Below are positions 1 to 64,000 of a stretch of DNA of 64,000 nucleotides, piece by piece. The position numbers were made by a program, and so were the translations under genes. Each line of letters begins with the position of its first letter. The first letter of the stretch is position 1. The notes below the pieces were generated by a model that was not told where the DNA came from, ran no database searches, and saw only the letters and a program-made list of their open reading frames with translations. The stretch comes from Euryarchaeota archaeon UBA103 (lineage in GTDB: Archaea; Thermoplasmatota; Poseidoniia; Poseidoniales; Thalassarchaeaceae): positions 92,905 to 156,904 of the forward strand of contig DAYH01000023.1 in the NCBI GenBank assembly GCA_002506825.1. The letters are read 5' to 3'.

Positions 1-519
1 GATGTGGAGGCTGGGCCATGCGTTCCATGGGTTGTCAGAGACGTGTATGAACGTGAACATCGCCTCCTCCAGCCAGTTGGGGGGATTGGTCTCCCAGTGC
101 GTGTCCAACTGGTCCCTGAGGTCTATCTCAGCTGGTAGAAGGAGGAAGAACAGCACGCAGAACATCGTGGCCATGAACAGGCCCTGGACGCCCAGTGCCA
201 GCTCCATCCTGCCCCTGTCGTCCCTGGGGGCTAGGGCCAGTGTTGCGGGGTAGAAAAGGTACAGTGCGACATAGGGGATAATCATCCAGTTGATCACGGG
301 AAGGCTCCTGTCCAGTGCAATCTCGGGGTCCCACACTGTTTCGAGGTATTGCGCCGCGATGTTGTTCGAGATGAAGTAGGGAGCACCTATGGAGAACATG
401 CCAACGAAGAAGATGGAGATGAGGAATGAGAAGCCCCCCAGTGACTCCCTGCGTGACCAGATTGGCCTCCAGACGCCCTTCCAAGGCCTCAATATCTTCA
501 ATGGGGCGTTGTCGTCCAT
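1..519 (-). CDS. PAP2-superfamily (PAP2_3 / IPC-synthase-like) integral membrane protein; 3' end cut by the window edge
   Basis: Manual translation of the third minus frame (ATG at 519-517) gives 173 stop-free codons running off position 1: MDDNAPLKILRPWKG...FIHVSDNPWNAWPSLHI. It has several hydrophobic helices and a terminal NAWPSLH resembling the PAP2 PSxH motif. It is not in the ORF track because it has no in-window stop. Confidence 0.55.
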   Translation of the reverse strand, partial: MDDNAPLKILRPWKGVWRPIWSRRESLGGFSFLISIFFVGMFSIGAPYFISNNIAAQYLETVWDPEIALDRSLPVINWMIIPYVALYLFYPATLALAPRDDRGRMELALGVQGLFMATMFCVLFFLLLPAEIDLRDQLDTHWETNPPNWLEEAMFTFIHVSDNPWNAWPSLHI

Positions 520-525
520 GCCTTT

Positions 526-541
526 CCTAGATGTATCTAGG
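526..541. promoter_or_regulatory. Perfect 7-bp inverted repeat CCTAGAT-GT-ATCTAGG, 7 nt upstream of the PAP2-like start and downstream of the symporter stop
   Basis: Read directly from the sequence. It could be an operator or a small RNA hairpin; its function is unknown. Confidence 0.25.
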
Positions 542-559
542 TCATGAATTAAGCGATTC

Positions 560-2074
560 TCAGTTTTCATCGGGAAGTGCTTTCGACCCTAGAACTGTAA
601 CCAGGGTGGACCCGACGATGGCATAGACGAATGGCCAGAGATTGGTCAGTCCTCCTTCGGATGCTGGAGTTGCACCTATAGTCGGATGGATTAGATAGAT
701 GTAGAACTCCGAGTTTAGAGGTGGTTCGACTAGGCCATAAATGGCTACGGACGCTAATCCGGCAAAGCACCCTAGCAGGGCCCCTCTCGATGAGACTCCT
801 TTCCAGAGTGTGAGTAGGACGGGTGCGACCGTAGCCGCTGCCAGTATGTCTGCAAAGAGGAATATGCCGAAAACGCTCAACGAATTGAATTCGAAGCCCA
901 GAAAGGTCGGGCCTGTTGCGAAATAGATTGCTACAGGCAACATTGACAGCGTGATTGCACGCGAGATTTGTAGGTCTGCCTCCCCATCGGATAAATCCCT
1001 TGAGACAGAGGCAACTATCGCATTCTGAAGGGTATCCGTGCTAGAGCAGACTAGGGAGATCACGAGGATGACGAATGCCCCTACTATCAGAGTGTCCCCC
1101 TTGTCGATCAGGTGGAAGAATGCCAGAGATGGTTCTGAGACCCCCCCCTGGCCAGCGGCTACGGTCCCCAAGACCCCCATGACGAAGACTAGGGGGAAGA
1201 CCATTCCTGCGGCTAGGAGCGCCCCTCTCTTGAGTGCGTCATCGTCCTTGGAGGCATAGGCCCTCTGCCAGTTCCCTTGGGAGAACATCTCCGCTGCGGT
1301 TATGGCGACGACTAGTGCCAGTCCTGACTCGAAGGAGCCCATGTAATCCATGCTCCCGAGCAACGACCAGTCATCATCCGTGTTGTAAGCCCTAGCATCA
1401 TCCACTAACTGTCCCATATCGAAACCAAAGAGTAGGACCATCAGTACCGTCACAAAAAGAACGATCGCCCACGCCTGTATCCTATCTGTTGCCAGAGATG
1501 CTGGGAGCCCTCCGTAAGCGGTGTAGGCAGCAGTTACCAGACCAACGAAAATCATGGGCATCAATGGGTCCATCCCGGCTAGGTGCTCCATGGCCTTCCC
1601 GATCGCTGTGAATTCTGCGAAGAGGAAGGTGAACATGTAGAGTATCGATATCACGCCCACATATACCTGCATTGGACGGCCGAGTCTGTGTTTTGCATAA
1701 TCCGCAAGGGTGACCCCTTGTGGGAGTCTTTCCCTAATCATGGGCCCCACGTATGCCAGGAGTAGGAAGGGGGTTGCCGCTGATACCGCATAACCCATGA
1801 CATCCCAGAATCCGCCGTAGTAGGCCACCTCGGACGGTGTGAGTAGAACCCAGACCCCCATCCCTGAAGCGAACAGGCTCAGCCCTATTCTGAGCCAATC
1901 CTGAGATCCTCTAGCTGAGAGGTACTCATCGGCCCCTATTTCCTCATCGTTCGTTGCTTGGTATGCGATGTATCCAAAGATACCAAGCGTTGCAATCATC
2001 AATCCGTATGCGACGTTCGTGTCCATTTCTCTTCCTCCGCTGGCATTACCCAGATCAGGTCCATGGGTCGCCAC
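560..2074 (-). CDS. Sodium:solute symporter family transporter (probable Na+/proline-type permease)
   Basis: 504-aa polytopic membrane ORF with an SSF-like layout. It lies immediately downstream, on the same strand, of a P5C dehydrogenase gene, so the proline assignment rests on context only. Confidence 0.75.
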   Translation of the reverse strand: MATHGPDLGNASGGREMDTNVAYGLMIATLGIFGYIAYQATNDEEIGADEYLSARGSQDWLRIGLSLFASGMGVWVLLTPSEVAYYGGFWDVMGYAVSAATPFLLLAYVGPMIRERLPQGVTLADYAKHRLGRPMQVYVGVISILYMFTFLFAEFTAIGKAMEHLAGMDPLMPMIFVGLVTAAYTAYGGLPASLATDRIQAWAIVLFVTVLMVLLFGFDMGQLVDDARAYNTDDDWSLLGSMDYMGSFESGLALVVAITAAEMFSQGNWQRAYASKDDDALKRGALLAAGMVFPLVFVMGVLGTVAAGQGGVSEPSLAFFHLIDKGDTLIVGAFVILVISLVCSSTDTLQNAIVASVSRDLSDGEADLQISRAITLSMLPVAIYFATGPTFLGFEFNSLSVFGIFLFADILAAATVAPVLLTLWKGVSSRGALLGCFAGLASVAIYGLVEPPLNSEFYIYLIHPTIGATPASEGGLTNLWPFVYAIVGSTLVTVLGSKALPDEN

Positions 2075-2146
2075 ACGAGGTGGCCTCTCAGCAAATGCTC
2101 CCCAGTAGCCCTTCCTAGCTGGTAGGCTAGATTAACTTTGACTCGG

Positions 2147-3814
2147 TCAATCTTGTTGCATGAACGGGTAGGTCCAATCTTGCGGAGGCTCGAGCGTTCT
2201 CTTGACAGACCTTGGGCTGATCCATCTAAGTAAGTTCAGGGGGCCACCAGCTTTGTCGTTGGTCCCTGATGCCCTTGCGCCTCCGAAGGGTTGCTGTGCA
2301 ACCACCGCTCCAGTAGGCTTGTCGTTGATGTAGAAGTTTCCAGCAGTGAATCGAAGTGCCTCGAATGCCTTCTGTATATTGTCCTCATTGGTCGAGAATA
2401 TTGAGCCAGTGAGGGCATAGGGGGACGCCTTGTCACAGATTTTCAGAATTGCATCGAAATCGTCGTCGTCATATAGGTACACTGTCAGAACAGGGCCGAA
2501 AATTTCCTCGATCATGGACTCTGAATTGGGATCTTCAGTCAGGATAATTGTTGGCTCGATGAAATAGCCCACGGTATCATCATATCCCCCACCACAGAAG
2601 ACCTCGCAGGAGTCCCTTGCCGATGCCCTTTGGATGTATCCTGATATCTTATCGAACGCCCTCTTGTCTATCACAGCGGTCATGAAGTTAGTGAAGTCTC
2701 TCGCATCGCCCATCGTAATCTTGCCAACCTCATCGGATAGTTCGTCGGATATCCCTTCCCACACTGACTTGGGGATATATGCACGACTGGCCGCTGAGCA
2801 CTTCTGACCCTGGTATTCGAACGCCCCCCTTAGCAAGGCTACGACTAGTCCCCTCCTGTCGCAGTCCGGATGTGCGACGATGAAGTCCTTGCCCCCTGTT
2901 TCGCCGACGATTCGGGGATATGAATTGAGCTTGGGCAGAGCTAGCCCGATTTCCTGCCATAGGCCTTGGAAGGTAGCTGTGGAACCAGTGAAGTGTAATC
3001 CGGCGAAATTAGGATTGGACAGTGCTACTTCGGTTATCTCCGCACCCGAACCGGGAAGGAAGTTGATTACTCCTGGAGGAAGGCCTGCTTCCATCATCAG
3101 CCTCATCAGGTAGTAATTGGAGTAGTATGAGTTCCTGCTGGGCTTCCAGACACTGGTGCAACCCACTATTGCAGGAGCGCTTGGCAGGTTTCCTGCGATG
3201 CTCGTGAAGTTGAATGGGGTGATCGAGAGGACAAAGCCCTCCACAGGCCTGATCTCTGTCGAGTTCACAACTCCCTCTGGGGAGACTAGTGGCTGGAAGT
3301 CATCATGGAACCCCCTTGCATAGTGGCAGTTGAACCTCCAGAAGTCTATGAGCTCACAGGCGGAATCAATCTCTGCTTGGAATGCGGTCTTGGACTGGTT
3401 GAGCATGGTAGAAGCATTGACCCTCATCCTCCACTCTCCAGCTAGGAGGTCAGCGCACTTCTCGAAGATCTTGCATCTTTCCTCAAGTCCGATTTCGATC
3501 CAGGATTTCTGAGCATTCACTGCAGCTGAGCAAGCTGATTCCATCTCCTTCCTACCAGCCAGATGGACATTAGCGAGAATGTGCCCGTGGATGTGTGGGA
3601 TGACCTGTGGTATCGTGTCACCAGTGAAAACCTCCTCTCCGTTGATTATGCAGGGTATCTCGATAACCTCGGACATCTGCCTGTCAATCTCTTGGATTAT
3701 GGAGTTCCTTTCAGGGCTTCCCGGGGCATATCCCAGTATAGGCTCATTCAGTGGTTGCACAGTCATGGTGTTCGCTGATGACGCCCATCTAACATTGTTA
3801 CTGTCAGAAGGCAT
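2147..3814 (-). CDS. pruA: 1-pyrroline-5-carboxylate (L-glutamate gamma-semialdehyde) dehydrogenase, ALDH superfamily
   Basis: ALDH catalytic motifs are present: GETGGKDF (Glu) and YQGQKCSAASR (Cys). FNFTSIAGNLPSAPAIVGCTSVWKPS is typical of the P5CDH subfamily. The true start may be an internal Met (MTVQPLNEP). Confidence 0.8.
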   Translation of the reverse strand: MPSDSNNVRWASSANTMTVQPLNEPILGYAPGSPERNSIIQEIDRQMSEVIEIPCIINGEEVFTGDTIPQVIPHIHGHILANVHLAGRKEMESACSAAVNAQKSWIEIGLEERCKIFEKCADLLAGEWRMRVNASTMLNQSKTAFQAEIDSACELIDFWRFNCHYARGFHDDFQPLVSPEGVVNSTEIRPVEGFVLSITPFNFTSIAGNLPSAPAIVGCTSVWKPSRNSYYSNYYLMRLMMEAGLPPGVINFLPGSGAEITEVALSNPNFAGLHFTGSTATFQGLWQEIGLALPKLNSYPRIVGETGGKDFIVAHPDCDRRGLVVALLRGAFEYQGQKCSAASRAYIPKSVWEGISDELSDEVGKITMGDARDFTNFMTAVIDKRAFDKISGYIQRASARDSCEVFCGGGYDDTVGYFIEPTIILTEDPNSESMIEEIFGPVLTVYLYDDDDFDAILKICDKASPYALTGSIFSTNEDNIQKAFEALRFTAGNFYINDKPTGAVVAQQPFGGARASGTNDKAGGPLNLLRWISPRSVKRTLEPPQDWTYPFMQQD

Positions 3815-3826
3815 CGGATTTTTTTC

Positions 3827-4426
3827 CTATTGCCACCACTTCTTGCTGTCTTCTGATGACTCGGATTCCTCAATAGAAACCCATACATCACCTGCCCAAC
3901 TTTTTCTTCCTATGGGGACTTCAAACCCCTCGTAGGGAAACCAGCCTCCATCGAACCAGTCCCTTCTACCGGAGTCATTCCGGTCATCAAGACTCCAGCC
4001 GGCTGACCCTCCTTCGTTCTGGGCGTAGTAGTAGAGACGATGGGGAGTTTTCTCTTTCCTATACCAATCCCTGCCGTTTATTGGTTCTGACTGCCTGAAA
4101 AACGATCCGATGTACGATTGATCGGGGTGCTCAGTGATTGATATCGCATCAGGCCCTGGAGGTAGTTTTCTGGGAATTGAAGTTGGGTCTATGGGACCTC
4201 TGATTCCCGTCCTTATCATACTCAAGCCCATGAATTGAACGAGGAGTCCTGCCATCAAGAATGGAATTGTGAAAGCGATCATGAAGATAGCCGCGAATGG
4301 GTATGAAGGGTCAATGGCACCATCTAAGAAAATCATGAACGGTACTAATGTGAATGGCAATCCGAAGAAGAAAAGGAATATGCCCATGAATACCGGAGCT
4401 ATTCTATTTGTAAGTGAATCATCCAT
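3827..4426 (-). CDS. Hypothetical membrane protein with two N-terminal TM helices and a Trp/Tyr-rich, probably cytoplasmic, C-terminal domain
   Basis: 199-aa ORF in a tight minus-strand gene array. Two clear hydrophobic helices are followed by a basic loop (positive-inside rule). I recognise no family. Confidence 0.5.
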   Translation of the reverse strand: MDDSLTNRIAPVFMGIFLFFFGLPFTLVPFMIFLDGAIDPSYPFAAIFMIAFTIPFLMAGLLVQFMGLSMIRTGIRGPIDPTSIPRKLPPGPDAISITEHPDQSYIGSFFRQSEPINGRDWYRKEKTPHRLYYYAQNEGGSAGWSLDDRNDSGRRDWFDGGWFPYEGFEVPIGRKSWAGDVWVSIEESESSEDSKKWWQ

Positions 4427-4447
4427 ATTTACACAGCCCTAGAGCGA

Positions 4448-4732
4448 TCATGACCATTCAGTGGGCTCATCCTTCTTCGCCTTCTTCCAAGTACGGTAGC
4501 ATGACTTGCATATTTTGACTCTCCTGGAGTCGCTACTGAGGCCGGATTCGCCCCATACATCGGCCGCTCTGTCGAAGGCGAGCTTTCTGCCGCCCACCTT
4601 CTTGTCGGCCCAGTTTTTGCAACCAGAGACATCGCACTTCACTTGGCCGACGAATTCCTCTGAGGACTTCTTCGAGGAGCTGTCGGCTCCGGATTGTTGC
4701 CTCTTCTTGCGGGCGTTGGACTTGAAACCCAT
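4448..4732 (-). CDS. Small basic Cys4 (Cx4C...CxxC) zinc-ribbon-like protein with a Lys/Ser-rich N-terminal tail
   Basis: 94-aa ORF. It contains KCDVSGCKNW ... KICKSCYRTWKKAKK and a highly basic N-terminus, MGFKSNARKKRQQ. It fills the gap between neighbouring genes exactly. Confidence 0.45.
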   Translation of the reverse strand: MGFKSNARKKRQQSGADSSSKKSSEEFVGQVKCDVSGCKNWADKKVGGRKLAFDRAADVWGESGLSSDSRRVKICKSCYRTWKKAKKDEPTEWS

Positions 4733-4755
4733 AGGCCCGCGTCCAAGCGTGGCAA

Positions 4756-6102
4756 TTAGAAGGTTGTCACTTCAGGCTCGGTGTCGAAAGGCCCGCCACG
4801 GCTAGCGATTGACGCCCTTCTGTCGGGACCAACTCCTATGCTCACGATTGGAATGCCAGACAATTGCTCGATTCTCCTGACATACGACAGTGCTTCTTCA
4901 GGGAGAACCTCGTACCCTTGTCCCTCACTTCTGGATAGTTCGGCCATCGCTATCCACTCCTCCTCGGATAGTGCGGGAAATCCCGGGTGTCGCTCATATA
5001 CAGGCTTACATCTCGCTAGTTCTTCGCAACTAGTGGGCATGTAGTCGACAGTCTGTCCATCTAGTTCGTAACCAGTGCATAACATCAACTCATCCAGACC
5101 ACCCAGTACGTCTAGTTTGGTGAGCACGATGCCAGTATATCCATTCACCCTATGGCTATCGGAGAGGGACACCATGTCCATCCAACCTGTCCTTCTTGGC
5201 CTTCCCGTGGTAGTGCCGAACTCGTGGCCGACCATTGCCATGTGATTGCCTGGGCCTTCTTCGTAAGGGAGCTCGGTGGGAAACGGACCATTCCCTACTC
5301 TAGTTGTGTAGGCCTTGGAAATACCGAAGCAGTTCTCGACATGCCCTGGGTGTATTCCAGCTCCATGAGTGGCGTTCGCCCTGCTGGTTACTGAGGACGT
5401 GACGAAAGGGTAGGTTCCTTGGTCGATATCTAGCATCGCTCCCTGGGCACCTTCCAGAAGTACGTTCTCACCTTCCTCTAGAGCCCTGTGAATCATTCTC
5501 CCGGTTTGCCTGATAGCACCCCCATACCTCTCTAATATCCATCTCAAATGAGACACTAGATCTTCTTTCTCCACTCTTTCTGAAACACCTACTGAATCTA
5601 GTTGCTTATTCATTCTGGAGATGGTTTCTTTCACCTTTGCCTCATCGTCAAGGAAGTAGGGGATATCGACGAATCTGATGCCTACTCTCTCGATGCGGTC
5701 CCTGTAGGCCGGTCCTATCCCCCTTCCTGTCGTGCCTACTACCTTGTCAGCACTGTCGTACAACCTATGGAAAGGAAGTATCACTGACGCTCTTTCGCTG
5801 ATGAAAAGCCTCTCTCCCTCTGGCCTCTCTTTTGTCAGGGCGTACCACCTATCGAGCTCTTCCTCCAATACCCAGGGATCGATGACCATTCCATCTCCGA
5901 GGATAAGGTTACAGTTGGGAGAGGTAACACCAGAAGGTATCTGATGAAGCTTTAGCGTCGTATCTCCGAGTACGATTGTATGGCCTGCGTTGTTCCCTCC
6001 TTGGAACCTGACAGCCCAAGTTGAGTCGGCGGCGAGTTGGTCTATGGCCTTGCCCTTGCCCTCATCCCCCCACTGGGCTCCGAGTACTACGCTGGCAGGC
6101 AC
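4756..6102 (-). CDS. purA: Adenylosuccinate synthetase
   Basis: Canonical N-terminal P-loop VVLGAQWGDEGKGK, plus GGNNAGHT, TTGRGIGPAY and GTTTGRPRR. I place the start at the in-frame GTG at 6102 (MPASVVLGAQWGDEGKGK). The track ATG at 6228 adds a non-homologous leader that overlaps rpl40e. Confidence 0.9.
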   Translation of the reverse strand: MPASVVLGAQWGDEGKGKAIDQLAADSTWAVRFQGGNNAGHTIVLGDTTLKLHQIPSGVTSPNCNLILGDGMVIDPWVLEEELDRWYALTKERPEGERLFISERASVILPFHRLYDSADKVVGTTGRGIGPAYRDRIERVGIRFVDIPYFLDDEAKVKETISRMNKQLDSVGVSERVEKEDLVSHLRWILERYGGAIRQTGRMIHRALEEGENVLLEGAQGAMLDIDQGTYPFVTSSVTSRANATHGAGIHPGHVENCFGISKAYTTRVGNGPFPTELPYEEGPGNHMAMVGHEFGTTTGRPRRTGWMDMVSLSDSHRVNGYTGIVLTKLDVLGGLDELMLCTGYELDGQTVDYMPTSCEELARCKPVYERHPGFPALSEEEWIAMAELSRSEGQGYEVLPEEALSYVRRIEQLSGIPIVSIGVGPDRRASIASRGGPFDTEPEVTTF

Positions 6103-6213
6103 CGGACGGGCTCCAATGCAGGGGGTGTTTGAATGCTTTGGAAGCGATAGGGCAATGTAGAGCCTGAAATTTGTCACGAAGTGGTTATGTAGGGCTGGTA
6201 GGTCGGCGGGTTG

Positions 6214-6372
6214 ATGGCACAGAGACACGCGGTAGCTGAAGCACGTCTACTGAAGAAGTGGATATGCATGAAGTGCTCTGCTACTCACAGGGGAACAAAG
6301 GCCCCTCGAGCATGTAGAAAGTGTGGCTACAAGAACTTCAGACAGAAGGCCGCTGAGAGAAGGAAGACTTGA
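6214..6372 (+). CDS. rpl40e: Ribosomal protein L40e (52 aa)
   Basis: Manual translation gives MAQRHAVAEARLLKKWICMKCSATHRGTKAPRACRKCGYKNFRQKAAERRKT*. The CxxC-x12-CxxC ribbon and the KKxICMKC...CRKCGYxNxR pattern match archaeal L40e. The ORF is below the track's size cut-off. Confidence 0.8.
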   Translation: MAQRHAVAEARLLKKWICMKCSATHRGTKAPRACRKCGYKNFRQKAAERRKT

Positions 6373-6375
6373 GTC

Positions 6376-6654
6376 TCACTTGTTCCTCTTGTGCTCTGCC
6401 ATTAACGTCTCTAAGGCAGTCTGAATCTGCAGACAAAGCGGACCGTAGTGTATAGGGAGATTTGCGTCATTGAATATCTCATCTAGCTTTGAGGCAGTCA
6501 TCCCGAGCCTCACGTCCATATCCTTGCCCTTGTTCAGGAGCCATTGATCTACAGCATCCTTGGCAGAGGCCCTGATATTTCTCGGGACCTGAGTATCGTC
6601 TAGCTGACCCAATACTTGGGCTATCTGCTGAATCCTGGTCTCGACGTCTGACAA
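6376..6654 (-). CDS. UPF0147-family small archaeal protein
   Basis: 92 aa with the pattern DDTQVPRNIRASAKDA ... LDEIFNDANLPIH, which is characteristic of the UPF0147 family. Confidence 0.65.
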   Translation of the reverse strand: MSDVETRIQQIAQVLGQLDDTQVPRNIRASAKDAVDQWLLNKGKDMDVRLGMTASKLDEIFNDANLPIHYGPLCLQIQTALETLMAEHKRNK

Positions 6655-6707
6655 GTTACCACCAGCTCTTCGAGCAAAGGGCCCTCCTTAAGCGCATCCC
6701 CCTAGAG

Positions 6708-7499
6708 TTAGTTCTCTATCCATGAAGCCCAAGGCATCACAGTATTCGACAGGCCGACTCCAGGGCCCTCTTTGTCCAGTGCTATCAGACCAACAGACGC
6801 ACTATCAGGGATAAGTTCGTCCAGTCCCCAGTGCATCGCATCCATTAGTGAGTCGCACTGCGGCGAATCTGCTCTATTACTTACTCTGTAACTCAATAGG
6901 GCCTTCGTAATCTCCTCTCCCTCTCCAGTAGCGGCAACAGATCTAGAATTTTCAACCCAGAAACCAGACCCCGGTAGGGGAACGTCGCCTACTCTTCCAG
7001 GGGGCCTGTGACTGCATCCGCCGGTACTGGTTGCACATGCCATTGCCCCCGATGAATCCCGCACAATGACTCCGACGGTATCTCCATCCCCCTCGATTGG
7101 CTCTCTGCCCTCAACTGCCCTATTGGCATGCCCCCTCTCATCTGCCCACGCCCTAGCCCCTGGGCCAGTGAGCCCGTTGATTGACTCATCCAGAAGATCG
7201 GCCGCCACTCGTATTGGGTTTGGAGTATCTGACATAGCTATGACAAAACCTATCCTGCCATCGCTAGTTTGTATTGAGGCATCGAGTAGGACTGAGCCGT
7301 CGTTCCTGAAGACCCCCCCTGTTCCGGCATTGAAAACCGGGTCATCCTCCAGAATAACACATGCTTCGACTGCCGCCTGTACGGCAGACGCCCCTGAGAG
7401 GAGGAGTCGGGAGGCTTCGTCCACTGCCCTCTGTAGATTTGTTTGCCTTTCTGGGCCCGGACCGGCCCCTCCGTGTGCGACAACTGCCATCTTCACCAT
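6708..7499 (-). CDS. Isoaspartyl peptidase / plant-type L-asparaginase (Ntn hydrolase)
   Basis: Motifs VAHGGAG, NAGTGG and the autoprocessing/nucleophile motif GDTVGVIVRD...ATSTGG are present. Confidence 0.8.
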   Translation of the reverse strand: MVKMAVVAHGGAGPGPERQTNLQRAVDEASRLLLSGASAVQAAVEACVILEDDPVFNAGTGGVFRNDGSVLLDASIQTSDGRIGFVIAMSDTPNPIRVAADLLDESINGLTGPGARAWADERGHANRAVEGREPIEGDGDTVGVIVRDSSGAMACATSTGGCSHRPPGRVGDVPLPGSGFWVENSRSVAATGEGEEITKALLSYRVSNRADSPQCDSLMDAMHWGLDELIPDSASVGLIALDKEGPGVGLSNTVMPWASWIEN

Positions 7500-7546
7500 T
7501 GCTATGCCCCGCTGTGCGTGACGAAGGAGGGACTTAGTTAGAACGG

Positions 7547-9607
7547 TCAGGCCGAGGGTTGCTTTTCGTGGGGTGATGAGAAGGTATCGATCACACTCGC
7601 CAGTCTCTCGACGAGGCTTACCTTTTCTTCCGCGCCCACCAGAGCGTACTGCAGTACCTCATCCAAGGAGTCGACGGGCCTTATGGTGACCATGGATTCG
7701 TACTTCTCGTCTATTAGGACATCTTGAAGATTTGACCTAGGGATGATTATTGTCTCGATTCCTGCCTTGGCGGCGGCTTCGATCTTCGCCGTTACTCCTC
7801 CGATCGGTAAAACCTCGCCCCTGACTGAGAGTGATCCGGTCATAGCTAGATTCTGCTCTATCGGGACGCCTTCAAACGCGCTTATGATAGCAGTTGCCAT
7901 CGTTATGGATGCACTGTCTCCATCTACATTGTGAGTACCTGGGAATTGAACGTGCAGATCGAAGTCCTTGATGTCCTTGCCGGTTAGTTTCTTTACTACT
8001 GCACTGATATTGGTTACGCTCTCCTTGGCCAAATCGGACAGTCCTCCAGTAGCTATTACCTGTCCTGATCTGCCTTGAGAAGGAGTAACCATTGCCTCAA
8101 CTGGAAGGACTACTCCAGAGAAGTCGGAAAGGCCGCTATCGGCACCCAGGACTGCTAGTCCGTTTACCCTACCAACCCTAGTTCCCCGGTTCACTAGCAT
8201 GGCATACTCTGACTGCCTCTCCAGATATCTGTCAGCTATTTGTTGCTCCAGGGGTTTTGCAATGGCCCTCGCTCTTGAGATGTGTTCGGCCCTTACTAGC
8301 TCAGCGCCCTCTTCAGACGCTAAGTCGCCTGCGATTCTCACTAATCCGCCAAGCTCTCTGAGCCTTAGTGAAAGTCTACCTCTCCTGCCACTTCTTCTCT
8401 GGGCTTCCTTTAGAATGAGTCCTATCGACTCTCTATTGAAATGGGGTATTGCCCTGCCAGATTCCTTTCTTTTCTCGTTCTTGACCTCTTGGGCGATGAA
8501 TCTTACCAGCCTTCTTCTGTTCCTCTCGGTATCTCTCATGTCTGTGTTGACATAGACTTCGTAACCGTATCCCCTAATCCTGCTCCTCAGTGCTGGGTGC
8601 ATCTGCTGGATACTATCGAGGTTTCCTGCGGCCACTAGAATGAAGTTGGTGGGAACTGGCTCTGACTTGGTCAGTGCCCCAGAAGATCTCTCAGAGCGCC
8701 CACTGATTGACAGTTCACCTTCCTGCATGGCCACCAGTAGTGCTTGTTGCTCCTCCATCCTAAGCATCCTTATCTCGTCGATATAGAGGACCCCTTTGTT
8801 TGCTCTGTGGACCGCACCTGGTTCTACCCTCTCGTGCGCAGGAGTAGCTAGGTCAGCGCCAGACTGGAATGGATCGTGCCTTACGTCTCCTAGGAGGGCG
8901 CCAGCGAGAGTCCCGGTGGCATCGATGAAAGGTGGATCGTCATTTCTAGCTCTCTTGATGAGGAGTTTCGGTATGTTTGACTCATCTCCTGCCGTGAGTC
9001 TGGTCCTAAGGAAGAAGTATCCAAAAATTAGGAGGAAGGCTCCGAAAATGAGAGTCATGATGTCCCCTGTTTGCAACACTGCTAATAGAAGAGCGGCACC
9101 GATTACCATTACCACGAATAAGAGGGTCCTGTTGGTTCTCTCCCTCTGAATCCTGATTTGGGCCTTTCTCTCTGATATTATGGCTGAACCGCGTCCGGCG
9201 GGAACGGTACGGACCCTGGGTTCGTTCTCATCCTCGGTATTCCTGTATACCAGAACATCTTCCATGCTGTCCTTGGGGAGAAACTCTGTCATTGATCTGG
9301 CTAGCATTGATTTGCCGGTACCTGGTTCACCGACCATTATCATGTGCCTTCTCTGCTCGGCCGCCTTTCTGACCACTATGGAGGCCGCCTCCTGTCCGAT
9401 CACTTGGTCGACTAGATTTTCTGGGATTGGGACCTCTTCTGTAGAAGATATCTTTAGCTCAGATACCCATGCTTCCACGGGAGTTTCGCAAATAGGATCC
9501 TTGTCTTCGCCTACTCCGAATGCTGGCCCTTCTTCCCATGTGTCGAGATACTCATCGGCATCTGACTCATTAGCGGAGTCGGTCTGATCCTCATCTCCCA
9601 TGGACAT
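7547..9607 (-). CDS. lonB: Archaeal membrane-bound ATP-dependent Lon protease
   Basis: Walker A GEPGTGKSMLA, and two TM helices inserted in the AAA+ module (LLFVVMVIGAALLLAV / LIFGAFLLIFGYFFL). The C-terminal Lon protease domain has the MTGSLSVRGEVLPIGGVTAKIEAA motif. Confidence 0.9.
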   Translation of the reverse strand: MSMGDEDQTDSANESDADEYLDTWEEGPAFGVGEDKDPICETPVEAWVSELKISSTEEVPIPENLVDQVIGQEAASIVVRKAAEQRRHMIMVGEPGTGKSMLARSMTEFLPKDSMEDVLVYRNTEDENEPRVRTVPAGRGSAIISERKAQIRIQRERTNRTLLFVVMVIGAALLLAVLQTGDIMTLIFGAFLLIFGYFFLRTRLTAGDESNIPKLLIKRARNDDPPFIDATGTLAGALLGDVRHDPFQSGADLATPAHERVEPGAVHRANKGVLYIDEIRMLRMEEQQALLVAMQEGELSISGRSERSSGALTKSEPVPTNFILVAAGNLDSIQQMHPALRSRIRGYGYEVYVNTDMRDTERNRRRLVRFIAQEVKNEKRKESGRAIPHFNRESIGLILKEAQRRSGRRGRLSLRLRELGGLVRIAGDLASEEGAELVRAEHISRARAIAKPLEQQIADRYLERQSEYAMLVNRGTRVGRVNGLAVLGADSGLSDFSGVVLPVEAMVTPSQGRSGQVIATGGLSDLAKESVTNISAVVKKLTGKDIKDFDLHVQFPGTHNVDGDSASITMATAIISAFEGVPIEQNLAMTGSLSVRGEVLPIGGVTAKIEAAAKAGIETIIIPRSNLQDVLIDEKYESMVTIRPVDSLDEVLQYALVGAEEKVSLVERLASVIDTFSSPHEKQPSA

Positions 9608-9629
9608 GCCTCATACCGCCCTGACGATA

Positions 9630-9672
9630 GCACCTTCTTGAAGGTGCGTTAGCCGCGATGATAGAAAAAAGA
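9630..9672 (-). terminator. Candidate terminator between the surface-protein gene and lonB: a T6 tract plus an 8-bp inverted repeat
   Basis: On the minus strand the TAA stop (9678-9676) is followed by CGCTC-TTTTTT (9670-9665). GCACCTTC-AA-GAAGGTGC (9647-9630) follows, 23 nt before the lonB ATG. Oligo-T tracts are archaeal termination signals. Confidence 0.35.
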
Positions 9673-9675
9673 GCG

Positions 9676-12600
9676 TTATCTGTCTCTAAAATTGGCACCG
9701 CTGTAGAACTTGTCTAGATACTCTTCACCATAGTAATACCACTGTTCCATAGTCCATCCGGGAGGAAGTCCCCCTGGTGGAAGCGGGGGGGTCATGGGAG
9801 GTGGAGGCGGAGGGGATGTGTTGTGAACAGGCATCATGGGAATGGCCGCAGGAGGTGGCGGATTGATCATAGGGAGTGGTTCGTGTTGATAGATGGGGTT
9901 TCTCTTTGGGCTTCTCCTAGCGATAGAATTGATGCCCACCACTATGGCCACTAAAGCAATCAGAGCCACAACTGAAGCACCTGCCAGGAAAATGGTTTCA
10001 GGAGACTCCTCGCCGCCGCTAGGCTGATTTTCAGCAGGTTGGCTCTGATCCTCCCCCTGAGGCACTACTGCATCGTACTTCATTTGCTCTGGCGTCCTTC
10101 TGTCGAAGCCGTTTTCATCCACTCCCTGGACACTCAATGTGAAGTAATCACCAGTACTGAGGCCACTTCCAGTGACCGGGAGGATGATGAAAGGACCTAG
10201 ATTGAATGAGGCCCCTGCACTGTGGCAAATTCCTGTTATCTTATTGCAAACTGTCCAAGTTACCCTGATATCAGTCAATGACTCATCGCCAATATTTGAG
10301 ATGATAACAGTAGGAGTGGCTCCGATATCGAATGAGTCTATCTCTATCTCGAAGTTTTCTTCCCAGTCAAGTGGGATATCATCGACGATAGTGTAACTCA
10401 GAGAGACGGTAGACGATGCCCCGTGACGATCTTCAGCGGTTATCTTGATGCTGTCAGAGCCTTCCTCAGGCCAGTTGGCTGTCATGATTCCGGTTATTGG
10501 GTCATAAAACACTGCGCCTGGATAGTAGCTGGTAGCGGTTATCCAAATTTCTTCGTCTGGATCATCGATATCTGTAATCCTGCTAATAAGATCTACTTGG
10601 GTCGAAGTACCCAGCTTCAGTGTGACATCTTCTATATCAGAAGTATCAATAATTGGAGCGTCGTTGACGTTTAACACGTGGAAAGTAACTGTGGTATCTG
10701 ATGACTTGTCCCCATCACTTGCCCTTAGGGATATCTCCACGAGTCCGTTTGAGTCGTCATCCAGAGAGTTGACGTTGATGGTTTGACCGAAAATACTAGC
10801 TTCGACTAGATTTTCATCTGATATCGACAAAATTTCCACTGTCACCCCCGAGACAGGGACCACTTGACCATTGTTATTGGTGTCAGATAGATAGTCAGTG
10901 AGGCCGAGACTGGCTGATCCTCCCTCATGAAAGGCCTGGATGGGTATTGGTGACCACCTAGGCGCACCGTTTTCTACGACATTGAACATCATCATGCCAG
11001 TATTTGACTCATCTCCGTCATGGACGCTGATTAGCATCCCTTGTGGAATTGGTGAGCCTTGGCTGTCGAGTAGAAGATTATCGAACCTTACCTCTATCTC
11101 CAGAGAAGATGGGTTCCACCCCAAGAACTCGGGCTCGGAGCTTGAGATTTCTAGATTGAAAAGCGAAGTTTCCGCGTCTGATACGAGTCCAACCACTGAA
11201 ACCATCTCAGTGGTCTGTACCTTTACGGTGGGAACTCCGGCGTAAGTCATGTCGCTATTTCCGAGTACTCTTGGAAGGGAGTTCTGCAGATAGAAAGCAT
11301 TCTCGGAAGTTAGCCATTCACTTGTCTGGCCAGAGGAGTCGGTCCATTTTACCCTTAGATCGTAATGTCCCATCGCAGCATCCAGAGGAGTATCGATATC
11401 GAATGAATGCCTTGCATTCTCACCTAATCCAATGATGGCGTGATTGGTGAGCCAATTATTGCTCCACATTGAAGAGGATGAAGGAGAGTACTCTAAGGAG
11501 GGTTGCATTGTATTGATATCATCAACTAGGTCATTGGAGATTGCTGAAACCTCGAATGTAACTGCTGATCCCCTGTCAACTGAGGTCGAGCCACTAGAAG
11601 AAGGCTGGCTGGCAGTCGGGGGCATATCATGCAGAGCGGCGGCGTCTGAGACATCATTGGAAGGTGCCCGATCTCCGGCATTTCCTGAAATCTTCGCCCT
11701 AATTGTTGTTGAGCCTAGGGCCGTGATGTCGATATCGGTAGTGTCCAAGAAAGCATTGTATGTCTGGGATCCGCCTACAGAGAAGTCGCCTATTGAGAAG
11801 GTGGATATCTCAATCTCGGAAAGACCATCCATCCAATTGATAGATAGTTGCCCGCCCCCCTCATATTCCTCTACTCCGTTGTTGGAAACCCTACAAGAGA
11901 TATCCAGAACATCACCTGAAACGAATCCAGAGTTTCCATTTCTATTTGAGATTATTATCTCTTCCACGCCAATGTCGACTAGAGGTATCATATCCAAGTC
12001 TACAGCAGACAGGAAGTTGTTGTAAGTAGTGTGGGGGCCATCCATCAATGCAAAAACAGGCCAGAAGTTTTCGAACTGAGTGTAGCCGCCCCCGGCTCTG
12101 ACTGCGCTCAGTGGGACTTGCCATGAGCTCTCCACAGGGGAGTTAGGAGTTAGCGTAAGTTGTTCGAAGCCATTGTTATGACTAGCCAGCATCCATTCTC
12201 TGAAACTGTGATGAGGCTTTACGCCGTTATCATAAGAGTCAGGGCTGACCTTCTCCGTGATCGCCCCATAAAGGAAAACAGATACTGAACTGAGAGAACC
12301 TGTATACATCGAATTTACAGTGACTGTGACTTGATCTGTAGATTGGTCATATTGTGCCTCCAGCTGCATGGCGTAGTTTGACGTGTCTGAATCCATGCAA
12401 CCTCCATTTGAATAGTCTGAGTCATAATAGTTTGACCCTCCTGCTCCAACTTTGTAACATGTTCCTGATTGCTTATCTGCAAAGGAAAATACGGGAATTC
12501 CAGAAGCGGCGGCCGAGACATGGCTTCGACGATTGATCGGACTATCATCCGGATATCCCCCTGAGCTAGACTGGAAGAACGAAACAAAGGTAAAATCTTC

Positions 12601-12855
12601 TGGATTGGAGGACTTCAGGTTGTCCAATGATGGGGAGGCGCTACTCATGCACGGCCCGCACCAGTGTGCGCCGACATATTCTCCAAATACGGGATGTCCG
12701 GGACTTGTTGCGAACATCTTAGCTTCGATCTGCTCTAATTCTTGCCTCTCCTGTACGGCTTCTTCTACCACACAAAAAGAGACAAATGACGATAACAGCA
12801 TCAGTGAAACTAGGGTAAATGAAGAAACTAGGGCATAGGGCGTAGTATACCTCAT
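9676..12855 (-). CDS. Giant surface protein with an N-terminal anchor, an extracytoplasmic thioredoxin domain (WCGPC), cadherin/Ig-like repeats, a C-terminal TM helix and a polyproline tail
   Basis: 1059 aa with a hydrophobic N-terminus. The thioredoxin-fold signature is FGEYVGAHWCGPCMSS ... GIPVFSF (cis-Pro loop). A long beta-rich region contains the cadherin-like VLNVNDAPII. The TM helix is IFLAGASVVALIALVAIVVGI and is followed by an 80-aa Pro-rich tail. Confidence 0.8.
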   Translation of the reverse strand: MRYTTPYALVSSFTLVSLMLLSSFVSFCVVEEAVQERQELEQIEAKMFATSPGHPVFGEYVGAHWCGPCMSSASPSLDNLKSSNPEDFTFVSFFQSSSGGYPDDSPINRRSHVSAAASGIPVFSFADKQSGTCYKVGAGGSNYYDSDYSNGGCMDSDTSNYAMQLEAQYDQSTDQVTVTVNSMYTGSLSSVSVFLYGAITEKVSPDSYDNGVKPHHSFREWMLASHNNGFEQLTLTPNSPVESSWQVPLSAVRAGGGYTQFENFWPVFALMDGPHTTYNNFLSAVDLDMIPLVDIGVEEIIISNRNGNSGFVSGDVLDISCRVSNNGVEEYEGGGQLSINWMDGLSEIEISTFSIGDFSVGGSQTYNAFLDTTDIDITALGSTTIRAKISGNAGDRAPSNDVSDAAALHDMPPTASQPSSSGSTSVDRGSAVTFEVSAISNDLVDDINTMQPSLEYSPSSSSMWSNNWLTNHAIIGLGENARHSFDIDTPLDAAMGHYDLRVKWTDSSGQTSEWLTSENAFYLQNSLPRVLGNSDMTYAGVPTVKVQTTEMVSVVGLVSDAETSLFNLEISSSEPEFLGWNPSSLEIEVRFDNLLLDSQGSPIPQGMLISVHDGDESNTGMMMFNVVENGAPRWSPIPIQAFHEGGSASLGLTDYLSDTNNNGQVVPVSGVTVEILSISDENLVEASIFGQTINVNSLDDDSNGLVEISLRASDGDKSSDTTVTFHVLNVNDAPIIDTSDIEDVTLKLGTSTQVDLISRITDIDDPDEEIWITATSYYPGAVFYDPITGIMTANWPEEGSDSIKITAEDRHGASSTVSLSYTIVDDIPLDWEENFEIEIDSFDIGATPTVIISNIGDESLTDIRVTWTVCNKITGICHSAGASFNLGPFIILPVTGSGLSTGDYFTLSVQGVDENGFDRRTPEQMKYDAVVPQGEDQSQPAENQPSGGEESPETIFLAGASVVALIALVAIVVGINSIARRSPKRNPIYQHEPLPMINPPPPAAIPMMPVHNTSPPPPPPMTPPLPPGGLPPGWTMEQWYYYGEEYLDKFYSGANFRDR

Positions 12856-12896
12856 CGTCTTTAGCGGGCTGAATTATGGTATAATCATGTTCCCTA

Positions 12897-13772
12897 GTGG
12901 TGCGGTCTGAATTGTCAAACTGTGGTTTACTTGATAGCTTAAGTTGTATTCCGAGACATGTGGATAATAGCGAACCAGCTGAATGGCTAGCCCTCAGAGA
13001 GGATGATGGTAGGGCATACCTTCTCCAGAGGACCCCTGGAGAAGTCAAAGTGAAGGGGCTCGGGAGGTTCGACGCTGAGGAGCTCCTGCGGGGATATTCA
13101 ATAGGCGACAGGATTACAGTGGGGCAGAAGTCGCTAACGATTGTCGTGCCTTCTCTTCCCGAAGCTAGGAGGAATATGGCTAGAAGGGCCCAGGTCATTG
13201 GGGCTAAGGACTCAGGATTCCTGATTTCTTGGATGGGTATTGGAGTCGGCTCGAGAGTACTTGAGGGCGGGCATGGTTCCGGTGGACTGGCGATGCATTT
13301 GGCCAATGTTATGGGAGCGGGAGGGACTCTGATATCTGTAGAGTCTAGACCAGAGCATGCGGAGGTAGGAAGGAAAAATATGGAAAGACTTTCCGAAGTC
13401 CTTCCTGAGTTTCCTGAGTGGCACCTAGTCGAAGGAGATATCTCGAGTGTTGGCGAATTAGTGGTCGATAAGTGCGGTATGATTGATGCGGCGATCATCG
13501 ATATTGCAGAGCCTTGGGACGTGATTCCTGACATAGAGCCCCTAATTAGGGCGGGAGGCAGGCTGGCTTGTTACTGCCCTACTACTATCCAATTGGAAAA
13601 GTGCTGGGAGGCCGCTGAGGACAGGGGCTTGATAGTCGAATGGGCTGGTGAGATGATTGAAAGAAGATGGGTAAAGGCTAGTAGAGGCGGAGTCAGGCCT
13701 GGCAATACCCCAATAGGGCATACTGCGTTTCTACTTATTTCAGCCAAGGTAGCTACTATTGAAGAGGAATGA
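12897..13772 (+). CDS. trmI: tRNA (adenine58-N1)-methyltransferase TrmI/Gcd14 family
   Basis: SAM-binding motif VLEGGHGSGGLAMHLA and AEPWDVIPDIEPLIRAGGRLACYCPTTIQ are typical of TrmI. The start is uncertain: the track uses GTG 12897, and an in-frame GTG at 12960 is an alternative. Confidence 0.75.
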   Translation: MVRSELSNCGLLDSLSCIPRHVDNSEPAEWLALREDDGRAYLLQRTPGEVKVKGLGRFDAEELLRGYSIGDRITVGQKSLTIVVPSLPEARRNMARRAQVIGAKDSGFLISWMGIGVGSRVLEGGHGSGGLAMHLANVMGAGGTLISVESRPEHAEVGRKNMERLSEVLPEFPEWHLVEGDISSVGELVVDKCGMIDAAIIDIAEPWDVIPDIEPLIRAGGRLACYCPTTIQLEKCWEAAEDRGLIVEWAGEMIERRWVKASRGGVRPGNTPIGHTAFLLISAKVATIEEE

Positions 13773-15217
13773 GCACCGTTGATAACTCGGACCCTTTCCG
13801 AAGAAACATGCGTGACAGCAAAGAGTGGATGCCGACCTCCTACAGGAGCCATACAATTGGGCAGGTTACCGAACTTGGAGATTCTCTGATTGGCACTGAA
13901 GTAACTATTTGCGGATATGCAGAGACAGTCAGAGGCAGGGGGGCAATTTGCTTCCTAATGCTAAGGGACGGTACTGGGAAAATTCAGGCATTCCTCAAGA
14001 AGGATAACATGGACGAGAGTTTGTTCGACTCGATTCAGTCTTCCTCCAGGGAGTCCACCATACGGGTTTCTGGGATAGTAGCTCAGAAGAGACCTCCGAA
14101 GGTCAAGGAAGGAGAGCCTGTCCCCCCTGCTGAATTTGAGGTAAATGTTTCATCGGGAGAAGTCCTTGCAGAGGCTTCTACCCCCCTTCCAGTTGGAGTC
14201 ATCGATGATGTCCAAGTTGGACTAGACATAAGACTGGATAACAGGCATCTAGACCTTAGGAGAGAGCATGTGAATGCTATGTTCCAACTCAGATCTAGAG
14301 TTCTCCAGTATGGCAGGGAGCATCTAATTTCAGAGGGTTTCCAAGAGATTAACAGCCCTAAAATAATAGCCGCGGCTGCTGAGGGAGGAACCAATCTTTT
14401 CCCTATGAAATACTTTGATACAGATGCTTACCTATCTCAGAGTCCACAGTTGTACAAACAATTAGCCATCCTAGGAGGCCTTGAGCGAGTTTTCGAGATT
14501 GGGCCCGCGTTTAGGGCCGAGAAGCATGATACGTACAGGCATCTGAATGAGTTTATTTCATTCGATATTGAGGGTGCTTGGATGGATGATGAGGACGTCA
14601 TGGGCGTACAAGAGAGAATGATTTTCCATATCTGGTCACAGGTCAAGAAAAATGACCAGCACCTTATTGATGCGGTAAATCAGTACAGAATATCTCAGGA
14701 AAAGGAAGAAGTGACAGTAGAGGTCCCAACATTGCCATTTCCCAGAATTCCCTACTGTGATGCAATTGAAATCGTGAAAGAGGGTGGCGGAGAGATTGAA
14801 TGGGGAGATGATATTGAGAGTCATCACTGTGATCTGATAGCGGCCAAATTCCCTGGTTTTCACTTCATTCCCAGATGGCCGATGGCCATGAAGCCGTTCT
14901 ACATACACCACAAAGAAGGAGAGCAAGGGGCCTCCGGAGGGCAACTAAGCAGGGGTTTCGATCTAAACTATGGAAGAGATGAGATGACCAGCGGAGGGGC
15001 CAGGGAGCACAGAGTTGATGTTTTAGAGCAGAATCTAAAGGACATGGGCTTGGACCCTAGTGACTTTTCGTTCTACACAGATGGATTTCGCTATGGGGCC
15101 CCTCCTCACGCAGGATGGGGATTGGGCGTTGCTAGATTATTGATGGTACTTACTGGCGCGGGCAATGTCAGAGAAGTAGTACTGTTCCCACGTGATAGAA
15201 GTAGGGTTACCCCCTAA
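13769..15217 (+). CDS. aspS: Aspartyl-tRNA synthetase, archaeal/eukaryotic type
   Basis: Class II motifs are present: FRAEKHDTYRHLNEF and GAPPHAGWGLGVARLLM. There is an OB-fold N-terminal domain. The gene overlaps the trmI stop by 4 nt. Confidence 0.9.
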   Translation: MSTVDNSDPFRRNMRDSKEWMPTSYRSHTIGQVTELGDSLIGTEVTICGYAETVRGRGAICFLMLRDGTGKIQAFLKKDNMDESLFDSIQSSSRESTIRVSGIVAQKRPPKVKEGEPVPPAEFEVNVSSGEVLAEASTPLPVGVIDDVQVGLDIRLDNRHLDLRREHVNAMFQLRSRVLQYGREHLISEGFQEINSPKIIAAAAEGGTNLFPMKYFDTDAYLSQSPQLYKQLAILGGLERVFEIGPAFRAEKHDTYRHLNEFISFDIEGAWMDDEDVMGVQERMIFHIWSQVKKNDQHLIDAVNQYRISQEKEEVTVEVPTLPFPRIPYCDAIEIVKEGGGEIEWGDDIESHHCDLIAAKFPGFHFIPRWPMAMKPFYIHHKEGEQGASGGQLSRGFDLNYGRDEMTSGGAREHRVDVLEQNLKDMGLDPSDFSFYTDGFRYGAPPHAGWGLGVARLLMVLTGAGNVREVVLFPRDRSRVTP

Positions 15218-15228
15218 CTGGTGATTCA

Positions 15229-15891
15229 ATGGGCCACATATTCTTACAGTCCAAGGATATCATGGACTGGGAAGGCAGGAAAAGGGCTAGATTCGTGAAT
15301 AGTCTAAGTGGGTTCAAGAGTGCTACCCTGATAGGTACCTTCCATCCTGAGTTTGGAGATAATCTATCAATAGTCTCCTCCGTTGTTCACCTAGGCTCTT
15401 CTCCCCCTATGATGGGATTCGTACTAAGGCCCCCAGGCGAGGATGCACACACTTACAAAAATATCAAGTCGACAGGAGTCTGTACATTTAGTCATGTAAA
15501 TGTGGATATTATTGAGAAAGCCCATCAGACTAGCGCGAGGTATCCGAGAGGAAGTAGCGAATTTGATGAAGTGGGGCTCACCCCTAGGAGAGTCGAAAAA
15601 TGGCTAGCCCCTTCTGTGGAGGAGGCTCATGTTAGGATGGGATTGACCCTACTAAATGACACGGAGCTGGTAAATGGATGTAGGTTCATGACTTTCTCCG
15701 TAGAATGGTTTGAGTTAGAGTCTGATGGTATGCGCGAGGATGGATATGTGGATCTGAGCAGTATCGGGGGTGTTGCTATTTCAGGGCTCGATGGATATCA
15801 TAAGACCCCGGGGATTTACAGACTTTCATATGCAAAAATTAATACTGAAATTGATAAAATGATTGATTTTGGAGCTGGGTGGCCTGAATAG
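15229..15891 (+). CDS. Flavin reductase-like (FMN-binding split-barrel) protein
   Basis: 220 aa laid out like COG1853 flavin reductases (FVNSLSGFKSATLIGT ... SSPPMMGF ... TYKNIKSTGVCTFSHV ... EFDEVGLTP). An LLM monooxygenase is encoded 1.6 kb downstream. Confidence 0.55.
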   Translation: MGHIFLQSKDIMDWEGRKRARFVNSLSGFKSATLIGTFHPEFGDNLSIVSSVVHLGSSPPMMGFVLRPPGEDAHTYKNIKSTGVCTFSHVNVDIIEKAHQTSARYPRGSSEFDEVGLTPRRVEKWLAPSVEEAHVRMGLTLLNDTELVNGCRFMTFSVEWFELESDGMREDGYVDLSSIGGVAISGLDGYHKTPGIYRLSYAKINTEIDKMIDFGAGWPE

Positions 15892-15963
15892 GCATGTATT
15901 GGCTATTTTCTAATCGCTCAGCAGAGGACCGAAAATAACGGGTATGTGTAGCCCCTCCGAAAC

Positions 15964-16695
15964 ATGAGTAACATGGCCAAGCCGAGGTTTGTATTTCTAC
16001 TATTAAGGGAACATCCGTATGGTCGTGAGATGCTCAGGCAACTACTCTCCGCAGGCCATTCCCCTGTACTGATAATAGAGGAAGATTCACCAGTTGCTGA
16101 TGAAGAAAGAGAGAAGTTTCTGGAGAGGATTGCGGGTAATGAGATAGCTCCTACTATTGAAGAACAGGCACTTAGAAATGGGATTTCGGTAGTTACAGTC
16201 CCTATACACAATTCATCTGAAGTCATGCCTCACATAGAAGAAATGGATCTGGATCTGGTTGTATTTGGAGGTACGAGAATAATCAGGGGAGATATTCTTG
16301 ATTTCCCCAAGGACGGAGTTGTTAACTCGCACCCAGGGCTTCTACCAGAATGTAGAGGGTCTGCATCTCCAGCGTGGTCGGTCTACCACGACATTCGAGT
16401 AGGGTCGACTTGTCATTTCTGCGACAATGGAATTGATACTGGCGAGATTCTACTCAGGAGAGAGTTCCCTGTGAAGCGTGGAATGACATATGAGGACCTC
16501 TGCTATGGGACACTAGTTCTTTCAGGAGTGTTGATGAAGGAAGCACTGATTGCATATGATAATGGGGAGTGGGCAGTGATGCGCAGTCCACAAGGAGCTA
16601 GTGAGTTCCCGACATTCAGGAACGCTCCAGAAGAAGTACTCGGGGCAGTTAGAGAAAAGCTCAGTGAAGAGGAGTATTCACATTACGTTGATTAG
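15964..16695 (+). CDS. Stand-alone formyltransferase (Formyl_trans_N domain only)
   Basis: Catalytic Asn/His motif VVNSHPGLLPECRGSASPAW and the downstream Asp in NGIDTGEILL match the PurN/Fmt fold. The Fmt C-terminal domain is absent. Confidence 0.75.
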   Translation: MSNMAKPRFVFLLLREHPYGREMLRQLLSAGHSPVLIIEEDSPVADEEREKFLERIAGNEIAPTIEEQALRNGISVVTVPIHNSSEVMPHIEEMDLDLVVFGGTRIIRGDILDFPKDGVVNSHPGLLPECRGSASPAWSVYHDIRVGSTCHFCDNGIDTGEILLRREFPVKRGMTYEDLCYGTLVLSGVLMKEALIAYDNGEWAVMRSPQGASEFPTFRNAPEEVLGAVREKLSEEEYSHYVD

Positions 16696-16703
16696 GTGAA
16701 AAA

Positions 16704-17504
16704 ATGGAAAAAAATCTCTTAGAAAGTGATTTCCCCTTTGCCGAGGGGATTCTTGATGGAAAAACAGCACTGGTATGTGGGGCCTCCAAGGGAATCGGGA
16801 GGGCCACAGCATTGGTTCTTGCTAGGGCGGGGTGTAGAATAATTGCATGTGCTAGATCAGCGGAACATCTTGAGTCACTTATGTCAGAAATGCATGGTTC
16901 GGGGCATGAATATCTGGTACTAGATATGGAGAGCCTAGAGTCAATTTCTCCTTCAGTGTCAGATTTAGGCACTGTCGACATACTTGTGAACAATTCTGGC
17001 GGACCTCCCGGAGGCCCACTGCTCGATAATTCAGTTGATGATTTTGAGGGCCCGTTCGCGAGGCACCTACACGCTTCTCACATTCTGACAAAGGAACTGG
17101 TACCCGGGATGGAAAAATCAGGAAGTGGCAGGATTGTGAATATTATCTCTACATCAGTTAGGGAGCCCATCGACAACATAGGACTTTCGAATACGTTGAG
17201 GGGCGCTATGGCATCGTGGTCGAAGTCGCTTTCCAGAGAGTTACCGGCTTGCATAACAATTAACAATATTCTTCCGGGATTCACAGACACCGACAGGCTA
17301 GGATCCCTTGCTAATTCTATTTCATCGAAAACGGGCATGGGGGTCGAAGAAGTACAGGAAAACTGGATTAACAGCGTCCCAATAGGGAGGCTTATTGACC
17401 CTCTAGAAACTGCTGTCGCGGTTGCATGGCTGTGCCTTCCATCTAGTGGGTCCGTGAGAGGAGTAAGTCTTGCCGTGGATGGCGGTAGAATGCGTTCCAT
17501 ATGA
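16704..17504 (+). CDS. Short-chain dehydrogenase/reductase (FabG-like)
   Basis: Cofactor motif GKTALVCGASKGIGRA, NNSGG and an SDR-length fold. The gene starts 8 nt after the previous stop. Confidence 0.85.
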   Translation: MEKNLLESDFPFAEGILDGKTALVCGASKGIGRATALVLARAGCRIIACARSAEHLESLMSEMHGSGHEYLVLDMESLESISPSVSDLGTVDILVNNSGGPPGGPLLDNSVDDFEGPFARHLHASHILTKELVPGMEKSGSGRIVNIISTSVREPIDNIGLSNTLRGAMASWSKSLSRELPACITINNILPGFTDTDRLGSLANSISSKTGMGVEEVQENWINSVPIGRLIDPLETAVAVAWLCLPSSGSVRGVSLAVDGGRMRSI

Positions 17505-17512
17505 GGGGTAAA

Positions 17513-18754
17513 ATGGAGTTCGATATTTTCTTCTCCATTTCGCAGACGCCGGATACCTCTGGTTTTGTCCCGAGTGAGAGTGAGATGTTCTCCAACTTCC
17601 TAAATCAGGCTGAACATGCTGATAAGCTTGGATTTGGAATTGGTTGGATAGCCCAGGCCCACCTATCAACAGAGATACAGAAAAGGAATACAAATCCAGT
17701 AGTGCCACACTACCCGGGGGAGGTGGGGCTTTGTACTGACTTCTTCCAGATTGCTCAGAAGGTTCTCTCTCGTACGGAAAGGATGGAGGTAGGTAGCGCA
17801 GTAATGAGTATCCTGGCTTCCGGCGGACCCATTGCTCAAGCGGAGAGAGTTGGATCATTCCTATCCTTACATGGACTCGATTCTGATGAAACAAGGAGGT
17901 TGCATATTGGATTCAGTGCCGGTAGGTTTGAGTTCATGGCTAGGCCATATGGAATAGTTCCTCGAGACCCAGTTGAGGAAGCAGCATGGCCCGCCCTTAG
18001 GGGAAGAGTTTTCGCAGAAGCATCTGAGATATTCCTTCGACTACTCAGAGGTGATGTTGTATCTAGCGATATGATTGGAAAGACCATCTTGACTAGGGCG
18101 AACTTCAGGAGCGATGAAGATTGGACCAGAGTCCAAGAAGAGGCCGTATCACATCATAGTTTGAGTGGTTTGCCTGAATCAATAGAGATTCCAAATAGAT
18201 ATGATTTTGAGGAGATAAAGATAATTCCTCAAGATTGGAATCGAGATCTTCTGAATTTAGTTCTTGGGAGTCACGACCCTGTCCTGCAGAAGGAGGTTAA
18301 CCACTGGATTCCTGTTCAGGTATTCAACCTCTCAATAACTCCACCTAGAATAATAGAGGAGACTCATGAGAGAATGAGAGAGTCTTACCACGTGGATGGT
18401 GGCCCATGGGAGCGGTCGATGATGCCCCGTACGGTCATGATTTTCATTAATGAAGAGGATTCTTTGAGTTCAGAAGAAAGGAGCTCTGAGGCTAAAATTG
18501 AGGCCAAGTCTGCCCTTTCTACATACTGGAGTGCCTTAGAAGGAACCATTGACCCTTCAAAGGTTGACAGGGCCGTGGACAACGCAGTGATAGGTAACGC
18601 TGAGGAAGTCGCACAACAAATTATTGAGAGGTTTGATTCCAATGATCGTTTGATGTGCTGGTTTGACTTCTTCAATCATGACAGTGAAAGGGTGATGAGG
18701 AACATGACTGCATTCATGACTAAGGTAGTCCCCCGAATCAATGGAGGGACATAG
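17513..18754 (+). CDS. Luciferase-like monooxygenase (LLM-class flavin-dependent oxidoreductase), LuxA-like layout
   Basis: The N-terminus MEFDIFFSISQTP...GFGIGWIAQAHLS parallels LuxA MKFGNFLLTYQPP...TVWLLEHHF. The C-terminus AEEVAQQIIERFDSNDRLMCWFDF parallels the LuxA C-terminal region. GAGGGG lies 5 nt upstream of ATG 17513. An alternative ATG at 17501 overlaps the SDR stop. Confidence 0.7.
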   Translation: MEFDIFFSISQTPDTSGFVPSESEMFSNFLNQAEHADKLGFGIGWIAQAHLSTEIQKRNTNPVVPHYPGEVGLCTDFFQIAQKVLSRTERMEVGSAVMSILASGGPIAQAERVGSFLSLHGLDSDETRRLHIGFSAGRFEFMARPYGIVPRDPVEEAAWPALRGRVFAEASEIFLRLLRGDVVSSDMIGKTILTRANFRSDEDWTRVQEEAVSHHSLSGLPESIEIPNRYDFEEIKIIPQDWNRDLLNLVLGSHDPVLQKEVNHWIPVQVFNLSITPPRIIEETHERMRESYHVDGGPWERSMMPRTVMIFINEEDSLSSEERSSEAKIEAKSALSTYWSALEGTIDPSKVDRAVDNAVIGNAEEVAQQIIERFDSNDRLMCWFDFFNHDSERVMRNMTAFMTKVVPRINGGT

Positions 18755-19927
18755 ATGGGAGGTCGTGATAATGTTCCTTCTTCGGTATCCCCCGGAAGGC
18801 CGGGATCCTCTCTTTACCCCTCTAATCCACTGGGGGAAAGGCATGATGGCATTGCCACGGGAAGGGATGTTGAATGGGAGCCTTTGGTAGATTTTCGAAG
18901 AATGGATATCTCGGAGAATACCATACATGGTGCAATAGCTTGGGCCCATGGGAATGAAATCATACATTCTTTCGGAGGTAATGTTCTGGTTTACGGTAGA
19001 TCGATGATGAAGCCATTTACAATGAAAGTCTTCAGCGAGGCCCTCTCCAATGTTGGCCTTACTTCGGAACAAATGGCCATTTCATGCTCATCTCATAACG
19101 GAGATACTGAACATGTTGCTGCGGCTCAGTCAATGCTGAGTGAATCTGAATGGGGCCTGATGCAATGCCCACTAGATGTCCCATTAATCCAGTTTGGAAG
19201 GCAGGTAAGGAGGCCTAGGAGATGGTTTCATACATGCTCTGGAGAACATGCGGCGATGCTCAAAGGAATGAGGCTGATGGGAATTAGTAGAGCTGGTTAC
19301 ACCCTCCCTAGCTCTGGTTGGTTTCCACTGTACCTAGATGTACTCAGAAGAATGATGGGTAAGCCAGATTGGGAGCCTCTGAGAGTAGCAAAGGATGGGT
19401 GCGGCCTGCCTACAGTATCGAATACTGTAGATGAGTTGGCAGTAATGATGGCTGGACTGGCCTTTGAGAAGGATGATGACTGGATTTGGGATGCGATGAC
19501 CGAGCATCCAGATCTGGTAGGAGGGTTCAACAGACTGGATTCAACCTGCCTCAAAGCAGGCGAGGGTAAAATTCTGGCGAAGGAAGGGGCGGATGGCCTA
19601 CTAGGCCTTTCCGTGGACCATCCCGACTGGCCAAATGGCCTAGGGATAGTTATCAAAATAGCTCATGGTTGGAATAGTCAGGCTACTTGGTATGTTGCCA
19701 GAGCCGTCTTAGGGGTATTGGGCGTCGAACTAAGAAACCCATATCCTTTGCATCGTCAGAAGGCGTTTATTGTTCCGGGAATTGTTCCCGATAGTATGCG
19801 AGAGGCCCTTGAAGAGGTTGTCACTTGGGACGAATGGGACCCCGATAGAGATAGATTCTCGATGGACTGGAGGGATTATTCTGAGGGAGCGACACGAGAA
19901 AACCCCTTTGCTAATGAGGGGTCCTGA
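18755..19927 (+). CDS. Asparaginase_II (Rhizobium AnsA-type) family protein
   Basis: Colinear motif matches to R. etli AnsA as I recall it: RSMMKPFTMK, SCSSHNGDTEHV, CSGEHAAML, KDGCGLPT and EHPDLVGG. The gene starts on the base after the LLM stop. Confidence 0.65.
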   Translation: MGGRDNVPSSVSPGRPGSSLYPSNPLGERHDGIATGRDVEWEPLVDFRRMDISENTIHGAIAWAHGNEIIHSFGGNVLVYGRSMMKPFTMKVFSEALSNVGLTSEQMAISCSSHNGDTEHVAAAQSMLSESEWGLMQCPLDVPLIQFGRQVRRPRRWFHTCSGEHAAMLKGMRLMGISRAGYTLPSSGWFPLYLDVLRRMMGKPDWEPLRVAKDGCGLPTVSNTVDELAVMMAGLAFEKDDDWIWDAMTEHPDLVGGFNRLDSTCLKAGEGKILAKEGADGLLGLSVDHPDWPNGLGIVIKIAHGWNSQATWYVARAVLGVLGVELRNPYPLHRQKAFIVPGIVPDSMREALEEVVTWDEWDPDRDRFSMDWRDYSEGATRENPFANEGS

Positions 19928-21360
19928 TGAAAATACTGAACTATATCAAAGGTAAATTTAACGAGCCGATATCCTCAGAATGGATGGATAATTTTTCACC
20001 TTCTACTGGTGAGGTTATCGGAAGTATTCCCCTATCAGGGGATGCTGATGTCAGATCTGCAATCGCTGCCGCCAAGAGCGCCCTTCCGGAATGGAGTAGT
20101 CTTGACCCATCCGATAGGGCTCTTTGGTTGGATAAGATAGCTGACTGCCTAGAAGAGAAATTCGAGGAGATCGCACACTTAGAGAGCATGGATACTGGGA
20201 AGCCCATATCTCTGGCCCGATCGGTTGATGCAAGGAGATCGGTCTCAAACTTCAGATTCTTCTCAGAAATGATCAGAGATAGGGAAGATGAGGTTTTTGA
20301 GATGGAAGATGCCACTAATATAGTGAAGCTTAGAGCTGTTGGAGTTGGTGCACTAATCACTCCTTGGAATCTACCACTATACCTCCTTTCATGGAAGGTT
20401 GCTCCGGCCATTGGCATGGGCAATACCGTAGTCTGTAAGCCTAGTGAGCTAACCCCTCTAACTGCTGACCTCCTAATGAGGGTAATAGACGAGGTGGGCC
20501 TACCGCCGGGTGTGGTCAATCTCGTTCATGGAAATGGAAATGCGGGATCGATACTTACTGGCGATCCCGACGTAGACCTTGTCTCGTTCACCGGAGGGAC
20601 ATCTACAGGTGCAAAGGTAGCACAGTCTGCATCTCCTCAATTCAAGAAGTTGAGTTTAGAACTGGGTGGCAAGAATGCTAGTATAGTATTCTCAGATTGT
20701 AATCTGGAAGAAACCGTCAAAGGAGTTACTAGGGCTGCATTTCTAAACCAGGGGCAGGTTTGTTTGTGTGGCTCTAGGATACTCGTGGAAGATCCGATTT
20801 ATGACCAATTCATGGATATGTTCGTAGAGTCCGTAGAGTCTATGGTCATTGGTGATCCAATGCATGAGGATACCGACCTAGGAGCCTTGATTTCCAAGCA
20901 ACACCTAGAGAAGGTTGAGAGTTATGTATCACTAGCTCTGGAGGAGGGTGGAGAAATAGTAACCGGGGGTAAGCCGTGCTTACCGAAAGAATTGGAAGGT
21001 GGAAATTGGATGTCCCCCACAGTAGTGACTGGCCTAGGAACCGAATCAAGATGCTCGACAGAGGAGGTCTTCGGACCGTTTGTTACCGTACATCGGTTCA
21101 ATTCCGAGGAAGATGCAATAAAAATTGCAAATAATACGAGATACGGGTTAGCTGGCAGTATTTGGACTGGCGATATAGAAAGGGGCAAGAGAGTAGCCGA
21201 GAGTATCCATACTGGGATGATCTGGGTAAATACTTGGCTACACAGGGACCTTCGAGTACCTTTTGGGGGGGTTAAGGATAGTGGAGTCGGAAGAGAAGGC
21301 GGGAAATGGAGTATGGGGTTCTTCTCAGAGCCGCTTAATGTATGCCTAAAGCACGATTGA
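19927..21360 (+). CDS. NAD(P)-dependent aldehyde dehydrogenase (ALDH8 / hydroxy- or aminomuconic-semialdehyde-DH-like)
   Basis: ALDH motifs ELGGKNASIVF and NQGQVCLCGSRILV, plus FGGVKDSGVGREGG. The start overlaps the upstream stop (TGATG). Confidence 0.85.
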   Translation: MKILNYIKGKFNEPISSEWMDNFSPSTGEVIGSIPLSGDADVRSAIAAAKSALPEWSSLDPSDRALWLDKIADCLEEKFEEIAHLESMDTGKPISLARSVDARRSVSNFRFFSEMIRDREDEVFEMEDATNIVKLRAVGVGALITPWNLPLYLLSWKVAPAIGMGNTVVCKPSELTPLTADLLMRVIDEVGLPPGVVNLVHGNGNAGSILTGDPDVDLVSFTGGTSTGAKVAQSASPQFKKLSLELGGKNASIVFSDCNLEETVKGVTRAAFLNQGQVCLCGSRILVEDPIYDQFMDMFVESVESMVIGDPMHEDTDLGALISKQHLEKVESYVSLALEEGGEIVTGGKPCLPKELEGGNWMSPTVVTGLGTESRCSTEEVFGPFVTVHRFNSEEDAIKIANNTRYGLAGSIWTGDIERGKRVAESIHTGMIWVNTWLHRDLRVPFGGVKDSGVGREGGKWSMGFFSEPLNVCLKHD

Positions 21361-22385
21361 TGCGCAAGACTGTAAGACATGAGCGCGACGGGCCATTGAT
21401 TAGAATGGCACCTATTGGAATCATCGGAGTTGGCTCATACGTTCCACCCCGTGAAATGAGTAATGATGATTGGGCAGAAATCGTGGATACCAGTGACGAG
21501 TGGATTACTACCAAGACTGGTATGAAAAAAAGAAGGATTGCAGACTCTACTATGTGTACGTCTGACTTAGCCGTAGAGGCCTGCAGAGTGGCATTAGATA
21601 ATTCTGGACTGAAGGCGTCTGATATCGATTTGATTATACTGGCAACATCTTCTCCTGATGTCCCTATGTCTTCAACGGCTGGAATAGTTCAGCATAAGCT
21701 AGGTTGTACGGATTGTGTTGCTTTTGACGTCAATGCGGTATGTGCTGGTTGGGTTCATGCGCTGGATATAGGATCCAGATTTGCAGGAACAGAGGGGTAT
21801 GGAAACGTACTAGTTGTTGGATCCGAGGTATACTCTAGAATCCTGAATTGGGAAGATCGTTCTACTTGTGTACTATTTGGAGATGGTGCAGGGGCCGTGG
21901 TACTTTCCCAGGTCCCAGAGGGGAAGGGAATTATTGGATCATGGATGATGAGTGATGGCTCTGGATCCAGCGTTATTGAGATTCCTGCAGGAGGGGTCAG
22001 GATTCCGATCCCTAGTGAAGGTTTCAAAGATGGAATGCAATACTTTCACATGGACGGGAGGGCCGTTTGGGACTTTGCAATCGAGGCGTTTCCTCAAGCG
22101 GTATTATCAGTTCTCGAAAGATATGGAAAAACTATAGATGAAGTTGATCTTATTGTACCTCATCAGGCCAACATAAATATCATTGAGAAGGGGATGGAGA
22201 AGCTAGGACTCCCCATGGACAGAACGTTCACGAATCTCCATAAGTATGGAAATACGGCGGGGGCGAGTGTCCCTATTGCAATGCATGAGGCATTCGAAGA
22301 AATGAAGATCGTAGAAGGGGACCTGGTCGTCACCGTTGCATTTGGTGGTGGCTTGGCATGGGGCGCTAATCTCATTCAGTTCTAA
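21360..22385 (+). CDS. 3-oxoacyl-ACP synthase III (KAS III / FabH-like) condensing enzyme
   Basis: Cys-His-Asn triad motifs are present: NAVCAGWVHAL, VPHQANINII and YGNTAGASVPIAM. Possible starts are ATG 21360 (overlapping the ALDH stop), 21342 or 21405. Confidence 0.8.
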   Translation: MRKTVRHERDGPLIRMAPIGIIGVGSYVPPREMSNDDWAEIVDTSDEWITTKTGMKKRRIADSTMCTSDLAVEACRVALDNSGLKASDIDLIILATSSPDVPMSSTAGIVQHKLGCTDCVAFDVNAVCAGWVHALDIGSRFAGTEGYGNVLVVGSEVYSRILNWEDRSTCVLFGDGAGAVVLSQVPEGKGIIGSWMMSDGSGSSVIEIPAGGVRIPIPSEGFKDGMQYFHMDGRAVWDFAIEAFPQAVLSVLERYGKTIDEVDLIVPHQANINIIEKGMEKLGLPMDRTFTNLHKYGNTAGASVPIAMHEAFEEMKIVEGDLVVTVAFGGGLAWGANLIQF

Positions 22386-25300
22386 TTGACAGGGCCCCAA
22401 GAGCCGGTAGACTGGTTGAAAGAGAGGATTGAACCATCTGGATTCTGACAGTACACATTGCCCGTATTATCGACCCAAACAAGTTGCCCGTTTTCATTCA
22501 TCTTAGCATCACTGGGAGGCTTAATTGACTCTATTCTTCTTTCTTCTGGCTGAGGGGATGTAGAGATGGGGACTGAAACATTTGAGTATATTGTAGACTC
22601 ATTTCTTACCATACCAGAATCATCTGATTGAGAGAATAATGACTGATCATTTTCCCCTCTCCCCCTCACAAAGAGCAGTCCTCCGAGGGCGCCTATCACT
22701 ACGACAGAAACTAGTGCCGTGAAAATAAGCATTGTTGTTGATTCCTCGGCTACTTGTCTGTCAGGATCGTTTGGGAATGCATCTCCGTTGTCTCCTACGC
22801 CATCTAGGTCTGAGTCTTCCCACTCAAATGGATCTAGGGGGAAGTCATCTACGCCGTCCATGAATCCATCATCATCAGAATCTGGATCGGTAGCACTTGT
22901 ATTTCTTGCATCTTCCTCCATATCGGACGAGCCATCATTGTCATCATCAGTATCCGAGTTATCCCCTATGCCGTCCATGTCATTATCATTCCACTCGGTC
23001 GAATCTAGAGGGAGGTCGTCTTGCAAATCTGGGAATCCATCATTGTCATCGTCATCGTCCTCTTCTGAATCCTTACAGCCATCTAGATCATTGTCGATAT
23101 CTACTGTGCTGGCCCACCCAACTAAGCCTATTGGACATCTATCGAAGATATCATCAATTCCATCTCCATCATCGTCCAAATCCACTTCATCATGGAGCCT
23201 ATCCCCATCTGAGTCGAGAAGGCAATCATCCGCTGATGTAGAAGATTCTTGCAGGGTAATCATATCTTCAGGACATTTTTCTGTAGCTATACTTCGTGTC
23301 GATGGTACGAACTCATCGAGTGGAGCGGGCGTCTGCTGGGCCTGTCCTTGTTCAGATACGAAGAATCCTATGTCTGCATCTATGCAAGTTGATTGGCCTG
23401 GGGATGGCTGGAAAGTTCCCGGCAGACATTCTTCTTGTGAAACAGATGCTTCGGATGAAGTGAAGAACCCTGGGCTTGCATCTAGGCAGGCTGATTGCCC
23501 TGGAGTTGGCTGATAAGTTCCAGGCACGCATGGATTCTGATTGTTAGAGCCTTCAGAGAGTGTGTAGTAGCCCGGTTCGGTCAGCATGCAGGATATCTGT
23601 CTTGTCTGATTCTGGTAGCTCCCTGGCATACACGGAGTCTGCTCGGAAGAACCGGAAGAGTCGGCATAGTATCCCTCTTCTGAGTCCAAGCAAGCTGATT
23701 GGCTTGTTGCGGATTCATCCGGGTTGTAAGTTCCCGCGGGACATGGATTTTGGGAAGTGGACATTTCTGAGTCTACATAGAAGCCAGAATCCGCATTGAT
23801 GCAATTTTGCTGGCCGGGCGAAGGCTGATATTCTCCTATCTGACATTCTTCTTGGCTATCTTCGCCTGATAATTCGACGAAGTGTCCGGGATCTGCCTGC
23901 AAGCATGATTCTTGTCCAGCATACGGCTGATAGTCTCCCGGAGAGCATGGAGTCTGGTACGAAGCTCCGAGAATTGCCGAGTAGTTCCCTGGATCGGCTT
24001 CTAGACAAGCGGTAGAGCTGTTTGCCCCAGATACTGGGTTATAGCTTCCAGAGGAGCATGGAATCTGTGTAGATGATGCATTGCTATCTGTGTAGAACCC
24101 GGGACTGGCCTCTAGACATTCGGTGAGTCCAGCCTGATTAGCCCAATAACCAGGGAGGCAGGGAGAAGGCGATGTAGCTCCTCCTGAGTCGATATAGTAG
24201 CCTGGTGGCGCTGGAGTGCAAGAAGTCTGCCCAGACATAGATTGGTAGAATCCGGAAGTACAGGGGGTCTGGTAGGAGGAGCCATTGCTAGGGACGGCAT
24301 GCCCGGGGTCTGCATCTAAGCAAGACTGAGAGCTATTGGCCGCATCTGATGGATTGTAGGTACCAGCTGAGCAGGGAGTCTGAGTAGTAGAGCCAGGCTG
24401 CTCTACGTAGTATCCCGGATACGCGTCGATACACTCTGTTGCCATGTAAGAAGACTGGAATGTTCCAGGCTGGCACGGAGTTTGTGATGAAGACGCATTC
24501 GATGGGACGTAGTTACCAGGGGTCGCCTGCAGACACAGTGTCTGATTCGAAGATGGCTGATAGAAACCGGGATCGCAGGCTATCTGTGAGATGCTTGCAA
24601 TTCCGGGCACATAATGCCCCGGAGATGACGATAGACAGGATTGCTGAGCAGACAGTGGCTGGTAATATCCCGGATCGCAGGGGATTTGGGATGTCGAGCT
24701 GTAGTTAGGAACATGATGTCCGGAAGAGGCGTCAATACAGGAGGTAGAGCCATTAGAAGGCTGATATGTTCCCGGTGAGCAAGCAGTTTGGTTAGAAGAC
24801 CCAGAGGTCACGACATAGTTCCCAGCAGACGCGACGATACATGCCACCTGTGCAAATGAAGACTGGTAGTTTCCTGGGCTGCATTGTGTTTGGGAAGTTG
24901 CTCCTGGTTGAGGAACGTAGTTACCAGGGGAAGATGGAGTCTGGAAAGAGGACCCGCTCAGGGATACAAAGTAACCCTGACTAGCCTGCATACATGAAAT
25001 TTGACCGGATAGAGGCTGGTACGATCCAGGGGCACACATATCCTCAGAAGTTGCTCCGACTGAGGAGACATACCTTCCGGGGGAGGCGTTATCGCATGAA
25101 CCGCTACCAGTTTTTCCCTGATAAGTTCCTGGCTGGCACTGGAAGAATCCGACTTGTATCTCTGCGTCGATTGACTCTGTTTGATTACCGATGGCCGAGT
25201 TGTCGAGAGTTGATTTTAGAGTAAGTGTGAAACTATAATTCCCAGAGCTTGAGTTATTAGGGGTAACTGAAATAAGTAATGACGAAGCATTCGTGAAGGA

Positions 25301-27613
25301 TGTTCCAATGGTACTTACGCTTGCTACATTTCCTCCCTGTGAAGAGTTATCTGATGTGGAAATCAGGGACATGGCCATTGAGGAGTCGTAGTAGTACAAG
25401 CTAACGCTAAAGTCCCCATTCGAGGATGAGTTAGTGAGACTAACTGAGACGGTAGTATCTCTCGGAACGAATATCGAGAATAAGTCGCCGGAGTCATTGG
25501 ACCATGAGTAGTTCCCAATTTGTCCGCCATAGGTGGCACTCCTAGACTGAAGCGGAGTGGGGGATACATCATCCGCATCGCCGTATTGGTTGTTCGTATA
25601 ATTTCCTGCGGGGGAGGGGGTGCATGATGACTGTGCGAGGTCATTCTGATAGAAACCAGGAGCACAATGATACTGGCCGGGAGATGCTTCTTCATCGACG
25701 TAATACCCACTTGATGCCTCGTAGCAAATAGTTCGCCCCTCATCGGGTTGGTAGTTTCCTATTGTACAGCTTTCATGGAAAAGGGAGCCTTGTAAAGAGA
25801 AGTGGCCAGAGGATGAGTTCTGACATGATAATCGCCCCCATTGACCGTCTGGACAGCTTACCCATCTAGCTGGATTATTTGGAAAATCATCTATTGATGA
25901 GTTAAACCCGTCCCCATCGCTGTCGTCACTGATGGCCAAATCCAAAACATTACGAATTCCGTCTCCATCAAGATCCTGTTCAGAGTATGCAACTGATTCC
26001 CCAAGAGTGGAGTTATTGAAGTCCATCAGATATGGCACGAGGATATCATTTGAGGACCCATCAAATTCTCCGGACTGACTTCCCCAACAGAACAGGGAGT
26101 AGCTCTGATTTATCGCACATGTGGATTCAATGCCAGTTGCTAATGCTATCGCTGGAGATGGCATGAGGGCGTATGAGGGAACGTTCCCGTCCGTTCCTGA
26201 GCAACTGCTGGAACTGGAGCTACAGGTCCCATCCCCCCACTGTCCATGAGTATTGACTCCCCAGCAACTAATTGACCCATTGTCCAACAAGGCACATGTG
26301 TGCCATCTAGTGCCATCAATATCGGATGCTGTCCTACCATTTGGCAACTGAATATCAGATGATGAACCTGTTACTGGGCCATTCTGAGCGGAAACTGTGT
26401 AGGTCTTACCCCAGCAACTGATCGACCCGTTATCGAATATAGCACATACGCTATATCCCGGAGTTACCAATGAGGATGCCCTAAGGCCCGTTGAGTGATT
26501 AGCCAACACTGGTGAGTTTCTACTGGTCGTAGTGCCATCGCCTAGATTTCCGAAACCATTGAATCCCCAACACTTGATTTCACCAGTATCTAGGATTGCA
26601 CAGGTGAAATCATTACCTGCTGAAACAGAAATTGCTGTTCTATTTACTCCCAGGTCAACTGCTACAGGAGAGTTTCTGTTAACATTTGAGCTATCTCCTA
26701 TTTGACCGTGATTATTCCTTCCCCAGCAATTGAGCGATGCATCGTCCAGAATTGCACAATTATGGTAGTTCCCATTTGAAATAGCAACAGGAGTCCGAGT
26801 TCCGAAGTCGACAGTCCCATTACTTAGGGAGTTTAAGCCGATTCCTAGTTGGCCATAGTTGTTTGCTCCACTGCACCTAAGGGTCCTGTTGTACAGAATT
26901 GTACAGTCTCCTGCGCTTGAAATTACTTCGTCATTGGTGACTACTGGAGCCCCTGTACTATTGAAAGTCACTAGGCTTCCATTGGATAGGACAAGTGTAG
27001 GGGAGCCAGTATCCAAGTCTAGAACTGAGTGACTGAAGACAGAGCCCCTATCTGATCCTGGTTGATTGAAACCCAGGTTATTTACAGGAGTTGGTGTTGG
27101 TGATGACGATACCTCGCTAAGTGTCCATGAGTCGGCCCCCCATGAGTCTCCAGAGGTCCCTCCATTGCCATTAACTAGGTTTACAGCCAGATAGAATACT
27201 ACGTCTCCAGAACCTGTCGGAGGGGCTGTCCAATCAACTGACCATGCCCTGGAATTAGAGTTCGTATGGGTTACCTCGCCTAAGGAAATCTGAGCATTCG
27301 GCCCTGGATTAGAGAAAACACCCTGGCTGGAGTCCAGATTGAATCCTCCAGTAGTGCCGCTTGGCCCTCCAGAAGCGCTTATTGAAAGAGAATATGTGAT
27401 ACCTGCGGCATAGCCAGATGAGGGAGTACCCGATAGAGAGGGAGTGACAGTTGGAGTGGTCGAGGAATGGCATGAGCCAGCCCCGCAACCATCTGTAGAA
27501 CCGGTTCGTCCAGAGCTGTTCGCGAATGCGGTATCTGGGACAGCCATTAGCAAAAGCATCAGAAAGGTTCCCACAATAATTATTCTAGTTTTCATACTAC
27601 TCTCGTCCACCAT
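22382..27613 (-). CDS. Giant (1743 aa) mosaic surface protein built from many domain types (order given in the evidence)
   Basis: Domain order: signal peptide, reeler-like CX4CH domain, RCC1 propeller, TSP3 repeats, Cys-pair (ephrin-receptor-like) repeats, PPC-like domain, 17 more Cys-pair repeats, acidic TSP3 block, TM helix and cytoplasmic tail. Supporting motifs: signal peptide MKTRIIIVGTFLMLLLMAVPDTAFA; W..WTAP..G.V.F reeler-like pattern; six NxxGQLG/CWG blades; DDDGDGIDDIFDRCP type-3 repeats; TM LIFTALVSVVVIGALGGLLFV. Confidence 0.85.
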   Translation of the reverse strand: MVDESSMKTRIIIVGTFLMLLLMAVPDTAFANSSGRTGSTDGCGAGSCHSSTTPTVTPSLSGTPSSGYAAGITYSLSISASGGPSGTTGGFNLDSSQGVFSNPGPNAQISLGEVTHTNSNSRAWSVDWTAPPTGSGDVVFYLAVNLVNGNGGTSGDSWGADSWTLSEVSSSPTPTPVNNLGFNQPGSDRGSVFSHSVLDLDTGSPTLVLSNGSLVTFNSTGAPVVTNDEVISSAGDCTILYNRTLRCSGANNYGQLGIGLNSLSNGTVDFGTRTPVAISNGNYHNCAILDDASLNCWGRNNHGQIGDSSNVNRNSPVAVDLGVNRTAISVSAGNDFTCAILDTGEIKCWGFNGFGNLGDGTTTSRNSPVLANHSTGLRASSLVTPGYSVCAIFDNGSISCWGKTYTVSAQNGPVTGSSSDIQLPNGRTASDIDGTRWHTCALLDNGSISCWGVNTHGQWGDGTCSSSSSSCSGTDGNVPSYALMPSPAIALATGIESTCAINQSYSLFCWGSQSGEFDGSSNDILVPYLMDFNNSTLGESVAYSEQDLDGDGIRNVLDLAISDDSDGDGFNSSIDDFPNNPARWVSCPDGQWGRLSCQNSSSGHFSLQGSLFHESCTIGNYQPDEGRTICYEASSGYYVDEEASPGQYHCAPGFYQNDLAQSSCTPSPAGNYTNNQYGDADDVSPTPLQSRSATYGGQIGNYSWSNDSGDLFSIFVPRDTTVSVSLTNSSSNGDFSVSLYYYDSSMAMSLISTSDNSSQGGNVASVSTIGTSFTNASSLLISVTPNNSSSGNYSFTLTLKSTLDNSAIGNQTESIDAEIQVGFFQCQPGTYQGKTGSGSCDNASPGRYVSSVGATSEDMCAPGSYQPLSGQISCMQASQGYFVSLSGSSFQTPSSPGNYVPQPGATSQTQCSPGNYQSSFAQVACIVASAGNYVVTSGSSNQTACSPGTYQPSNGSTSCIDASSGHHVPNYSSTSQIPCDPGYYQPLSAQQSCLSSSPGHYVPGIASISQIACDPGFYQPSSNQTLCLQATPGNYVPSNASSSQTPCQPGTFQSSYMATECIDAYPGYYVEQPGSTTQTPCSAGTYNPSDAANSSQSCLDADPGHAVPSNGSSYQTPCTSGFYQSMSGQTSCTPAPPGYYIDSGGATSPSPCLPGYWANQAGLTECLEASPGFYTDSNASSTQIPCSSGSYNPVSGANSSTACLEADPGNYSAILGASYQTPCSPGDYQPYAGQESCLQADPGHFVELSGEDSQEECQIGEYQPSPGQQNCINADSGFYVDSEMSTSQNPCPAGTYNPDESATSQSACLDSEEGYYADSSGSSEQTPCMPGSYQNQTRQISCMLTEPGYYTLSEGSNNQNPCVPGTYQPTPGQSACLDASPGFFTSSEASVSQEECLPGTFQPSPGQSTCIDADIGFFVSEQGQAQQTPAPLDEFVPSTRSIATEKCPEDMITLQESSTSADDCLLDSDGDRLHDEVDLDDDGDGIDDIFDRCPIGLVGWASTVDIDNDLDGCKDSEEDDDDDNDGFPDLQDDLPLDSTEWNDNDMDGIGDNSDTDDDNDGSSDMEEDARNTSATDPDSDDDGFMDGVDDFPLDPFEWEDSDLDGVGDNGDAFPNDPDRQVAEESTTMLIFTALVSVVVIGALGGLLFVRGRGENDQSLFSQSDDSGMVRNESTIYSNVSVPISTSPQPEERRIESIKPPSDAKMNENGQLVWVDNTGNVYCQNPDGSILSFNQSTGSWGPVN
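23330..25138 (-). repeat. About 17 tandem 34-37-aa units, C-x-PG-x-Y-Q-x(5-8)-C-x(3,4)-PG-x-Y-V-x(9-11) (coding repeat, roughly 102-111 nt period)
   Basis: The first Cys of successive units falls at aa 826, 860, (894 degenerate), 911, 945, 979, 1013, 1047, 1081, 1118, 1152, 1186, 1223, 1257, 1291, 1328, 1362 and 1396. Each has a second Cys at +14 or +17. Three similar units lie at aa 587-675 (25589..25855). Confidence 0.8.
26069..26941 (-). repeat. RCC1/BLIP-II-like beta-propeller repeats (6-7 blades, about 50-aa period)
   Basis: Blade motifs are CSGANNYGQLGIG, CWGRNNHGQIGDS, CWGFNGFGNLGDG, CWGKTY, CWGVNTHGQWGDG and CWGSQSGEFDGS. Each is preceded by C(A/T)IL.D. Confidence 0.75.
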
Positions 27614-27730
27614 AAGTCATCAATTCCTGTACTGGCTCCATCAAAGAGGTTCGTCGGACTGGTCCGATGGCCTCCGTAACATCCATACAGCGCTTCTATT
27701 GGGAATATGACTATTCCTACCACACGTGCT

Positions 27731-29554
27731 TCAGTGCGTCGTTACGAATACCTCTGAAGCTAGCGGGGGCATTTTAACTCCAGCTTCCGAGAATGCCTCT
27801 TCTACGGATTTGAAACTTCCTCGATTCTTGTTCATTCTTCTAGCTCTGTTACTGATGATCTTCCATGACGCCTTGTCTCCAATTCCAGGCAGTGCCTGAA
27901 GCTGACTCTTTGTAGCAGAATTGATATCTAGGCCGCACTCTACTCCAGAAATACTCCTCATCCCGTGTCCTGTAACTATGATATCAGAGCCCGATTCTAG
28001 TGGAACTGCATATGGGACCCCCACTAGTATAGGATATGCCCCTATCTGTCTCCCAAACGTAATACCTGGGTCACCGTGTATGTCAGAGTTCCTGTAATTT
28101 TCATCCGATACATGCTCGGGAAGCCTTATTCTGCCACCTCTAGACTCCCACCAAATATCCTTCAATTTGGTACCCAAAGGGAGTATCTCCTCGAGCATGG
28201 GTTGATCGATTTCTTCTCTGACCGTAGTTTTGAATTTCCTGAATTCGTTTTCGGGAATCTCTTGGAATCCCTTTCCCTCTACTTGACGAATATTTATCCT
28301 TCTTAGCCACAATCCCTCTGATTTCAACTCATTAAGAAGATTGATATTCATTTCATATGTACGCTCAGTCTCCCCATTAAGTCCCGCGATAAAGTTCAGA
28401 CCGGGGAGTAGTTTTGGGAGACCCCTTGGCCCTCTCTCCCTTCCATATTCGTTTATGTGCCTGATGGCTATCTTCAATTGATCTGAGTCACAATTCAGCC
28501 AATTAGAGTCGTGTACTTTCGGATCTGCTGATTCTAGGCCGAACGAAAGTACGGCTCCATCCGATAGATTCTCAACCAGGGATTTAGTTATCTCCGTAGA
28601 TGGCTCAATATTTTGAGCGACTATCGAAGGATTGGCATTGTCGACATGGAGAATTTGTAGACTTTCATTATTTCTCGCACCTTGCAGTACCTTGGAGATT
28701 GGCTCTGGATCGGGGATAGGGTATTCCAGTTCCTCTACCCCTTCCGCCCTGTAGGTATAGATATCCGTGGCTCCACCTATTCTGACGTTGACGATTCCAG
28801 ATTCCACAGCGGCATTGATTTCATTGATAACATCGTCTTCTTCCCTCCACAGTGGAAGGCCTTTCTTGGGCTCAATACAGAATTTACAACCTCTCTTAAA
28901 CCGGACGCAGCCCTGATACAGTTCCACCTCATACGTTAGAGGGCCATTGGATCCATTTGGAGATAATAGATCGGGGTGATCCACTACTGCCTTTGACGAG
29001 GCTCCCCTGAGTGCCCATCTTGACCATTCATCCGGGCTCCTTTTCTTATGATTCATATTTCCTGTAGAAAGGAAATGATTGAGAGTTGCATCTACATCCT
29101 TCAAGCTACAGAAGAGGTTTGCTCTGGGAGAAACCCATCCCGATTGCCTCCAGTGCCTAATTGCCCATCCCCCACAGATAACTGGGATTCTATTTGGAAT
29201 CGAGGATAGGAACGAGTCCGTCTCGCGTCTGCTGATTGGTGTCCCTCTGATATACTTCCCAGGAACCACTGCTCCAGCTAGAAGAATCGCTCCATCCAGT
29301 TCACTCATTTGCTCCCTTACAGATTTACGCCCATCATAGGTCGAGAGTGCAGATTTGAATGATCTTCTCCATTGATCGACGGTCATGTAGGTGTATTCTA
29401 TTCCCCTCTCCTCCAGAACACCACAGATGTATCTAATGTGGAATCCAACATAATTTGGAACGCCGAAAGCCGCGGGTTCATCCTCGTACCCATCTAGGAC
29501 GAGCCATCCGTCTAGCTTTTCCATGTGCCAACGGCTAGGGTATTCGGTATTCAC
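27731..29554 (-). CDS. Radical SAM-type Fe-S enzyme with a B12-binding-like N-terminal region and a C-terminal helix-hairpin-helix
   Basis: Cys cluster YQGCVRFKRGCKFCIEP (CX6CX2C). The TIM-barrel-like core includes GLESADP and NFIAGLNGET. The C-terminal HhH is SQLQALPGIGDKASWKII. The start overlaps the csl4 stop by 4 nt. Confidence 0.6.
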   Translation of the reverse strand: MNTEYPSRWHMEKLDGWLVLDGYEDEPAAFGVPNYVGFHIRYICGVLEERGIEYTYMTVDQWRRSFKSALSTYDGRKSVREQMSELDGAILLAGAVVPGKYIRGTPISRRETDSFLSSIPNRIPVICGGWAIRHWRQSGWVSPRANLFCSLKDVDATLNHFLSTGNMNHKKRSPDEWSRWALRGASSKAVVDHPDLLSPNGSNGPLTYEVELYQGCVRFKRGCKFCIEPKKGLPLWREEDDVINEINAAVESGIVNVRIGGATDIYTYRAEGVEELEYPIPDPEPISKVLQGARNNESLQILHVDNANPSIVAQNIEPSTEITKSLVENLSDGAVLSFGLESADPKVHDSNWLNCDSDQLKIAIRHINEYGRERGPRGLPKLLPGLNFIAGLNGETERTYEMNINLLNELKSEGLWLRRINIRQVEGKGFQEIPENEFRKFKTTVREEIDQPMLEEILPLGTKLKDIWWESRGGRIRLPEHVSDENYRNSDIHGDPGITFGRQIGAYPILVGVPYAVPLESGSDIIVTGHGMRSISGVECGLDINSATKSQLQALPGIGDKASWKIISNRARRMNKNRGSFKSVEEAFSEAGVKMPPLASEVFVTTH

Positions 29555-30858
29555 CGCTTCGACTGTTTCCTTCGTCCGCCTCTATCCCTATTGGAGCCAC
29601 TGGGTGAAGACTCTTCGACTACAATCTTTCGGCCTTTAATTTCTGAACCGTTCATGGCCTTGATAGCCGCCTTTGCATCATCTTTAGAGGGGAAGGTGAC
29701 AAACGCAAATCCCTTTGACTTTCCAGAATCCCTATCCTTGGCGATGTGTATGGAGTCGATTTTTCCATGCTCTGAGAATGCTTTGGATAGTTCTTCCTCC
29801 GATATTTCGTAGGGGAGCCTTCCAACAAATAGTTTGACTCCCATTTTCTCCTCGAGCTTGCTCCTCATGGCAGATATTGTCTCCCTCTCTTTCGAAAGCT
29901 CTTCCTTGGTGGCCTTTCCCTGCTTGACCTTGTCCATACAGTCCCTACATCTTATTGGCTTGCCAGGAGTTGGTTTGAATGGCACCTTTGTTTTGACCCC
30001 ACACATCGTACAAACCGCTTCATGCATCTCCATTCTAGGTCTACTCTGACCACCCCTTCCGCCGCCACGGTTGGAGGATCTCATAGATGCCACCCTAGGT
30101 GGGATATCGTGATTAGCACCTCTTCGGAAGTCCGCCAAGGGAGAGAGGTATGGCCTGGCCCCATCGTGCCCTAGTTTCGCTTCTGCCTCAGGAGACCACC
30201 TTTCTCCAGACCTGTTGAGTTTGTGCAGACCGAATCCAGTTTCGTGACCATGGCCGAAGCCATCGGAGAGTACTCGATATGCAGTGTAGTCACATCTTGA
30301 GCAATCTACATTGAAATCGATTTTCTTGTCCGATACATCCAGCATTACTCCACACGTGGGACAAGATGCAGATAATACCCCTAAGGATGCGCCTCCCTTT
30401 GTTGAGGCCTTTAGAATGGGGTCGTCCTTGACTATTCTGGCTCTGACAATATCTCGCATCCTCATGGCATCACCAGGGGATGGAATGAATCTGTCAACGA
30501 CCTCTGAGACATGGATATCAGCGAACAACTGGAGGGCTGGAAGATTCCTATGCCCCCCTTGCCTGCTCTCGATATGTAAGATTCTAATCTCAGCGACATT
30601 CTCGTTCAATCTCGTTACCTGTCCAATCACTATATCATCAACAGAAGGAGAATTTATCGGCAACCTAGATGACTCAATGGAGATATTTCCATCATTCTCT
30701 ACGAGAGTTCCGGGGAGCGTGGCTATACACCTTCCATTTTTCTCAAAGATACCCTCTCCAACTGAAGATCCTGACGGAATAGATACTGTGGAACCGGGTG
30801 TAACTTGGTCACCAACTACGGCAGACATTGACTCGGCGACCGGCCGTTCCCCTATCAA
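29551..30858 (-). CDS. csl4: Exosome cap protein Csl4 fused to an RGG box, a CxxC-x17-CxxC zinc ribbon and an RRM domain
   Basis: aa 1-200: S1 barrel (IVIGQVTRLNENVAEIRI ... DIVRARIV) and the Csl4 zinc ribbon CPTCG...CSRC. aa 263-275: NRGGGRGGQSRPR. aa 283-307: CTMCGVKTKVPFKPTPGKPIRCRDC. aa 341-416: RRM with RNP2 LFVGRL and RNP1 KGFAFVTF. Confidence 0.8.
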   Translation of the reverse strand: MIGERPVAESMSAVVGDQVTPGSTVSIPSGSSVGEGIFEKNGRCIATLPGTLVENDGNISIESSRLPINSPSVDDIVIGQVTRLNENVAEIRILHIESRQGGHRNLPALQLFADIHVSEVVDRFIPSPGDAMRMRDIVRARIVKDDPILKASTKGGASLGVLSASCPTCGVMLDVSDKKIDFNVDCSRCDYTAYRVLSDGFGHGHETGFGLHKLNRSGERWSPEAEAKLGHDGARPYLSPLADFRRGANHDIPPRVASMRSSNRGGGRGGQSRPRMEMHEAVCTMCGVKTKVPFKPTPGKPIRCRDCMDKVKQGKATKEELSKERETISAMRSKLEEKMGVKLFVGRLPYEISEEELSKAFSEHGKIDSIHIAKDRDSGKSKGFAFVTFPSKDDAKAAIKAMNGSEIKGRKIVVEESSPSGSNRDRGGRRKQSKR

Positions 30859-30871
30859 CGGTACGGAGGAA

Positions 30872-31528
30872 CTAGGGGGGAACTAGTCTCCAGAATCCCG
30901 CCCTAGTGACTCCTCTGGACATCTTATGGTGAGAATATGAAGCTGGAAGGGGGAAGTCGGCTTCACCGTACTTCTCGGCCTTCCAGTTCATATCTTCGAA
31001 TCTTTTTTCAATATGTTTCGCATTGGCACTGTGCATGATGTGTGTGAGAGTATTGGAAACTAAGATATGTTCAAAAAAATCTGCATCCGCTCCCTCCTTT
31101 TGTCTCCCCCATGGGGGATTAGAAATTATTAGGTCGTATCCGCCTAATTCTAAATGATCCTTGCCTAATCGTCGATTACTCACTTCATATTCGTCATCCC
31201 TTAGTACGCTTTCAGCATTTACATCGGCTAGCTCGCATAATTCCTGATCGACCTCTACTAATTTGACAAAACCGGCCCCCATCATTACAGCGCCGATTCC
31301 GAGTATTCCATTTCCCGCCCCCAAATCCACTACTCTGCACCCGGGCGTAAGGTCCCCAAAAGACTGGATATCGAAAAGCCATCTCGATGCTAAATCCCCT
31401 GGTGTTACATACTGCTCCAAAGAGGCCACTAGATCTTCTTTTACGCCTAGTTTCGATAAGGACATCGCCAGTTTCCGTAGCCTCATCAGATGATGGGGGG
31501 CTCCCAGATAGTTATGCCTACCGGACAT
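30872..31528 (-). CDS. METTL5/COG2263-like N6-adenine RNA methyltransferase
   Basis: LEQYVTPGDLA, the SAM motif VVDLGAGNGILGIGA and the catalytic NPPWG tetrad are present. Confidence 0.7.
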   Translation of the reverse strand: MSGRHNYLGAPHHLMRLRKLAMSLSKLGVKEDLVASLEQYVTPGDLASRWLFDIQSFGDLTPGCRVVDLGAGNGILGIGAVMMGAGFVKLVEVDQELCELADVNAESVLRDDEYEVSNRRLGKDHLELGGYDLIISNPPWGRQKEGADADFFEHILVSNTLTHIMHSANAKHIEKRFEDMNWKAEKYGEADFPLPASYSHHKMSRGVTRAGFWRLVPP

Positions 31529-32663
31529 TTTGACTGGATTTTAGAATATTTTTTGAATCGTGAATAATGCCTTGAGCAAGCATCATTTCTGCGAGAAGGA
31601 TGCTATTTCCTGCGGCCCCTCTTACAGTATTATCAGAAGCTACCCTGTAGCGCAATTTACTCCCTGAAATATTGATATCCCCAACGAGAACATCCATTGA
31701 TTTCTGCATATCAATATCCAATTTATTAGATTTTTTATAATTTAATGAGGTAGTTGAAGGACCTGTTTCTGAGTCAAATATTAGTGGTTTTTTAGTACCG
31801 GAAGGCAGATCTAGATGCTGTACTAATGAGTGGAAATCAGACCATGCCTCGATTACCTCGTGTGCACTAACATCTCTCCCAAGGTCTACTGTAACAGTAG
31901 CAGAGTGTCCGAACTCCCTGGGGAATCTCTTACATTGGGCATTAATTTTAAGATTGGCAGAATCAGATTCCGAGGAATCGTATTCGTTGAGAATTCTCCT
32001 TAGCTCGGATTCAATGCTCTGGGATTCGCCAATGATCTCTGGTCCGGGCATGACTCCCTCCCTGTATCTTTCTAGCACTCTCCTCCCAGCGCCAGAAACG
32101 GACTGCTCTGTGGAAATACTGATACTATTCACAGGAAATTTCCTTACAATTGGTGCTAGAGAAACCGCAAGAGGAACTACCATACAATTGGAGCATGAAA
32201 CTAGAGCGCCTGATCCAAATTCATTTTGTGTTTCCAACAAGTCAAGATGCTCGGGATTGACCTCCGGAACGATCAGAGGAACTATTTCTGAATGCCTATG
32301 GATCGTCGAGTGACTTAGCACTACCAGTCCGGATCTTGCCAAATCCTCCTCGATCATAGATGCCGGGGAGTCCGGGAGAGCCGAAAATACAATTCTGACA
32401 CCTTGCGAAATGAGTTCTGAGGCTAATTCATTACTTTCGCCCATCGCTCTAACGATGATATCTGGGAAGTCCGGCCTTGGTTCGTTAAAGCTCCATGGGA
32501 TTTCATTCACGCCAATTCCATCTGATTCCTTAGATCCGAACACGTGAGTTGGGATTAACCAGTGGTGATTTACTAGTCTCTGAAGGAGTCTTTGGGCGAC
32601 GAGCCCCCTTGCTCCCAGAATAGCACACTTTACCCTGCCTAGGACCTCCATATTGTTGCCCAA
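31518..32663 (-). CDS. asd: Aspartate-semialdehyde dehydrogenase (archaeal type)
   Basis: Rossmann motif ILGARGLVAQ; SHSTIHRHSEIVPLIVPEVNPEHL; active-site CSNC; C-terminal DNTVRGAAGNSILLAEMM. Confidence 0.75.
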   Translation of the reverse strand: MGNNMEVLGRVKCAILGARGLVAQRLLQRLVNHHWLIPTHVFGSKESDGIGVNEIPWSFNEPRPDFPDIIVRAMGESNELASELISQGVRIVFSALPDSPASMIEEDLARSGLVVLSHSTIHRHSEIVPLIVPEVNPEHLDLLETQNEFGSGALVSCSNCMVVPLAVSLAPIVRKFPVNSISISTEQSVSGAGRRVLERYREGVMPGPEIIGESQSIESELRRILNEYDSSESDSANLKINAQCKRFPREFGHSATVTVDLGRDVSAHEVIEAWSDFHSLVQHLDLPSGTKKPLIFDSETGPSTTSLNYKKSNKLDIDMQKSMDVLVGDINISGSKLRYRVASDNTVRGAAGNSILLAEMMLAQGIIHDSKNILKSSQNVR

Positions 32664-32736
32664 TCGAGTCTGGTCTATGAAGAAGTGTTTTGATTATAGT
32701 GAATAGTTAAAGTACTCCCGCTATTACTTTTTTTTA

Positions 32737-33729
32737 ATGGAGGCTGAGATGGCCATGGTATTGGCAGGAATTGTCATCATAATCATCCTGATGTTCGCGA
32801 ACATTATGATGCTTAGAGAACGTAAGGACCCACCCACTGCAACGGATATTGGGCAAGCATTGAAATTTCCATCTACTACGGAAATCGTTACAGCCCTGAA
32901 TATTCCCAGTACTCAGGATATGCAGAATGCTCTGGGTGCTAATTTTACTGGAGAGGGCGGTTTTTCTGAAAGGATTGGCGCCTTCACTGACTTATCTAGA
33001 GACATGACTGAAGCTACGAGGAAGTTCAATCAAATGGTGGCGACCAAGAGTAAGCGAGCGAAATGGGGCGAATGGCATCTTGAGGAAGAACTCAAAGAGG
33101 CGTTTCCAGATGTGAAAATTCGCGTCTCCGTGAAGGGATTAGGGAACATCCCCGATGCTCATTTGAAGACTCCCGATGGAAAAATTTTGATTGTAGATTC
33201 GAAGTTCGTCTATGACACCTACGACAAAATTCAGAATACTCCTGCATCTCAAGAGGTAACGAAGAAGAATCTCCAAACTACATTCAGAGGGGACGTCAAA
33301 AATCATGTAGAGAAGATAAAGAAAGATTATGTTCAACCTGGTAAGGGAACTCAAGAAGTAGCATACATGTATATCCCCTCGATGGCAGTTTACGAATACC
33401 TAATCGAGCATGAGTCGGCCACGGTACGCTGGGCGGCATCGCAGGGAGTCGTTATTTGCTCCCCCGTGAATCTTATGGCTAACATGCACATGATGGAGAT
33501 AGTTAGGATGGCCCAGAACATGACGAGTTTGCATACTGAGATTCTTGATGCTCATCTAAGGATAAAGAAGAGTTTTGAGGATTTTGATGAAGAATACAAT
33601 AAACTAAGCGAACATCTCAGAAAAGCAGTCAACAAAAGAGACGAGGTTACTTCACTTAAGGGAAAGTTAAGTGACGAGATTGAGGGCCTCTCCTCTATTG
33701 ATAGGTCGATTGAAGAAGATAGTGATTGA
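32737..33729 (+). CDS. rmuC: RmuC-family DNA recombination protein (short form with an N-terminal TM helix)
   Basis: PD-(D/E)xK-like core PDAHLKTPDGKILIVDSKF and the downstream MYIPSMAVYEYL are typical of RmuC. The C-terminus is a coiled coil. Confidence 0.7.
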   Translation: MEAEMAMVLAGIVIIIILMFANIMMLRERKDPPTATDIGQALKFPSTTEIVTALNIPSTQDMQNALGANFTGEGGFSERIGAFTDLSRDMTEATRKFNQMVATKSKRAKWGEWHLEEELKEAFPDVKIRVSVKGLGNIPDAHLKTPDGKILIVDSKFVYDTYDKIQNTPASQEVTKKNLQTTFRGDVKNHVEKIKKDYVQPGKGTQEVAYMYIPSMAVYEYLIEHESATVRWAASQGVVICSPVNLMANMHMMEIVRMAQNMTSLHTEILDAHLRIKKSFEDFDEEYNKLSEHLRKAVNKRDEVTSLKGKLSDEIEGLSSIDRSIEEDSD

Positions 33730-33756
33730 AGCAGAGACAGTAGTGATGAAATCACC

Positions 33757-34356
33757 ATGCCCCTTGGACGAGATATGATTGACTGGCGGACGGAAGATTA
33801 TCACCCAGTGGTTCATCTCCCAGATGAGTATGAGGTTAGAGACTTCACCAATGGAGATTACTCTCCTTCTGAATATGAATTTGATATTGGCAGATATGAC
33901 GAATTGCGTCCGGGGATGTACTCAACGGACCTTTTCTCTGATGGTAGATTTCTGCATGTAGGAATCGATATCGGCGCTCCAGTTGGAACTCCTTGTATGG
34001 CATTCGATGACGGCGAGATTTCTAATTTTGGCTACAACCCCGACGATGGAGATTATGGGCATGTAGTAATCACGAAGCATATCATAGATGGGAGATCTGT
34101 ATGGGCTCTGTATGGCCATCTAAACTCCAAATCAATAGAGAATAAGGAAATCGGGCAGAAGATTTCCAAGGGAGAGGTGATATGTTGGATGGGGGATAAG
34201 CATGAGAATGGGGGATGGGAGTCACATCTCCATTTCCAGCTGTCCCTGAAGGAGCCGGAAACACATGATTTGCCAGGGGTAGTCTCTCCTGATAATCGGA
34301 ATCAGGCACTGCAGGACTACCCCGACCCAAGATTAGTGTTAGGTCCGATCTACTGA
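33757..34356 (+). CDS. M23 (LytM-type) metallopeptidase-fold protein without a signal peptide
   Basis: HxxxD and HxH zinc motifs are present: LHVGIDIGAPVGTP and GWESHLHFQL. GHVVITKH...ALYGHLN is also present. Confidence 0.8.
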   Translation: MPLGRDMIDWRTEDYHPVVHLPDEYEVRDFTNGDYSPSEYEFDIGRYDELRPGMYSTDLFSDGRFLHVGIDIGAPVGTPCMAFDDGEISNFGYNPDDGDYGHVVITKHIIDGRSVWALYGHLNSKSIENKEIGQKISKGEVICWMGDKHENGGWESHLHFQLSLKEPETHDLPGVVSPDNRNQALQDYPDPRLVLGPIY

Positions 34357-35393
34357 ATATCAGAGAGATATTCCTTCAGTTGAGGAATTGGCTCCATAGA
34401 AGTAGGATTTACCCCCCTTAGGAGAGCTAGTGCTATGGAAATCCAATCAGAAAGGTGAGCGGCATAAATCAATCGCTCGAGTAGGGATTCGCCTTCGCAT
34501 TCTATTCTCCAGACATTCTTGGTACTCAGATTGTCCTCGATCCAACTAATCCTTGATTCGGTCCTCTCATGAATGCCCTTAGAACTCATAATTAGGAGCG
34601 CTCGGTTTCCCGGGGACTCTGAGAACCATGCCACTATCTCGTTATGATTCATCTCTGGCACCTCGGAGTGTTTGGCGAATGCTTCAGAGTTCTCATTAAT
34701 CTGACACGTGAGTCTGTAAGCAGCCGCGTTAAATTCCCTAGGACAAATTATGCCAATCTCAGAATCTACGAGATTTCTGGCCAGAGCCTCAGACATTCCA
34801 TCTCCTGAAATAATATCTAGATTCCTCGAAGAATCTCGAATTCTGTTAATCATCGATTGGAGTTCTTGCTCCTCGGGACGGGCCAGTATTCCCATTGACC
34901 AGCAGACTGCCAATTGGGCCCCTAGTATGTGACCAAATGCAGATCTAGGCATTTGCCCCTTGGGAATGGCAATAGACACAGATTCATCGTGACCTTCCAA
35001 GATTCTAGTCAACTCTCCTCCGGAGGATATTCCCACCACTGTCCCCCCAGAATCTATCGCCTTCATTACGCCATCAATAGTCTCCTCTGTATCACCGGAG
35101 TATGAAGTCGCAACAACCAGCCAGTCCGGTCCCCACCACTGAGGGAGCCCATAGTCTCCCCAGACCACGAATGGTAACCCGCCCTCTTCATCTGAGATGG
35201 TTTTGAGGAACCTACCAGCTGAACCCGAGCCACCCATTCCAAGGAATATCACCCCGGTCCAGTCTAGGTCTGATTCCAATCCTGTTTCCGAAGAAATGGC
35301 ATTCTCTAAATCATCCACGAAACGTCTAGTAAGTCCACACATATCTTCGGTATCTAGGGACTCAGCCAGCTCCTCTATTCTTTGGCCTGACAT
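34350..35393 (-). CDS. Bifunctional phosphoglucose/phosphomannose isomerase (SIS domain, archaeal PGI/PMI family)
   Basis: SIS motif FLGMGGSGSAGRF, a second SIS-like half, and a length and layout typical of the family. Confidence 0.7.
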   Translation of the reverse strand: MSGQRIEELAESLDTEDMCGLTRRFVDDLENAISSETGLESDLDWTGVIFLGMGGSGSAGRFLKTISDEEGGLPFVVWGDYGLPQWWGPDWLVVATSYSGDTEETIDGVMKAIDSGGTVVGISSGGELTRILEGHDESVSIAIPKGQMPRSAFGHILGAQLAVCWSMGILARPEEQELQSMINRIRDSSRNLDIISGDGMSEALARNLVDSEIGIICPREFNAAAYRLTCQINENSEAFAKHSEVPEMNHNEIVAWFSESPGNRALLIMSSKGIHERTESRISWIEDNLSTKNVWRIECEGESLLERLIYAAHLSDWISIALALLRGVNPTSMEPIPQLKEYLSDIQ

Positions 35394-35397
35394 TGAC

Positions 35398-36474
35398 TTA
35401 CTTCCTCCCTGAGGGTACTGCTAGCCATACTCCCTGTATGAAACCAATGCGTATTGACTTCGATTCGGGGTCATCATCATACGGTAACCCTACAGTGACT
35501 ACCTTGTAGTCTGTAGGATCAAGGACCTCCACTGCCGAACTATCCCTATTCAATATATCAACAACGAACTGTTCACTCTTGGGGCAGATTACTACAGAAC
35601 CTTCCATATCCCTCCATGTAGCGCCTGATCTCTCAAACCTTTCCATTTTCTTTAGAATAGGTCCATCCTTCTGCCAGCTTTCGACTAACCAAAGATTCTT
35701 TCTGAATCTGATGACATCTCCGAGGCCATATGCAGGTTTCCTGTAGCTGAGTGTCAGCCTTGAAACCTCGATTCCATCGTTAGCACCGACTACTGTAGAG
35801 GTTTCTTTGACAGTGCCTCCGAACTTCTTGACTAAGTTTCTAGACCATCTCCTTGCCATGGCCTTGGACCCTAATTTCAGATCCCATCCACCTGTAACTT
35901 GTCCTTCCTCTGAGATGAAGAACATGGGGTCCGCCTCCATCTCGGACAGCATCTCATCAAGAGTCTCTCGTAATGACTTGAGCTCTGTTTCGGACAGTCT
36001 CCTTCCAGCTGATCTAAGTTGCATTACTGCTTCAAAATATGAGCCTGCCTTACGGGTGCATGTTGGACAAACTGCATTACTGGTCTGTAGAAGTACCTCA
36101 TGGGAATCTGCGAATTCATATCCTTCAATAGTACCAGAGATATCCACATGTAATCTACTGGTTCTATCGTCTATTTCCTCGACTGCGAAATCTACTGAAA
36201 CCTGCTTTGCCCTATCCTCGACACCAAGGCTTCCTCTGATCCTCAAATCTGCTAGATCGTTAGAGTCGATTACTGACCATCGTCCACGAATTTCATGAAA
36301 ACCACATTTAGAGCATCTATCTTGTTGGATTCTCTCAGGCATGACAGATAATCTAGTTCTATCCCTCAAACAAGATTCGCACATTCTATCTGTGGTCAAG
36401 GGCGGAGATGCGCCACAGACTATGCAGAACTCGCCGTCAGACATGCCTCTCCCATCGAATGCGCCCGTACTCAC
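35398..36474 (-). CDS. nmd3: NMD3-family protein (large ribosomal subunit biogenesis/export adaptor homologue)
   Basis: N-terminal double zinc-binding cluster FCIVCG...CESC...CSKCG, further on CPTC, and about 360 aa as in archaeal NMD3. Confidence 0.7.
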   Translation of the reverse strand: MSTGAFDGRGMSDGEFCIVCGASPPLTTDRMCESCLRDRTRLSVMPERIQQDRCSKCGFHEIRGRWSVIDSNDLADLRIRGSLGVEDRAKQVSVDFAVEEIDDRTSRLHVDISGTIEGYEFADSHEVLLQTSNAVCPTCTRKAGSYFEAVMQLRSAGRRLSETELKSLRETLDEMLSEMEADPMFFISEEGQVTGGWDLKLGSKAMARRWSRNLVKKFGGTVKETSTVVGANDGIEVSRLTLSYRKPAYGLGDVIRFRKNLWLVESWQKDGPILKKMERFERSGATWRDMEGSVVICPKSEQFVVDILNRDSSAVEVLDPTDYKVVTVGLPYDDDPESKSIRIGFIQGVWLAVPSGRK

Positions 36475-36516
36475 AGTTAGAAGGGTTCCCGATGACTGAA
36501 GACGTGTAATTAATTT

Positions 36517-36636
36517 TCATTCCTCGGAATCAGATGAAAAAATCTTCAGTTGGGTAGTTAATTCTGCCATTCTTGATCTTAAGTGGTTAACATAGTATAC
36601 TAGTATGAACGATAGTATTGTGTACGCGACTATCAT
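36517..36636 (-). CDS. ccmD: CcmD-like small membrane protein (39 aa)
   Basis: Manual translation gives MIVAYTILSFILVYYVNHLRSRMAELTTQLKIFSSDSEE*, one TM helix followed by a basic segment. Its ATG lies 1 nt after the ccmC stop, in the canonical ccmC-ccmD position. Confidence 0.4.
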   Translation of the reverse strand: MIVAYTILSFILVYYVNHLRSRMAELTTQLKIFSSDSEE

Positions 36637-36637
36637 T

Positions 36638-37378
36638 TCAGAGGTTCCTGTCATATTTGTTCCCCCCATCTAGTTCCATCTTGCTCTGTTCTAGTCTCTC
36701 TTCCATTCTGATAACCTCATTACTTAGCATTGCTAGTCCGATAAATAGAATCAGGAATGAGAGGAAACCCATCATCAATACTGTCCTGATAGCAGGATCT
36801 AAGCCCGTCTCTTCCCCATTGACTAAGACTATCCCAGGGTGCCTCTTCTGATACCATGTGGTAGCCAGTGCAGTTATTGGGACTAGAGCAAACCCGAATA
36901 GTCCCACTGCGGCGAGAGTGTCTCTAGTTTCCTGGCCATCTGGTTGAGATCTTCTAGATAGGACTAGGAATAGTGCCACGCCCGTCAGTAGGGCGAATGT
37001 ATTGAGGCGAAGATCCCCCCAATCCCAAGGGACGCCCCATTCTGCAGACCCCCAAATCGGTCCTGAGGTGATTACTCCGAGACCGAAAAGTAATCCGAGA
37101 TCTGAGCCGGTAGAGAACCATCTCCATCCCCAATCTGACCTATCCTTATACCATGCTACTGCCCCTAAGAACAACATACAAAATGCTAGGAATGAAGACC
37201 ACGCGAAGGGCACGTGCCAGTATAATATCCTGTATGCCTCGGGGGCGTTGAAAGCTGTTGAGTCCACCATGGGCGCGTAAAGTACTCCCATCAAAGCCGT
37301 GACGATCGCACCTGAAATCCCTAGTGCTGTCAGGCCGATGCCTATTCTGACTGATGAAGAGGAATCGGTGTCGGACAC
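36638..37378 (-). CDS. ccmC: Heme exporter/heme lyase component CcmC
   Basis: Trp-rich WWD motif WGSAEWGVPWDWGDLRLN, the conserved His context YWHVPFAW, and 6 TM helices. Confidence 0.85.
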   Translation of the reverse strand: MSDTDSSSSVRIGIGLTALGISGAIVTALMGVLYAPMVDSTAFNAPEAYRILYWHVPFAWSSFLAFCMLFLGAVAWYKDRSDWGWRWFSTGSDLGLLFGLGVITSGPIWGSAEWGVPWDWGDLRLNTFALLTGVALFLVLSRRSQPDGQETRDTLAAVGLFGFALVPITALATTWYQKRHPGIVLVNGEETGLDPAIRTVLMMGFLSFLILFIGLAMLSNEVIRMEERLEQSKMELDGGNKYDRNL

Positions 37379-37416
37379 AGCCCTTCGAGAGGCTACCTAG
37401 TGAAGAATGCTATTCT

Positions 37417-38850
37417 CTATGCATCAGGAATAATAACAGCCACAGCCCAGACCATAGCAGAGATAATGCTTGCAATAATTATCGATGCCAGAGGGCTTCC
37501 TATGGAAATCTCTGAGGACATACCTACTTCCATGATTACAGATAGTGCATCAACTAGTTCCATGAATGGCCAAATTAAGACTATCAGGAGGAGAGATGCC
37601 ACTGCGGCGCCAGACCTACGTAAATCGGAAACCAGAAGGTGAAGAGCAGTAGCCGCGCAAGAAATATCAATTATTACCAGAGAAGGTAGCCAGAGCCACC
37701 TCAATACCTCCTCAGAACTGTCAACTGGCAAAGAGCCACTCAATACTAACCATGAGAGGTAGGTCAGAGGAAGCGGCAGAAGTATGGATGATGCCATAAT
37801 AGATGTTGCTGGACGGAATTGTGGACCGCAAACTGCTGACCACCATTTCCCGCATTCTTCCTCCGAAAGTCTACGAATCATAGCAGGGGAAATAACGGCG
37901 GAGATGAACGCTGGAGTGAGAACCAGAGCTGCGGCCAGATGGTTTCCGATATTGGGGTTCGACAACGCCGCCTGCGACGTATCCATTCCTATCAACACTG
38001 AATAAGATAAGAGAAGAGCCAATATGGCAGGAGTCGCCTTTCCAATGGTATCTACTGGGTTTCTCCTCTCAATTGAGTAAGTCCATGAGAATAGCGATGA
38101 GATAGTCTTACTATGTCTTTCATTAAGGAATTGTCTTTCCTGAATAATATCTTCTTCAATAGTGTTGTTCGACTCGGAAATTCCCCCGGAATCAATAGTT
38201 AAGATCCTCCTTGAGCATGAGATTACTTCTTCATCATGTGAGGCCATTACTACGGTATTTCCATGTTGCGATAGCTCACTTATCCACTTCTTTAGAACTC
38301 CCTTGGAGAATGAGTCCAAGCCTTCCGATGGCTCATCTAGGAAAACTATTCTTGGAGTCCTGCACATCATTGCTGGAGCCATGCCAGATATTACTGCCAG
38401 ACGTCTCCTCAGTCCGGCCGACAGTTGCGAAACCCTGTCCTCGGCCCTGTGAGACATGCCCCACTCTTCTAGGATCTTTTTGGCCTCTATTTGACTACAA
38501 TCCATTCCTGATACTTTCAGTGCGGTGGATAGTCTCTCCATGACTTTCTCCTCTCCGCAAACACCATCCGATTGCAGAGTCAGTCCGAATGGATATGGCT
38601 TTTGCCTTGTTCCAGAGTAATTCCTGATTGTGAGTGATTCGCCCTTCTCTGAAAACCAATCAACTTGGCCTGTCGTAAGGGGGAGGATTCCCACAAGAGA
38701 TTCGATAAGAGTGGTCTTCCCAGATCCATTTTCCCCTACGAAGCATATAACATCACCTTGGAAAATCTCAAGGTTCAATTTCTGGATTACGGTTCGTGTC
38801 CCCCTGGTAACGCTAACGTCTCTTGCCTTGAGGACCGGTGACTGCGCCAT
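37417..38850 (-). CDS. ccmA: Fused CcmA (ABC ATPase) and CcmB-like (6-TM permease) heme-export protein
   Basis: N-terminal Walker A GENGSGKTT, signature LSAGLRRR and Walker B VFLDEPSEGLD. The C-terminal ~230 aa is hydrophobic with about 6 helices. The gene lies directly upstream of ccmC-ccmD. Confidence 0.7.
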   Translation of the reverse strand: MAQSPVLKARDVSVTRGTRTVIQKLNLEIFQGDVICFVGENGSGKTTLIESLVGILPLTTGQVDWFSEKGESLTIRNYSGTRQKPYPFGLTLQSDGVCGEEKVMERLSTALKVSGMDCSQIEAKKILEEWGMSHRAEDRVSQLSAGLRRRLAVISGMAPAMMCRTPRIVFLDEPSEGLDSFSKGVLKKWISELSQHGNTVVMASHDEEVISCSRRILTIDSGGISESNNTIEEDIIQERQFLNERHSKTISSLFSWTYSIERRNPVDTIGKATPAILALLLSYSVLIGMDTSQAALSNPNIGNHLAAALVLTPAFISAVISPAMIRRLSEEECGKWWSAVCGPQFRPATSIMASSILLPLPLTYLSWLVLSGSLPVDSSEEVLRWLWLPSLVIIDISCAATALHLLVSDLRRSGAAVASLLLIVLIWPFMELVDALSVIMEVGMSSEISIGSPLASIIIASIISAMVWAVAVIIPDA

Positions 38851-38903
38851 GCACCTCGGAGTAGTATCAGTCGTTTGAGTCGTTCCATTCTGAAAATCAC
38901 TAT

Positions 38904-39932
38904 TTGCAAGTCCCCTCTGTCAGGGGCATGAGTGCGTTAGGAGAGCTTGGAACTTCCGAGCAGATTTTTGTTATCGTGCTATTACTTTCTTGCATTACAC
39001 CGTATATTTCTGCTTATCGTGGGAACACAAGTATTGCCCTTGCGACTATTCTTTCACTTATGCTGGCTTCTTTCGTACAATTTGCCATTTCTGTTATTCA
39101 AGGGGTCCCAGTCGAGATGGGGTGGGTAGTTTCTGTTTTTGGAATCAGGCCTTCGATAGCTACATCTCCAGTGGAGTCATACAGATTCATTACAAGTGCA
39201 TGGATTCATGCTGGATGGGTACATGTTTTAGGGAATATCTTGGTGATTGGTCTGGTGGGCATCCCGCTAGAGCAAAGGATGGGCGGCAAGAGATGGATGG
39301 CTGTTTACTTACTCGGGCTATTGGGCGGAAATATTGCGTGGGTTTTTACACATCCTGATTCGATGATTCCAACTATCGGAGCGAGTGGTGCCGCTTTCGG
39401 GATACTGGGTGCTTACATGGCATGCTGGCCCAGCGATGAAGTGGAGTTTCCCTTACTATTCCTAATCCGAGCATGGCCAATTTGGTTGATTGTATTCTTC
39501 AGATTGGGGATAGAGGTTTGGCAAGTATACTCGATTCAATTAGGGACTTCAGGAGATAGTAATATTGCACACATGGCCCATGTTGGAGGTTTCTTTCTGT
39601 CTTACTTACTGGCAAGGGGAGTAGCCGTAGGAGGGCCTCAGCCTCTGGAAAGGGATGCGATTGATGGAGTCCCTCAATCGACTAGAAATATGCCGAGTCT
39701 TAAGGAAAATCCATGGGAGTCTTCTGGATCGCCACTTGAGGGAAGGGCCCTTAAGGTACTAGGGAAACTCCTCGAAGAAGGAGATGAAATAGAAACTAGA
39801 AGGGCATGGCTAGAAGAGCTTTCCGAACATACAATCTGCCCAATATGCGGAGGGGAGATTCTAGCAGAGACCAAGGGTGGCCGAACTTGGATAAAGTGTG
39901 GCGTGTCAGAGAGTCACCTAATGTGGCCATAG
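38904..39932 (+). CDS. Rhomboid intramembrane serine protease with a C-terminal zinc ribbon
   Basis: Motifs WIHAGWVHVLGNIL, catalytic GASGAAFGILGAY, and the His in AHMAHVGGF. The C-terminus is CPICGGEILAETKGGRTWIKCGVSESH. Possible starts are TTG 38904 or ATG 38928. Confidence 0.85.
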   Translation: MQVPSVRGMSALGELGTSEQIFVIVLLLSCITPYISAYRGNTSIALATILSLMLASFVQFAISVIQGVPVEMGWVVSVFGIRPSIATSPVESYRFITSAWIHAGWVHVLGNILVIGLVGIPLEQRMGGKRWMAVYLLGLLGGNIAWVFTHPDSMIPTIGASGAAFGILGAYMACWPSDEVEFPLLFLIRAWPIWLIVFFRLGIEVWQVYSIQLGTSGDSNIAHMAHVGGFFLSYLLARGVAVGGPQPLERDAIDGVPQSTRNMPSLKENPWESSGSPLEGRALKVLGKLLEEGDEIETRRAWLEELSEHTICPICGGEILAETKGGRTWIKCGVSESHLMWP

Positions 39933-39957
39933 GGCAAAAAAAACGGTCTCGGACAGG

Positions 39958-42900
39958 TTGGGATTATACAGGGCCAACATGTGGCTCTCTAAGAGAGCCA
40001 TGGGAAAGAGAGCATCTTCAGCGACTCCAATCATTGTAGCCTTGATGGTTCTGATGCTTGACGTTTCTGTAGGAGTGAGTGGTTCTGAATGGGAAATTAA
40101 TAGCTCTGATGCACAAATGGAAAATGTAGATTCAGAGGCAATCATAGATATTCCGCCCCTCATGTGCGAGTCAGGCGAGTGCCCTCTCAAAGACAGGAGC
40201 CCTCATCTTCCGCCAAATGGGGTGGATTGGCCAGTTCAAGAACCCGGTTGGTGGTTTAATTTCTGGAATGATAAAGATGCCAATGGCATGGACGATAGGT
40301 TGCAATGGATAATTTCTGGAGATCGGGAGTCCGTTTCCACTAGCGCAGTTATGGGAGATGATGGCAGGATGACTGTGGCGATTTTCGTTTGCTACTCTTG
40401 GCACCCTGGAGATGATGACATATCTGATTTGAAGGAGGTATTATCCAAGTATGGATGGGAAGAGTATGGGACTTACTTCCGAGCGGTAGACATTCTTGAT
40501 ACTTTGATTGTCGAGCATGTCCCGGTCAGTGCATTGATTGAAATTTTGATGCTCGATGGAGTCGTACTGGTTGAACAGCAGGATGTCCTGGTCCCCTACC
40601 TCAACACCGCGACCAAGGGATCTAAAGTCAGGACATCAGATGTTTTCAGTGAGACTATGATGGACTATGGTTACGATGGCTCTGGAGTGGTTATCGCCAT
40701 TGCAGATACCGGCGTTGACAATGAGCATTTCTCACTCGATGACTTCTCGGATCAAAATTCTGACAATGGGGCAGAGCCAGATGAGTTACCAGATCCTAAG
40801 TGGGTAGCCGGATGTGATTCAACCTCTTGGAATCAACAAGATTGTGATGATGGCGGTGATGACCCTGATGATGGAGATGGGCATGGCACCCATGTTGCGG
40901 GCATAGCTCTCGGAACCGGAGGCGATGAAAGGGAGAATCAAGGATACGCACCCGGTGCGTATCTTGTTGATATTAAGGTCATGACGGATGCTGGAGCATC
41001 CAACTCCGGATATACTGTGGCGGGCATTAACTGGGCAGTGCAGAATGTAGATACTGATTGGGGTAACAATGATTCTAGTAGAGGCATAGATATTCTATCA
41101 ATGTCTTTTGGTAGTGGGTCAAGCCCTGCCGGGGAGGATCCGGGAGATAACGGAACCAGTCAAGATTCGCTAGCAGTTAATGCGGCATCTGAAGCTGGCA
41201 TTGTTTGTGTGGCCGCGATTGGGAATGACGGGTATCGAAGGGTAACCTCCGTAGGAGCGGCGGACTCCGCCATAACTGTAGGTTCGATTGATGATAAAGC
41301 CAGCATTGAGAGGGGGGACGATTCTATCGCATCTTACTCTAACTCTGGACCCAGGGAAGACGATGGGGATGACAATCAGTGGGATGAGCTGAAACCGGAT
41401 GTTGTTGGTCCGGGCTCCAATATTATGTCGGCACAGCACGCCGCATCTAGCTCACAATTACCCGGATCTGCCAAACCACTTGCCAGTGACAATTATGTCC
41501 AAAAATCGGGAACTAGTATGTCCACTCCGGCAGTAGCCGGATTCATAGCAGCGATGCTGCAGATGGATGAGGATCTAACCCCTCAAGAGGTAAAAGACAT
41601 ACTTAGGAACAATTCCGAGACAAGGGGGGCCTCATCAGCTCCTGATATTTCCGAGAGGTGGAATGATCAATATGGATTTGGGATAATTGATGGGGAGATG
41701 GTCATGCAGGCCATACTAGGAGATACTGGAGGGGGAGATGGAGATGGCAATGGAACTGATCCACCTCCTACGGGGACAGAGGAATGGGTGATAATAGAAA
41801 CTCCCGAGGAAGATGCTTGGCTTGTAGAGGGCGAAACATACAGCGTCAGGGGGCATATAGATGAGGATGCTGATACTAATGGGACAATTGAAGAGGTAAA
41901 TGTTAGCATTTCATACAGGTACAAGCCTGATGAAGGGCCGCGGCAGACTGAGATTTTAGTCGATTGGCATATAGTTCAGGGAACCATGAATTGGTCCACT
42001 CCATTCTCTATTCCGGAATTCACAGAAGACGAAATAGATATTGAGGAGATAATAATCAAGGCGAAGGCCAGGAATGAGTTCAACGTGTGGAGCGAGATGG
42101 AGCAGAGTGAGCATCCAGTAGGGTTACTCGAGGTTACATTGGGAGGCCCTAGTGGACAAAGTCCCGTATCTGGAAATACAAATATCTTTGGCGGATGGGA
42201 GTCAGTTAATGGGGCTAATATTCAATGGAGATTAGGTACTGAAAACTGGGAAACATCTCAACAGTTTGGAGGGACTGGGAGCGCCGCAGGAGATTGGTCT
42301 GTGAACTGGGATACGACCTCTGTTAATGATGGGTTTTATCGAATCTCGGTTAGGGTAGTGAGCGGAGATGGCATTTTCTCGGATGAAGTTCGGAGAACCG
42401 TAGAGGTAGATAATGACCCCCCCGCCCCTGATTTGATATTCCGTAGTGGGATTAGTGTGAGCGAATACGGATTACCCGTATCTGAGACATTCATCAACAC
42501 ATTCCTAGAAGTTAGTTGCGAGGTTAGAAATGATGGCGATTTGGATGCTTCTGAGGTTACCATCTACCTAAAGGAAAATGGCGCGAGGAAGGATGAGATA
42601 ACGATTCCCAGTATCGGCAGTGGAGATATTGTAGATGTAATACTTTATTGGAATCCATTGTCCTTGGGAGATAGAACTCTATCTATTTCATTAGATCCTT
42701 CTAACGAAATCGAGGAGATAGATGAAGAAGATAACGAGCAGTCAGTTGAGTTTCCTGTATTGCAGCGGCCCCAGGGTGTCGATCTTGCATTCAGAGATGG
42801 TGCAGTAAGAACTGAACCTCCCGTTCCCAGACCTAATGAGCAGTTTCTCATTACTGCCAGAGTTGATAATCTTGGATCCAGTGATGCAACGAACCTTGAG

Positions 42901-44775
42901 GCGACTTTGGAGATTAGAAATGATGTTGGATGGGAGACAATTTCCTCTTCTCCCGTACCCCTAGTGATAGGCCAGGGGGCATCCCAGATTTCATTCGCAC
43001 ATGTGGAAAGCTCCACTGGCCCTGTACATATCAGAGTGAGTCTTTCGGGCGAATCCATGTCTGATCTAGACTGGAGTAACAATATTGTTGAGTCTACAAT
43101 TCTAGTCGATGAGACTACATTAACCGGCCCCAGAACTACTAATTTCCCTACTGGAGAGGAGCCAGTAGAGATAATCCATCTGAGCGAAGAAGGAGGAGTA
43201 GTGATAACCAGCAGAGGAGATGAATTAGGACTTTATCGACTTGGTAGTAATAGGGCCATAACCGCCTGCTCTAATATTTTAGAGGAAAAATGGTCTGGCG
43301 ATATTGTTGCAGAGGCGTCTAATGATGGCCTCGCACATGTTGTTTGGACTCGTAGATATCTGGATAATGACGGTTTCTTTCAACAGACTGTGAGCTACAC
43401 TACAATTGACTCCAGTTGTCTAATGTCGCCAATTCAAGACCTGATGGAACCAATCTCTCTTTCTGAAGGAAAATACTGGGGAATTGGAATGGATATTAAG
43501 CAGTCGGAGATCCTGGTGGCTGGATATCATCATCAGTTGGCTTCGGGATCATCCAGCCAAAATAATGCTATTTTCTTGGTTGCGTCTGAGTCCCCGACTA
43601 AATCATCCGATTGGTTCGTTAACCCGCAACTGGTAGGTGACCTAGACGTCACACCGGGAAAGACCGATCCAGTTGCCGTGGCCATGGGAGACGAAGATGG
43701 ACACATTCTATATCAAGACACGAGAAACGACACGACGGGTATCGACAGACTGGGACTCTGGTATGCTCATGGACTTCCAGATCAGGCCTCTTGGTCGTTC
43801 AGGAAGGCAGTGGGCGATCACTCATTCATGCCCTTGATTTCGATTTCAGAGATAGAGGGCGAGGATGTGATCGTAGCGGCTTGGGGCGAAGGCTCCGATC
43901 AGGCATCAGAATTAGTTGTCACAATAGTGGATTCATCATTCTCCCCGACAGGTGATGGAGAAGTGAGGACTTCTGCTAGGGGGCTTGGCTACATTGGACT
44001 CTTAGATACGGATAGAGGAGTGCAGATTCTATTCGACTTCATTGGCCCGAGTGGACCTCAGATACAATATGGAATGGCTAATTCAGAAGATGGGTGGATT
44101 GGAATTTCAGATAGGCTGGGCATTGGTAGGATCGTAGTAGCTAGCAGATCTCCAATAGACAGTGACGCGACTATTCTACAGACATCTCCAACTGGATGGC
44201 AAATTAGGGCATTGGTTGATGATTCTTCCCCTATGAAATCTGAGGGAAATATTCTGGATCAGGTTAGGGCTTACCTTGGCCTAGATGAAAGAAATTTCAA
44301 TGTAATTCTAGTGGGCATCTCAGGAGTAACAATAGTACTCTGCTTAGTAGTTATTTTGACTATGTCCACTAGGGCAATAAGATGGGCAAGTGGAAGGACA
44401 GCGAAGAAAATTTCGGGAGTCGTGATTCTTGAGGAAGATGTAGTTGATGTAATTGTTGAGTCGGATATCTCAGTTAGTTCTTCCGAAGTGGAATTGGTAG
44501 AAGAGTCTGGAACGGATTCCCAAAATGCTTCCGATAGGAGGAGGAGAAGGGAATATAGATCTAGCAATTCGACTCAATCACTTCCAGAACTAGATAGATC
44601 TGACGAATTTATTCTCCCAATACCAAAGCATTCCGCCCCCTTGCCTCTTCCAGCCCCACTCAATGGTGCAAATATCGGAGTGAGTTGTCACTCTTGCGGC
44701 TCTATTTTCGAGATAGAGCTAGGATTGAAGAAATTCAGTTGTCCTGTCTGTGGGGAGAAAATTAAGCTTGGATAA
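39958..44775 (+). CDS. Giant (1605 aa) membrane-anchored subtilisin (S8) protease with two CARDB domains, a propeller-like region, a TM helix and a cytoplasmic zinc-ribbon tail
   Basis: Catalytic triad motifs: VVIAIADTGVD (D250), HGTHVAGIA (H309) and SGTSMSTPAVAG (S520). The CARDB-like domains span 42427..43110. The TM helix is NVILVGISGVTIVLCLVVILTM. The tail ends CHSCGSIFEIELGLKKFSCPVCGEKIKLG. Confidence 0.9.
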   Translation: MGLYRANMWLSKRAMGKRASSATPIIVALMVLMLDVSVGVSGSEWEINSSDAQMENVDSEAIIDIPPLMCESGECPLKDRSPHLPPNGVDWPVQEPGWWFNFWNDKDANGMDDRLQWIISGDRESVSTSAVMGDDGRMTVAIFVCYSWHPGDDDISDLKEVLSKYGWEEYGTYFRAVDILDTLIVEHVPVSALIEILMLDGVVLVEQQDVLVPYLNTATKGSKVRTSDVFSETMMDYGYDGSGVVIAIADTGVDNEHFSLDDFSDQNSDNGAEPDELPDPKWVAGCDSTSWNQQDCDDGGDDPDDGDGHGTHVAGIALGTGGDERENQGYAPGAYLVDIKVMTDAGASNSGYTVAGINWAVQNVDTDWGNNDSSRGIDILSMSFGSGSSPAGEDPGDNGTSQDSLAVNAASEAGIVCVAAIGNDGYRRVTSVGAADSAITVGSIDDKASIERGDDSIASYSNSGPREDDGDDNQWDELKPDVVGPGSNIMSAQHAASSSQLPGSAKPLASDNYVQKSGTSMSTPAVAGFIAAMLQMDEDLTPQEVKDILRNNSETRGASSAPDISERWNDQYGFGIIDGEMVMQAILGDTGGGDGDGNGTDPPPTGTEEWVIIETPEEDAWLVEGETYSVRGHIDEDADTNGTIEEVNVSISYRYKPDEGPRQTEILVDWHIVQGTMNWSTPFSIPEFTEDEIDIEEIIIKAKARNEFNVWSEMEQSEHPVGLLEVTLGGPSGQSPVSGNTNIFGGWESVNGANIQWRLGTENWETSQQFGGTGSAAGDWSVNWDTTSVNDGFYRISVRVVSGDGIFSDEVRRTVEVDNDPPAPDLIFRSGISVSEYGLPVSETFINTFLEVSCEVRNDGDLDASEVTIYLKENGARKDEITIPSIGSGDIVDVILYWNPLSLGDRTLSISLDPSNEIEEIDEEDNEQSVEFPVLQRPQGVDLAFRDGAVRTEPPVPRPNEQFLITARVDNLGSSDATNLEATLEIRNDVGWETISSSPVPLVIGQGASQISFAHVESSTGPVHIRVSLSGESMSDLDWSNNIVESTILVDETTLTGPRTTNFPTGEEPVEIIHLSEEGGVVITSRGDELGLYRLGSNRAITACSNILEEKWSGDIVAEASNDGLAHVVWTRRYLDNDGFFQQTVSYTTIDSSCLMSPIQDLMEPISLSEGKYWGIGMDIKQSEILVAGYHHQLASGSSSQNNAIFLVASESPTKSSDWFVNPQLVGDLDVTPGKTDPVAVAMGDEDGHILYQDTRNDTTGIDRLGLWYAHGLPDQASWSFRKAVGDHSFMPLISISEIEGEDVIVAAWGEGSDQASELVVTIVDSSFSPTGDGEVRTSARGLGYIGLLDTDRGVQILFDFIGPSGPQIQYGMANSEDGWIGISDRLGIGRIVVASRSPIDSDATILQTSPTGWQIRALVDDSSPMKSEGNILDQVRAYLGLDERNFNVILVGISGVTIVLCLVVILTMSTRAIRWASGRTAKKISGVVILEEDVVDVIVESDISVSSSEVELVEESGTDSQNASDRRRRREYRSSNSTQSLPELDRSDEFILPIPKHSAPLPLPAPLNGANIGVSCHSCGSIFEIELGLKKFSCPVCGEKIKLG

Positions 44776-44777
44776 AT

Positions 44778-45425
44778 ATGAGAAGAGTACTCCTTGCATC
44801 ACAATCCGAAAGGAGATTTTCATGGTTGAAAGAAAATTTAGAAGTAGAGGGCGTAGAGTTTTATGCGTCCGGCCTCATATCTCCTGAATCCAAGGCCCCT
44901 CAGGGATTTGAAGTGAGTGTGCAAGTAGAGAGAGTGTGCCAATCTAAGGCCGATAACGCACTAATAGAGCATAAGCTTTCTGAGAATCAAACGAAGAACC
45001 ATTATGACGCTATTTTGGTATCGGATACGATGATTGAGGATCCTGATGATCATAAATCATCTTTCGGCAAGCCAATTGATGACCTTGCAGCCACGAGTAT
45101 GCTGATTAGACTCGCTGGGAGAAAACACAGAGTTTGGACGTCGACCTCTATACTACTTCCTCCTGAATCGGACGAAATGAGAGGAAATATTACAAAATGG
45201 AATATCTCAAATTACACCAGTTATGCCACTGTTGAATTCTCAAACCTGGGAGTGGATGAGATTTACGAGCTGATTTCATCGGAATCATGGAAGGGGAAGG
45301 CAGGGGGGTATGATTTGGCTGGCATGGCAGGGAAATTCTGCCGCGTGGTGGAAGGGGAAGATGTCACAGTGCTTGGATTGTCGACCCTAGCAATGGATAG
45401 ACTAGTGCAGATTCTTTCTAAATGA
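44778..45425 (+). CDS. maf: Maf-like nucleoside triphosphate pyrophosphatase
   Basis: VLLASQSERRFSWL at the N-terminus and GKAGGYDLAG...VLGLS near the C-terminus match the Maf signature. Confidence 0.7.
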   Translation: MRRVLLASQSERRFSWLKENLEVEGVEFYASGLISPESKAPQGFEVSVQVERVCQSKADNALIEHKLSENQTKNHYDAILVSDTMIEDPDDHKSSFGKPIDDLAATSMLIRLAGRKHRVWTSTSILLPPESDEMRGNITKWNISNYTSYATVEFSNLGVDEIYELISSESWKGKAGGYDLAGMAGKFCRVVEGEDVTVLGLSTLAMDRLVQILSK

Positions 45426-45903
45426 AAGTGACTTCCCCGAACTTCAATACAAACTCCTTCTGAATTTCATCAAACCATTCCAACATTGATGCCGAGAACC
45501 TAATCCTCCCAACTTCCTCATCCATCAGTAGATCGTCTTGTATCCCCTTCAATGTTCCAGGTGCCGCTCCACAGGACACACAAGCCCCGTCTAAGTCAAT
45601 AACTAGAGATAGTGCATTCCTATTTCCAGTTCCATCGGAGAGTTCCCAACTTGAGAGAATTAGGCCGCCTCCATGACCATCTAGAGCGGCTCTTACTGGC
45701 CCTAGTCTTGCCATTAATGCAGGGATAACATCTGGATGATTTGCTTCAATCAATGAAATTAGAGAGAGGGCCCTAAGTCTTCCCAACTCTTCTTCATCAT
45801 GATTTTCACTGATTCTTCTTTGTGCCTCGATTCTCATTTGATCTTCTATCTGAGACCCATATATTTTTACCAACTCCTCGTCGTCTGTCTTGACCGGTTC
45901 CAT
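45418..45903 (-). CDS. NifU/Nfu C-terminal-domain Fe-S scaffold-like protein
   Basis: DGHGGGLIL...LDGACVSCGAAPGTLKGIQDDL resembles the Nfu CxxC domain. The gene is divergent from sufCBD. Confidence 0.55.
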   Translation of the reverse strand: MEPVKTDDEELVKIYGSQIEDQMRIEAQRRISENHDEEELGRLRALSLISLIEANHPDVIPALMARLGPVRAALDGHGGGLILSSWELSDGTGNRNALSLVIDLDGACVSCGAAPGTLKGIQDDLLMDEEVGRIRFSASMLEWFDEIQKEFVLKFGEVTFI

Positions 45904-46006
45904 ACCGTAGGATTAGGGGCGCTCTTTAGAAATGTAACTAATTTGTGATGAAGTTATGCCACACACATTCAAAAGGCTGGAAGCGTACCAAGTTACGAGG
46001 AGTAGT

Positions 46007-46789
46007 ATGGCATCGGACGATAACCCCATTCTAGAAGTCAAAGGACTGAAGGTGGGGATAGAAGGTACATCGATACTGAAAGGCATAGATTTGATCATCC
46101 CAAAGGGCGAAATTCATGCGATAATGGGCAGGAATGGCAGTGGAAAAACAACTACTGCCAATGTCATAATGGGTCATCCAGCGTATGAAATTGAAGACGG
46201 AGAGATGTTTTTGGATGGGGAGAGTCTTCAAGACATGGAACCCTGGGAGAGATCTAGAGAAGGGGTTTTCTTATCTTTCCAGTACCCACAATCAGTACCT
46301 GGCTTACAAGTAGGAAATTTTCTCCGAAAGTCAGTTTCCAGTGTCAGGGGAGAGGAAGCGGCCAGAGGCTCAGAATTCAGAGAGAAGTTAACAAATGCCA
46401 TGGAAGAGCTAGATATTCCCAAATCATTCCTGTCTAGGTATGTCAATGATGGATTCAGTGGAGGGGAGAAAAAGAGGTTCGAAATCTTACAGCTAATGTT
46501 ATTACAACCTAGGTTGGCAGTCTTAGATGAGACTGATAGCGGATTGGATATTGATGGAATAAGAACTGTTTCTAAGGGAATAAACTCTGCAGTCAGAGGG
46601 ACTGAAAATGGAGCATTGATAATTACTCACTACTCCAGAATACTGGAACATGTCAATCCAGATCGTGTCCACATCATGATTGGTGGCAAGATAGTGGCTA
46701 GTGGAGGTCCGTCTCTGGCGAACTTGCTAGAAGATAATGGATATGATTGGCTTGAAGAGCAGGTTGAGAATGGAGTTGATTTCGAATGA
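46007..46789 (+). CDS. sufC: Fe-S cluster assembly ATPase SufC
   Basis: ILEVKGL, Walker [10 protein letters not shown], signature FSGGEKKR and Walker [13 protein letters not shown]. The start is taken at MASDDNP; the track ATG at 45956 is probably too far upstream. Confidence 0.9.
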
Positions 46790-48198
46790 TTGGTGATAAT
46801 GAAGCCCGTGAGGCAGTAGGAGACTATAAAGCAGGATGGCATGATCCTGAAAACGCAACTATAAGATTTGATTTTGGTCTTTCAGAAAAGGTAGTTAGAG
46901 ATATTTCTGAGCTCAAGAATGAGCCTGAATGGATGACTGAGATAAGGGTAAAGGCATACAGGCACTTCATCGAAAGACCAATGCCTACTTGGGGCAATAC
47001 TAAGGAATTGATGGAAATTAATTTCGATAAAGTATGCTACTTTTTGAGGTCGTCTGATCAAACGGGTAGTTCTTGGGAGGATGTGCCAGATGATATCAGA
47101 AATACTTTCGATAGGCTAGGTATTCCTGAAGCTGAGCAGAAGTGGCTATCAGGAGTCACTGCGCAATATGAATCGGAGACAGTGTACCATAGCATAAGGG
47201 AAGACCTTGAGAAGCAAGGAGTGATTTTCTTAGATATGGATTCTGGACTTAGGGATCATGAGGAGGTTGTGAAAAAGTATTTCGGCAGTGTGATACCATA
47301 CAGCGACAACAAATTCTCCGCTCTGAACACAGCTGTATGGTCTGGAGGCTCTTTCATCTATGTCCCAAAGGGAGTACATGTCGAGATGCCCGTTCAGGCT
47401 TACTTTAGAATAAATGCCAAGAATATGGGCCAGTTCGAGAGGACCCTAATCATTGCCGATGAGGGAAGTAGTATCCACTATGTCGAAGGTTGTACGGCGC
47501 CTACCTATTCCACGGACTCTCTACACTCGGCTGTTGTCGAGCTCTTGGCCCTTCCAGGGGCCCACATTAGATACACTACTGTCCAGAATTGGAGTAACAA
47601 CGTATACAACTTGGTGACTAAGAGGGGGGTAGCTCATGAGAATGCTAAGATCGAGTGGGTAGATGGCAATATAGGAAGTAAATTGACTATGAAGTATCCT
47701 GCTGTAATCCTCAAAGGAGAGGGAGCACATGCAGAGGTGATTTCGGTAGCCTATGCGGGAAATGGGCAACATCAGGATGCAGGAGCCAAGGTACACCATA
47801 TGGCGTCAAATACCACTAGTAACATTCTTTCAAAGAGCATCAGTAAAGATGGAGGAAGAGGGTCCTACAGGGGGATGGCTAAGGTAATGCCCAAAGCAGA
47901 GAATTGTAGGTTGAACATTGTTTGTGACGCCCTAATTCTAGATGAAGAGAGCAGGCAGGATACCTATCCCACAATGGAGGTTGGAAACCCTACGGCTCAT
48001 TGCGAACATGAAGCTAGTGTCTCAAAGGTAGGAGATGAGCAACTTTTCTACTTGATGAGCAGGGGACATACTGAGGCCGAGGCACTTGGAATGATTGTTA
48101 ATGGATTCTTTGAGCCGTTCACCAGAGAGCTTCCAATGGAATATGCTGTCGAGCTGAATAAGCTTATGTCACTTGAAATGGAAGGAAGTATAGGTTGA
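46786..48198 (+). CDS. sufB: Fe-S cluster assembly protein SufB
   Basis: 470 aa with a SufB-typical C-terminal beta-helix ([42 protein letters not shown]). The gene overlaps sufC by 4 nt. Confidence 0.9.
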
Positions 48199-48205
48199 GT
48201 TCTTC

Positions 48206-49312
48206 ATGGATGCATCTTCACAGTACTTGTCCACTGATCGTCCCGATAGGGCTGACCACCTATGGAGATATACTCCTTGGAAAAGGATTCATCCCACAGG
48301 AAGAATTTCAGAAATTCCCAGCGAGTTTTCAACTCCTCTGATAACTCTGAAGACATTAGATGGAAGTGCTTTACCTTCCGGGATATCATTAACAAGTGGC
48401 GATACTGATTCCAATGAGCTTCCAATGGACGAAAAAATTACGAGGCGTTTCCTAGAGGCGGTTACAGAGGAATCTAAGTTCACTCTTACGGTTGCTCCTA
48501 GGTTTAAGTCAAGTGCCCCAATAATTATTGAGATTTCCACAGGTGGAATTTTCTGTTCGGCTCACATTTGTCTAGACATTGGCAAGCTTGCGGAATTGGA
48601 ATTAGTTACGGTTTTACGAGGAAATTGCGATTGGTTTGGGATGCTAAGAACTGGATCTACCGGAGAAGGGGCCATAACCAGCGATGTCGTAGTCAATAGA
48701 CTTGAAAATGGTAGACTTTTGAGAGTCGAATCTATTTCAATTCCGCGTGATTCACAATTTAAGGCTGGAACTGTTTCATCTGGCTCGACAATAACAAAGG
48801 CTGATCTAAGGTATCGGATGTTTCAACCTGGAGGAAATCTAAATGTTCTGGGGTCGATTCTCTCTGCGAGAGAAATGAGTCTCGATCATCATATTGAGAT
48901 ATATCATGACTCTCCAGAAACCTTCAGTCGCTTGGACTGGAACTCAGCATGTGGTGGTAGCAGTAGAACAGTGGGTACTGGGATGCTTCGTATTTCTAAA
49001 GGCTCGAATGGTGCTGATGCGGCTCAACTTTTTCAAAATCTTCTATTATCCAGGGATGCACAGGCTGATTCAATTCCTGAGTTGGAAGTATCTGAACATG
49101 ATGTAGTTGGGTGCGGACATGGAACTGCCAGCGGACCTGTTGACCAGGAACAGATGTTCTATCTTGAGTCGAGGGGAATGTCGCCCAATGAGTCGAAGAG
49201 TACTCTGATTGCAGCTTTTCTAAATTCGACACTCTCCGAAATGGGAGGGGAAACGATGCACAATTGGCTTGTATCTGAGTTGAATTCTGATCTTAATGAA
49301 CTAGGCGATTAG
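48206..49312 (+). CDS. sufD: Fe-S cluster assembly protein SufD
   Basis: SufBD-family C-terminus GCGHGTASGPVDQEQMFYLESRGMS, in the position after sufB. Confidence 0.8.
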   Translation: MDASSQYLSTDRPDRADHLWRYTPWKRIHPTGRISEIPSEFSTPLITLKTLDGSALPSGISLTSGDTDSNELPMDEKITRRFLEAVTEESKFTLTVAPRFKSSAPIIIEISTGGIFCSAHICLDIGKLAELELVTVLRGNCDWFGMLRTGSTGEGAITSDVVVNRLENGRLLRVESISIPRDSQFKAGTVSSGSTITKADLRYRMFQPGGNLNVLGSILSAREMSLDHHIEIYHDSPETFSRLDWNSACGGSSRTVGTGMLRISKGSNGADAAQLFQNLLLSRDAQADSIPELEVSEHDVVGCGHGTASGPVDQEQMFYLESRGMSPNESKSTLIAAFLNSTLSEMGGETMHNWLVSELNSDLNELGD

Positions 49313-50148
49313 GGAGTCCTATCTCTGAATGATGCTGCTAAAGCAGATATTAGTACTCCGCAGACTGATCCAAAAATAATTCCTTGTTCTTCCAATCCAT
49401 TACCTGCCAAATCTCTGAAAGCTAAAGACATGACCAATGTAACTGGAATGACGAACACTCCGAATCTGATGGCCCATAATCTAGGCGACGGGGACTCTCC
49501 CATGGGCCTCAATGTTATGGATGAGGATTTCTGAATAACTTGCCAATTTACTCTCTCTGCATCGATCTTCAATCTCTGTAGGATTGCAGGCCTAGAACCA
49601 TGATTGCTTTTTGTAACAGTGGGGTTCCCCGAAAATGCGGTCCTTATCTTGACTTTTCTGAGACCGTCTCTTCCCTTAATTAAGCGCTCAGCCAGTGCGG
49701 CGGCTAAAGGGGGTTCTAATTCCGCGATTTCCACCAGTAGGACCCCTCTATCCCTTCTGATCATATTTTTCACGTTCCAGATGATTCCATGTTCTTTGGC
49801 ACGCTCTTCTATAGGGGAAAGTATCGTACGAAGATATTCTGTCTCCACTTTTCTCTTTTCTTCCCTAGAATCTCCTTTGGAAGAAATTTCTCTAATTCTG
49901 TATAGCGCGAAAATTAGCAGTAGTACCGAAGTAGAGGATCCTGCTACAATTCCAGACCTAATGGAAAGTGAAATATCTGGATTATCAAGACCTGTTGCGA
50001 AGATAGAGATGAAGGCGGCCATAGTTCCGACCATAGCTCCTGCAACTAATGAAATAGAGAAGGCATCTCTAGTGGTGATATCAGTCACGACCTCCGTAAG
50101 TAGCGCCAGTTCAAGAGTTAGAGGGTATGAGATACATTGATTTGTCAT
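49309..50148 (-). CDS. Hypothetical membrane protein (TM helices flanking a charged soluble middle domain)
   Basis: 279-aa ORF with plausible TM segments. The 178-aa ORF on the opposite strand is Ser-rich and looks like an antisense artefact. I recognise no family. Confidence 0.45.
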   Translation of the reverse strand: MTNQCISYPLTLELALLTEVVTDITTRDAFSISLVAGAMVGTMAAFISIFATGLDNPDISLSIRSGIVAGSSTSVLLLIFALYRIREISSKGDSREEKRKVETEYLRTILSPIEERAKEHGIIWNVKNMIRRDRGVLLVEIAELEPPLAAALAERLIKGRDGLRKVKIRTAFSGNPTVTKSNHGSRPAILQRLKIDAERVNWQVIQKSSSITLRPMGESPSPRLWAIRFGVFVIPVTLVMSLAFRDLAGNGLEEQGIIFGSVCGVLISALAASFRDRTP

Positions 50149-50165
50149 GAATAATTGGCAACAAC

Positions 50166-51077
50166 ATGTGTATCTTTTGCAGTCATAGGGAGATTGCTAG
50201 CATCCAAGTTGAGGACTCCCCCACTATTCTAATTGCTGGTTCAATTGTTGTTACTGCATGTACCATTTACAATAGAAGAGTAAAGAGTGAGGGGCCTGAG
50301 AATGAGAAGTCGGAGAATGGCGAGTCTGATTCTGTCAAGCTGAAGAATGGGAGGAGTGATAGAAAAAGAGAGCTTCGAGTTTCTGGCATCTTGTGTTCTA
50401 TCTCTGGATTCTTACTATTGATGTTCTTTGTGTCTCCACTTATGTTGGCTGAAGGAAGCGTTCCAGAGCTATCTGGCAGAGCCAACGCGATTGACTACAT
50501 GGATGGAGGGAGCTGGGGGAATAATAATCACGATGAGGAAGGGGATTTAGGTCATAATCAGTCAGCTCATGGTGGATCATTCGCTTGGTCTGAATTGAAT
50601 CCAGTGTTTGGTTTTGTGTATGCCTTTGGCGATATTAACTGCCATCAGAAACATGATCGCTCATGGTCGATAAATGAGAATCAGATGCCAGTTTGTGCCA
50701 GAGATGTGGGAATATTCATGGGATTCTTCATGGGATCATTATTCTTCAGATTACGGGGCCTCAATAGATGGACGGTTAGGGATTCTTTCCTTTCTGTTTT
50801 TGATGATGACTCAATAAAATCTGTCTATCTTAATGACGGGCGTATGAGACTAATGTTACTATTTTTGGCACTGGGCATTGTACCTATGGCGATTGACGGA
50901 TTTACTCAATTACTAACTCAATATGAATCTACCAATATGGTCAGAGTAATCACCGGTTTCATGGCTGGTTTTGTCATAGGTTGGTTTACCAGCTCAGCCC
51001 TATCATCCAGGCCAGAGTTATTTGATTCCGCTTCCTCTGTCGTACTGCCTGCTGGTTCGAAATTGATTTTAAAATAA
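50166..51077 (+). CDS. DUF2085-family membrane protein with an N-terminal extension
   Basis: The FGDINCHQKHDRSW...MPVCARDVGIFMGFF motif is characteristic of DUF2085, and there are several TM helices. Confidence 0.55.
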   Translation: MCIFCSHREIASIQVEDSPTILIAGSIVVTACTIYNRRVKSEGPENEKSENGESDSVKLKNGRSDRKRELRVSGILCSISGFLLLMFFVSPLMLAEGSVPELSGRANAIDYMDGGSWGNNNHDEEGDLGHNQSAHGGSFAWSELNPVFGFVYAFGDINCHQKHDRSWSINENQMPVCARDVGIFMGFFMGSLFFRLRGLNRWTVRDSFLSVFDDDSIKSVYLNDGRMRLMLLFLALGIVPMAIDGFTQLLTQYESTNMVRVITGFMAGFVIGWFTSSALSSRPELFDSASSVVLPAGSKLILK

Positions 51078-52424
51078 TCAGATAGATTTCATAGTCCACC
51101 ATGAGATAAGATCATCTTCATCCTTGGGCAAGGGGAACGAGCCTCTTCCAGGGCCAAGTATAGCTATCCTTTCTAACGTAGATTTTACCGCCGAAGGATA
51201 TTTTCCAGATCTGATTATTTGTCCCATTGCGAATCGGATGTGAGTATCAGGATTTTTCTTCATCCATTTCATAATAATATCCCTGAGGGGCCATATTGCG
51301 ATTGCTAGACGACCGAATGGTCGGGATTCATCATTCATCTGTGAACGTGGTGCCTCCCTTCCGATTAGAGCCCTGTGCTGATGTATACAGCCCAATTTTT
51401 CATTTAGATACCTCACAATTGTCTGCGTATGCCTCTCAGAAACAGATCTTACTGGTCCCAACGACTTCCTAAGTTCCCTGATATTTGCTGTTCTCATAAG
51501 GGACAATGTTCCACAGATTGAGGAGAAAGAGTGCGATAGAACTCTCTTTGGGACATCTGATCTCTCTCCTTCTAATAATTCACCGAGGACATCTGAATGA
51601 GATTTTTGAAAATTCTTGAGGACCCTCCAGGGAGAGTTCCCATCTAGCCATTCTTGTTCTCCAATTGCAGGTTTTACACCTAGTCCCTGTAGTGTAGACT
51701 GGCCCCTTGAAGATATTATTAGTTCGCTGACTAGATTCCTATCTACCACTTCAGATAAAACATTCACAGGTTCGGGACGGGAATGCATGAAGTTTCTAAT
51801 CAGAGATTTGAGCTTCATTTTGAAATCGTCTTCTGAACCTTCGTTAAGAACAGGGCCTATGATGGCCCCCATATCGAAAGGGGTTGGCATCTCAATATTT
51901 CCAGATAGTAACTCACGGTAGCCCTGTCTTATCATGATCTGAAGTTCACTAGTCTCGAAATATTCCTCTTTATCGGAATGGGCTCTCAGTGTTCCGCTCT
52001 TTATCCTATCCAAGGCGACACTTGGATCGCAATCAACCCAAATACAGAGATCTGGCACTAAGGCTGCTGAATTCATATGCGCCACTCTTTCTATCCCTAG
52101 TTTCCCTACTATTCCCTGATATACCAATGATGAGTGTATGTTCCTCTCACTTACTACCCCAATTCCAGATTCTAATCTTGGAAGTATCCAACCATGCGAG
52201 TGATCGACCCTATCCGCCGCGAATAGGCCCGCTTCTCTCTCAGGACTTGTTGTTTTCTTTCTGACGGAGTCAATTGCCAGCCGACCTAGAGGATGGTCTC
52301 TTCTGGGCTCTCCGGTTACACTGACCGATACGAAGGGAAACTCCTTCCTCATTACCTCAGATACTACCTTCGTTGCTAGGCCTTTGCCACTGCCATCGCC
52401 CCCCTCAATAGTAATCAGGTACAT
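51078..52424 (-). CDS. tmk: Thymidylate kinase fused to a ~245-aa C-terminal domain of unknown function
   Basis: aa 1-200 carry the P-loop ITIEGGDGSGKG, LFAADRVDH, SERNIHSSLVYQG and PDLCIWVDC. I recognise no family for aa 205-448. Confidence 0.75.
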   Translation of the reverse strand: MYLITIEGGDGSGKGLATKVVSEVMRKEFPFVSVSVTGEPRRDHPLGRLAIDSVRKKTTSPEREAGLFAADRVDHSHGWILPRLESGIGVVSERNIHSSLVYQGIVGKLGIERVAHMNSAALVPDLCIWVDCDPSVALDRIKSGTLRAHSDKEEYFETSELQIMIRQGYRELLSGNIEMPTPFDMGAIIGPVLNEGSEDDFKMKLKSLIRNFMHSRPEPVNVLSEVVDRNLVSELIISSRGQSTLQGLGVKPAIGEQEWLDGNSPWRVLKNFQKSHSDVLGELLEGERSDVPKRVLSHSFSSICGTLSLMRTANIRELRKSLGPVRSVSERHTQTIVRYLNEKLGCIHQHRALIGREAPRSQMNDESRPFGRLAIAIWPLRDIIMKWMKKNPDTHIRFAMGQIIRSGKYPSAVKSTLERIAILGPGRGSFPLPKDEDDLISWWTMKSI

Positions 52425-52427
52425 TGC

Positions 52428-53183
52428 TCAATCCTCCTTAGAGTGAACATCGTAGAATTGGCCCCTAGAAAGTCCCACAAGGGCCATTCCAGAGAGAGTT
52501 AAGAGAGGACCAACGAACATTAATCCTCCGCTCCAGAGTCCTAAGAAAGAAAGTCCCCAGGTTTTCTTGTAACTGATTCCTTTTCTTGCCTCGAGTCCCC
52601 CCGCGACTCCGGCAAGACCAGTCAGTAGAGTAAAAACCGCAAATATTGTAGCAATCAATACTGATTCACCCAGATAGCTTTCACCCTGCATGTCCAATAC
52701 TTGCGTCCCTTCTCCCTCGATCAAAGTTATCGTAAACTGGGAGTAATCTCCAGGAATTAGTAATACATGGACAGTCACATTTCCAGTGTGTGCTACTTCC
52801 AACTTAACCGGCCTACGTGGAACATCTTCGATTGAGAATCTACCGCCTGAGTTTGTTGAATCGCTGCCTACTACTATTCCATCCTCGTCATAAAGTAAAA
52901 CCTCAATATCGCTTACACCTTCCGCACCTGACGAGTTACTAACTAGTTCTGAAATGACTATTCCTTCGACGTCTGCTGTCCCTCCCGATTCCTCAACTTG
53001 TCCCGAAAGAATATCACTCACATTGCCCGAAATTAGCATTATTCCTATGACGAAACCTAACAGTCCACCAATCCCTATTAATACCGCTCCGAGATTCCTA
53101 GTAGCAGAATCCGTAGAGAGGTCGGAAAGCCACATTTGAAGACTGGAAGAGCTATCCAAATCATCATCAAAGTCATCGATCAT
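52428..53183 (-). CDS. Membrane protein with a carboxypeptidase-regulatory-like beta-sandwich between TM helices
   Basis: VEGIVISE...VLLYDEDGIVVGSDSTNSGGRFSIEDVP resembles CarboxypepD_reg. The start is moved to MIDDFDD (53183), because the track start at 53282 overlaps the upstream gene by 110 nt. Confidence 0.45.
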   Translation of the reverse strand: MIDDFDDDLDSSSSLQMWLSDLSTDSATRNLGAVLIGIGGLLGFVIGIMLISGNVSDILSGQVEESGGTADVEGIVISELVSNSSGAEGVSDIEVLLYDEDGIVVGSDSTNSGGRFSIEDVPRRPVKLEVAHTGNVTVHVLLIPGDYSQFTITLIEGEGTQVLDMQGESYLGESVLIATIFAVFTLLTGLAGVAGGLEARKGISYKKTWGLSFLGLWSGGLMFVGPLLTLSGMALVGLSRGQFYDVHSKED

Positions 53184-54231
53184 TGAGCATCCCCTCATCC
53201 TCTTGTGATAGTGGAGGGAGATTAAGCTGTTCATTATGCCGATTAACAGTTTCTGGAGTTTTTTTATCCGCAGGCAAGTCATCCTGCCTCAAAAATATGA
53301 AGATTATCAGTAGAATCAAGCCTCCGATAGTTATCAAGACATTGTCTGAGAAACTGGAATCCTGTGCATCCTCACAAGACGATACACAGATATTTGCCTC
53401 AACGCCTGAGAGATTTGTCATTTGAACAAGGTACATGCTAGACCAATTCTTCCCAGTTATCCAAAATTCTGAATCTGAGATATGAGCGATTCCATTGAGG
53501 ACATTGTTGTAGCCATTATCATTTTTAGAAGAGAGATGGCTGGCATCATAGTCTCCCAACACCGTGCCATTAGAGGGATCGAATACCAGAATCCTATCCT
53601 GTTGCCAAATATTGGCCAGTACTCTTGGCCCGGACGGAGTGTTGACACATTCCAACTCATTTATTCTATTTATCAGGTTACCAAAACTATCTTTGACTGA
53701 AATTGTCCTTTCAATCTCAAAAGTTTCTGGGTTGCGAAAAGAAACAGTAGAAGTTCCATTGGACATGACAAATGAGTTCCCGTCAAAGCATATTCCCCAG
53801 CCCTCCCCTTCATACTCGTAAGAAGATATCTCAGACAGATTATCCATCTCAAAAACATATGCGGTTTGAGTCTCCCAAGTGAGCATGATGATGGTATTAT
53901 TGTACACTGTTATTCCTTCTGAGAAGATTGAGTCATTGAATGATTTCGATCTAATTATATCGCCGGTCCATGGATTGACTTCTCTTAAAGACGAATGGCC
54001 GTACAATCCAGTACTTTCGTATATACTACCATTATACATCTCTAGCCCCTGTGTAAAAGCTTCATCATGATGATTATGTTCGCTTAGTATCACGATTTCA
54101 TGTTCAATAGATTCATCGTATTTGGTGGTATTTTCAGCTTGTACTAATGATGAAAATAAGATCGATAAGACGAGGTAGGCGAGGAGTAAACCACTCCGCC
54201 TTGTACGACGCATGTACGAACGATGCTCCAT
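53173..54231 (-). CDS. Glutaminyl-peptide cyclotransferase (beta-propeller, plant/bacterial type), secreted and C-terminally TM-anchored
   Basis: FTQGLEMYNGSIYESTGLYGHSSLREVNPWTGDI matches the glutamine cyclotransferase signature. It has an N-terminal signal peptide and the C-terminal helix LITIGGLILLIIFIFL. Confidence 0.8.
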   Translation of the reverse strand: MEHRSYMRRTRRSGLLLAYLVLSILFSSLVQAENTTKYDESIEHEIVILSEHNHHDEAFTQGLEMYNGSIYESTGLYGHSSLREVNPWTGDIIRSKSFNDSIFSEGITVYNNTIIMLTWETQTAYVFEMDNLSEISSYEYEGEGWGICFDGNSFVMSNGTSTVSFRNPETFEIERTISVKDSFGNLINRINELECVNTPSGPRVLANIWQQDRILVFDPSNGTVLGDYDASHLSSKNDNGYNNVLNGIAHISDSEFWITGKNWSSMYLVQMTNLSGVEANICVSSCEDAQDSSFSDNVLITIGGLILLIIFIFLRQDDLPADKKTPETVNRHNEQLNLPPLSQEDEGMLNDR

Positions 54232-54280
54232 CGGTGTTAAAATACGTCTTAGAACCGATTCATCCTAGTTACAACACGGA

Positions 54281-57200
54281 GTGTTGAGTATGCCGAGTCG
54301 AGAATGTCGTGATTCTACAGTAAGTGCCACTTTTTTGGCCGTATTGCTAATTGTGACTAGTTTGTCTCCTTTGGCGTTAGCTGAAGAGATCGAAGATGAT
54401 GAAACGCACAGCTTTGTTGGCGACCTTAGTGAGTTCAATCCGGATGCCGAAGGAAGGCAATACCTATTCTCCGAATCCCCAATTCCGATTTATTCTGCAA
54501 CAGGATTCCTGAAGTCACAATGGCGTTCGGCCGGTTATCCAGATTTGTCCCTGCCATTTTCGGAGTCCTATGTCAATTCTAGATCAACTACAAGGAACTG
54601 TGAAAACGCCTGGAGCGTGGGAGATACTGATGATGTCGCTACAGCAGGGGGATCGATAGCGGCTACTGTGCAGAAAGTTTCCAGTAATTCGGCGATCTTT
54701 GTGGAAGATGGCCAAGTTATACCTTCAACTACGCTAAATGATATTGCTTCAACTTGGGAGTCTACGATATTTCCTACTGTAACCAGCTATTTTGGTTCCG
54801 CTCCGGATGTAGATAGTACTTGCCAGATTGAGATAGTCATATTCTCAATAGATGGCGGTGGTGGAATAGGCGGTTATTTCGTCCCAGGTCTTTCATCGTC
54901 TAAGGAGTCAGTATTCATGGATATTGATGATCTGAGTTGGAGGAACACCATTCTAGCCCATGAATTCCAGCACTTACTGCATAATGCTAGGGACCCTTTC
55001 GAGTATATCTGGATTGATGAAGGAGCCGCTGATATGGCCGCCTACCTTTGTTTTGGGGTTACCAGCTCCCTGACTGGCCATGCGAATGAATGGTCGCAGA
55101 ATTCCAATATGAGTGTCAGGTGGTGGAATCAGAGGATAGCAGATTATGGTGCTGGTTTCTTGTTCTTAATGTACCTATCAGATAAGTTGGGAGGGGCTTC
55201 TGCCATATCCACATTGGTTGCCGATACCGACACCGGTAGTAAAGGAATAGAAGACCTGGCTTCCAACCCCCCTGCCGGCTCGATCCCGATTGGAACCACA
55301 ATGAGCGATATTTTTGCTAATTTCACTCTCGCTGTATCAGTTGATAGTGGACAGGGGGCTTTTGGCTTCTCAAATCTTGACTTGAGCGCTGGTTGTACTG
55401 CGGCGTATGTTTGTAAGGCCCAGATGAGTGGTTTTAACGATCAGTGGGTCAATCCATGGACAAGCTCCCTACAAGAGTTGGAGGGATGGGGAATGAGGGC
55501 TTACAAGTTTAATCAAGGCTCTGGCGCCCCCTTGAATATCATGGTTCAACCCTCTGAATTCGGATTCGAGGGTGCTTTACTGGCCAAAGATAGCAGTACA
55601 GGAAGCTGGTCAATGAGTAGAATGAGGGTCGACCAGGTTACTGGCTCTGTGACGGGACTCATCCATGACTTTGGATCAGACATAGATGAGGTGTGGATGA
55701 CGACTTGGTATGAGTCCGCAGTTGATGATTGCGATTACAACTATGCCACTTGTGGAATTACCAGTGGTAGTTATCCCACTGCAACTGTAACTGTTCAAGC
55801 GATGCTAGTCACCGATCCTGCAGAAGTATCGATTGATTCGATCGATGATTTTGACAGAGACTCTGATGGATTATCAGACAGTGTGCAGATTGACTTAGGA
55901 GTAGTTTCTAACTCGTTTTTTGAAATACTTGAGGTAACGGTGGATGCTTTCTCCAACAACACTCTTGTGGATAGCAAAGTATTCTCCTTGACCGCGGGGA
56001 ACAGTGTTTCTACTGAAAAGAGTGTTTGGTTCACTCCTCCTTATTCAGGACAGTGGACTTTCGGGGTAAGCATAAACGATGTGACATCTGAACTTGTGGA
56101 CCAAGCTTTCTCCTTGCCAATTGATTTGAGTAACATGAAACCAGTTGCTTCTATTTCTGTCTCTACAAACTCAACCCAAACCTGGTTACCAGTCAATATG
56201 TTTGGATCGGGCTATGATGAATGGGGCTTCGGCATGGAGAATGGATCTTTCTCTAAGAATGAAACTCCCATAGCATACTATTGGGATTTAGGCGATAACG
56301 TATCTTCAACGCTAAAGAATCCTGTTCATCAGTATCTGGAGCCTGGCATTTACCCTGTCGTCCTTACGGTAATGGACCAAGGAGGTTACTTCTCAGAGTC
56401 TCAGACTTGGACTGTAATGGTCGAAGACACTAGTGACCCAATACCTGAAATTTCAGTAGAGGGAGTTGTAGTTTCAGAAGAGTTGGTTTTACTGACTAAT
56501 CAGCAGGTAATGTTTTCCGCCCTCGGGACTACGGATAATTTACCACTAGAAGAGCTGTATTTCGAGTGGAATTGGGGTGATGGAGAAATTGAGTCTGGAA
56601 TTGGGCTCTTCGAATCTAGTCATTCTTGGGTGGATGGCAGTGCCGAGGGAATTGTATACACCCTTTCCCTATTGGTTAGTGATGGCATTCATGAAGTTGA
56701 GCACACAATTTTCATCAAGATTCTGAATAGGGTTCCTCAGCAGATTTACGATGCTCAGCTCCAGACATATACCCTTACTCCACTGGCCCTTCCCTCTGTT
56801 TTCACAGATAGTGACGGAATGATCGTGGACTATGAATGGTCTTTCGAGGAAGGAGTCAATCTCGATGGAGGGGGCATGACTATGACTTCAGATTACTCTC
56901 AGACTTCATCTGATGCGGCCAACCCAGTCGTGGGATGGTTGACGCCTGGATTGAAAAATATCAGTCTTACAGTAACAGATGATGATGGGAACTCAACATT
57001 CGCAGTACTGCAGGTAAATGTGATCAATCAGAGGCCAGTCGCAGTTTTCTCGAGGCCTAGCGATGGAAATGTGGAGACAACTTACACATTCACTAGCTAC
57101 TCTTTCGACCCCGATGGAGACTCGTCCCAATTGTCTACATTTTGGACAATATCTGATTTAGAAGATCCTATTGAAAATGTCTCTTCAGTCAGTCATACAT

Positions 57201-58393
57201 TCATGAGTCCGGGACTCTACACCGTAACCCTGACCGTTACAGATGTACTTGGCCTAGAGTCCGCCCAGAAGTCGTTCACCTTGAGAATAGAAAATCCCCT
57301 TCCTGTCCCGGATATAGATTTCTCTTGCCCTAGTGTCAATGATAGCATACTTGAAAGAGAGCCTTTCGAGGAGGAGCAGGTAATTTGGCAGATTCCTCAG
57401 ACAGAAGCGGGTGGTGCATTCATCTCACCAGGAAGTCTGATGAAATTTGATGGATCTAAAAGCTACGACTCTGACCCCGCTTTCATTGACAAGACCTCTA
57501 CAGACCAGAATAGTGAGGATTGGAATGGAATTACAAGATGGATTTGGGATTTTGGCGATGCCACTCCTCAAGTTGAAGGAGCAGTGGTGTGGCATCAATA
57601 TTCTATTCCTGGCACTTACACTGTGACCCTCACAGTTGTAGATGGTTTCGAGGGAGGAGAGACCAACTCAACATACATCCTTGTCATTGTTTCCAAATCT
57701 CCTGAAATTCTGACTACCAATCCTGTTTCGTCAGATTATGTCAATATTGGAGACCTTGTTTCACTGAATTACAGTGTTTTCGATCAAGACCTAGAAGATG
57801 GCCTTGTTGCGTGGATGGATATTGACTCATCCGTAGATACGGATGGAGACGGCGATTCTACAAATGACAATGATAGGTCGCTATCGGGAGATTTGATAGT
57901 CAGATGGGACCTAGATGCTAGTATCGATTCAAATGGAGACGGAGATTACAAAAATGACTGGGACTGGAATCCACAGAATTGGAATGAGGAGGGAGAAATT
58001 AGGATAACTATGCAGGTATGTGATGCAGTAAATGTGTGTATCGATAGGGATTATGTGATCACTGTATTATCCACCGAGGATGAATATGTCCCTAAGTCCC
58101 TCTCCGATCTAACTTGGGAAGACATAGTCCCCAACAAGGAGAGCGGTGGACTTCTAGCTCTTGTCGGGCTCGTTCTCGTTTTAGGCTGGATAATCATGAG
58201 GCAAAAGGATGAAGAGGAGCTCGACGCCGACGAAATGATGGAAACCTACGATGTCGATGAAGTTGAGGCCGATGGGGGGTTGCCCGGAATGGATCAGCAT
58301 AAGCCTCCACCTCAGCCGAAGTACCTGTCTCAAGAAGAGCGTCGTGATTCTGACTCCGGTTATGTGCGCCCGATTAGAACAAGGAGGCGTTGA
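54281..58393 (+). CDS. Giant (1370 aa) secreted gluzincin-type metalloprotease with five PKD-like domains, acidic Ca-binding-like repeats, a TM helix and a cytoplasmic tail
   Basis: Signal peptide ...LSPLALA/EE. Zinc site ILAHEFQHLLH (54959..54973) with WIDEGAAD 15 residues later. PKD signatures are WDLGDN, WNWGDGE, YEWSFEEG and WIWDFGDA. The TM helix is LLALVGLVLVLGWIIM. Confidence 0.85.
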   Translation: MLSMPSRECRDSTVSATFLAVLLIVTSLSPLALAEEIEDDETHSFVGDLSEFNPDAEGRQYLFSESPIPIYSATGFLKSQWRSAGYPDLSLPFSESYVNSRSTTRNCENAWSVGDTDDVATAGGSIAATVQKVSSNSAIFVEDGQVIPSTTLNDIASTWESTIFPTVTSYFGSAPDVDSTCQIEIVIFSIDGGGGIGGYFVPGLSSSKESVFMDIDDLSWRNTILAHEFQHLLHNARDPFEYIWIDEGAADMAAYLCFGVTSSLTGHANEWSQNSNMSVRWWNQRIADYGAGFLFLMYLSDKLGGASAISTLVADTDTGSKGIEDLASNPPAGSIPIGTTMSDIFANFTLAVSVDSGQGAFGFSNLDLSAGCTAAYVCKAQMSGFNDQWVNPWTSSLQELEGWGMRAYKFNQGSGAPLNIMVQPSEFGFEGALLAKDSSTGSWSMSRMRVDQVTGSVTGLIHDFGSDIDEVWMTTWYESAVDDCDYNYATCGITSGSYPTATVTVQAMLVTDPAEVSIDSIDDFDRDSDGLSDSVQIDLGVVSNSFFEILEVTVDAFSNNTLVDSKVFSLTAGNSVSTEKSVWFTPPYSGQWTFGVSINDVTSELVDQAFSLPIDLSNMKPVASISVSTNSTQTWLPVNMFGSGYDEWGFGMENGSFSKNETPIAYYWDLGDNVSSTLKNPVHQYLEPGIYPVVLTVMDQGGYFSESQTWTVMVEDTSDPIPEISVEGVVVSEELVLLTNQQVMFSALGTTDNLPLEELYFEWNWGDGEIESGIGLFESSHSWVDGSAEGIVYTLSLLVSDGIHEVEHTIFIKILNRVPQQIYDAQLQTYTLTPLALPSVFTDSDGMIVDYEWSFEEGVNLDGGGMTMTSDYSQTSSDAANPVVGWLTPGLKNISLTVTDDDGNSTFAVLQVNVINQRPVAVFSRPSDGNVETTYTFTSYSFDPDGDSSQLSTFWTISDLEDPIENVSSVSHTFMSPGLYTVTLTVTDVLGLESAQKSFTLRIENPLPVPDIDFSCPSVNDSILEREPFEEEQVIWQIPQTEAGGAFISPGSLMKFDGSKSYDSDPAFIDKTSTDQNSEDWNGITRWIWDFGDATPQVEGAVVWHQYSIPGTYTVTLTVVDGFEGGETNSTYILVIVSKSPEILTTNPVSSDYVNIGDLVSLNYSVFDQDLEDGLVAWMDIDSSVDTDGDGDSTNDNDRSLSGDLIVRWDLDASIDSNGDGDYKNDWDWNPQNWNEEGEIRITMQVCDAVNVCIDRDYVITVLSTEDEYVPKSLSDLTWEDIVPNKESGGLLALVGLVLVLGWIIMRQKDEEELDADEMMETYDVDEVEADGGLPGMDQHKPPPQPKYLSQEERRDSDSGYVRPIRTRRR
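56139..57694 (+). repeat. Array of five PKD-like Ig-fold domains (coding repeat)
   Basis: Recurring W-x-(W/F)-G-D-G ... Y..(P)G.Y.V.LTV.D motifs appear about every 90-100 aa. Confidence 0.7.
58381..58387 (+). promoter_or_regulatory. Shine-Dalgarno-like AAGGAGG 7 nt upstream of ATG 58395
   Basis: Read directly from the sequence. It lies inside the end of the upstream giant gene, typical of an operon-internal RBS. Confidence 0.5.
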
Positions 58394-58394
58394 A

Positions 58395-59276
58395 ATGAAC
58401 CTTGTTAAGAGGCGTAAATTTTTGTCTGTTTTAGTCAATTTTTCTCTAGTATTTCCAGCTTCTTTTTTCGCTTTGATGATTCTATTTTCTCCAATTGCCT
58501 CTGCACAATCCACCGGCTCATGCGATGTTCCAGCAGTGAATAACCCAACTACATCAAATAGTATTTCTTTGGATTCTGTAGAGGATCGTTTCTGGAGCGA
58601 TGACACGCCCCTTTACGACCTGAGATCTGACGTCTTTGTAGACTTCACCGTTGACAATGATAGTGCGACTTCAGTATCCATGAAACTAGTTCCCGGATAC
58701 ATGTATACGTTTTGTATAAGCATAACGAGCAATCAAGATGACCCTCCTGTGAACCCCAGCTCTGATATCTATCTGATGACTGAGCCGAACTGGGATAGGT
58801 ATGTCATCGATTATGAACTAAGGGAGAGCGATGATTTCTTTGAAGCGTTTGACCAACTTCCCGTGGAATGGCGAGATATGGATGACTGGCTTCCTTTCAG
58901 AGATGTTCACGCATATGAGGATACCACCTATGTTGAATTCTCGGTCGCTATTGACTCCCCTGGATCAGGTTTCTTCGGAGGCGGTAATATCGCCTACTAC
59001 CTAGTAATAGATGGATGGGACAATAGAAGGCACACTAATGCGGATGCTAGTGGCGGAGATATCGATGTTGAGGTCCTGATAGATGTCGAAGAAAGGCTGA
59101 ATATCCCCAAATTTACTGCCACTCTTCTAGTCGGCTCACTACCACTTGCTTGTATAATATTGCCAATGATCATCCATATGAGATACATGGCCAATGGAAA
59201 AGAAAATATCGAAGCTGAAGAAAGGCGCGAGCTTCCTTACCTAGACAATGAAAACACAGATTTTCGAGACACCTAG
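58395..59276 (+). CDS. Secreted, C-terminally TM-anchored hypothetical protein; predicted mature N-terminus is Gln
   Basis: Signal peptide MNLVKRRKFLSVLVNFSLVFPASFFALMILFSPIASA/QSTGS and C-terminal helix LLVGSLPLACIILPMII. The start is taken at 58395 (with an SD), not the track's 58251, which overlaps the previous gene. Confidence 0.6.
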   Translation: MNLVKRRKFLSVLVNFSLVFPASFFALMILFSPIASAQSTGSCDVPAVNNPTTSNSISLDSVEDRFWSDDTPLYDLRSDVFVDFTVDNDSATSVSMKLVPGYMYTFCISITSNQDDPPVNPSSDIYLMTEPNWDRYVIDYELRESDDFFEAFDQLPVEWRDMDDWLPFRDVHAYEDTTYVEFSVAIDSPGSGFFGGGNIAYYLVIDGWDNRRHTNADASGGDIDVEVLIDVEERLNIPKFTATLLVGSLPLACIILPMIIHMRYMANGKENIEAEERRELPYLDNENTDFRDT

Positions 59277-60121
59277 GCATAACCCAAAAGTTTCCACGCA
59301 GTAGCTAAATCGGATACATTTATTTTCCCAGAATGAGATAAGTGCCAACCAGTCTGCATTGTCGAATATACGACATTCTGATTCAGAAGAGGGGCATGAA
59401 TTCTTACCCAGTCCCCTCCAGAACCGATTCCCATCAAAGATGCCTTTATGCTGGAATCCCTTAATTCCCAAGCGGCCTCAAATATCCTCAGGGCCCCCTC
59501 TGAACTAGAAATCGGATAGCAGATCTTTACCATGTCTCCATAGCTAACGTAATCCTCGATTTCAGAGATTATTTCCTTTGCAGGAGGAGGAGTCTCTTCG
59601 GAATGATGTGACGCTATCACCTGTGTCTTTCCCTTTGCTATTTTCATCAATGATTCCCTATCCTTAACCGAAATATCTACTTCTATATCTACCCAGCTGA
59701 CTTCACTCTTTATCGCGGTTCTAAGGACCTCTATTCTACTCTCTTCGTCCCCTGGATAGTTGCCTCCCTGTCTTTCAGGCCTACATGTCAATATTACTGG
59801 AAGTTCTATTCCTTGTTTGAATGAAGACAGTGCCGAATCGAGATCTATTGATTCTAAGGGAAGTACCTCATACTCAACTTCTCTCTTAGCCCTTCTTTTT
59901 GGATCTACTTCCTCCTCCGGATCCTCTATTTCCACTTCTTTGACCCAAAGATTGTCCAGTCTTACTTCGACTAAATCTGCCCCTGCCGCCATCGCTAGAG
60001 TGGCATCTTTGAGCATCTCATCCACGGTGTGACCACTTAGCACAACGCATACCTGTGGCACCTCCATGTACTGCTTCGACCCTAGGATTCTGTTTAATCG
60101 TGTCGTGTCAGTATGCATCAT
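59273..60121 (-). CDS. aroD: 3-dehydroquinate dehydratase, type I
   Basis: VCVVLSGHTVDEM...GADLVEVRLD and the later SHH and LMGIGSGG motifs fit AroD. I prefer the start at MMHTD (60121). The track start at 60205 adds 28 residues that look non-homologous. Confidence 0.7.
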   Translation of the reverse strand: MMHTDTTRLNRILGSKQYMEVPQVCVVLSGHTVDEMLKDATLAMAAGADLVEVRLDNLWVKEVEIEDPEEEVDPKRRAKREVEYEVLPLESIDLDSALSSFKQGIELPVILTCRPERQGGNYPGDEESRIEVLRTAIKSEVSWVDIEVDISVKDRESLMKIAKGKTQVIASHHSEETPPPAKEIISEIEDYVSYGDMVKICYPISSSEGALRIFEAAWELRDSSIKASLMGIGSGGDWVRIHAPLLNQNVVYSTMQTGWHLSHSGKINVSDLATAWKLLGYA

Positions 60122-60418
60122 ATTTTTTTCAATCGGGGAGGGTCGTAACCCACAATTTACTATCCTCATCAAAGATTGGGATTGGTAGATTTGAATCTGA
60201 AACATGATTTATTATTGATAGAAAAACCATTCTCCAATACATCTCATATGCCTCATCTGATGAACGAGAATAGTAGACTATCACAGAATATTAATTGTTC
60301 AGAAGAACGGTAATATACTTTTTTCACGGAGAGGATAAACTAGTGAAATTGAACGATATTGACGAATATATTAGCAGAGTTGAATAACCACCTGCCATCA
60401 GATTATAGCATTATGATT

Positions 60419-64000
<3,582 letters not shown>

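Follow-up and report, generated by a model that had tools for sequence, protein, structure and literature searches.

Five genes of a Marine Group II archaeon (Poseidoniales, Thalassarchaeaceae), at positions 15964-21360 of the window (the whole 64,000-nucleotide stretch of DNA that was analysed), form a conserved operon that has its own upstream element and probably encodes the central part of a kynureninase-independent catabolism of tryptophan (kynurenine). That this cassette serves tryptophan/kynurenine breakdown via 2-aminophenol and 2-aminomuconate is very likely, and we offer more tentative assignments for its individual reactions. A route from tryptophan through kynurenine to 2-aminophenol by these enzymes was not found described in the searchable literature, in agreement with an earlier, sequence-only reading of this DNA, which knew of no characterised pathway with such a combination of genes. 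Poseidoniales rank among the most abundant archaea of the ocean, and the route would also occur in several bacterial phyla.

Gene layout and upstream element

The genes and the conserved element are as follows:

15229-15891, + strand: Flavin_Reduct (split-barrel) protein, 220 aa (PF01613)
15928-15959, + strand: conserved non-coding element, ACCGAAAATAACGGGTAT (15928-15945), 6 nt, CCCCTCCG (15952-15959)
15964-16695, + strand: stand-alone Formyl_trans_N protein, 243 aa (PF00551, 48.8 bits)
16704-17504, + strand: atypical short-chain dehydrogenase/reductase (SDR), 266 aa (PF00106/PF13561)
17513-18754, + strand: divergent luciferase-like (LLM) flavin monooxygenase, 413 aa (PF00296, 32 bits)
18755-19927, + strand: Asparaginase_II (class 3 L-asparaginase) homologue (AsnII), 390 aa (PF06089, 162 bits)
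19927-21360, + strand: ALDH of the 2-aminomuconate-6-semialdehyde dehydrogenase (AMSDH/AmnC/NbaE) type, 477 aa (PF00171)
21405-22385 (ORF opens at 21342), + strand: KAS III/FabH-type ketosynthase (PF08545/PF08541; NCBIfam NF006829)

All seven plus-strand ORFs were recovered where the sequence-only reading had placed them (with the LLM opening at 17501 or 17513 and KAS III at 21342), and every Pfam family that it named was matched. They follow a gene for AspRS of the non-discriminating type, and the tight spacing was verified: from aspS on, the intervals are 11, 72, 8, 8 (or a 4-nt overlap), 0 and -1 nt. Of the two starts suggested for the LLM, 17513 is the most likely, since most homologues are 413 aa long and begin with MEFD. 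GGAGG-like motifs (GAGGGG, GGAGGG) lie 5-9 nt upstream of the LLM, AsnII and ALDH start codons, making translational coupling from SDR through LLM and AsnII to ALDH plausible. Because the KAS III homologues are 326 aa long and the longer N-terminus is not conserved, this protein likely starts at 21405, 44 nt past the ALDH stop; the 1-nt ALDH/KAS III overlap claimed previously depends on that extension and falls with it.

The conserved element ends 5 nt before the ATG of the formyltransferase gene. Its 18-nt part occurs once per locus, solely upstream of this gene (88 loci, 82 distinct sequences), with at least 96% conservation at 14 of the 18 positions and random flanks. Scanning the window with up to three mismatches returned this copy only (none expected by chance), and an Rfam search of the element gave no match. 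A BRE/TATA-like A/T core and an imperfect palindrome (ACCG-N7/8-CGGT) suggest that the element is probably a promoter combined with an operator.

Genomic neighbourhoods across phyla

Of about 80 Poseidoniales species loci on sufficiently long contigs, nearly all carry the complete core of five genes (formyltransferase, SDR, LLM, AsnII and ALDH), and four of these genes recur in bacteria. Synteny is thus conserved for this core, and what remains of the seven-gene operon proposed earlier is 15964-21360, the flavin reductase and KAS III not being conserved members. As the Poseidoniales synteny block also takes in the housekeeping genes GCD14/TrmI and AspRS, synteny within the order is by itself weak evidence, and our argument rests on cross-phylum neighbourhoods, of which about 10 were examined. 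At a Holophagaceae locus the SDR, LLM, AsnII and ALDH are 51, 56, 65 and 53% identical to those of the window, and the same SDR-LLM-AsnII-ALDH set of Pfam families occurs in Planctomycetota, Myxococcota, Bdellovibrionales and one bacterium of unknown lineage. The bacterial catabolic loci with the cassette number five and represent at least four phyla.

The gene for TDO (tryptophan 2,3-dioxygenase), an enzyme widespread across Poseidoniales, lies directly 5' of the SDR gene in Holophagaceae and Planctomycetota and is divergently adjacent to the cassette in two Poseidoniales loci (L084 and L097). At one Thalassarchaeaceae locus (L065) a gene for IDO (indoleamine 2,3-dioxygenase; PF01231, E=2e-96), which is non-homologous to TDO, is found directly 5' of the formyltransferase gene, and in Actinoplanes-type loci the LLM adjoins PrnB, an enzyme of the TDO superfamily; TDO, IDO or PrnB genes thus neighbour the LLM gene in several phyla. 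The Myxococcota and Bdellovibrionales operons include the KynB arylformamidase (TIGR03035, 193-209 bits), and a Cyclase-family (PF04199) gene occupies its position in a third bacterial operon. The series LigB1-LigB2-RidA comes directly after the ALDH gene in the bacterial operons and in about 20 of the 80 loci from marine metagenomes. LigB1 of L084 gave a full-length match to the 2-aminophenol 1,6-dioxygenase beta subunit (E=1e-107), and LigB2 matched only alpha and beta subunits of this enzyme.

Taken together, the TDO/IDO, kynurenine formamidase, AmnAB-type (both 2-aminophenol 1,6-dioxygenase subunits) and RidA-type deaminase neighbours in archaea and bacteria point to tryptophan/kynurenine catabolism via 2-aminophenol. 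The 64-kb window itself contains no TDO, IDO, LigB or RidA gene, and most Poseidoniales loci have none of these within 10 kb of the cassette. Neither a kynureninase nor an ACMSD gene was found in any archaeal or bacterial cluster examined, so that the SDR, LLM and AsnII would have to cover the conversion of kynurenine to 2-aminophenol.

Core proteins and proposed reactions

In the pathway that we propose, TDO or IDO, encoded outside the window, would open tryptophan to N-formylkynurenine. The formyl group would then be taken off by KynB in bacteria and, in Poseidoniales, by the formyltransferase homologue, either by transfer to tetrahydrofolate or by hydrolysis. This protein, encoded by the first gene of the conserved operon, scores far under the NCBIfam cut-offs for both Fmt and PurN, and its catalytic triad (Asn121, His123, Asp158) is invariant among 82 orthologues. 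Almost all Poseidoniales cassettes contain its gene and the bacterial ones lack it, a distribution complementary to that of KynB. The retained triad and this complementarity make it a candidate N-formylkynurenine deformylating enzyme that replaces kynurenine formamidase, a role for which we know of no precedent: to our knowledge no formyltransferase acts on an aryl formamide in either direction.

The Pfam match of the LLM is marginal (against a cut-off of 27.9 bits), and its closest PDB sequence match is LuxA (E=0.11). An AlphaFold model of medium confidence (pLDDT 69) supports the LLM fold: Foldseek matched it to LLM TIM barrels including RslO1, luciferases, diketocamphane monooxygenase and HcbA1, an LLM that acts on an aromatic ring. 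The family is narrow, with matches in 319 of 1.84 billion cluster representatives (50% identity). Known type II Baeyer-Villiger enzymes are housed in the same fold, and we propose that the LLM is a Baeyer-Villiger/Dakin-type oxygenase acting on kynurenine or N-formylkynurenine. With reduced flavin and O2 it would place an oxygen between the aromatic ring of kynurenine and the side-chain carbonyl, giving 2-aminophenol as its beta-aspartyl ester, from which N4-(2-hydroxyphenyl)asparagine can form by rearrangement.

AsnII has ReAV as its top PDB match and shares with it the nucleophilic Ser-Lys tandems and the Arg that in ReAV holds the L-asparagine alpha-carboxylate; ReAV Arg47, Ser48, Lys51, Ser80, Lys263, Cys135, His139 and Cys189 have equivalents in all, or nearly all, of the 97 orthologues. 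In contrast, essentially all of these have Glu in place of the ReAV zinc ligand Lys138, so the metal site has been remodelled. Conserved tandems and carboxylate Arg next to an altered metal site would suit a beta-aspartyl substrate that carries another leaving group, and AsnII may hydrolyse the beta-aspartyl 2-aminophenyl ester, or N4-(2-hydroxyphenyl)asparagine, to L-aspartate and 2-aminophenol. AsnII accompanies the LLM in every catabolic cluster, down to a minimal context (L096) and including those that also encode a formamidase; as KynB is present in those operons, AsnII is not merely the formamidase. We deduce the LLM and AsnII reactions from the genes missing from the clusters and from chemical logic. 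Combined with the formyltransferase substitution, they make up a tentative, though quite possible, scheme.

2-Aminophenol would next be opened to 2-aminomuconate semialdehyde by an AmnAB-type 2-aminophenol 1,6-dioxygenase, whose genes are presumed to lie elsewhere in this genome type and are adjacent in other Poseidoniales. The ALDH of the window would oxidise the semialdehyde to 2-aminomuconate, and a RidA-type deaminase would take off the amino group. The top PDB matches of the ALDH are all AMSDH (4u3w at E=4.6e-134, then 4npi/4i1w and 7bzv, down to about 1e-128); its nearest NCBIfam model, 2-hydroxymuconic semialdehyde dehydrogenase, scores 545 bits, below the cut-off of 693. All 92 orthologues retain equivalents of the substrate-carboxylate arginines (R104, R440) and of Cys279, Glu245 and Asn148.

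The SDR is without the canonical catalytic Tyr/Lys: in 93 of 93 orthologues YxxxK is replaced by S162-N-T-x-R166, and Arg51 is invariant. Its gene stands directly 5' of the LLM gene in archaea and bacteria alike. We infer two candidate roles, an NAD(P)H:flavin reductase serving the LLM or a reductase of the downstream dienoate. An SDR of this kind and an ALDH of the AMSDH type do not bear out the suggestion that the pair converts an alcohol to an acid via an aldehyde.

Alternative readings

The same neighbours could belong to a kynurenine pathway of canonical type with substitutes, in which the LLM is a KMO analogue (C3 hydroxylation), a kynureninase encoded elsewhere yields 3-hydroxyanthranilate, an AmnAB-like enzyme cleaves this, and after decarboxylation the ALDH oxidises 2-aminomuconate semialdehyde, AsnII being a formamidase or other amidase. 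The TDO/IDO, LigB, ALDH and RidA links are equally consistent with it, 3-hydroxyanthranilate is itself a 2-aminophenol, and a few LLMs such as HcbA1 act on aromatic rings. We nevertheless consider it unlikely: the clusters examined lack kynureninase and ACMSD genes, AsnII already shares operons with a dedicated KynB, LigB1 matches 2-aminophenol 1,6-dioxygenase beta subunits over its full length, and an asparaginase-type active site with an alpha-carboxylate anchor would be left without reason.

Alternatively, an unlinked kynureninase could supply anthranilate, which the LLM would convert to 2-aminophenol by oxidative decarboxylation, with AsnII and the SDR as accessories. This would account for the AmnAB, AMSDH and RidA module and give the LLM an oxygenase role, but the unlinked kynureninase is an added requirement, oxidative decarboxylation of aromatic acids is normally carried out by a different class of flavoprotein hydroxylases, and the invariant LLM-AsnII pairing would go unexplained; we regard it as improbable.

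Still less probable is the degradation of another aromatic amine that yields 2-aminophenol, such as a nitroaromatic product or an N-aryl amide from the environment. It was in degraders of nitrobenzene and aminophenol that AmnAB, AMSDH and deaminase modules were first described, and most Poseidoniales loci have no adjacent TDO. However, the TDO/IDO adjacency would then be coincidence or reflect a shared regulon only, although such enzymes, N-formylkynurenine-forming or of that superfamily, are adjacent in several independent lineages (three with TDO, one with IDO, and the Actinoplanes type, where PrnB adjoins the LLM). The tryptophan-specific arylformamidase in two bacterial operons, with a same-family gene in the third, and the near-universal presence of the cassette in a peptide-degrading marine archaeal order also argue against it. 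Least credible is the sequence-only reading of a seven-gene operon for long-chain alkyl or aldehyde oxidation, or for making an N-formylated or acylated small molecule with KAS III: its domain content is correct and the genes are tightly spaced, with KAS III 3' of the ALDH in many Thalassarchaeaceae, but the comparative data largely refute it, as neither the flavin reductase nor KAS III is a conserved member, the ALDH is of the AMSDH type, and the neighbouring genes in the different phyla are those of tryptophan and aminophenol metabolism rather than of lipid or biosynthetic pathways.

Flanking genes

The flavin reductase (best PDB match 3fge, E=7e-51) occupies the interval from aspS to the conserved upstream element, a variable slot that in other lineages holds a 56-aa ORF, a cupredoxin or IDO. 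A homologue is found at 11 of the 89 other loci compared, all but one of them closer relatives of the window. This confinement speaks against an obligate partnership with the LLM, as had been assumed in pairing the two as a monooxygenase; the protein is a clade-specific neighbour outside the conserved unit, and in this clade alone it may provide the LLM with reduced flavin.

KAS III scores 380 bits against NF006829, above the cut-off of 249, and its gene follows the ALDH gene in 63 of the 90 sequences compared, many of them from Thalassarchaeaceae. In some genomes an opposite-strand T2SSE gene intervenes, and KAS III is missing from the Poseidoniales loci where the LigB-LigB-RidA ring-cleavage genes come after the ALDH. 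These arrangements mark it as a lineage-specific neighbour that probably does not belong to the pathway. A KAS III also occurs near the Myxococcota cassette, at only about 30% identity.

Five genes form the conserved core of the operon

The sequence-only reading had proposed a tightly spaced operon of seven genes. All seven plus-strand ORFs are present in the window, each matched its predicted Pfam family in a profile search, and the inter-gene spacing measured in the window agrees with that reading:

15229-15891, +, flavin reductase (PF01613)
15964-16695, +, formyltransferase
16704-17504, +, SDR
17513-18754, +, luciferase-like monooxygenase (LLM)
18755-19927, +, Asparaginase_II homologue (AsnII)
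19927-21360, +, aldehyde dehydrogenase (ALDH)
21405-22385, +, KAS III

They are preceded by genes for a tRNA m1A methyltransferase (GCD14) and a non-discriminating aspartyl-tRNA synthetase (AspRS), and a Pfam scan found only housekeeping genes in the remainder of the window. GGAGG-like motifs lie 5–9 nt ahead of the start codons of LLM, AsnII and ALDH, which makes translational coupling plausible along the series SDR>LLM>AsnII>ALDH; these four genes may thus be coupled. The LLM most likely starts at 17513, since most homologues are 413 aa long and begin with MEFD. Likewise, KAS III most likely starts at 21405: its homologues have 326 aa and the N-terminal extension is unconserved even among relatives that are 92% identical.

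Scanning the GTDB species genomes brought up at least 581 matching regions, of which the best 80 loci were taken; all of these are from Poseidoniales except one labelled Acidimicrobiaceae, which we take to be a mis-binned contig. Gene content was then compared by tblastn over the window and 89 loci (90 sequences). The series formyltransferase-SDR-LLM-AsnII-ALDH was found in nearly every one of the 89 loci with a long enough contig. Because all five genes are near-universal while the flavin reductase and KAS III vary among loci, the conserved core is, as judged from gene content, these five genes. The proposed operon is therefore upheld for its five inner genes, which are kept together across Poseidoniales and, apart from the formyltransferase, in bacteria, and not for the two outer ones, whose linkage is lineage-specific.

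Homologues of the flavin reductase occur in only 11 of the 89 other loci, which with a single exception belong to closer relatives of the window; no PF01613 flavin reductase was found in the other Poseidoniales beyond these 11 loci, nor in any bacterial cluster examined. The earlier idea that it forms a two-component monooxygenase with the LLM thus lacks a conserved reductase partner. Other lineages fill the slot that follows aspS and precedes the formyltransferase gene with a 56-aa ORF, a cupredoxin gene or the gene for an indoleamine 2,3-dioxygenase (IDO). Since in one Thalassarchaeaceae locus (L065) this slot holds the functionally linked IDO, a position outside the core leaves room for a link, and the window's flavin reductase may serve the LLM in this clade.

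One Poseidoniales subgroup carries an insertion between the SDR and LLM genes. In locus L155 it is a 280-aa TPR-repeat gene (4830-5672), and the same insertion is found in ten more loci (L125, L126, L133, L136, L146, L157, L163, L166, L167 and L173).

A conserved element precedes the formyltransferase gene

Immediately 5' of the formyltransferase gene lies an 18-nt sequence, ACCGAAAATAACGGGTAT (15928-15945), followed after 6 nt by CCCCTCCG (the whole spanning 15928-15959). In 88 loci (82 distinct sequences), from throughout Poseidoniales, the formyltransferase gene has the same arrangement in front of it. At least 96% conservation is seen at 14 of the 18 positions of the 18-mer, which has sharp edges and random flanks whatever gene lies 5' of it; it is unique within the window, where chance alone would predict 0 matches. 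Its A/T-rich core is flanked by an imperfect palindrome, and an Rfam search of window positions 15200-22500 gave no match. The element is probably a promoter plus operator marking the 5' end of the five-gene operon and, if an operator, it would point to a dedicated regulator. The 18-mer was found at no other position of the compared loci, including those 5' of tryptophan 2,3-dioxygenase (TDO) genes or of unlinked LigB operons, and thus nothing points to a shared regulon.

Related loci link the core to tryptophan and 2-aminophenol

Bacterial contexts were reached with a profile built from distant LLM relatives, whose bacterial members fall in Actinoplanes, Myxococcota, Bdellovibrionales, Holophagaceae and Planctomycetota, and about ten independent neighbourhoods were examined. 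In several, the core is joined to genes for TDO, a Rid-family protein (RidA), a Cyclase-family protein, or subunits of the 2-aminophenol dioxygenase type (LigB1, LigB2).

Gene order around the core in other lineages
Holophagaceae (L087): TDO-SDR-LLM-AsnII-ALDH-LigB-LigB/RidA
Planctomycetota (L088, L089): TDO-SDR-LLM and, a few genes on, AsnII-ALDH
Myxococcota (L094): SDR-LLM-AsnII-ALDH-(MopE)-LigB, then RidA-Cyclase
Bdellovibrionales (L095) and one further bacterial genome: M17 peptidase-SDR-LLM-AsnII-ALDH-LigB-LigB/RidA-Cyclase
Poseidoniales (L084, identical to metagenome locus L097): Thiolase<-TDO<- / ->formyltransferase-SDR-LLM-AsnII-ALDH-LigB1-LigB2-RidA
Thalassarchaeaceae (L065): permease<-RidA<-LigB2<-LigB1<- / ->IDO-formyltransferase-SDR-LLM-AsnII-ALDH; IDO at 7274-8386, +, PF01231, E=2e-96, in the same slot as the window's flavin reductase

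In the further M17 peptidase-type locus the genes overlap by 4 nt. Between the window and Holophagaceae, SDR is 51%, LLM 56%, AsnII 65% and ALDH 53% identical, and on these identities we regard the two as one orthologous cassette.

TDO and IDO are non-homologous enzymes with the same product, N-formylkynurenine, so the presence of either beside the cassette points strongly to the substrate. To our knowledge, an IDO gene is an uncommon find in an archaeon. TDO genes are common across Poseidoniales and mostly lie at a separate genomic site, paired with a thiolase gene. The Cyclase genes of the Myxococcota and Bdellovibrionales loci encode kynurenine formamidases (KynB-type arylformamidases; TIGR03035, 193–209 bits, full length). 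On the other side of the cassette, LigB1 of L084 gave a full-length match to the 2-aminophenol 1,6-dioxygenase beta subunit (E=1e-107), and LigB2 matched only subunits of the same enzyme, alpha and beta (alpha, E=8e-39). The LigB1-LigB2-RidA module is abundant in marine metagenomes; in about 20 of 80 metagenome loci it lies directly 3' of the cassette ALDH, and in the others elsewhere. Within the 64-kb window itself tblastn found no TDO, IDO, LigB, RidA or KynB, and by blastn the window shares no flanks beyond the cassette with the TDO and LigB loci. Taken together, the operon probably acts in tryptophan/kynurenine catabolism by way of 2-aminophenol and 2-aminomuconate.

Several further features were seen in these loci. 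In most Poseidoniales TDO, followed by thiolase, lies beside the haem A synthesis genes COX15/CtaA and UbiA/CtaB (L090-L093, 10001-14766); this thiolase may take part in the lower pathway. An amino-acid permease gene is found 3' of LigB1-LigB2-RidA in some 30 loci (e.g. L155 9932-14186; L065 807-6625, minus strand). In L155 the permease ends in a C-terminal pair of EF-hands, and RidA, with about 218 aa in all, has an N-terminal extension of about 85 residues. A gene for formate-dependent FAICAR synthetase (PurP) lies 3' of RidA in L084 (16247-17359) and also in L097 and L100, and may bear on the fate of the formyl group from N-formylkynurenine. The Actinoplanes-type loci L086 and L177 hold a sub-branch of the LLM paired as LysE-LLM-PrnB, near genes for microcompartment shell proteins, PEP-utilising enzymes and TDO (fused to HAD in L177); tryptophan synthase genes lie near the LLM in L086. 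Neither locus has AsnII or ALDH genes, and the arrangement looks like a different tryptophan-derived pathway.

Aldehyde dehydrogenase, asparaginase homologue and SDR

The seven best PDB matches of the ALDH are all 2-aminomuconate-6-semialdehyde dehydrogenases (AMSDH; E from 4.6e-134 to 1.3e-127). All 92 orthologues keep R104 and R440 as well as C279, E245 and N148, the catalytic Cys, Glu and Asn, and we take R104 and R440 to be the counterparts of the AMSDH substrate-carboxylate arginines Arg120 and Arg464 (4i1w numbering). NCBIfam holds no AMSDH model; against the nearest one, TIGR03216, the ALDH scored 545 bits with a cut-off of 693.

AsnII gave only a 63–66 bit match to ReAV, a class 3 L-asparaginase (PF06089) of Rhizobium etli. 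In ReAV, Pattern II comprises Arg47, Ser48-Lys51 and Ser80-Lys263, and Arg47 anchors the alpha-carboxylate of L-asparagine (PMC12292245). All of Pattern II is present in AsnII as R82, S83, K86, S113 and K276, invariant in 97 orthologues. The Pattern I zinc site (Cys135, Lys138 and Cys189, with His139, Tyr156, Asp187 and Cys249) is reproduced only in part: equivalents of Cys135, His139, Cys189, Asp187 and Tyr156 are kept, the zinc ligand Lys138 is replaced by Glu164 in essentially all of the 97 orthologues, and Cys249 aligns with Asp in the window protein. Since the Ser-Lys tandems and the carboxylate-anchoring Arg are retained and the metal site is remodelled, AsnII fits a beta-aspartyl hydrolase. 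AsnII thus resembles ReAV and its relative ReAIV in these residues and differs from them in the Glu at position 138, in its location in an aromatic-catabolic operon and in its proposed substrate, an N4- or O-aryl beta-aspartyl compound rather than asparagine. The operon context argues for a beta-aspartyl substrate other than L-asparagine. AsnII is also not simply a formamidase, as KynB coexists with it in the same operons.

The SDR keeps a Gly-rich NAD(P) motif, GASKGIG, and also NNxG. The YxxxK of classical SDRs is replaced by S-N-T-x-R in 93 of 93 orthologues, as it likewise is in the uncharacterised Burkholderia SDRs 5vps and 5idx. The SDR may be the NAD(P)H:flavin reductase of the LLM, or it may reduce the dienoate product.

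The formyltransferase may take the place of kynurenine formamidase

The formyltransferase scored 48.8 bits against PF00551 (cut-off 26.1) and fell well short of the cut-offs of all named NCBIfam models, the best scores being 53.8 for Fmt (cut-off 201.5) and 38.9 for PurN (150.1). Like the known Formyl_trans_N enzymes (PurN, Fmt, sugar N-formyltransferases, PurU and the hydrolase domain of 10-formyl-THF dehydrogenase) it has the SHPGLLPxCRG motif and the Asn/His/Asp triad; both are invariant in its orthologues, the triad as N121, H123 and D158 in 82 of them. Unlike these enzymes, it lacks a C-terminal domain and is encoded by the first gene of a catabolic operon. An analogy with 10-formyl-THF dehydrogenase, which combines formyltransferase and ALDH domains, was discarded given that the ALDH is of the AMSDH type.

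Almost all archaeal cassettes contain the formyltransferase and no bacterial one does, while a Cyclase/KynB-family gene is found in three bacterial cassettes. Since these distributions are complementary, we read the formyltransferase as a non-orthologous replacement of KynB at the deformylation step. N-formylkynurenine and 10-formyl-THF are both N-aryl formamides, so that formyl transfer to THF would be chemically reasonable; we know of no precedent for a formyltransferase that deformylates an aryl formamide.

The LLM family is narrow and isolated

A search of 1.84 billion representatives of 50%-identity clusters with the LLM gave only 319 matches at E<=0.001, mostly fragments. Its match to PF00296 (32.2 bits, cut-off 27.9) covers only positions 1-143 of the 314 in the profile, with bacterial relatives scoring 46–51 bits. 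An AlphaFold2 model of medium confidence (pLDDT 68.9, pTM 0.67) is nonetheless consistent with the (beta/alpha)8 TIM-barrel fold of the luciferase type: the top 50 Foldseek matches in the PDB are all of the LLM family, with probability 1.00 and target-normalised TM-scores of 0.6–0.75, and this family includes type II Baeyer-Villiger enzymes.

The best PDB match by sequence is LuxA, at only E=0.11, and no luxCDE genes were seen, so that Lux-like bioluminescence was dismissed. A pyrimidine pathway of the Rut type would share an LLM, flavin reductase, amidohydrolase and SDR; it too was rejected, since the neighbourhoods showed TDO or IDO together with AmnAB. Among known systems the LLM is close to the FMN-dependent, two-component (type II) Baeyer-Villiger monooxygenases and bacterial luciferase, with which it shares the predicted barrel and, in its clade, a flavin reductase gene nearby; it differs from them in its marginal similarity, about 80 extra residues and the isolation of its family. 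That flavin reductase gene and the fusion to an ApbE domain in a distant homologue are indirect hints that the LLM may bind reduced FMN (or F420) and react with O2. The fusion is in P0123, a possibly eukaryotic protein of 1501 aa in which an LLM of this family (47% identity) is joined to class-I glutamine amidotransferase and ApbE flavin-transferase domains; about 400 further C-terminal residues have no domain assignment.

A possible kynureninase-free route

Genes for kynureninase, KMO, HAAO and ACMSD were found in none of the clusters examined, and the downstream enzymes are specific for 2-aminophenol rather than of the 3-hydroxyanthranilate-plus-decarboxylase type. On these grounds SDR, LLM and AsnII would together have to turn kynurenine into 2-aminophenol. 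How the LLM and AsnII would do so we infer by elimination and chemical reasoning: the lack of kynureninase, the 2-aminophenol-specific downstream enzymes and the asparaginase-type hydrolase suggest that the LLM inserts oxygen next to the ketone in a type II Baeyer-Villiger reaction. Kynurenine, an o-aminoaryl ketone, would react with a flavin hydroperoxide in a Baeyer-Villiger/Dakin step with aryl migration, giving the beta-aspartyl ester of 2-aminophenol. Because its ortho-amine is free, the ester would be expected to convert easily by rearrangement into N4-(2-hydroxyphenyl)asparagine. Ester and anilide alike would be beta-aspartyl derivatives with the bond type cut by asparaginases, and AsnII would release aspartate and 2-aminophenol. 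In archaea, the formyltransferase would have moved the formyl group of N-formylkynurenine to THF, so that no formate is set free, simple hydrolysis being the alternative. We put forward only tentatively this kynureninase-free route for Marine Group II archaea and several bacterial phyla, comprising oxygenation by a new LLM clade, hydrolysis by a remodelled class 3 asparaginase and archaeal formyl transfer to THF; it is somewhat less likely to be right than wrong in this full form.

The route would share with the kynurenine pathway its entry by TDO or IDO, KynB in bacteria, and the late enzyme AMSDH. It would differ in that an LLM, a class 3 asparaginase homologue and an atypical SDR replace kynureninase, KMO, HAAO and ACMSD, in that a formyltransferase homologue stands in the place of the formamidase in Poseidoniales, and in the predicted side-chain product, aspartate rather than alanine. 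Its lower part resembles bacterial 2-aminophenol meta-cleavage (AmnBA/CnbCab, AmnC/NbaE and an AmnD-type RidA deaminase): the window ALDH is AMSDH-type with both arginines kept, and related loci have both dioxygenase subunits and a Rid-family protein 3' of the ALDH. In contrast to the bacterial pathway, the module here would start from tryptophan and not from nitrobenzene or aminophenol, its genes are joined to those for TDO/IDO, SDR, LLM and AsnII, and in the lineage of the window the dioxygenase and deaminase genes are not adjacent to the cassette. No genes for 4-oxalocrotonate decarboxylase, hydratase or aldolase were seen in the clusters.

Full-text searches of papers outside subscription brought up no account of the cassette, of kynurenine as an LLM substrate or of tryptophan being converted to 2-aminophenol, and we know of none ourselves. 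The overall function, tryptophan catabolism to 2-aminomuconate, would be of a known kind; the middle steps and three enzyme groups would be new, and these groups, so far unassigned, would gain a first physiological function. The kynurenine side chain is known to be cut by kynureninase, giving alanine, or to undergo transamination to kynurenate. If the proposed chemistry is right, a third kynurenine side-chain cut would yield aspartate, the Asparaginase_II family, which is poorly understood, would gain a function besides asparagine hydrolysis, and the LLM reaction would be new. In the surface ocean few archaea are more abundant than Poseidoniales, which are uncultured and whose metabolism is known from genome inference only. 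A cassette hitherto annotated with generic family names would now have a testable role in them, in which tryptophan serves as a source of aspartate, a one-carbon unit, ammonia and carbon.

KAS III and other neighbours

KAS III lies 3' of the ALDH in 63 of the 90 sequences (window plus 89 loci), with an opposite-strand T2SSE gene between the two in some genomes. It is a bona fide FabH-type enzyme (NCBIfam NF006829, 380 bits, cut-off 249), and its lineage-specific linkage is seen where the LigB-RidA module has moved away. It is probably not part of the pathway: identity to the KAS III encoded near the Myxococcota cassette is only about 30%, as against 51–65% for the cassette proteins of Holophagaceae, the sole bacterial locus so compared with the window.

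In most Poseidoniales the AspRS gene (window aspS, 13769-15217) lies directly upstream of the cassette operon, and a second asparaginase, of the Ntn type (PF01112; window 6708-7499, minus strand), is encoded 8 kb upstream of it. That an aspartate-releasing pathway should lie beside these two genes is probably a coincidence. Convergent with KAS III is a gene for a secreted or anchored protein of 1743 aa with Cys-rich repeats (22382-27613, minus strand); it is kept at the same position in other Poseidoniales, and its homologues in L001-L003 gave RCC1 and Ephrin-receptor-like Pfam matches. Further along (29551-30858, minus strand) the window encodes a 435-aa protein with an RRM_1 RNA-recognition motif (E=1e-24), a domain uncommon among archaea, and a treble-clef zinc finger.

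What the first reader, a model, noticed from the sequence alone, without database searches (positions are those of the whole stretch)
22382..27613. 1743-aa surface mosaic built from domain types typical of eukaryotic extracellular matrix
The deduced order is signal peptide; reeler-like domain (aa 35-165); RCC1 propeller (225-515); TSP type-3 Ca-binding repeats (546-580); 3 Cys-pair repeats; PPC-like beta-sandwich (678-800); about 17 Cys-pair repeats (826-1428); a 150-aa acidic TSP3 block with exact DxDxDGxxDxxDxCP units (1465-1618); TM helix; and a 95-aa tail. Reeler, thrombospondin-3, ephrin-receptor-like and RCC1 modules on one archaeal polypeptide is a striking combination. It suggests an adhesin or particle/prey-binding fibre and possible inter-domain gene transfer.
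Basis: partly seen in the sequence, partly recalled or inferred. Interest (0 to 1): 0.65.

Follow-up and report, generated by a model that had tools for sequence, protein, structure and literature searches.

The report
Giant archaeal surface fibre protein
This is a real, transcribed gene for a 1743-residue membrane-anchored surface fibre of a marine group II archaeon; the family is common in that lineage, and its tip domain also sits on the cell's respiratory oxidase and may carry a haem.

Summary
HMMs support RCC1 repeats and about 20 Ephrin_rec_like Cys-pair units. The N-terminal domain matches NCBIfam choice-of-anchor V, and sequence profile and predicted fold both place it with the F-spondin reeler domain. 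The TSP3-like and PPC-like parts are supported only by orthologue profiles, and only one exact DxDxDGxxDxxDxCP unit exists. It is not an assembly artefact: 50-96% identical orthologues are collinear and keep all 60 extracellular Cys, one contig spans the ORF, independent samples tile it, and metatranscriptomes hold it. The organism is a Poseidoniales archaeon. The combination is not rare there: more than 800 relatives were found, and the tip domain occurs in 121 of 121 genomes of the order. No evidence points to transfer from eukaryotes. Best reading: a type I, disulfide-laddered, Ca-binding, probably glycosylated stalk holding a reeler-like plus propeller head, adhesin-like. New here: the tip domain has an invariant C-x(1-5)-C-H motif. 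It is fused to COX1 in 60 of 61 genomes and heads the Rieske/cytochrome b operon. Ccm genes are present but canonical cytochromes c were not found, so it may be a haem-binding module.

The parts
22382..27613 (-). Whole ORF, 1743 aa plus stop codon
   Evidence: Orthologues of 1703-1786 aa at 49-96% identity are collinear.
27521..27613 (-). Signal peptide, aa 1-31 (K/R n-region, hydrophobic core, AFA|N cleavage site). Several orthologues start at the residue aligned with M7.
   Evidence: sequence; orthologue alignment
27104..27520 (-). Reeler-fold choice-of-anchor V domain, aa 32-170
   Evidence: NF041895 at 89 bits. Reeler profile and fold matches.
27467..27487 (-). C43-x4-C48-H49 motif. The partner His115 lies in GEVTH.
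   Evidence: Conserved in 28 of 28 orthologues as CX4CH or CX2CH. C-x(1-5)-C-H across the wider family.
25979..27061 (-). RCC1-type beta-propeller, aa 185-545. Six clear blades each carry a C-x9-C pair; one degenerate first blade.
   Evidence: Pfam RCC1, RCC1_2 and WD40_RLD; Cys positions
25868..25978 (-). Two short TSP3-like Ca-binding motifs (DLDGDG, DSDGDG), aa 546-582
   Evidence: regex. Pfam TSP_3 gives only E=0.25.
25574..25855 (-). Three Cys-pair (Ephrin_rec_like) units, aa 587-680
25139..25573 (-). PPC / collagenase-CBD-like beta-sandwich, aa 681-825 (weak support)
   Evidence: PPC at 17.8 bits, below cut-off. Profile hits ColH CBD 5iku at E=3.5e-4.
23324..25138 (-). Seventeen Cys-pair units of 34-37 aa (one of 51 aa), aa 826-1430: the stalk
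   Evidence: PF07699 at 146 bits, 16 stretches. Unit table. All Cys conserved.
22754..23221 (-). Acidic TSP3-like Ca-binding block, aa 1465-1620 (62 D+E against 5 K+R)
22667..22738 (-). Transmembrane helix, aa 1626-1649, followed by RGRG
   Evidence: sequence
22385..22666 (-). Cytoplasmic tail, aa 1650-1743. The last 43 aa (22385-22513) form a conserved beta-motif: NExGQxVWxDxxGxV[YWF]xQNxDGSxLxFxxxTGxW.
   Evidence: conservation; the only copy in this genome

Best explanation
The gene encodes a type I membrane-anchored giant surface protein of a marine group II (Poseidoniales) archaeon.

Anatomy, from membrane outward after Sec export:
- The C-terminal helix anchors the protein.
- An acidic thrombospondin-type-3-like block binds Ca2+ close to the membrane.
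- Above it, 17 + 3 hairpin units, each closed by one disulfide (C-x13-16-C), form a long rigid stalk. A PPC/collagen-binding-like beta-sandwich interrupts the stalk.
- The stalk holds a head far from the cell. The head is an RCC1-type propeller with one disulfide per blade, plus an N-terminal reeler-fold domain.
- The ectodomain is very acidic, rich in Ser/Thr/Asn and enriched in N-glycosylation sequons.

Most likely function: a binding fibre (adhesin or capture protein) for particles, polymers or other cells.

The tip domain probably holds a cofactor, most likely covalently bound haem, at its C-x4-C-H site with His115.

Shown here: the ORF, the domains, their order, conservation, intactness, transcription and distribution.
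Inferred: topology, disulfide pairing, Ca binding, glycosylation, the binding function and the cofactor.
For: - Domains.
- Purifying selection on the whole architecture: 26 orthologues at 50-96% identity are collinear with almost no gaps, and all 60 extracellular Cys are conserved.
- Disulfide pairing: C-x13-16-C pairing leaves no unpaired Cys in 826-1410, although one half-unit has lost its Cys.
- Ectodomain composition: 187 D+E against 32 K+R. Sequons 37 against 22.6 +/- 4.0 expected; 1 of 2000 shuffles reaches that number.
- Intact in reads: one 7224-nt contig in run X1 spans the ORF with no differences. Three independent studies tile it at 99% identity or more, without indels.
- Transcribed: metatranscriptome contigs at 97% identity or more cover parts of it.
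- Typical surface-protein evolution: the gene sits at the same locus as in relatives but diverges faster than its neighbours. It is 85% identical in L015 where most neighbours are 91-98%, and 70% in L018 where most are 80-89%.
- Published context: thrombospondin-like genes in this group are read as adhesion genes (PMC6461757).
- Tip cofactor: CH is invariant and the upstream Cys sits at spacing 1-5. The same domain is fused to COX1 in 60 of 61 genomes of the order. It heads the Rieske/cytochrome b operon. CcmC, CcmE and a CcmF-like gene are present, with no exported CXXCH ORF in this genome. Across the order, CcmE occurs in 54 of 61 genomes and class I cytochrome c in 0 of 61.
Against: - No ligand, partner or phenotype is known, and the organism is uncultured.
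- The PPC-like and TSP3-like calls rest on marginal or composition-biased scores.
- Expression looks ordinary rather than very high.
- For the cofactor: the commonest family motif is C-x-C-H, which to my knowledge is not a known haem c attachment site. A Cu or Zn site, or a small disulfide loop, would also fit. The AF2 model is least confident over the motif (pLDDT 59-69).
Confidence: 0.6

Rival explanations
1. It is mainly a structural envelope or spacer protein: part of the cell coat or a glycocalyx-like layer of these wall-less archaea, rather than a specific adhesin.
For: - Conserved at a syntenic locus in close relatives, as the only gene with this architecture found in this genome.
- Rigid disulfide- and Ca-stabilised repeats, an acidic ectodomain and many sequons.
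- The window holds two more giant TM-anchored surface proteins.
Against: - Transcript contig depth is like that of the neighbours, not at the level expected of an S-layer protein.
- The full architecture was found mainly in the window's genus and a few related genera, not across the order.
- The protein evolves fast.
Confidence: 0.15
2. It is a cell-surface redox protein. The haem-bearing tip carries out or senses extracellular redox chemistry (iron or haem capture, peroxide or oxidant handling). The rest of the protein serves only to present it.
For: - The tip domain shares 40% identity and all motif columns with the COX1-fused copy.
- The evidence ties the domain family to electron transfer and to the Ccm system.
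- The target orthogroup uses CX4CH or CX2CH; to my knowledge both spacings are known to take haem c.
Against: - No cofactor path exists along about 1450 residues of stalk, so the tip cannot be wired to the membrane.
- The large propeller and the beta-sandwich argue for binding functions.
- Haem attachment is untested.
Confidence: 0.2
3. The mosaic arose by recent inter-domain transfer of extracellular-matrix modules from a eukaryote.
For: - The Pfam families are named after animal proteins.
- PF07699 is found in 26 of 301 genomes of the phylum, 24 of them Poseidoniales, and in 0 of 14 control genomes.
Against: - GC content of 0.48-0.50 matches the flanks.
- The locus is syntenic in the genus.
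- Repeats are diverged to 60-70% at DNA level.
- The reeler-like domain is universal in the order and widespread in prokaryotic clusters.
- TSP3_bac is, by its Pfam name, a family of bacterial TSP3 repeats, and RCC1-repeat proteins also come from bacterial MAGs.
- Each unit has only 2 Cys.
Confidence: 0.05
4. The ORF is a chimeric or collapsed assembly of a repeat region.
For: - Several MAGs of relatives break their contigs at aa 1464-1475 and resume at about aa 1405-1413 on another contig.
- Loose ends of other contigs cluster at 22931-23177.
Against: - One contig spans the ORF at depth 73 with no differences.
- Three other studies tile it without indels.
- The listed joints have sides of only 20-22 letters, inside the acidic repeat.
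- No tandem DNA repeat of the units was found, and unit copies are only 60-70% identical at DNA level.
- Orthologues down to 50% identity have the same length and the same unit number.
Confidence: 0.01

Closest known systems
NCBIfam NF041895, choice-of-anchor V domain-containing proteins
   Same: The N-terminal domain scores 89 bits against a cut-off of 42. It sits directly after the signal peptide, as in the rest of the family. NCBI already names an orthologue this way.
   Different: Here the domain heads a 1743-aa mosaic anchored by a TM helix. Many family members are 150-400-aa proteins whose C-termini I read as other sorting signals. I found no function on record for the family.
Reeler domain (Pfam PF02014; F-spondin reeler domain, PDB 3coo, 2zou, 2zot)
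   Same: Same beta-sandwich fold: Foldseek E about 2e-5, TM about 0.6, 21% identity. Profile match at E=1.3e-4. 27 of 62 family members hit Pfam Reeler, the best at 1e-10.
   Different: The prokaryotic domain has an N-terminal G-C-x(1-5)-C-H extension and a conserved T-H. In the profile alignment F-spondin has VTES where the family has THS. In this lineage the domain is tied to respiratory genes.
Ephrin_rec_like repeats (Pfam PF07699)
   Same: Sixteen stretches add up to 146 bits. The C-x-P-G-x-Y hairpin signature is shared.
   Different: Each 34-aa unit has only two Cys, which gives one inferred disulfide. From memory the eukaryotic repeat is richer in Cys; I did not inspect the HMM. There is no solved relative by sequence. 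The repeats form an array of 17 + 3 units.
Thrombospondin type-3 / bacterial TSP3 Ca-binding repeats (PF02412, PF18884; COMP 3fby, TSP-2 1yo8)
   Same: D-x-D-x-D-G-x-x-D-x-x-D motifs. The orthologue profile matches COMP and thrombospondin at about 1e-6. Orthologues hit both Pfam families.
   Different: This protein alone stays below the Pfam thresholds. Only one unit has the C-P ending of the animal repeat; the others end in F/L-P-x-D, like the bacterial form.
Giant Ca-dependent repeat adhesins of bacteria (for example RTX adhesins such as LapA or the Marinomonas ice-binding adhesin; from my own knowledge)
   Same: A long repeat stalk stiffened by Ca2+, with ligand-binding modules at the distal end, in an aquatic microbe.
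   Different: The anchor is a TM helix and export is by Sec with the N-terminus outward. The stalk is built of disulfide hairpins, not Ig-like repeats. There are no RTX or T1SS signals. The host is an archaeon.
Cytochrome f / cytochrome c1 (analogy for the N-domain family only; from my own knowledge)
   Same: An exported beta-sandwich with the Cys...Cys-His site about 10-25 residues after the signal cleavage site. One paralogue has a C-terminal TM anchor and lies in the operon with Rieske and cytochrome b.
   Different: No cytochrome f among the 50 Foldseek matches listed. The motif is mostly C-x-C-H. Haem binding is untested.

Membership tests
NCBIfam NF041895 choice-of-anchor V | HMM score above the curated cut-off | tested here: met
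   89 bits against 42, aa 22-161
NCBIfam NF041895 choice-of-anchor V | Domain directly follows a signal peptide at the N-terminus | tested here: met
   Starts at about aa 20-45 in most of the 150 best hits listed; here at aa 32
Reeler domain PF02014 | Pfam HMM above the gathering score | tested here: inconclusive
   21.5-21.8 bits against 21, only on the isolated segment and only profile positions 85-122 of 131. 27 of 62 relatives match, the best at 1e-10.
Reeler domain PF02014 | Reeler beta-sandwich fold | tested here: met
   AF2 pLDDT 90. The top 8 Foldseek hits are F-spondin reeler chains, E 1.7e-5 to 7.8e-5, TM 0.55-0.60.
RCC1 repeats PF00415 / PF13540 | HMM above the cut-offs; repeated blades | tested here: met
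   62.7 against 21.7 and 73 against 22 bits. Six blades with C-x9-C pairs.
RCC1 repeats PF00415 / PF13540 | Seven-bladed propeller | tested here: inconclusive
   Six clear blades plus a degenerate segment at 185-235. WD40_RLD scores 109 bits, below its cut-off of 150. This part was not folded.
Ephrin_rec_like PF07699 | HMM above the gathering score | tested here: met
   146 bits against 23.1, 16 stretches
Ephrin_rec_like PF07699 | Cys-rich pattern of the eukaryotic repeat (several disulfides per unit, as I recall it) | tested here: inconclusive
   Only 2 Cys per 34-aa unit. The HMM consensus was not inspected. No PDB relative by sequence.
Thrombospondin type-3 repeat PF02412 / TSP3_bac PF18884 | HMM above the gathering score on this protein | tested here: not met
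   E=0.25 for 546-580 and nothing for 1425-1640
Thrombospondin type-3 repeat PF02412 / TSP3_bac PF18884 | D-x-D-x-D-G-x-x-D-x-x-D Ca-binding motif in tandem; relatives match the family | tested here: met
   Five motifs in 1480-1611. 6 of 10 orthologues match TSP3_bac and 5 of 10 match TSP_3. The profile matches COMP and TSP at about 1e-6.
PPC domain PF04151 | HMM above the gathering score | tested here: not met
   17.5-17.8 bits against 25.9. The profile hits the ColH collagen-binding domain at E=3.5e-4 and ColG at 0.5-0.7. It works like a PPC-type sandwich, but membership is not shown.
c-type cytochrome (covalent haem) | CXXCH or an accepted variant in an exported domain | tested here: met
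   CX4CH at aa 43-49 after the signal peptide. Two orthologues have CX2CH. Family-wide the commonest form is CX1CH, which to my knowledge is not an accepted variant.
c-type cytochrome (covalent haem) | Haem covalently attached | not testable with these tools
   This needs protein chemistry. The context is supportive: CcmC, CcmE and a CcmF-like gene are present, and no other exported CXXCH ORF was found.
WW domain (proposed for the tail by another first-stage note) | Match to a WW model or WW structures | tested here: not met
   No WW family among the Pfam matches up to E=10. The PDB profile search gives only summed weak hits to PQQ-type propeller blades.

The most novel reading that the evidence does not exclude
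The reeler-fold N-terminal domain is a previously unrecognised class of beta-sandwich c-type cytochrome, with haem attached at C-x(1-5)-C-H and bis-His ligation. In marine group II archaea it would replace cytochrome c1 (the copy in the Rieske/cytochrome b operon) and the soluble cytochrome c (the copy fused to COX1). The 1743-aa protein would then be a cell-surface fibre tipped with such a cytochrome, an extracellular redox or haem-handling device in one of the most abundant groups of ocean archaea.
Probability: 0.4. Interest if true: 0.85.

Novelty: new variant of a known kind. Interest (0 to 1): 0.5.

Why it matters
Marine group II archaea are among the most abundant planktonic archaea, and none has been cultured. 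How they touch particles, algae and polymers is inferred only from genes like this one. The gene shows how their surface fibres are built: a disulfide-hairpin stalk, a Ca-binding base, and a propeller plus reeler-like head. Such fibres are common in the lineage.

The tip domain matters more. It is universal in the order, fused to the terminal oxidase, and placed where cytochrome c1 is said to be missing (PMC6336850). It coexists with a conserved haem-attachment system for which no canonical substrate was found. If the domain binds haem, that would fill a gap in the MGII respiratory chain and define a new kind of cytochrome. It would also give the animal reeler fold a prokaryotic, redox-linked relative.

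Tried and rejected
1. The first AF2 run, with 20 close orthologues, gave pLDDT 48 and was discarded. A 62-sequence alignment gave pLDDT 90.
2. Pfam on the 61-aa linker and on the tail found nothing. A WW domain is not supported. The tail profile gives only summed weak matches to PQQ-type propeller blades, each stretch with E>20.
3. A phmmer search of 486 aa of the Cys-pair array against PDB found nothing.
4. Literature searches found no description of this family: 'choice-of-anchor'; Poseidoniales plus RCC1; marine group II plus ephrin, reeler or giant protein.
5. I rejected the two joints in read laying (22954>23149 and 23059>27225). Their sides are only 20-22 letters, lie inside the acidic repeat, and come from other contigs.
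6. I rejected an S-layer-level expression reading. The depth spike at 22672-23339 in run X25 comes from a 360-nt contig that matches only about 20 nt.
7. The idea that the N-domain is specific to this mosaic was rejected.
8. The predicted model's coordinates could not be read, so the Cys/His geometry was not measured.

Full report
**Observation**

A 1743-codon ORF lies at 22382..27613 on the minus strand. The whole protein hits three Pfam families: Ephrin_rec_like (PF07699, 146 bits, 16 stretches), RCC1_2 (73 bits) and RCC1 (62.7 bits). It also hits NCBIfam choice_anch_V (NF041895) at 89 bits against a cut-off of 42, over aa 22-161.

Scanned as separate segments, the N-terminal part just reaches Pfam Reeler (21.5 bits against 21). 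The 678-825 part reaches PPC at 17.8 bits, below its cut-off of 25.9. TSP_3 is not significant.

Counting Cys gives 17 units of 34-37 aa (one of 51 aa) in 826-1430, and 3 units in 587-680. Only one exact DxDxDGxxDxxDxCP exists, at aa 1480. Five DxDxDGxxDxxD motifs lie in 1480-1611.

The phrase 'exact ... units' is overstated. The PPC and TSP3 calls needed more sensitive tests.

**More sensitive tests**

- A 62-sequence alignment of the N-domain (A2) hits the F-spondin reeler domain in PDB at E=1.3e-4. 27 of the 62 members hit Pfam Reeler, the best at 1e-10.
- AF2 with this alignment gives pLDDT 90. The top eight Foldseek hits are F-spondin reeler chains, with E about 2e-5 and TM about 0.6.
- An orthologue profile of 672-826 hits the collagen-binding domain of clostridial collagenase ColH at E=3.5e-4. 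That is weak support for a PPC-type sandwich.
- An orthologue profile of the acidic block hits COMP and thrombospondin-1/-2 type-3 repeats at about 1e-6. Of 10 orthologues, 6 hit TSP3_bac and 5 hit TSP_3.
- The Cys-pair array has no relative in PDB by sequence.

**Not an artefact**

- Twenty-five orthologues at 49-96% identity align with the query with almost no gaps.
- All 60 extracellular Cys are conserved: in all 26 sequences at most positions, and in at least 22 at every position.
- At DNA level the repeat units are only 60-70% identical, and no tandem repeat of the units is detected.
- In run X1 one 7224-nt contig spans the ORF without a difference. Runs from three other studies tile it at 99% or more, without indels.
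- The two listed joints have sides of 20-22 letters inside the acidic repeat, so I reject them.
- Metatranscriptome contigs at 97% identity or more cover parts of the ORF, at depths like its neighbours.

**Organism and distribution**

Relatives lie in MAGs titled Candidatus Poseidoniales, that is, marine group II. The locus is syntenic in three relatives. The protein diverges faster than its neighbours: 85% identical in L015 where most neighbours are 91-98%, and 70% in L018 where most are 80-89%.

More than 833 proteins share RCC1 plus Ephrin_rec_like. Only the closest 28 also carry the N-domain.

Within the phylum, PF07699 occurs in 26 of 301 genomes, and 24 of those are Poseidoniales. GC content matches the flanks.

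So the combination is a lineage habit, not a singular event. I see no sign of recent transfer from a eukaryote. An ancient acquisition of the repeat cannot be excluded.

**The tip domain**

A phmmer search of 1.84 billion cluster representatives finds 1324 clusters with this domain, always near the N-terminus. The motif is G-C-x(1-5)-C-H. CH is invariant, C-x-C-H is the commonest form, and a second His in GE[AV]TH is present in at least 90% of the alignment. The target orthogroup has CX4CH, with CX2CH in two members.

The domain is in 121 of 121 genomes of the order, at 2-8 copies each. This genome has five profile-positive copies:

- One is fused to the N-terminus of haem-copper oxidase subunit I. 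COX1 scores 467 bits over aa 233-685, in an operon with COX3, COX4 and an ORF with a CuA motif that I read as subunit II.
- One is a 297-aa protein with a C-terminal TM helix that heads an operon with cytochrome b and an ORF carrying Rieske-type Cys/His motifs.
- The other three are the target, an 898-aa repeat protein, and a 374-aa ORF with hydrophobic C-terminal stretches that I read as TM segments.

The COX1 fusion is present in 60 of 61 genomes sampled across all three families of the order.

The genome encodes CcmC (in this window), CcmE and a CcmF-like protein. It has no exported CXXCH ORF. The only exported C-x(1-4)-C-H ORFs are six proteins of this kind. Across the order, CcmE is in 54 of 61 genomes and class I cytochrome c in 0 of 61.

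Tully (PMC6336850) notes that MGII have cytochrome b and Rieske but lack a canonical bc1 complex.

Together this makes a haem-binding electron-transfer role for the domain family plausible. The target's domain is 40% identical to the COX1-fused copy and shares all motif columns.

The caveat is that C-x-C-H is, to my knowledge, not a known haem c site. A Cu or Zn site remains possible.

**Stalk, base and tail**

- Pairing C-x13-16-C within each unit leaves no free Cys, even though one half-unit has lost its Cys. I therefore infer one disulfide per unit, and likewise one per propeller blade (C-x9-C).
- The ectodomain has 187 D+E against 32 K+R, and 37 sequons against 22.6 +/- 4.0 in shuffles.
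- The last 43 residues of the cytoplasmic tail are conserved across a wider set of family members, and the motif is unique within this genome.
- No WW family appears among the Pfam matches. The tail only weakly resembles a single PQQ-type propeller blade.

**Mechanism**

I read the protein as a type I surface fibre: a TM anchor, a Ca-binding acidic base, a long disulfide-hairpin stalk with an inserted sandwich domain, and a head of propeller plus reeler-like domain. Its most likely job is binding of particles, polymers or cells. This agrees with how thrombospondin-like genes of this group are read in the literature (PMC6461757).

The tip probably carries a cofactor. If so, the fibre may also do or sense redox chemistry outside the cell. 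The stalk has no cofactor sites, so the tip cannot be wired to the membrane.

The rivals are an envelope/spacer role, a primarily redox role, recent inter-domain transfer, and an assembly artefact. They are weighed in their own sections.

**Limits**

- The model's coordinates were not readable.
- The genome is 83% complete.
- Metatranscriptome contigs can contain DNA.
- All functional statements are inference.

Noticed in passing
G000:C15:6830-9148 (= L037:3828-6149, minus strand): Haem-copper oxidase subunit I (Pfam COX1, 467 bits, aa 233-685) carries an N-terminal signal/TM segment plus a reeler-like G-C-N-C-H domain. It lies in an operon with COX3, COX4 and an ORF with a CuA motif. The fusion is present in 60 of 61 Poseidoniales genomes.
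   Followed up: yes
G000:C9:1-2823 (= L038): Minus-strand operon: a 297-aa reeler-like G-C-T-C-H protein with a C-terminal TM helix, then a DUF7318 membrane protein, then an ORF with Rieske-type motifs (CTHLCC...CICHSS), then cytochrome b. The first gene sits where a cytochrome c1/f analogue would be expected.
   Followed up: partly
window 36638-38850 (minus strand); G000:C6:102660-103169; G000:C9:61838-62113: CcmC-like and ABC (CcmA/B-like) genes lie in the window. A CcmF-like gene and CcmE lie elsewhere. The genome has no exported CXXCH ORF. Class I cytochrome c (PF13442) is absent from 61 of 61 genomes of the order, while CcmE is present in 54 of 61.
   Followed up: partly
G000:C6, minus strand, 362-aa frame (the frame containing MNRSAIVFLICITLILAPG...SCGGSCHG): A sixth exported protein has signal peptide + C-x3-C-H. 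The domain profile at E<=0.001 did not catch it.
   Followed up: no
L017, L019-L022 versus L026-L029 (relatives' MAG contigs): In several MAGs the orthologue's contig ends at aa 1464-1475 and another contig resumes at about aa 1405-1413. This recurrent assembly break lies at the start of the acidic block. It is probably caused by acidic repeats shared with paralogues or by strain variation.
   Followed up: partly
window 22385-22513 (tail, aa 1701-1743): The conserved cytoplasmic motif NExGQxVWxDxxGxV[YWF]xQNxDGS...TGxW is shared by many RCC1/Ephrin-like family members. Other MGII surface proteins end in a different Trp-rich motif (WTDENGxTWR...WWxGxxW). Both could be oligomerisation or sorting tags.
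   Followed up: partly
window 9676-12855 (minus strand) and 39958-44775 (plus strand): Two more giant TM-anchored surface proteins lie in the same window. One is 1059 aa, with a Pro-rich tail ending in GWTMEQWYYYGEEYL. The other is 1605 aa, subtilisin-like by eye, with a CxxC...CxxC zinc-ribbon tail.
   Followed up: no
G000:C13:121348-122787 (minus strand): A paralogue has Ephrin_rec_like repeats in a 1134-aa frame, and the N-domain profile (A2) did not match it.
   Followed up: no

Follow-up and report, generated by a model that had tools for sequence, protein, structure and literature searches.

Substrate choice by the archaeal exosome is poorly understood, the known specificity coming from Rrp4 and from DnaG, which acts via Csl4. 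In Sulfolobus, DnaG binds to the exosome through Csl4 only (PMC3672285), and the N-terminal domain of Csl4 is the main anchor on the ring (PMC4227792). When the Csl4 of Sulfolobus solfataricus was given a C-terminal RNA-binding domain (the N-terminal domain of DnaG), the fusion was assembled into the cap, the exosome took on the RNA preference of the fused domain and degradation became faster (PMC4227792).

Here we describe a csl4 gene fused to several further modules, located in a window (the whole stretch of DNA that was analysed) of 64,000 nucleotides. The origin of this DNA from Thermoplasmatota, proposed in a preliminary description, is correct, and the organism belongs to the Poseidoniales (Marine Group II). 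Marine Group II is among the most abundant planktonic archaea. No publication on the Csl4-RRM fusion architecture was found in the literature on archaeal Csl4 and RRM, Marine Group II RRM and prokaryotic RRM.

Modules of the fused Csl4

The fusion is encoded by a single uninterrupted frame on the minus strand, between positions 29551 and 30858 of the window. The frame, its parts and its two neighbours are the following (evidence in brackets):

27731..29554 (-): downstream radical-SAM/HhH protein, 607 aa (Pfam Radical_SAM, HHH_3)
29551..30858 (-): whole csl4-fusion ORF, 435 aa from TTG; stop codon 29551-29553
29554..29610 (-): basic RG-rich C-terminal tail, aa 417-435 (sequence)
29623..29832 (-): canonical RRM, aa 343-412 (PF00076)
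29839..29925 (-): K/E-rich segment, aa 312-340, mostly one long helix (AlphaFold2)
29926..30030 (-): CxxC-x17-CxxC zinc ribbon (treble-clef type), aa 277-311 (TIGR04272, PF23477)
30034..30075 (-): RGG box, aa 262-275, NRGGGRGGQSRPRM (sequence; disordered in model)
30091..30246 (-): lineage-specific conserved module, aa 205-256, LNRxGxRW..E..L.H.G.RPY.SP.AD.RRG..H (invariant columns)
30247..30807 (-): canonical Csl4 core, aa 18-204, with N-terminal ring-anchor domain, S1 barrel and Zn ribbon (NF034126)
30872..31528 (-): upstream co-oriented small methyltransferase with NPPW motif, METTL5/COG2263-like (Pfam MTS, Cons_hypoth95)

Invariant residues were scored in an alignment of 34 homologous sequences. 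The real start is probably the ATG at M11 (nt 30828), giving 425 aa, since M11 is invariant in the 34 homologs and the lengths of the homologs are mostly 417-446 aa.

The N-terminal part is complete and, as first described, a normal Csl4 with an S1 barrel and a Zn ribbon. The NF034126 profile matched aa 18-201 over positions 2-178 of 180 with 97.5 bits, above its cut-off of 90 bits, which is the curated equivalog threshold. Collinearly, aa 19-204 align to residues 4-177 of the 179 of Archaeoglobus fulgidus Csl4 (PDB 2BA1 chain A, E 1.8e-14), and the extension of the fusion begins exactly at the end of that protein. When the full-length alignment was used for this PDB profile search, the results were swamped by eukaryotic RRM proteins, and the N-terminal part alone was informative. 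All four cysteines of the Csl4 Zn ribbon (C166-PT-C169 ... C186-SR-C189) are invariant in the 34 sequences. Csl4 proteins usually end after this ribbon, at about 180-200 aa; here ~230 residues more follow. The extra length is a variant architecture, and the membership of the core in Csl4 stands.

What separates the Csl4 ribbon from the RGG box had been taken for a plain linker. It is instead a highly conserved fifth module (aa 205-256), recognised here as new. Residues 198-250 are among the densest runs of invariant residues of the protein in the 34-sequence alignment, and the first half of the module (LN..G.RW...AE) is common to all three Poseidoniales families in a cross-family alignment. 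Its pLDDT in the AlphaFold2 model is below 50. Among 1.84 billion representatives no homologs of the module were found beyond the family, the matches being family members or their fragments; the remaining ones (a tandem-repeat protein, eukaryotic C2H2 fingers and a chimeric fragment) were spurious. We consider the module a candidate docking motif.

The RGG box and the basic RGG-like tail were both found as quoted in the preliminary description, with the motif NRGGGRGGQSRPR at aa 262-274 and the tail reading SNRDRGGRRKQSKR. RGGGRGG occupies aa 263-269 and RGGRR is part of the tail, both with pLDDT <50, as for the tail over aa 419-435. The family consensus is GGRGGGRPRRE for the box, with longer RGG runs in relatives, and SGGR...RRRRR for the tail. 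The definition of an RGG/RG box is loose and based on composition; what is present here are clustered repeats in a disordered segment.

Both profiles of the CxxC-x17-CxxC domain scored above their cut-offs (TIGR04272, 49.7 bits versus 36; PF23477 zf_Tbcl_2, 48.3 bits versus 27), in agreement with the initial assignment. C283-TM-C286 and C304-RD-C307 are separated by exactly 17 residues (287-303), which carry VPFKPTPGKP; the four cysteines and the VPF.PTPGKP signature are invariant, and the pLDDT of aa 277-311 is ~85. Within the CxxC-x17-CxxC family, zinc has been shown by ICP-MS solely for small Methanosarcina mazei proteins (PMC12704099). The following K/E-rich segment, modelled as a helix over aa 318-339 (pLDDT ~84), is likely to be a rigid spacer linking the ribbon to the RRM.

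The canonical RRM, also assigned from the start, scored 86.5 bits with RRM_1 PF00076 (gathering cut-off 20.7; model positions 1-69 of 70) and contains RNP2 (LFVGRL, aa 343-348) and RNP1 (KGFAFVTF, aa 382-389). F344, F384 and F386, the putative RNA-contacting aromatics, are invariant, as are all eight cysteines of the protein. The predicted fold is beta-alpha-beta-beta-alpha-beta (E341-346, H354-362, E369-374, E381-389, H392-402, E413-416; pLDDT ~83). The AlphaFold2 model as a whole is moderate, with a mean pLDDT of 62.8 and values <50 in the S1 loop (aa 103-131) and over aa 191-275.

Distribution of the fusion and genome context

The full layout is common to all of the best 120 protein clusters, at 87-100% query coverage and 55-91% identity. 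Full-length matches were present in 20 of the 22 sampled genomes of the window's own family, the other two being a match cut at a contig end and a weak match. In the databases these homologs are named "CxxC-x17-CxxC domain-containing protein" or "hypothetical", names which mask that they are the Csl4 of their genomes and which the present assignment corrects.

The survey of Csl4 architectures in Thermoplasmatota that the preliminary description had called for located the fusion in three Poseidoniales families, and plain Csl4, often accompanied by a separate RRM protein of ~100 aa, in MGIII and other Thermoplasmatota. In Poseidoniaceae (MGIIa) and a third family (f49) the layout is Csl4-linker-RGG-RRM-RRM, without the ribbon. 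With an MGIIa query and one genome per species, 70 Poseidoniales loci were matched, ~63 of them over essentially the whole length. This sister architecture had been overlooked in the earlier reading. As in the window protein, the Csl4 core and the LN..G.RW..AE motif are present, the spacers are RG-rich, the tail is basic and the gene neighbourhood is the same, but a second RRM stands at the position of the CxxC-x17-CxxC ribbon, and the second half of the motif differs. Judged from the sequences, the order Poseidoniales as a whole has rebuilt its Csl4, in two alternative layouts.

RRMs had been considered scarce in archaea. None was found in four model archaea taken as controls, in line with that view; in Thermoplasmatota, however, RRMs are not rare, since 51 of the 151 sampled genomes (26 of 94 genera) carry one, in most cases encoded by a separate ORF of ~80-160 aa. 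Stand-alone RRM_1 domains with both RNP1 and RNP2 are 40-55% identical to the fused RRM. In a tree of the RRMs (77 columns; 20 of 54 forks open) the stand-alone RRMs cluster, with support of 87/72, and the fused RRMs are not nested among those of MGIII or of Thermoplasmatota. The tree thus separates stand-alone from fused RRMs and gives no support for direct descent.

The genome of the window contains an Rrp4-Rrp41-Rrp42 operon (contig C9) and also encodes DnaG; neither a second Csl4 nor a second RRM was found in this genome, which is 83% complete. In the loci of MGIIa, MGIIb and f49, csl4 is likewise preceded by the methyltransferase gene. The radical-SAM gene, which overlaps the csl4 stop by 4 nt, is found downstream of csl4 across the order and is probably co-transcribed with it, an RNA contig (29303-29811) spanning the junction of the two genes. 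With these conserved neighbours, a role in rRNA/tRNA maturation, not general decay, would also fit.

The DnaG of MGII is the most divergent in the phylum (319-352 bits versus ~430-549 elsewhere), and the NCBIfam model aligns with it over positions 1-~280 only, with low scores. In a direct alignment it keeps the core of the C-terminal domain (CTD), and mainly a low-complexity spacer is missing. The idea that the arm replaces DnaG is not supported: MGII still encodes a DnaG with its CTD core, so that the arm would add to it.

Proposed function of the arm and alternative explanations

We assign a probability of about 0.6 to the reading in which the RNA exosome of Marine Group II (Poseidoniales) has the fusion as its only Csl4 cap subunit, with a C-terminal extension of ~230 aa, a conserved RNA-binding arm, that serves this exosome. 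The N-terminal domain would anchor the fusion on the Rrp41/Rrp42 ring, like in other archaea, and the arm would be tethered flexibly to the Zn-ribbon domain at the periphery. Single-stranded RNA would be captured by the RRM, the ribbon and the RGG stretches of the arm, which would raise its local concentration at the S1 pore. By analogy with the engineered S. solfataricus fusion, the captured RNA would most likely be passed to the exosome pore, and it is plausible that the arm alters the recruitment of substrates; capture may thereby shape the choice of the RNAs that are degraded or tailed. Assembly of the fusion into the cap and its binding of RNA are both inferred. The motif at aa 205-256, predicted to be disordered, may fold on a partner; our guess would be DnaG, some other factor of RNA processing or the exosome itself.

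RRMs can mediate protein-protein contacts too. The arm might act mainly in protein interaction or regulation, with the motif, and perhaps the RRM, docking DnaG, a helicase or aRNase J, or folding back in order to gate the pore. We consider this unlikely. Conservation in aa 205-256 exceeds that of most of the protein although disorder is predicted there, a combination typical of segments folding upon binding; the divergence of MGII DnaG hints at an altered interface, and in Sulfolobus DnaG reaches the exosome via Csl4 only (PMC3672285). However, the aromatics of RNP1 and RNP2 are invariant, as an RNA-binding RRM would have them, and both RGG stretches and basic tails typically bind nucleic acids. 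Given the conserved CTD core, nothing indicates that the DnaG interface was lost or replaced, and the coincidence of DnaG divergence and fusion in one clade amounts to a single evolutionary event.

It is very unlikely that the arm works independently of the exosome, as an RNA chaperone or a stress RNA-binding protein comparable to the small RRM proteins of bacteria and archaea, fused to Csl4 for co-expression only, or on a Csl4 that has left the exosome. The coexistence of stand-alone RRMs of ~80-160 aa with plain Csl4, in MGIII and many Thermoplasmatota, means that an RRM is able to act as a free protein. Against such independence, the fusion is the sole Csl4 of a genome keeping the whole exosome core operon, its ring-anchor N-terminal domain and S1 are conserved, it has been kept in three families despite their differing arm layouts, and the only split copy found is frameshifted.

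The frame itself is covered by independent sequences. A 14.5-kb DNA contig from another study spans the fusion with 4 substitutions and 0 gaps, and two metatranscriptome contigs (29809-30711 and 29631-30401) span all domain junctions without indels. Seven of the eight strain substitutions in the gene are synonymous. The csl4 fusion gene consists of one intact reading frame that is transcribed and under selection. The frameshift or chimera named at the outset as a possible refutation is contradicted, the fusion being real, transcribed and conserved, with hundreds of full-length homologs. That the fusion arose in assembly, by a frameshift, a chimera or the merging of two neighbouring genes, has a negligible probability: the metagenomic contig L033 does have two ORFs, but they result from one frameshift within the conserved motif, the other frame continuing the protein exactly, and the indel-free DNA and RNA contigs, the more than 120 full-length clusters and the ~63 full-length MGIIa loci, with one genome per species, all speak against it.

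L033, with its ORFs of 233 and 154 aa, was likewise discarded as a natural two-gene form of csl4, since a single frameshift in the conserved motif accounts for it; it is the only split copy found. Other short matches with ribbon and RRM lie mostly on contigs of <~3 kb and are probably truncated. Metatranscriptome contigs may include contaminating DNA. Raw reads of runs X20 and X21, of each of which only ~3% was sampled, gave 0 matches at the locus.

Significance and comparison with known systems

The csl4 fusion offers a natural, testable instance of substrate recruitment in cis and a functional lead on the little-studied prokaryotic RRM proteins, and the new conserved motif at aa 205-256 opens the search for its partner. 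A broader and rather unlikely proposal treats the fusion as a Rosetta stone: the stand-alone RRMs, present in about one third of Thermoplasmatota and perhaps in bacteria, would act in trans as substrate adaptors for the exosome or for machines of the RNase PH type, and aa 205-256 would be a new docking element linking the MGII exosome to a partner such as DnaG or a helicase. If this were true, archaea would possess an inbuilt adaptor system resembling that of eukaryotes.

In eukaryotes, NEXT is composed of RBM7 (RRM), ZCCHC8 (zinc knuckle) and MTR4, and TRAMP has the zinc knuckles of Air1/2. These complexes resemble the arm in logic only, an RRM and a zinc module selecting RNAs for the exosome; they are separate proteins around a helicase, acting in trans, whereas in the arm the modules are joined in cis to a subunit of the cap. 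We know of no sequence relationship between NEXT or TRAMP and the Csl4 arm. Small prokaryotic RRM proteins (e.g. the Rbp-type of NF058537, or those of ~80-160 aa in Thermoplasmatota) have a canonical RRM_1 in common with the fusion, but they are free polypeptides and form a group apart from the fused RRMs in the tree.

With canonical archaeal Csl4 (A. fulgidus AF0206; PDB 2BA1/3M7N/3M85) the fusion shares the N-terminal domain, S1 and the four-Cys Zn ribbon along the entire reference of 179 aa. The canonical protein, also in the sister order MGIII, stops right after the Zn ribbon, whereas the fusion adds ~230 C-terminal residues with the motif, the RGG box, the second zinc ribbon, the helix, the RRM and the basic tail. 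Archaeal DnaG, as proposed for the arm, places an extra RNA-binding surface on the cap via Csl4, but does so in trans, as a separate polypeptide, and not in cis (PMC3672285, PMC4227792). The engineered Csl4-NT of S. solfataricus was made in the laboratory with an RNA-binding domain that is unrelated, whereas the arm of MGII occurs naturally and is longer and multi-modular; in both, RNA-binding domains, putative ones in MGII, are carried on the C-terminus of a full-length Csl4, and the mechanism of the construct is the one proposed for the arm (PMC4227792).

Domains and integrity of the csl4 fusion

The csl4 fusion lies in a co-oriented cluster consisting of asd, a small NPPW methyltransferase gene, csl4 and a radical-SAM/HhH gene:

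30872-31528 (-): small methyltransferase with an NPPW motif (IISNPPWGRQ), METTL5/COG2263-like, immediately upstream of csl4
29551-30858 (-): csl4-fusion ORF, one open frame, 435 aa from TTG
27731-29554 (-): radical-SAM/HhH protein, 607 aa, downstream of csl4

M11, the first methionine (ATG, nt 30828), is conserved without exception across 34 aligned homologs, and homologs are mostly 417-446 aa long; the real product therefore probably comprises 425 aa, starting at M11.

The preliminary description had proposed a Csl4 subunit fused to an RGG box, a CxxC-x17-CxxC ribbon and an RRM. All the motifs it quoted were found where it had placed them, and the Csl4, ribbon and RRM assignments are borne out by profile scores above the cut-offs. 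The Csl4 equivalog model NF034126 (NCBIfam) gave 97.5 bits (cut-off 90), with aa 18-201 aligned to model positions 2-178 of 180. On aa 277-311, TIGR04272 (CxxC-x17-CxxC) scored 49.7 (cut-off 36) and Pfam PF23477 (zf_Tbcl_2) 48.3 (cut-off 27); RRM_1 scored 86.5 (cut-off 20.7) on aa 343-412. Zinc binding has been demonstrated for small M. mazei proteins of the CxxC-x17-CxxC family (PMC12704099). The eight cysteines of both ribbons and the RNP aromatics F344, F384 and F386 of the RRM are invariant in the 34-sequence alignment. A PDB search with the N-terminal 262 aa matched a single family, A. fulgidus Csl4 (2BA1/3M7N/3M85). Since aa 19-204 align end to end with its residues 4-177 of 179, the C-terminal arm starts exactly where the canonical Csl4 ends.

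In the AlphaFold2 model (mean pLDDT 62.8, pTM 0.31), the N-terminal domain of Csl4 and the second ribbon reach a pLDDT of about 75-85, as do a long helix spanning aa 318-339 and the RRM, which adopts the canonical beta-alpha-beta-beta-alpha-beta fold. Values fall below 50 in three regions: an S1 loop comprising aa 103-131, residues 191-275, and the C-terminal tail.

While the named domains of the preliminary description stand, the stretch it treated as a mere linker (aa 198-250) is a conserved fifth module, with one of the highest densities of invariant residues in the whole protein. These are L214, N215, R216, G218, R220, W221, E226, L229, H231, G233, R235, P236, Y237, S239, P240, A242, D243, R245, R246, G247 and H250. 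An exhaustive HMMER search with aa 195-262 against 1.84 billion protein representatives returned family members or fragments and spurious repeat proteins, and no other homologs. The module is predicted to be disordered in the model; strong conservation combined with the lack of an autonomous fold suggests that it may fold upon binding a partner.

A near-identical sequence occurs in 19 marine metagenome runs from 9 studies, one of which provides a 14.5-kb contig differing from window positions 29300-31100 by 4 substitutions and 0 gaps. Contigs from two metatranscriptome runs, 29809-30711 (X24) and 29631-30401 (X25), jointly span all domain junctions with no indels, bearing in mind that such libraries may hold some DNA. 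Seven of the 8 strain substitutions within the ORF are synonymous; the exception, M276R, falls in the spacer that separates RGG box and ribbon. A protein search yielded 365 relatives, the best 120 clusters of which all contain RRM_1 and zf_Tbcl_2 at 87-100% query coverage and 55-91% identity. The gapless DNA contig, the indel-free RNA contigs and the full-layout homologs show that the fusion is no frameshift or chimera. A natural two-gene form, represented by the metagenomic contig L033, was rejected, as one frameshift inside the conserved module splits its csl4 fusion; this damaged public copy (L033 1704-2965) is annotated as two genes. Another entry, P0245, is a 219-aa chimera in which a fragment of RmuC is fused to the conserved module and ribbon.

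Distribution of the architecture and of RRMs

We surveyed 301 Thermoplasmatota genomes with the fusion protein as query. The full layout was present in 20 of the 22 sampled genomes of the window's own family (going by names, probably Thalassarchaeaceae/MGIIb); of the other two, one has a csl4 copy ending at a contig edge and one gave a weak match. In the sister family Poseidoniaceae/MGIIa, to which the CM001443 "MG-II chromosome" and Ca. Poseidonia alphae belong, Csl4 is followed by the same LN..G.RW...AE motif as in MGIIb; after it come an RG-rich spacer, a tandem pair of RRMs and a basic tail, and the CxxC-x17-CxxC ribbon is absent. An MGIIa query matched 70 Poseidoniales loci at identities of 67-100%, and in about 63 of these the match spans essentially the full query. 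The third family of the order (f49) has the layout Csl4-linker-RRM-RRM. The MGIIb ribbon and the first RRM (RRM1) of MGIIa and f49 occupy the same position in the arm. In the sister order of the same class, inferred to be MGIII-like, a plain Csl4 ends directly after its ribbon and a separate ORF of about 100 aa encodes an RRM; most other Thermoplasmatota have a plain Csl4 of about 190-200 aa. The post-ribbon motif common to the families suggests that the extension is older than their split.

RRMs had been described as scarce in archaea. This holds for four control model archaea, none of which gave an RRM_1 match, but not for Thermoplasmatota, because 51 of 151 sampled genomes (26 of 94 genera) carry one. 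There is one RRM_1 per genome in 10/10 sampled MGIIb and two in 14/15 MGIIa. All 38 matches of both families are located in long open frames of Csl4 size, and their positions coincide with the Csl4 loci of the genome survey wherever both were listed: every RRM detected in MGII (Marine Group II) sits on Csl4. When the window's own genome was scanned with alignment-derived HMMs, the RRM, ribbon and conserved module matched in the csl4-fusion gene only. Stand-alone RRM ORFs (80-158 aa) were found in MGIII and seven other families.

In a weakly resolved RRM-domain tree (77 columns), the stand-alone RRMs of Thermoplasmatota, MGIII and bacteria form one group (87/72), with the fused RRMs outside it, and RRM1 of MGIIa and f49 forms a separate cluster (100/99). 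Both RRMs carried by Csl4 of f49 (L015, G314:C1) are mutual nearest relatives (99/96) instead of pairing with their MGIIa counterparts RRM1 and RRM2, a pattern suggestive of gene conversion or an independent duplication.

Gene neighborhood and exosome partners

The asd gene lies upstream of the methyltransferase, and the order asd-methyltransferase-csl4-radical-SAM is the same in the examined loci of MGIIa and MGIIb; in the shorter f49 locus csl4 is flanked by the methyltransferase and radical-SAM genes. The radical-SAM/HhH gene, which follows csl4 in all three families, shares 4 nt with the stop end of csl4 in the window, where an RNA contig spans the junction. Its product has a non-canonical cluster motif, GCVRFKRGCKFC (Cx6Cx2C). 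Beyond it, at 22382-27613 (-), a 1743-aa protein is encoded that is predicted to lie at the cell surface; its N-terminus resembles a signal segment, its C-terminus has a membrane anchor, and it contains many repeats of about 35 aa with cysteines (…G.YQ…GQ.SC…) as well as acidic, D-rich ones similar to calcium-binding repeats. Close to the methylase-csl4 cluster, MGIIa and one MGIIb genome encode a small zinc-ribbon protein with two CxxC motifs (MGFC.xCGQ…FCRFCG…QPGEQL…):

L001 ~3.4-3.6 kb: double-CxxC zinc-ribbon ORF
L003 259-603: double-CxxC zinc-ribbon ORF
L004 311-556: double-CxxC zinc-ribbon ORF
L009 72-401: double-CxxC zinc-ribbon ORF

The fusion is the sole Csl4 of its genome, which carries an Rrp4-Rrp41-Rrp42 operon on a different contig. 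It also encodes a bacterial-type RNase PH outside the window (C10:4332-4721; TIGR01966, 236 bits against 141.5), as do 19 of 20 MGII relatives searched. As this is a third RNase PH-domain gene alongside Rrp41 and Rrp42, the exosome and the bacterial-type enzyme are both present in MGII.

An archaeal DnaG is encoded at C14:3028-3858 (NF003108, 350.9 bits, cut-off 300). The DnaG proteins of MGII are the phylum's most divergent (319-352 bits versus about 430-549 elsewhere), and the profile aligns them only to position ~280. This divergence and the Csl4 extension occur together, although this counts as only one evolutionary event. Replacement of DnaG by the arm is not supported, because direct alignment shows that MGII DnaG keeps the CTD core and that the part it lacks is mainly a long low-complexity spacer preceding this core.

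Proposed role and comparison with known systems

Our preferred reading, considered somewhat probable (roughly 60%), is that the fusion sits in the cap and that its RRM, ribbon and RGG modules, on a tether, would catch single-stranded RNA and pass it to the S1 pore; the conserved module would dock on a partner. The Csl4 subunit and the domain families are known; what is new is an order-wide, undescribed architecture with a new conserved motif. No description was found in about 8.4 million full texts searched for Csl4 with RRM in archaea, Marine Group II RRMs and the ribbon identifiers, and databases name the fusion proteins "CxxC-x17-CxxC domain-containing protein" or "hypothetical protein".

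In Sulfolobus, DnaG belongs to the exosome solely via Csl4 and contributes RNA (poly(A)) binding (PMC3672285). The main ring anchor of Csl4 is described as its N-terminal domain, and an engineered Csl4 carrying an RNA-binding domain on its C-terminus was incorporated into the cap, conferred the preference of the added domain and gave faster degradation than DnaG in trans (PMC4227792). The MGII Csl4 fusion would be the natural counterpart of this engineered protein.
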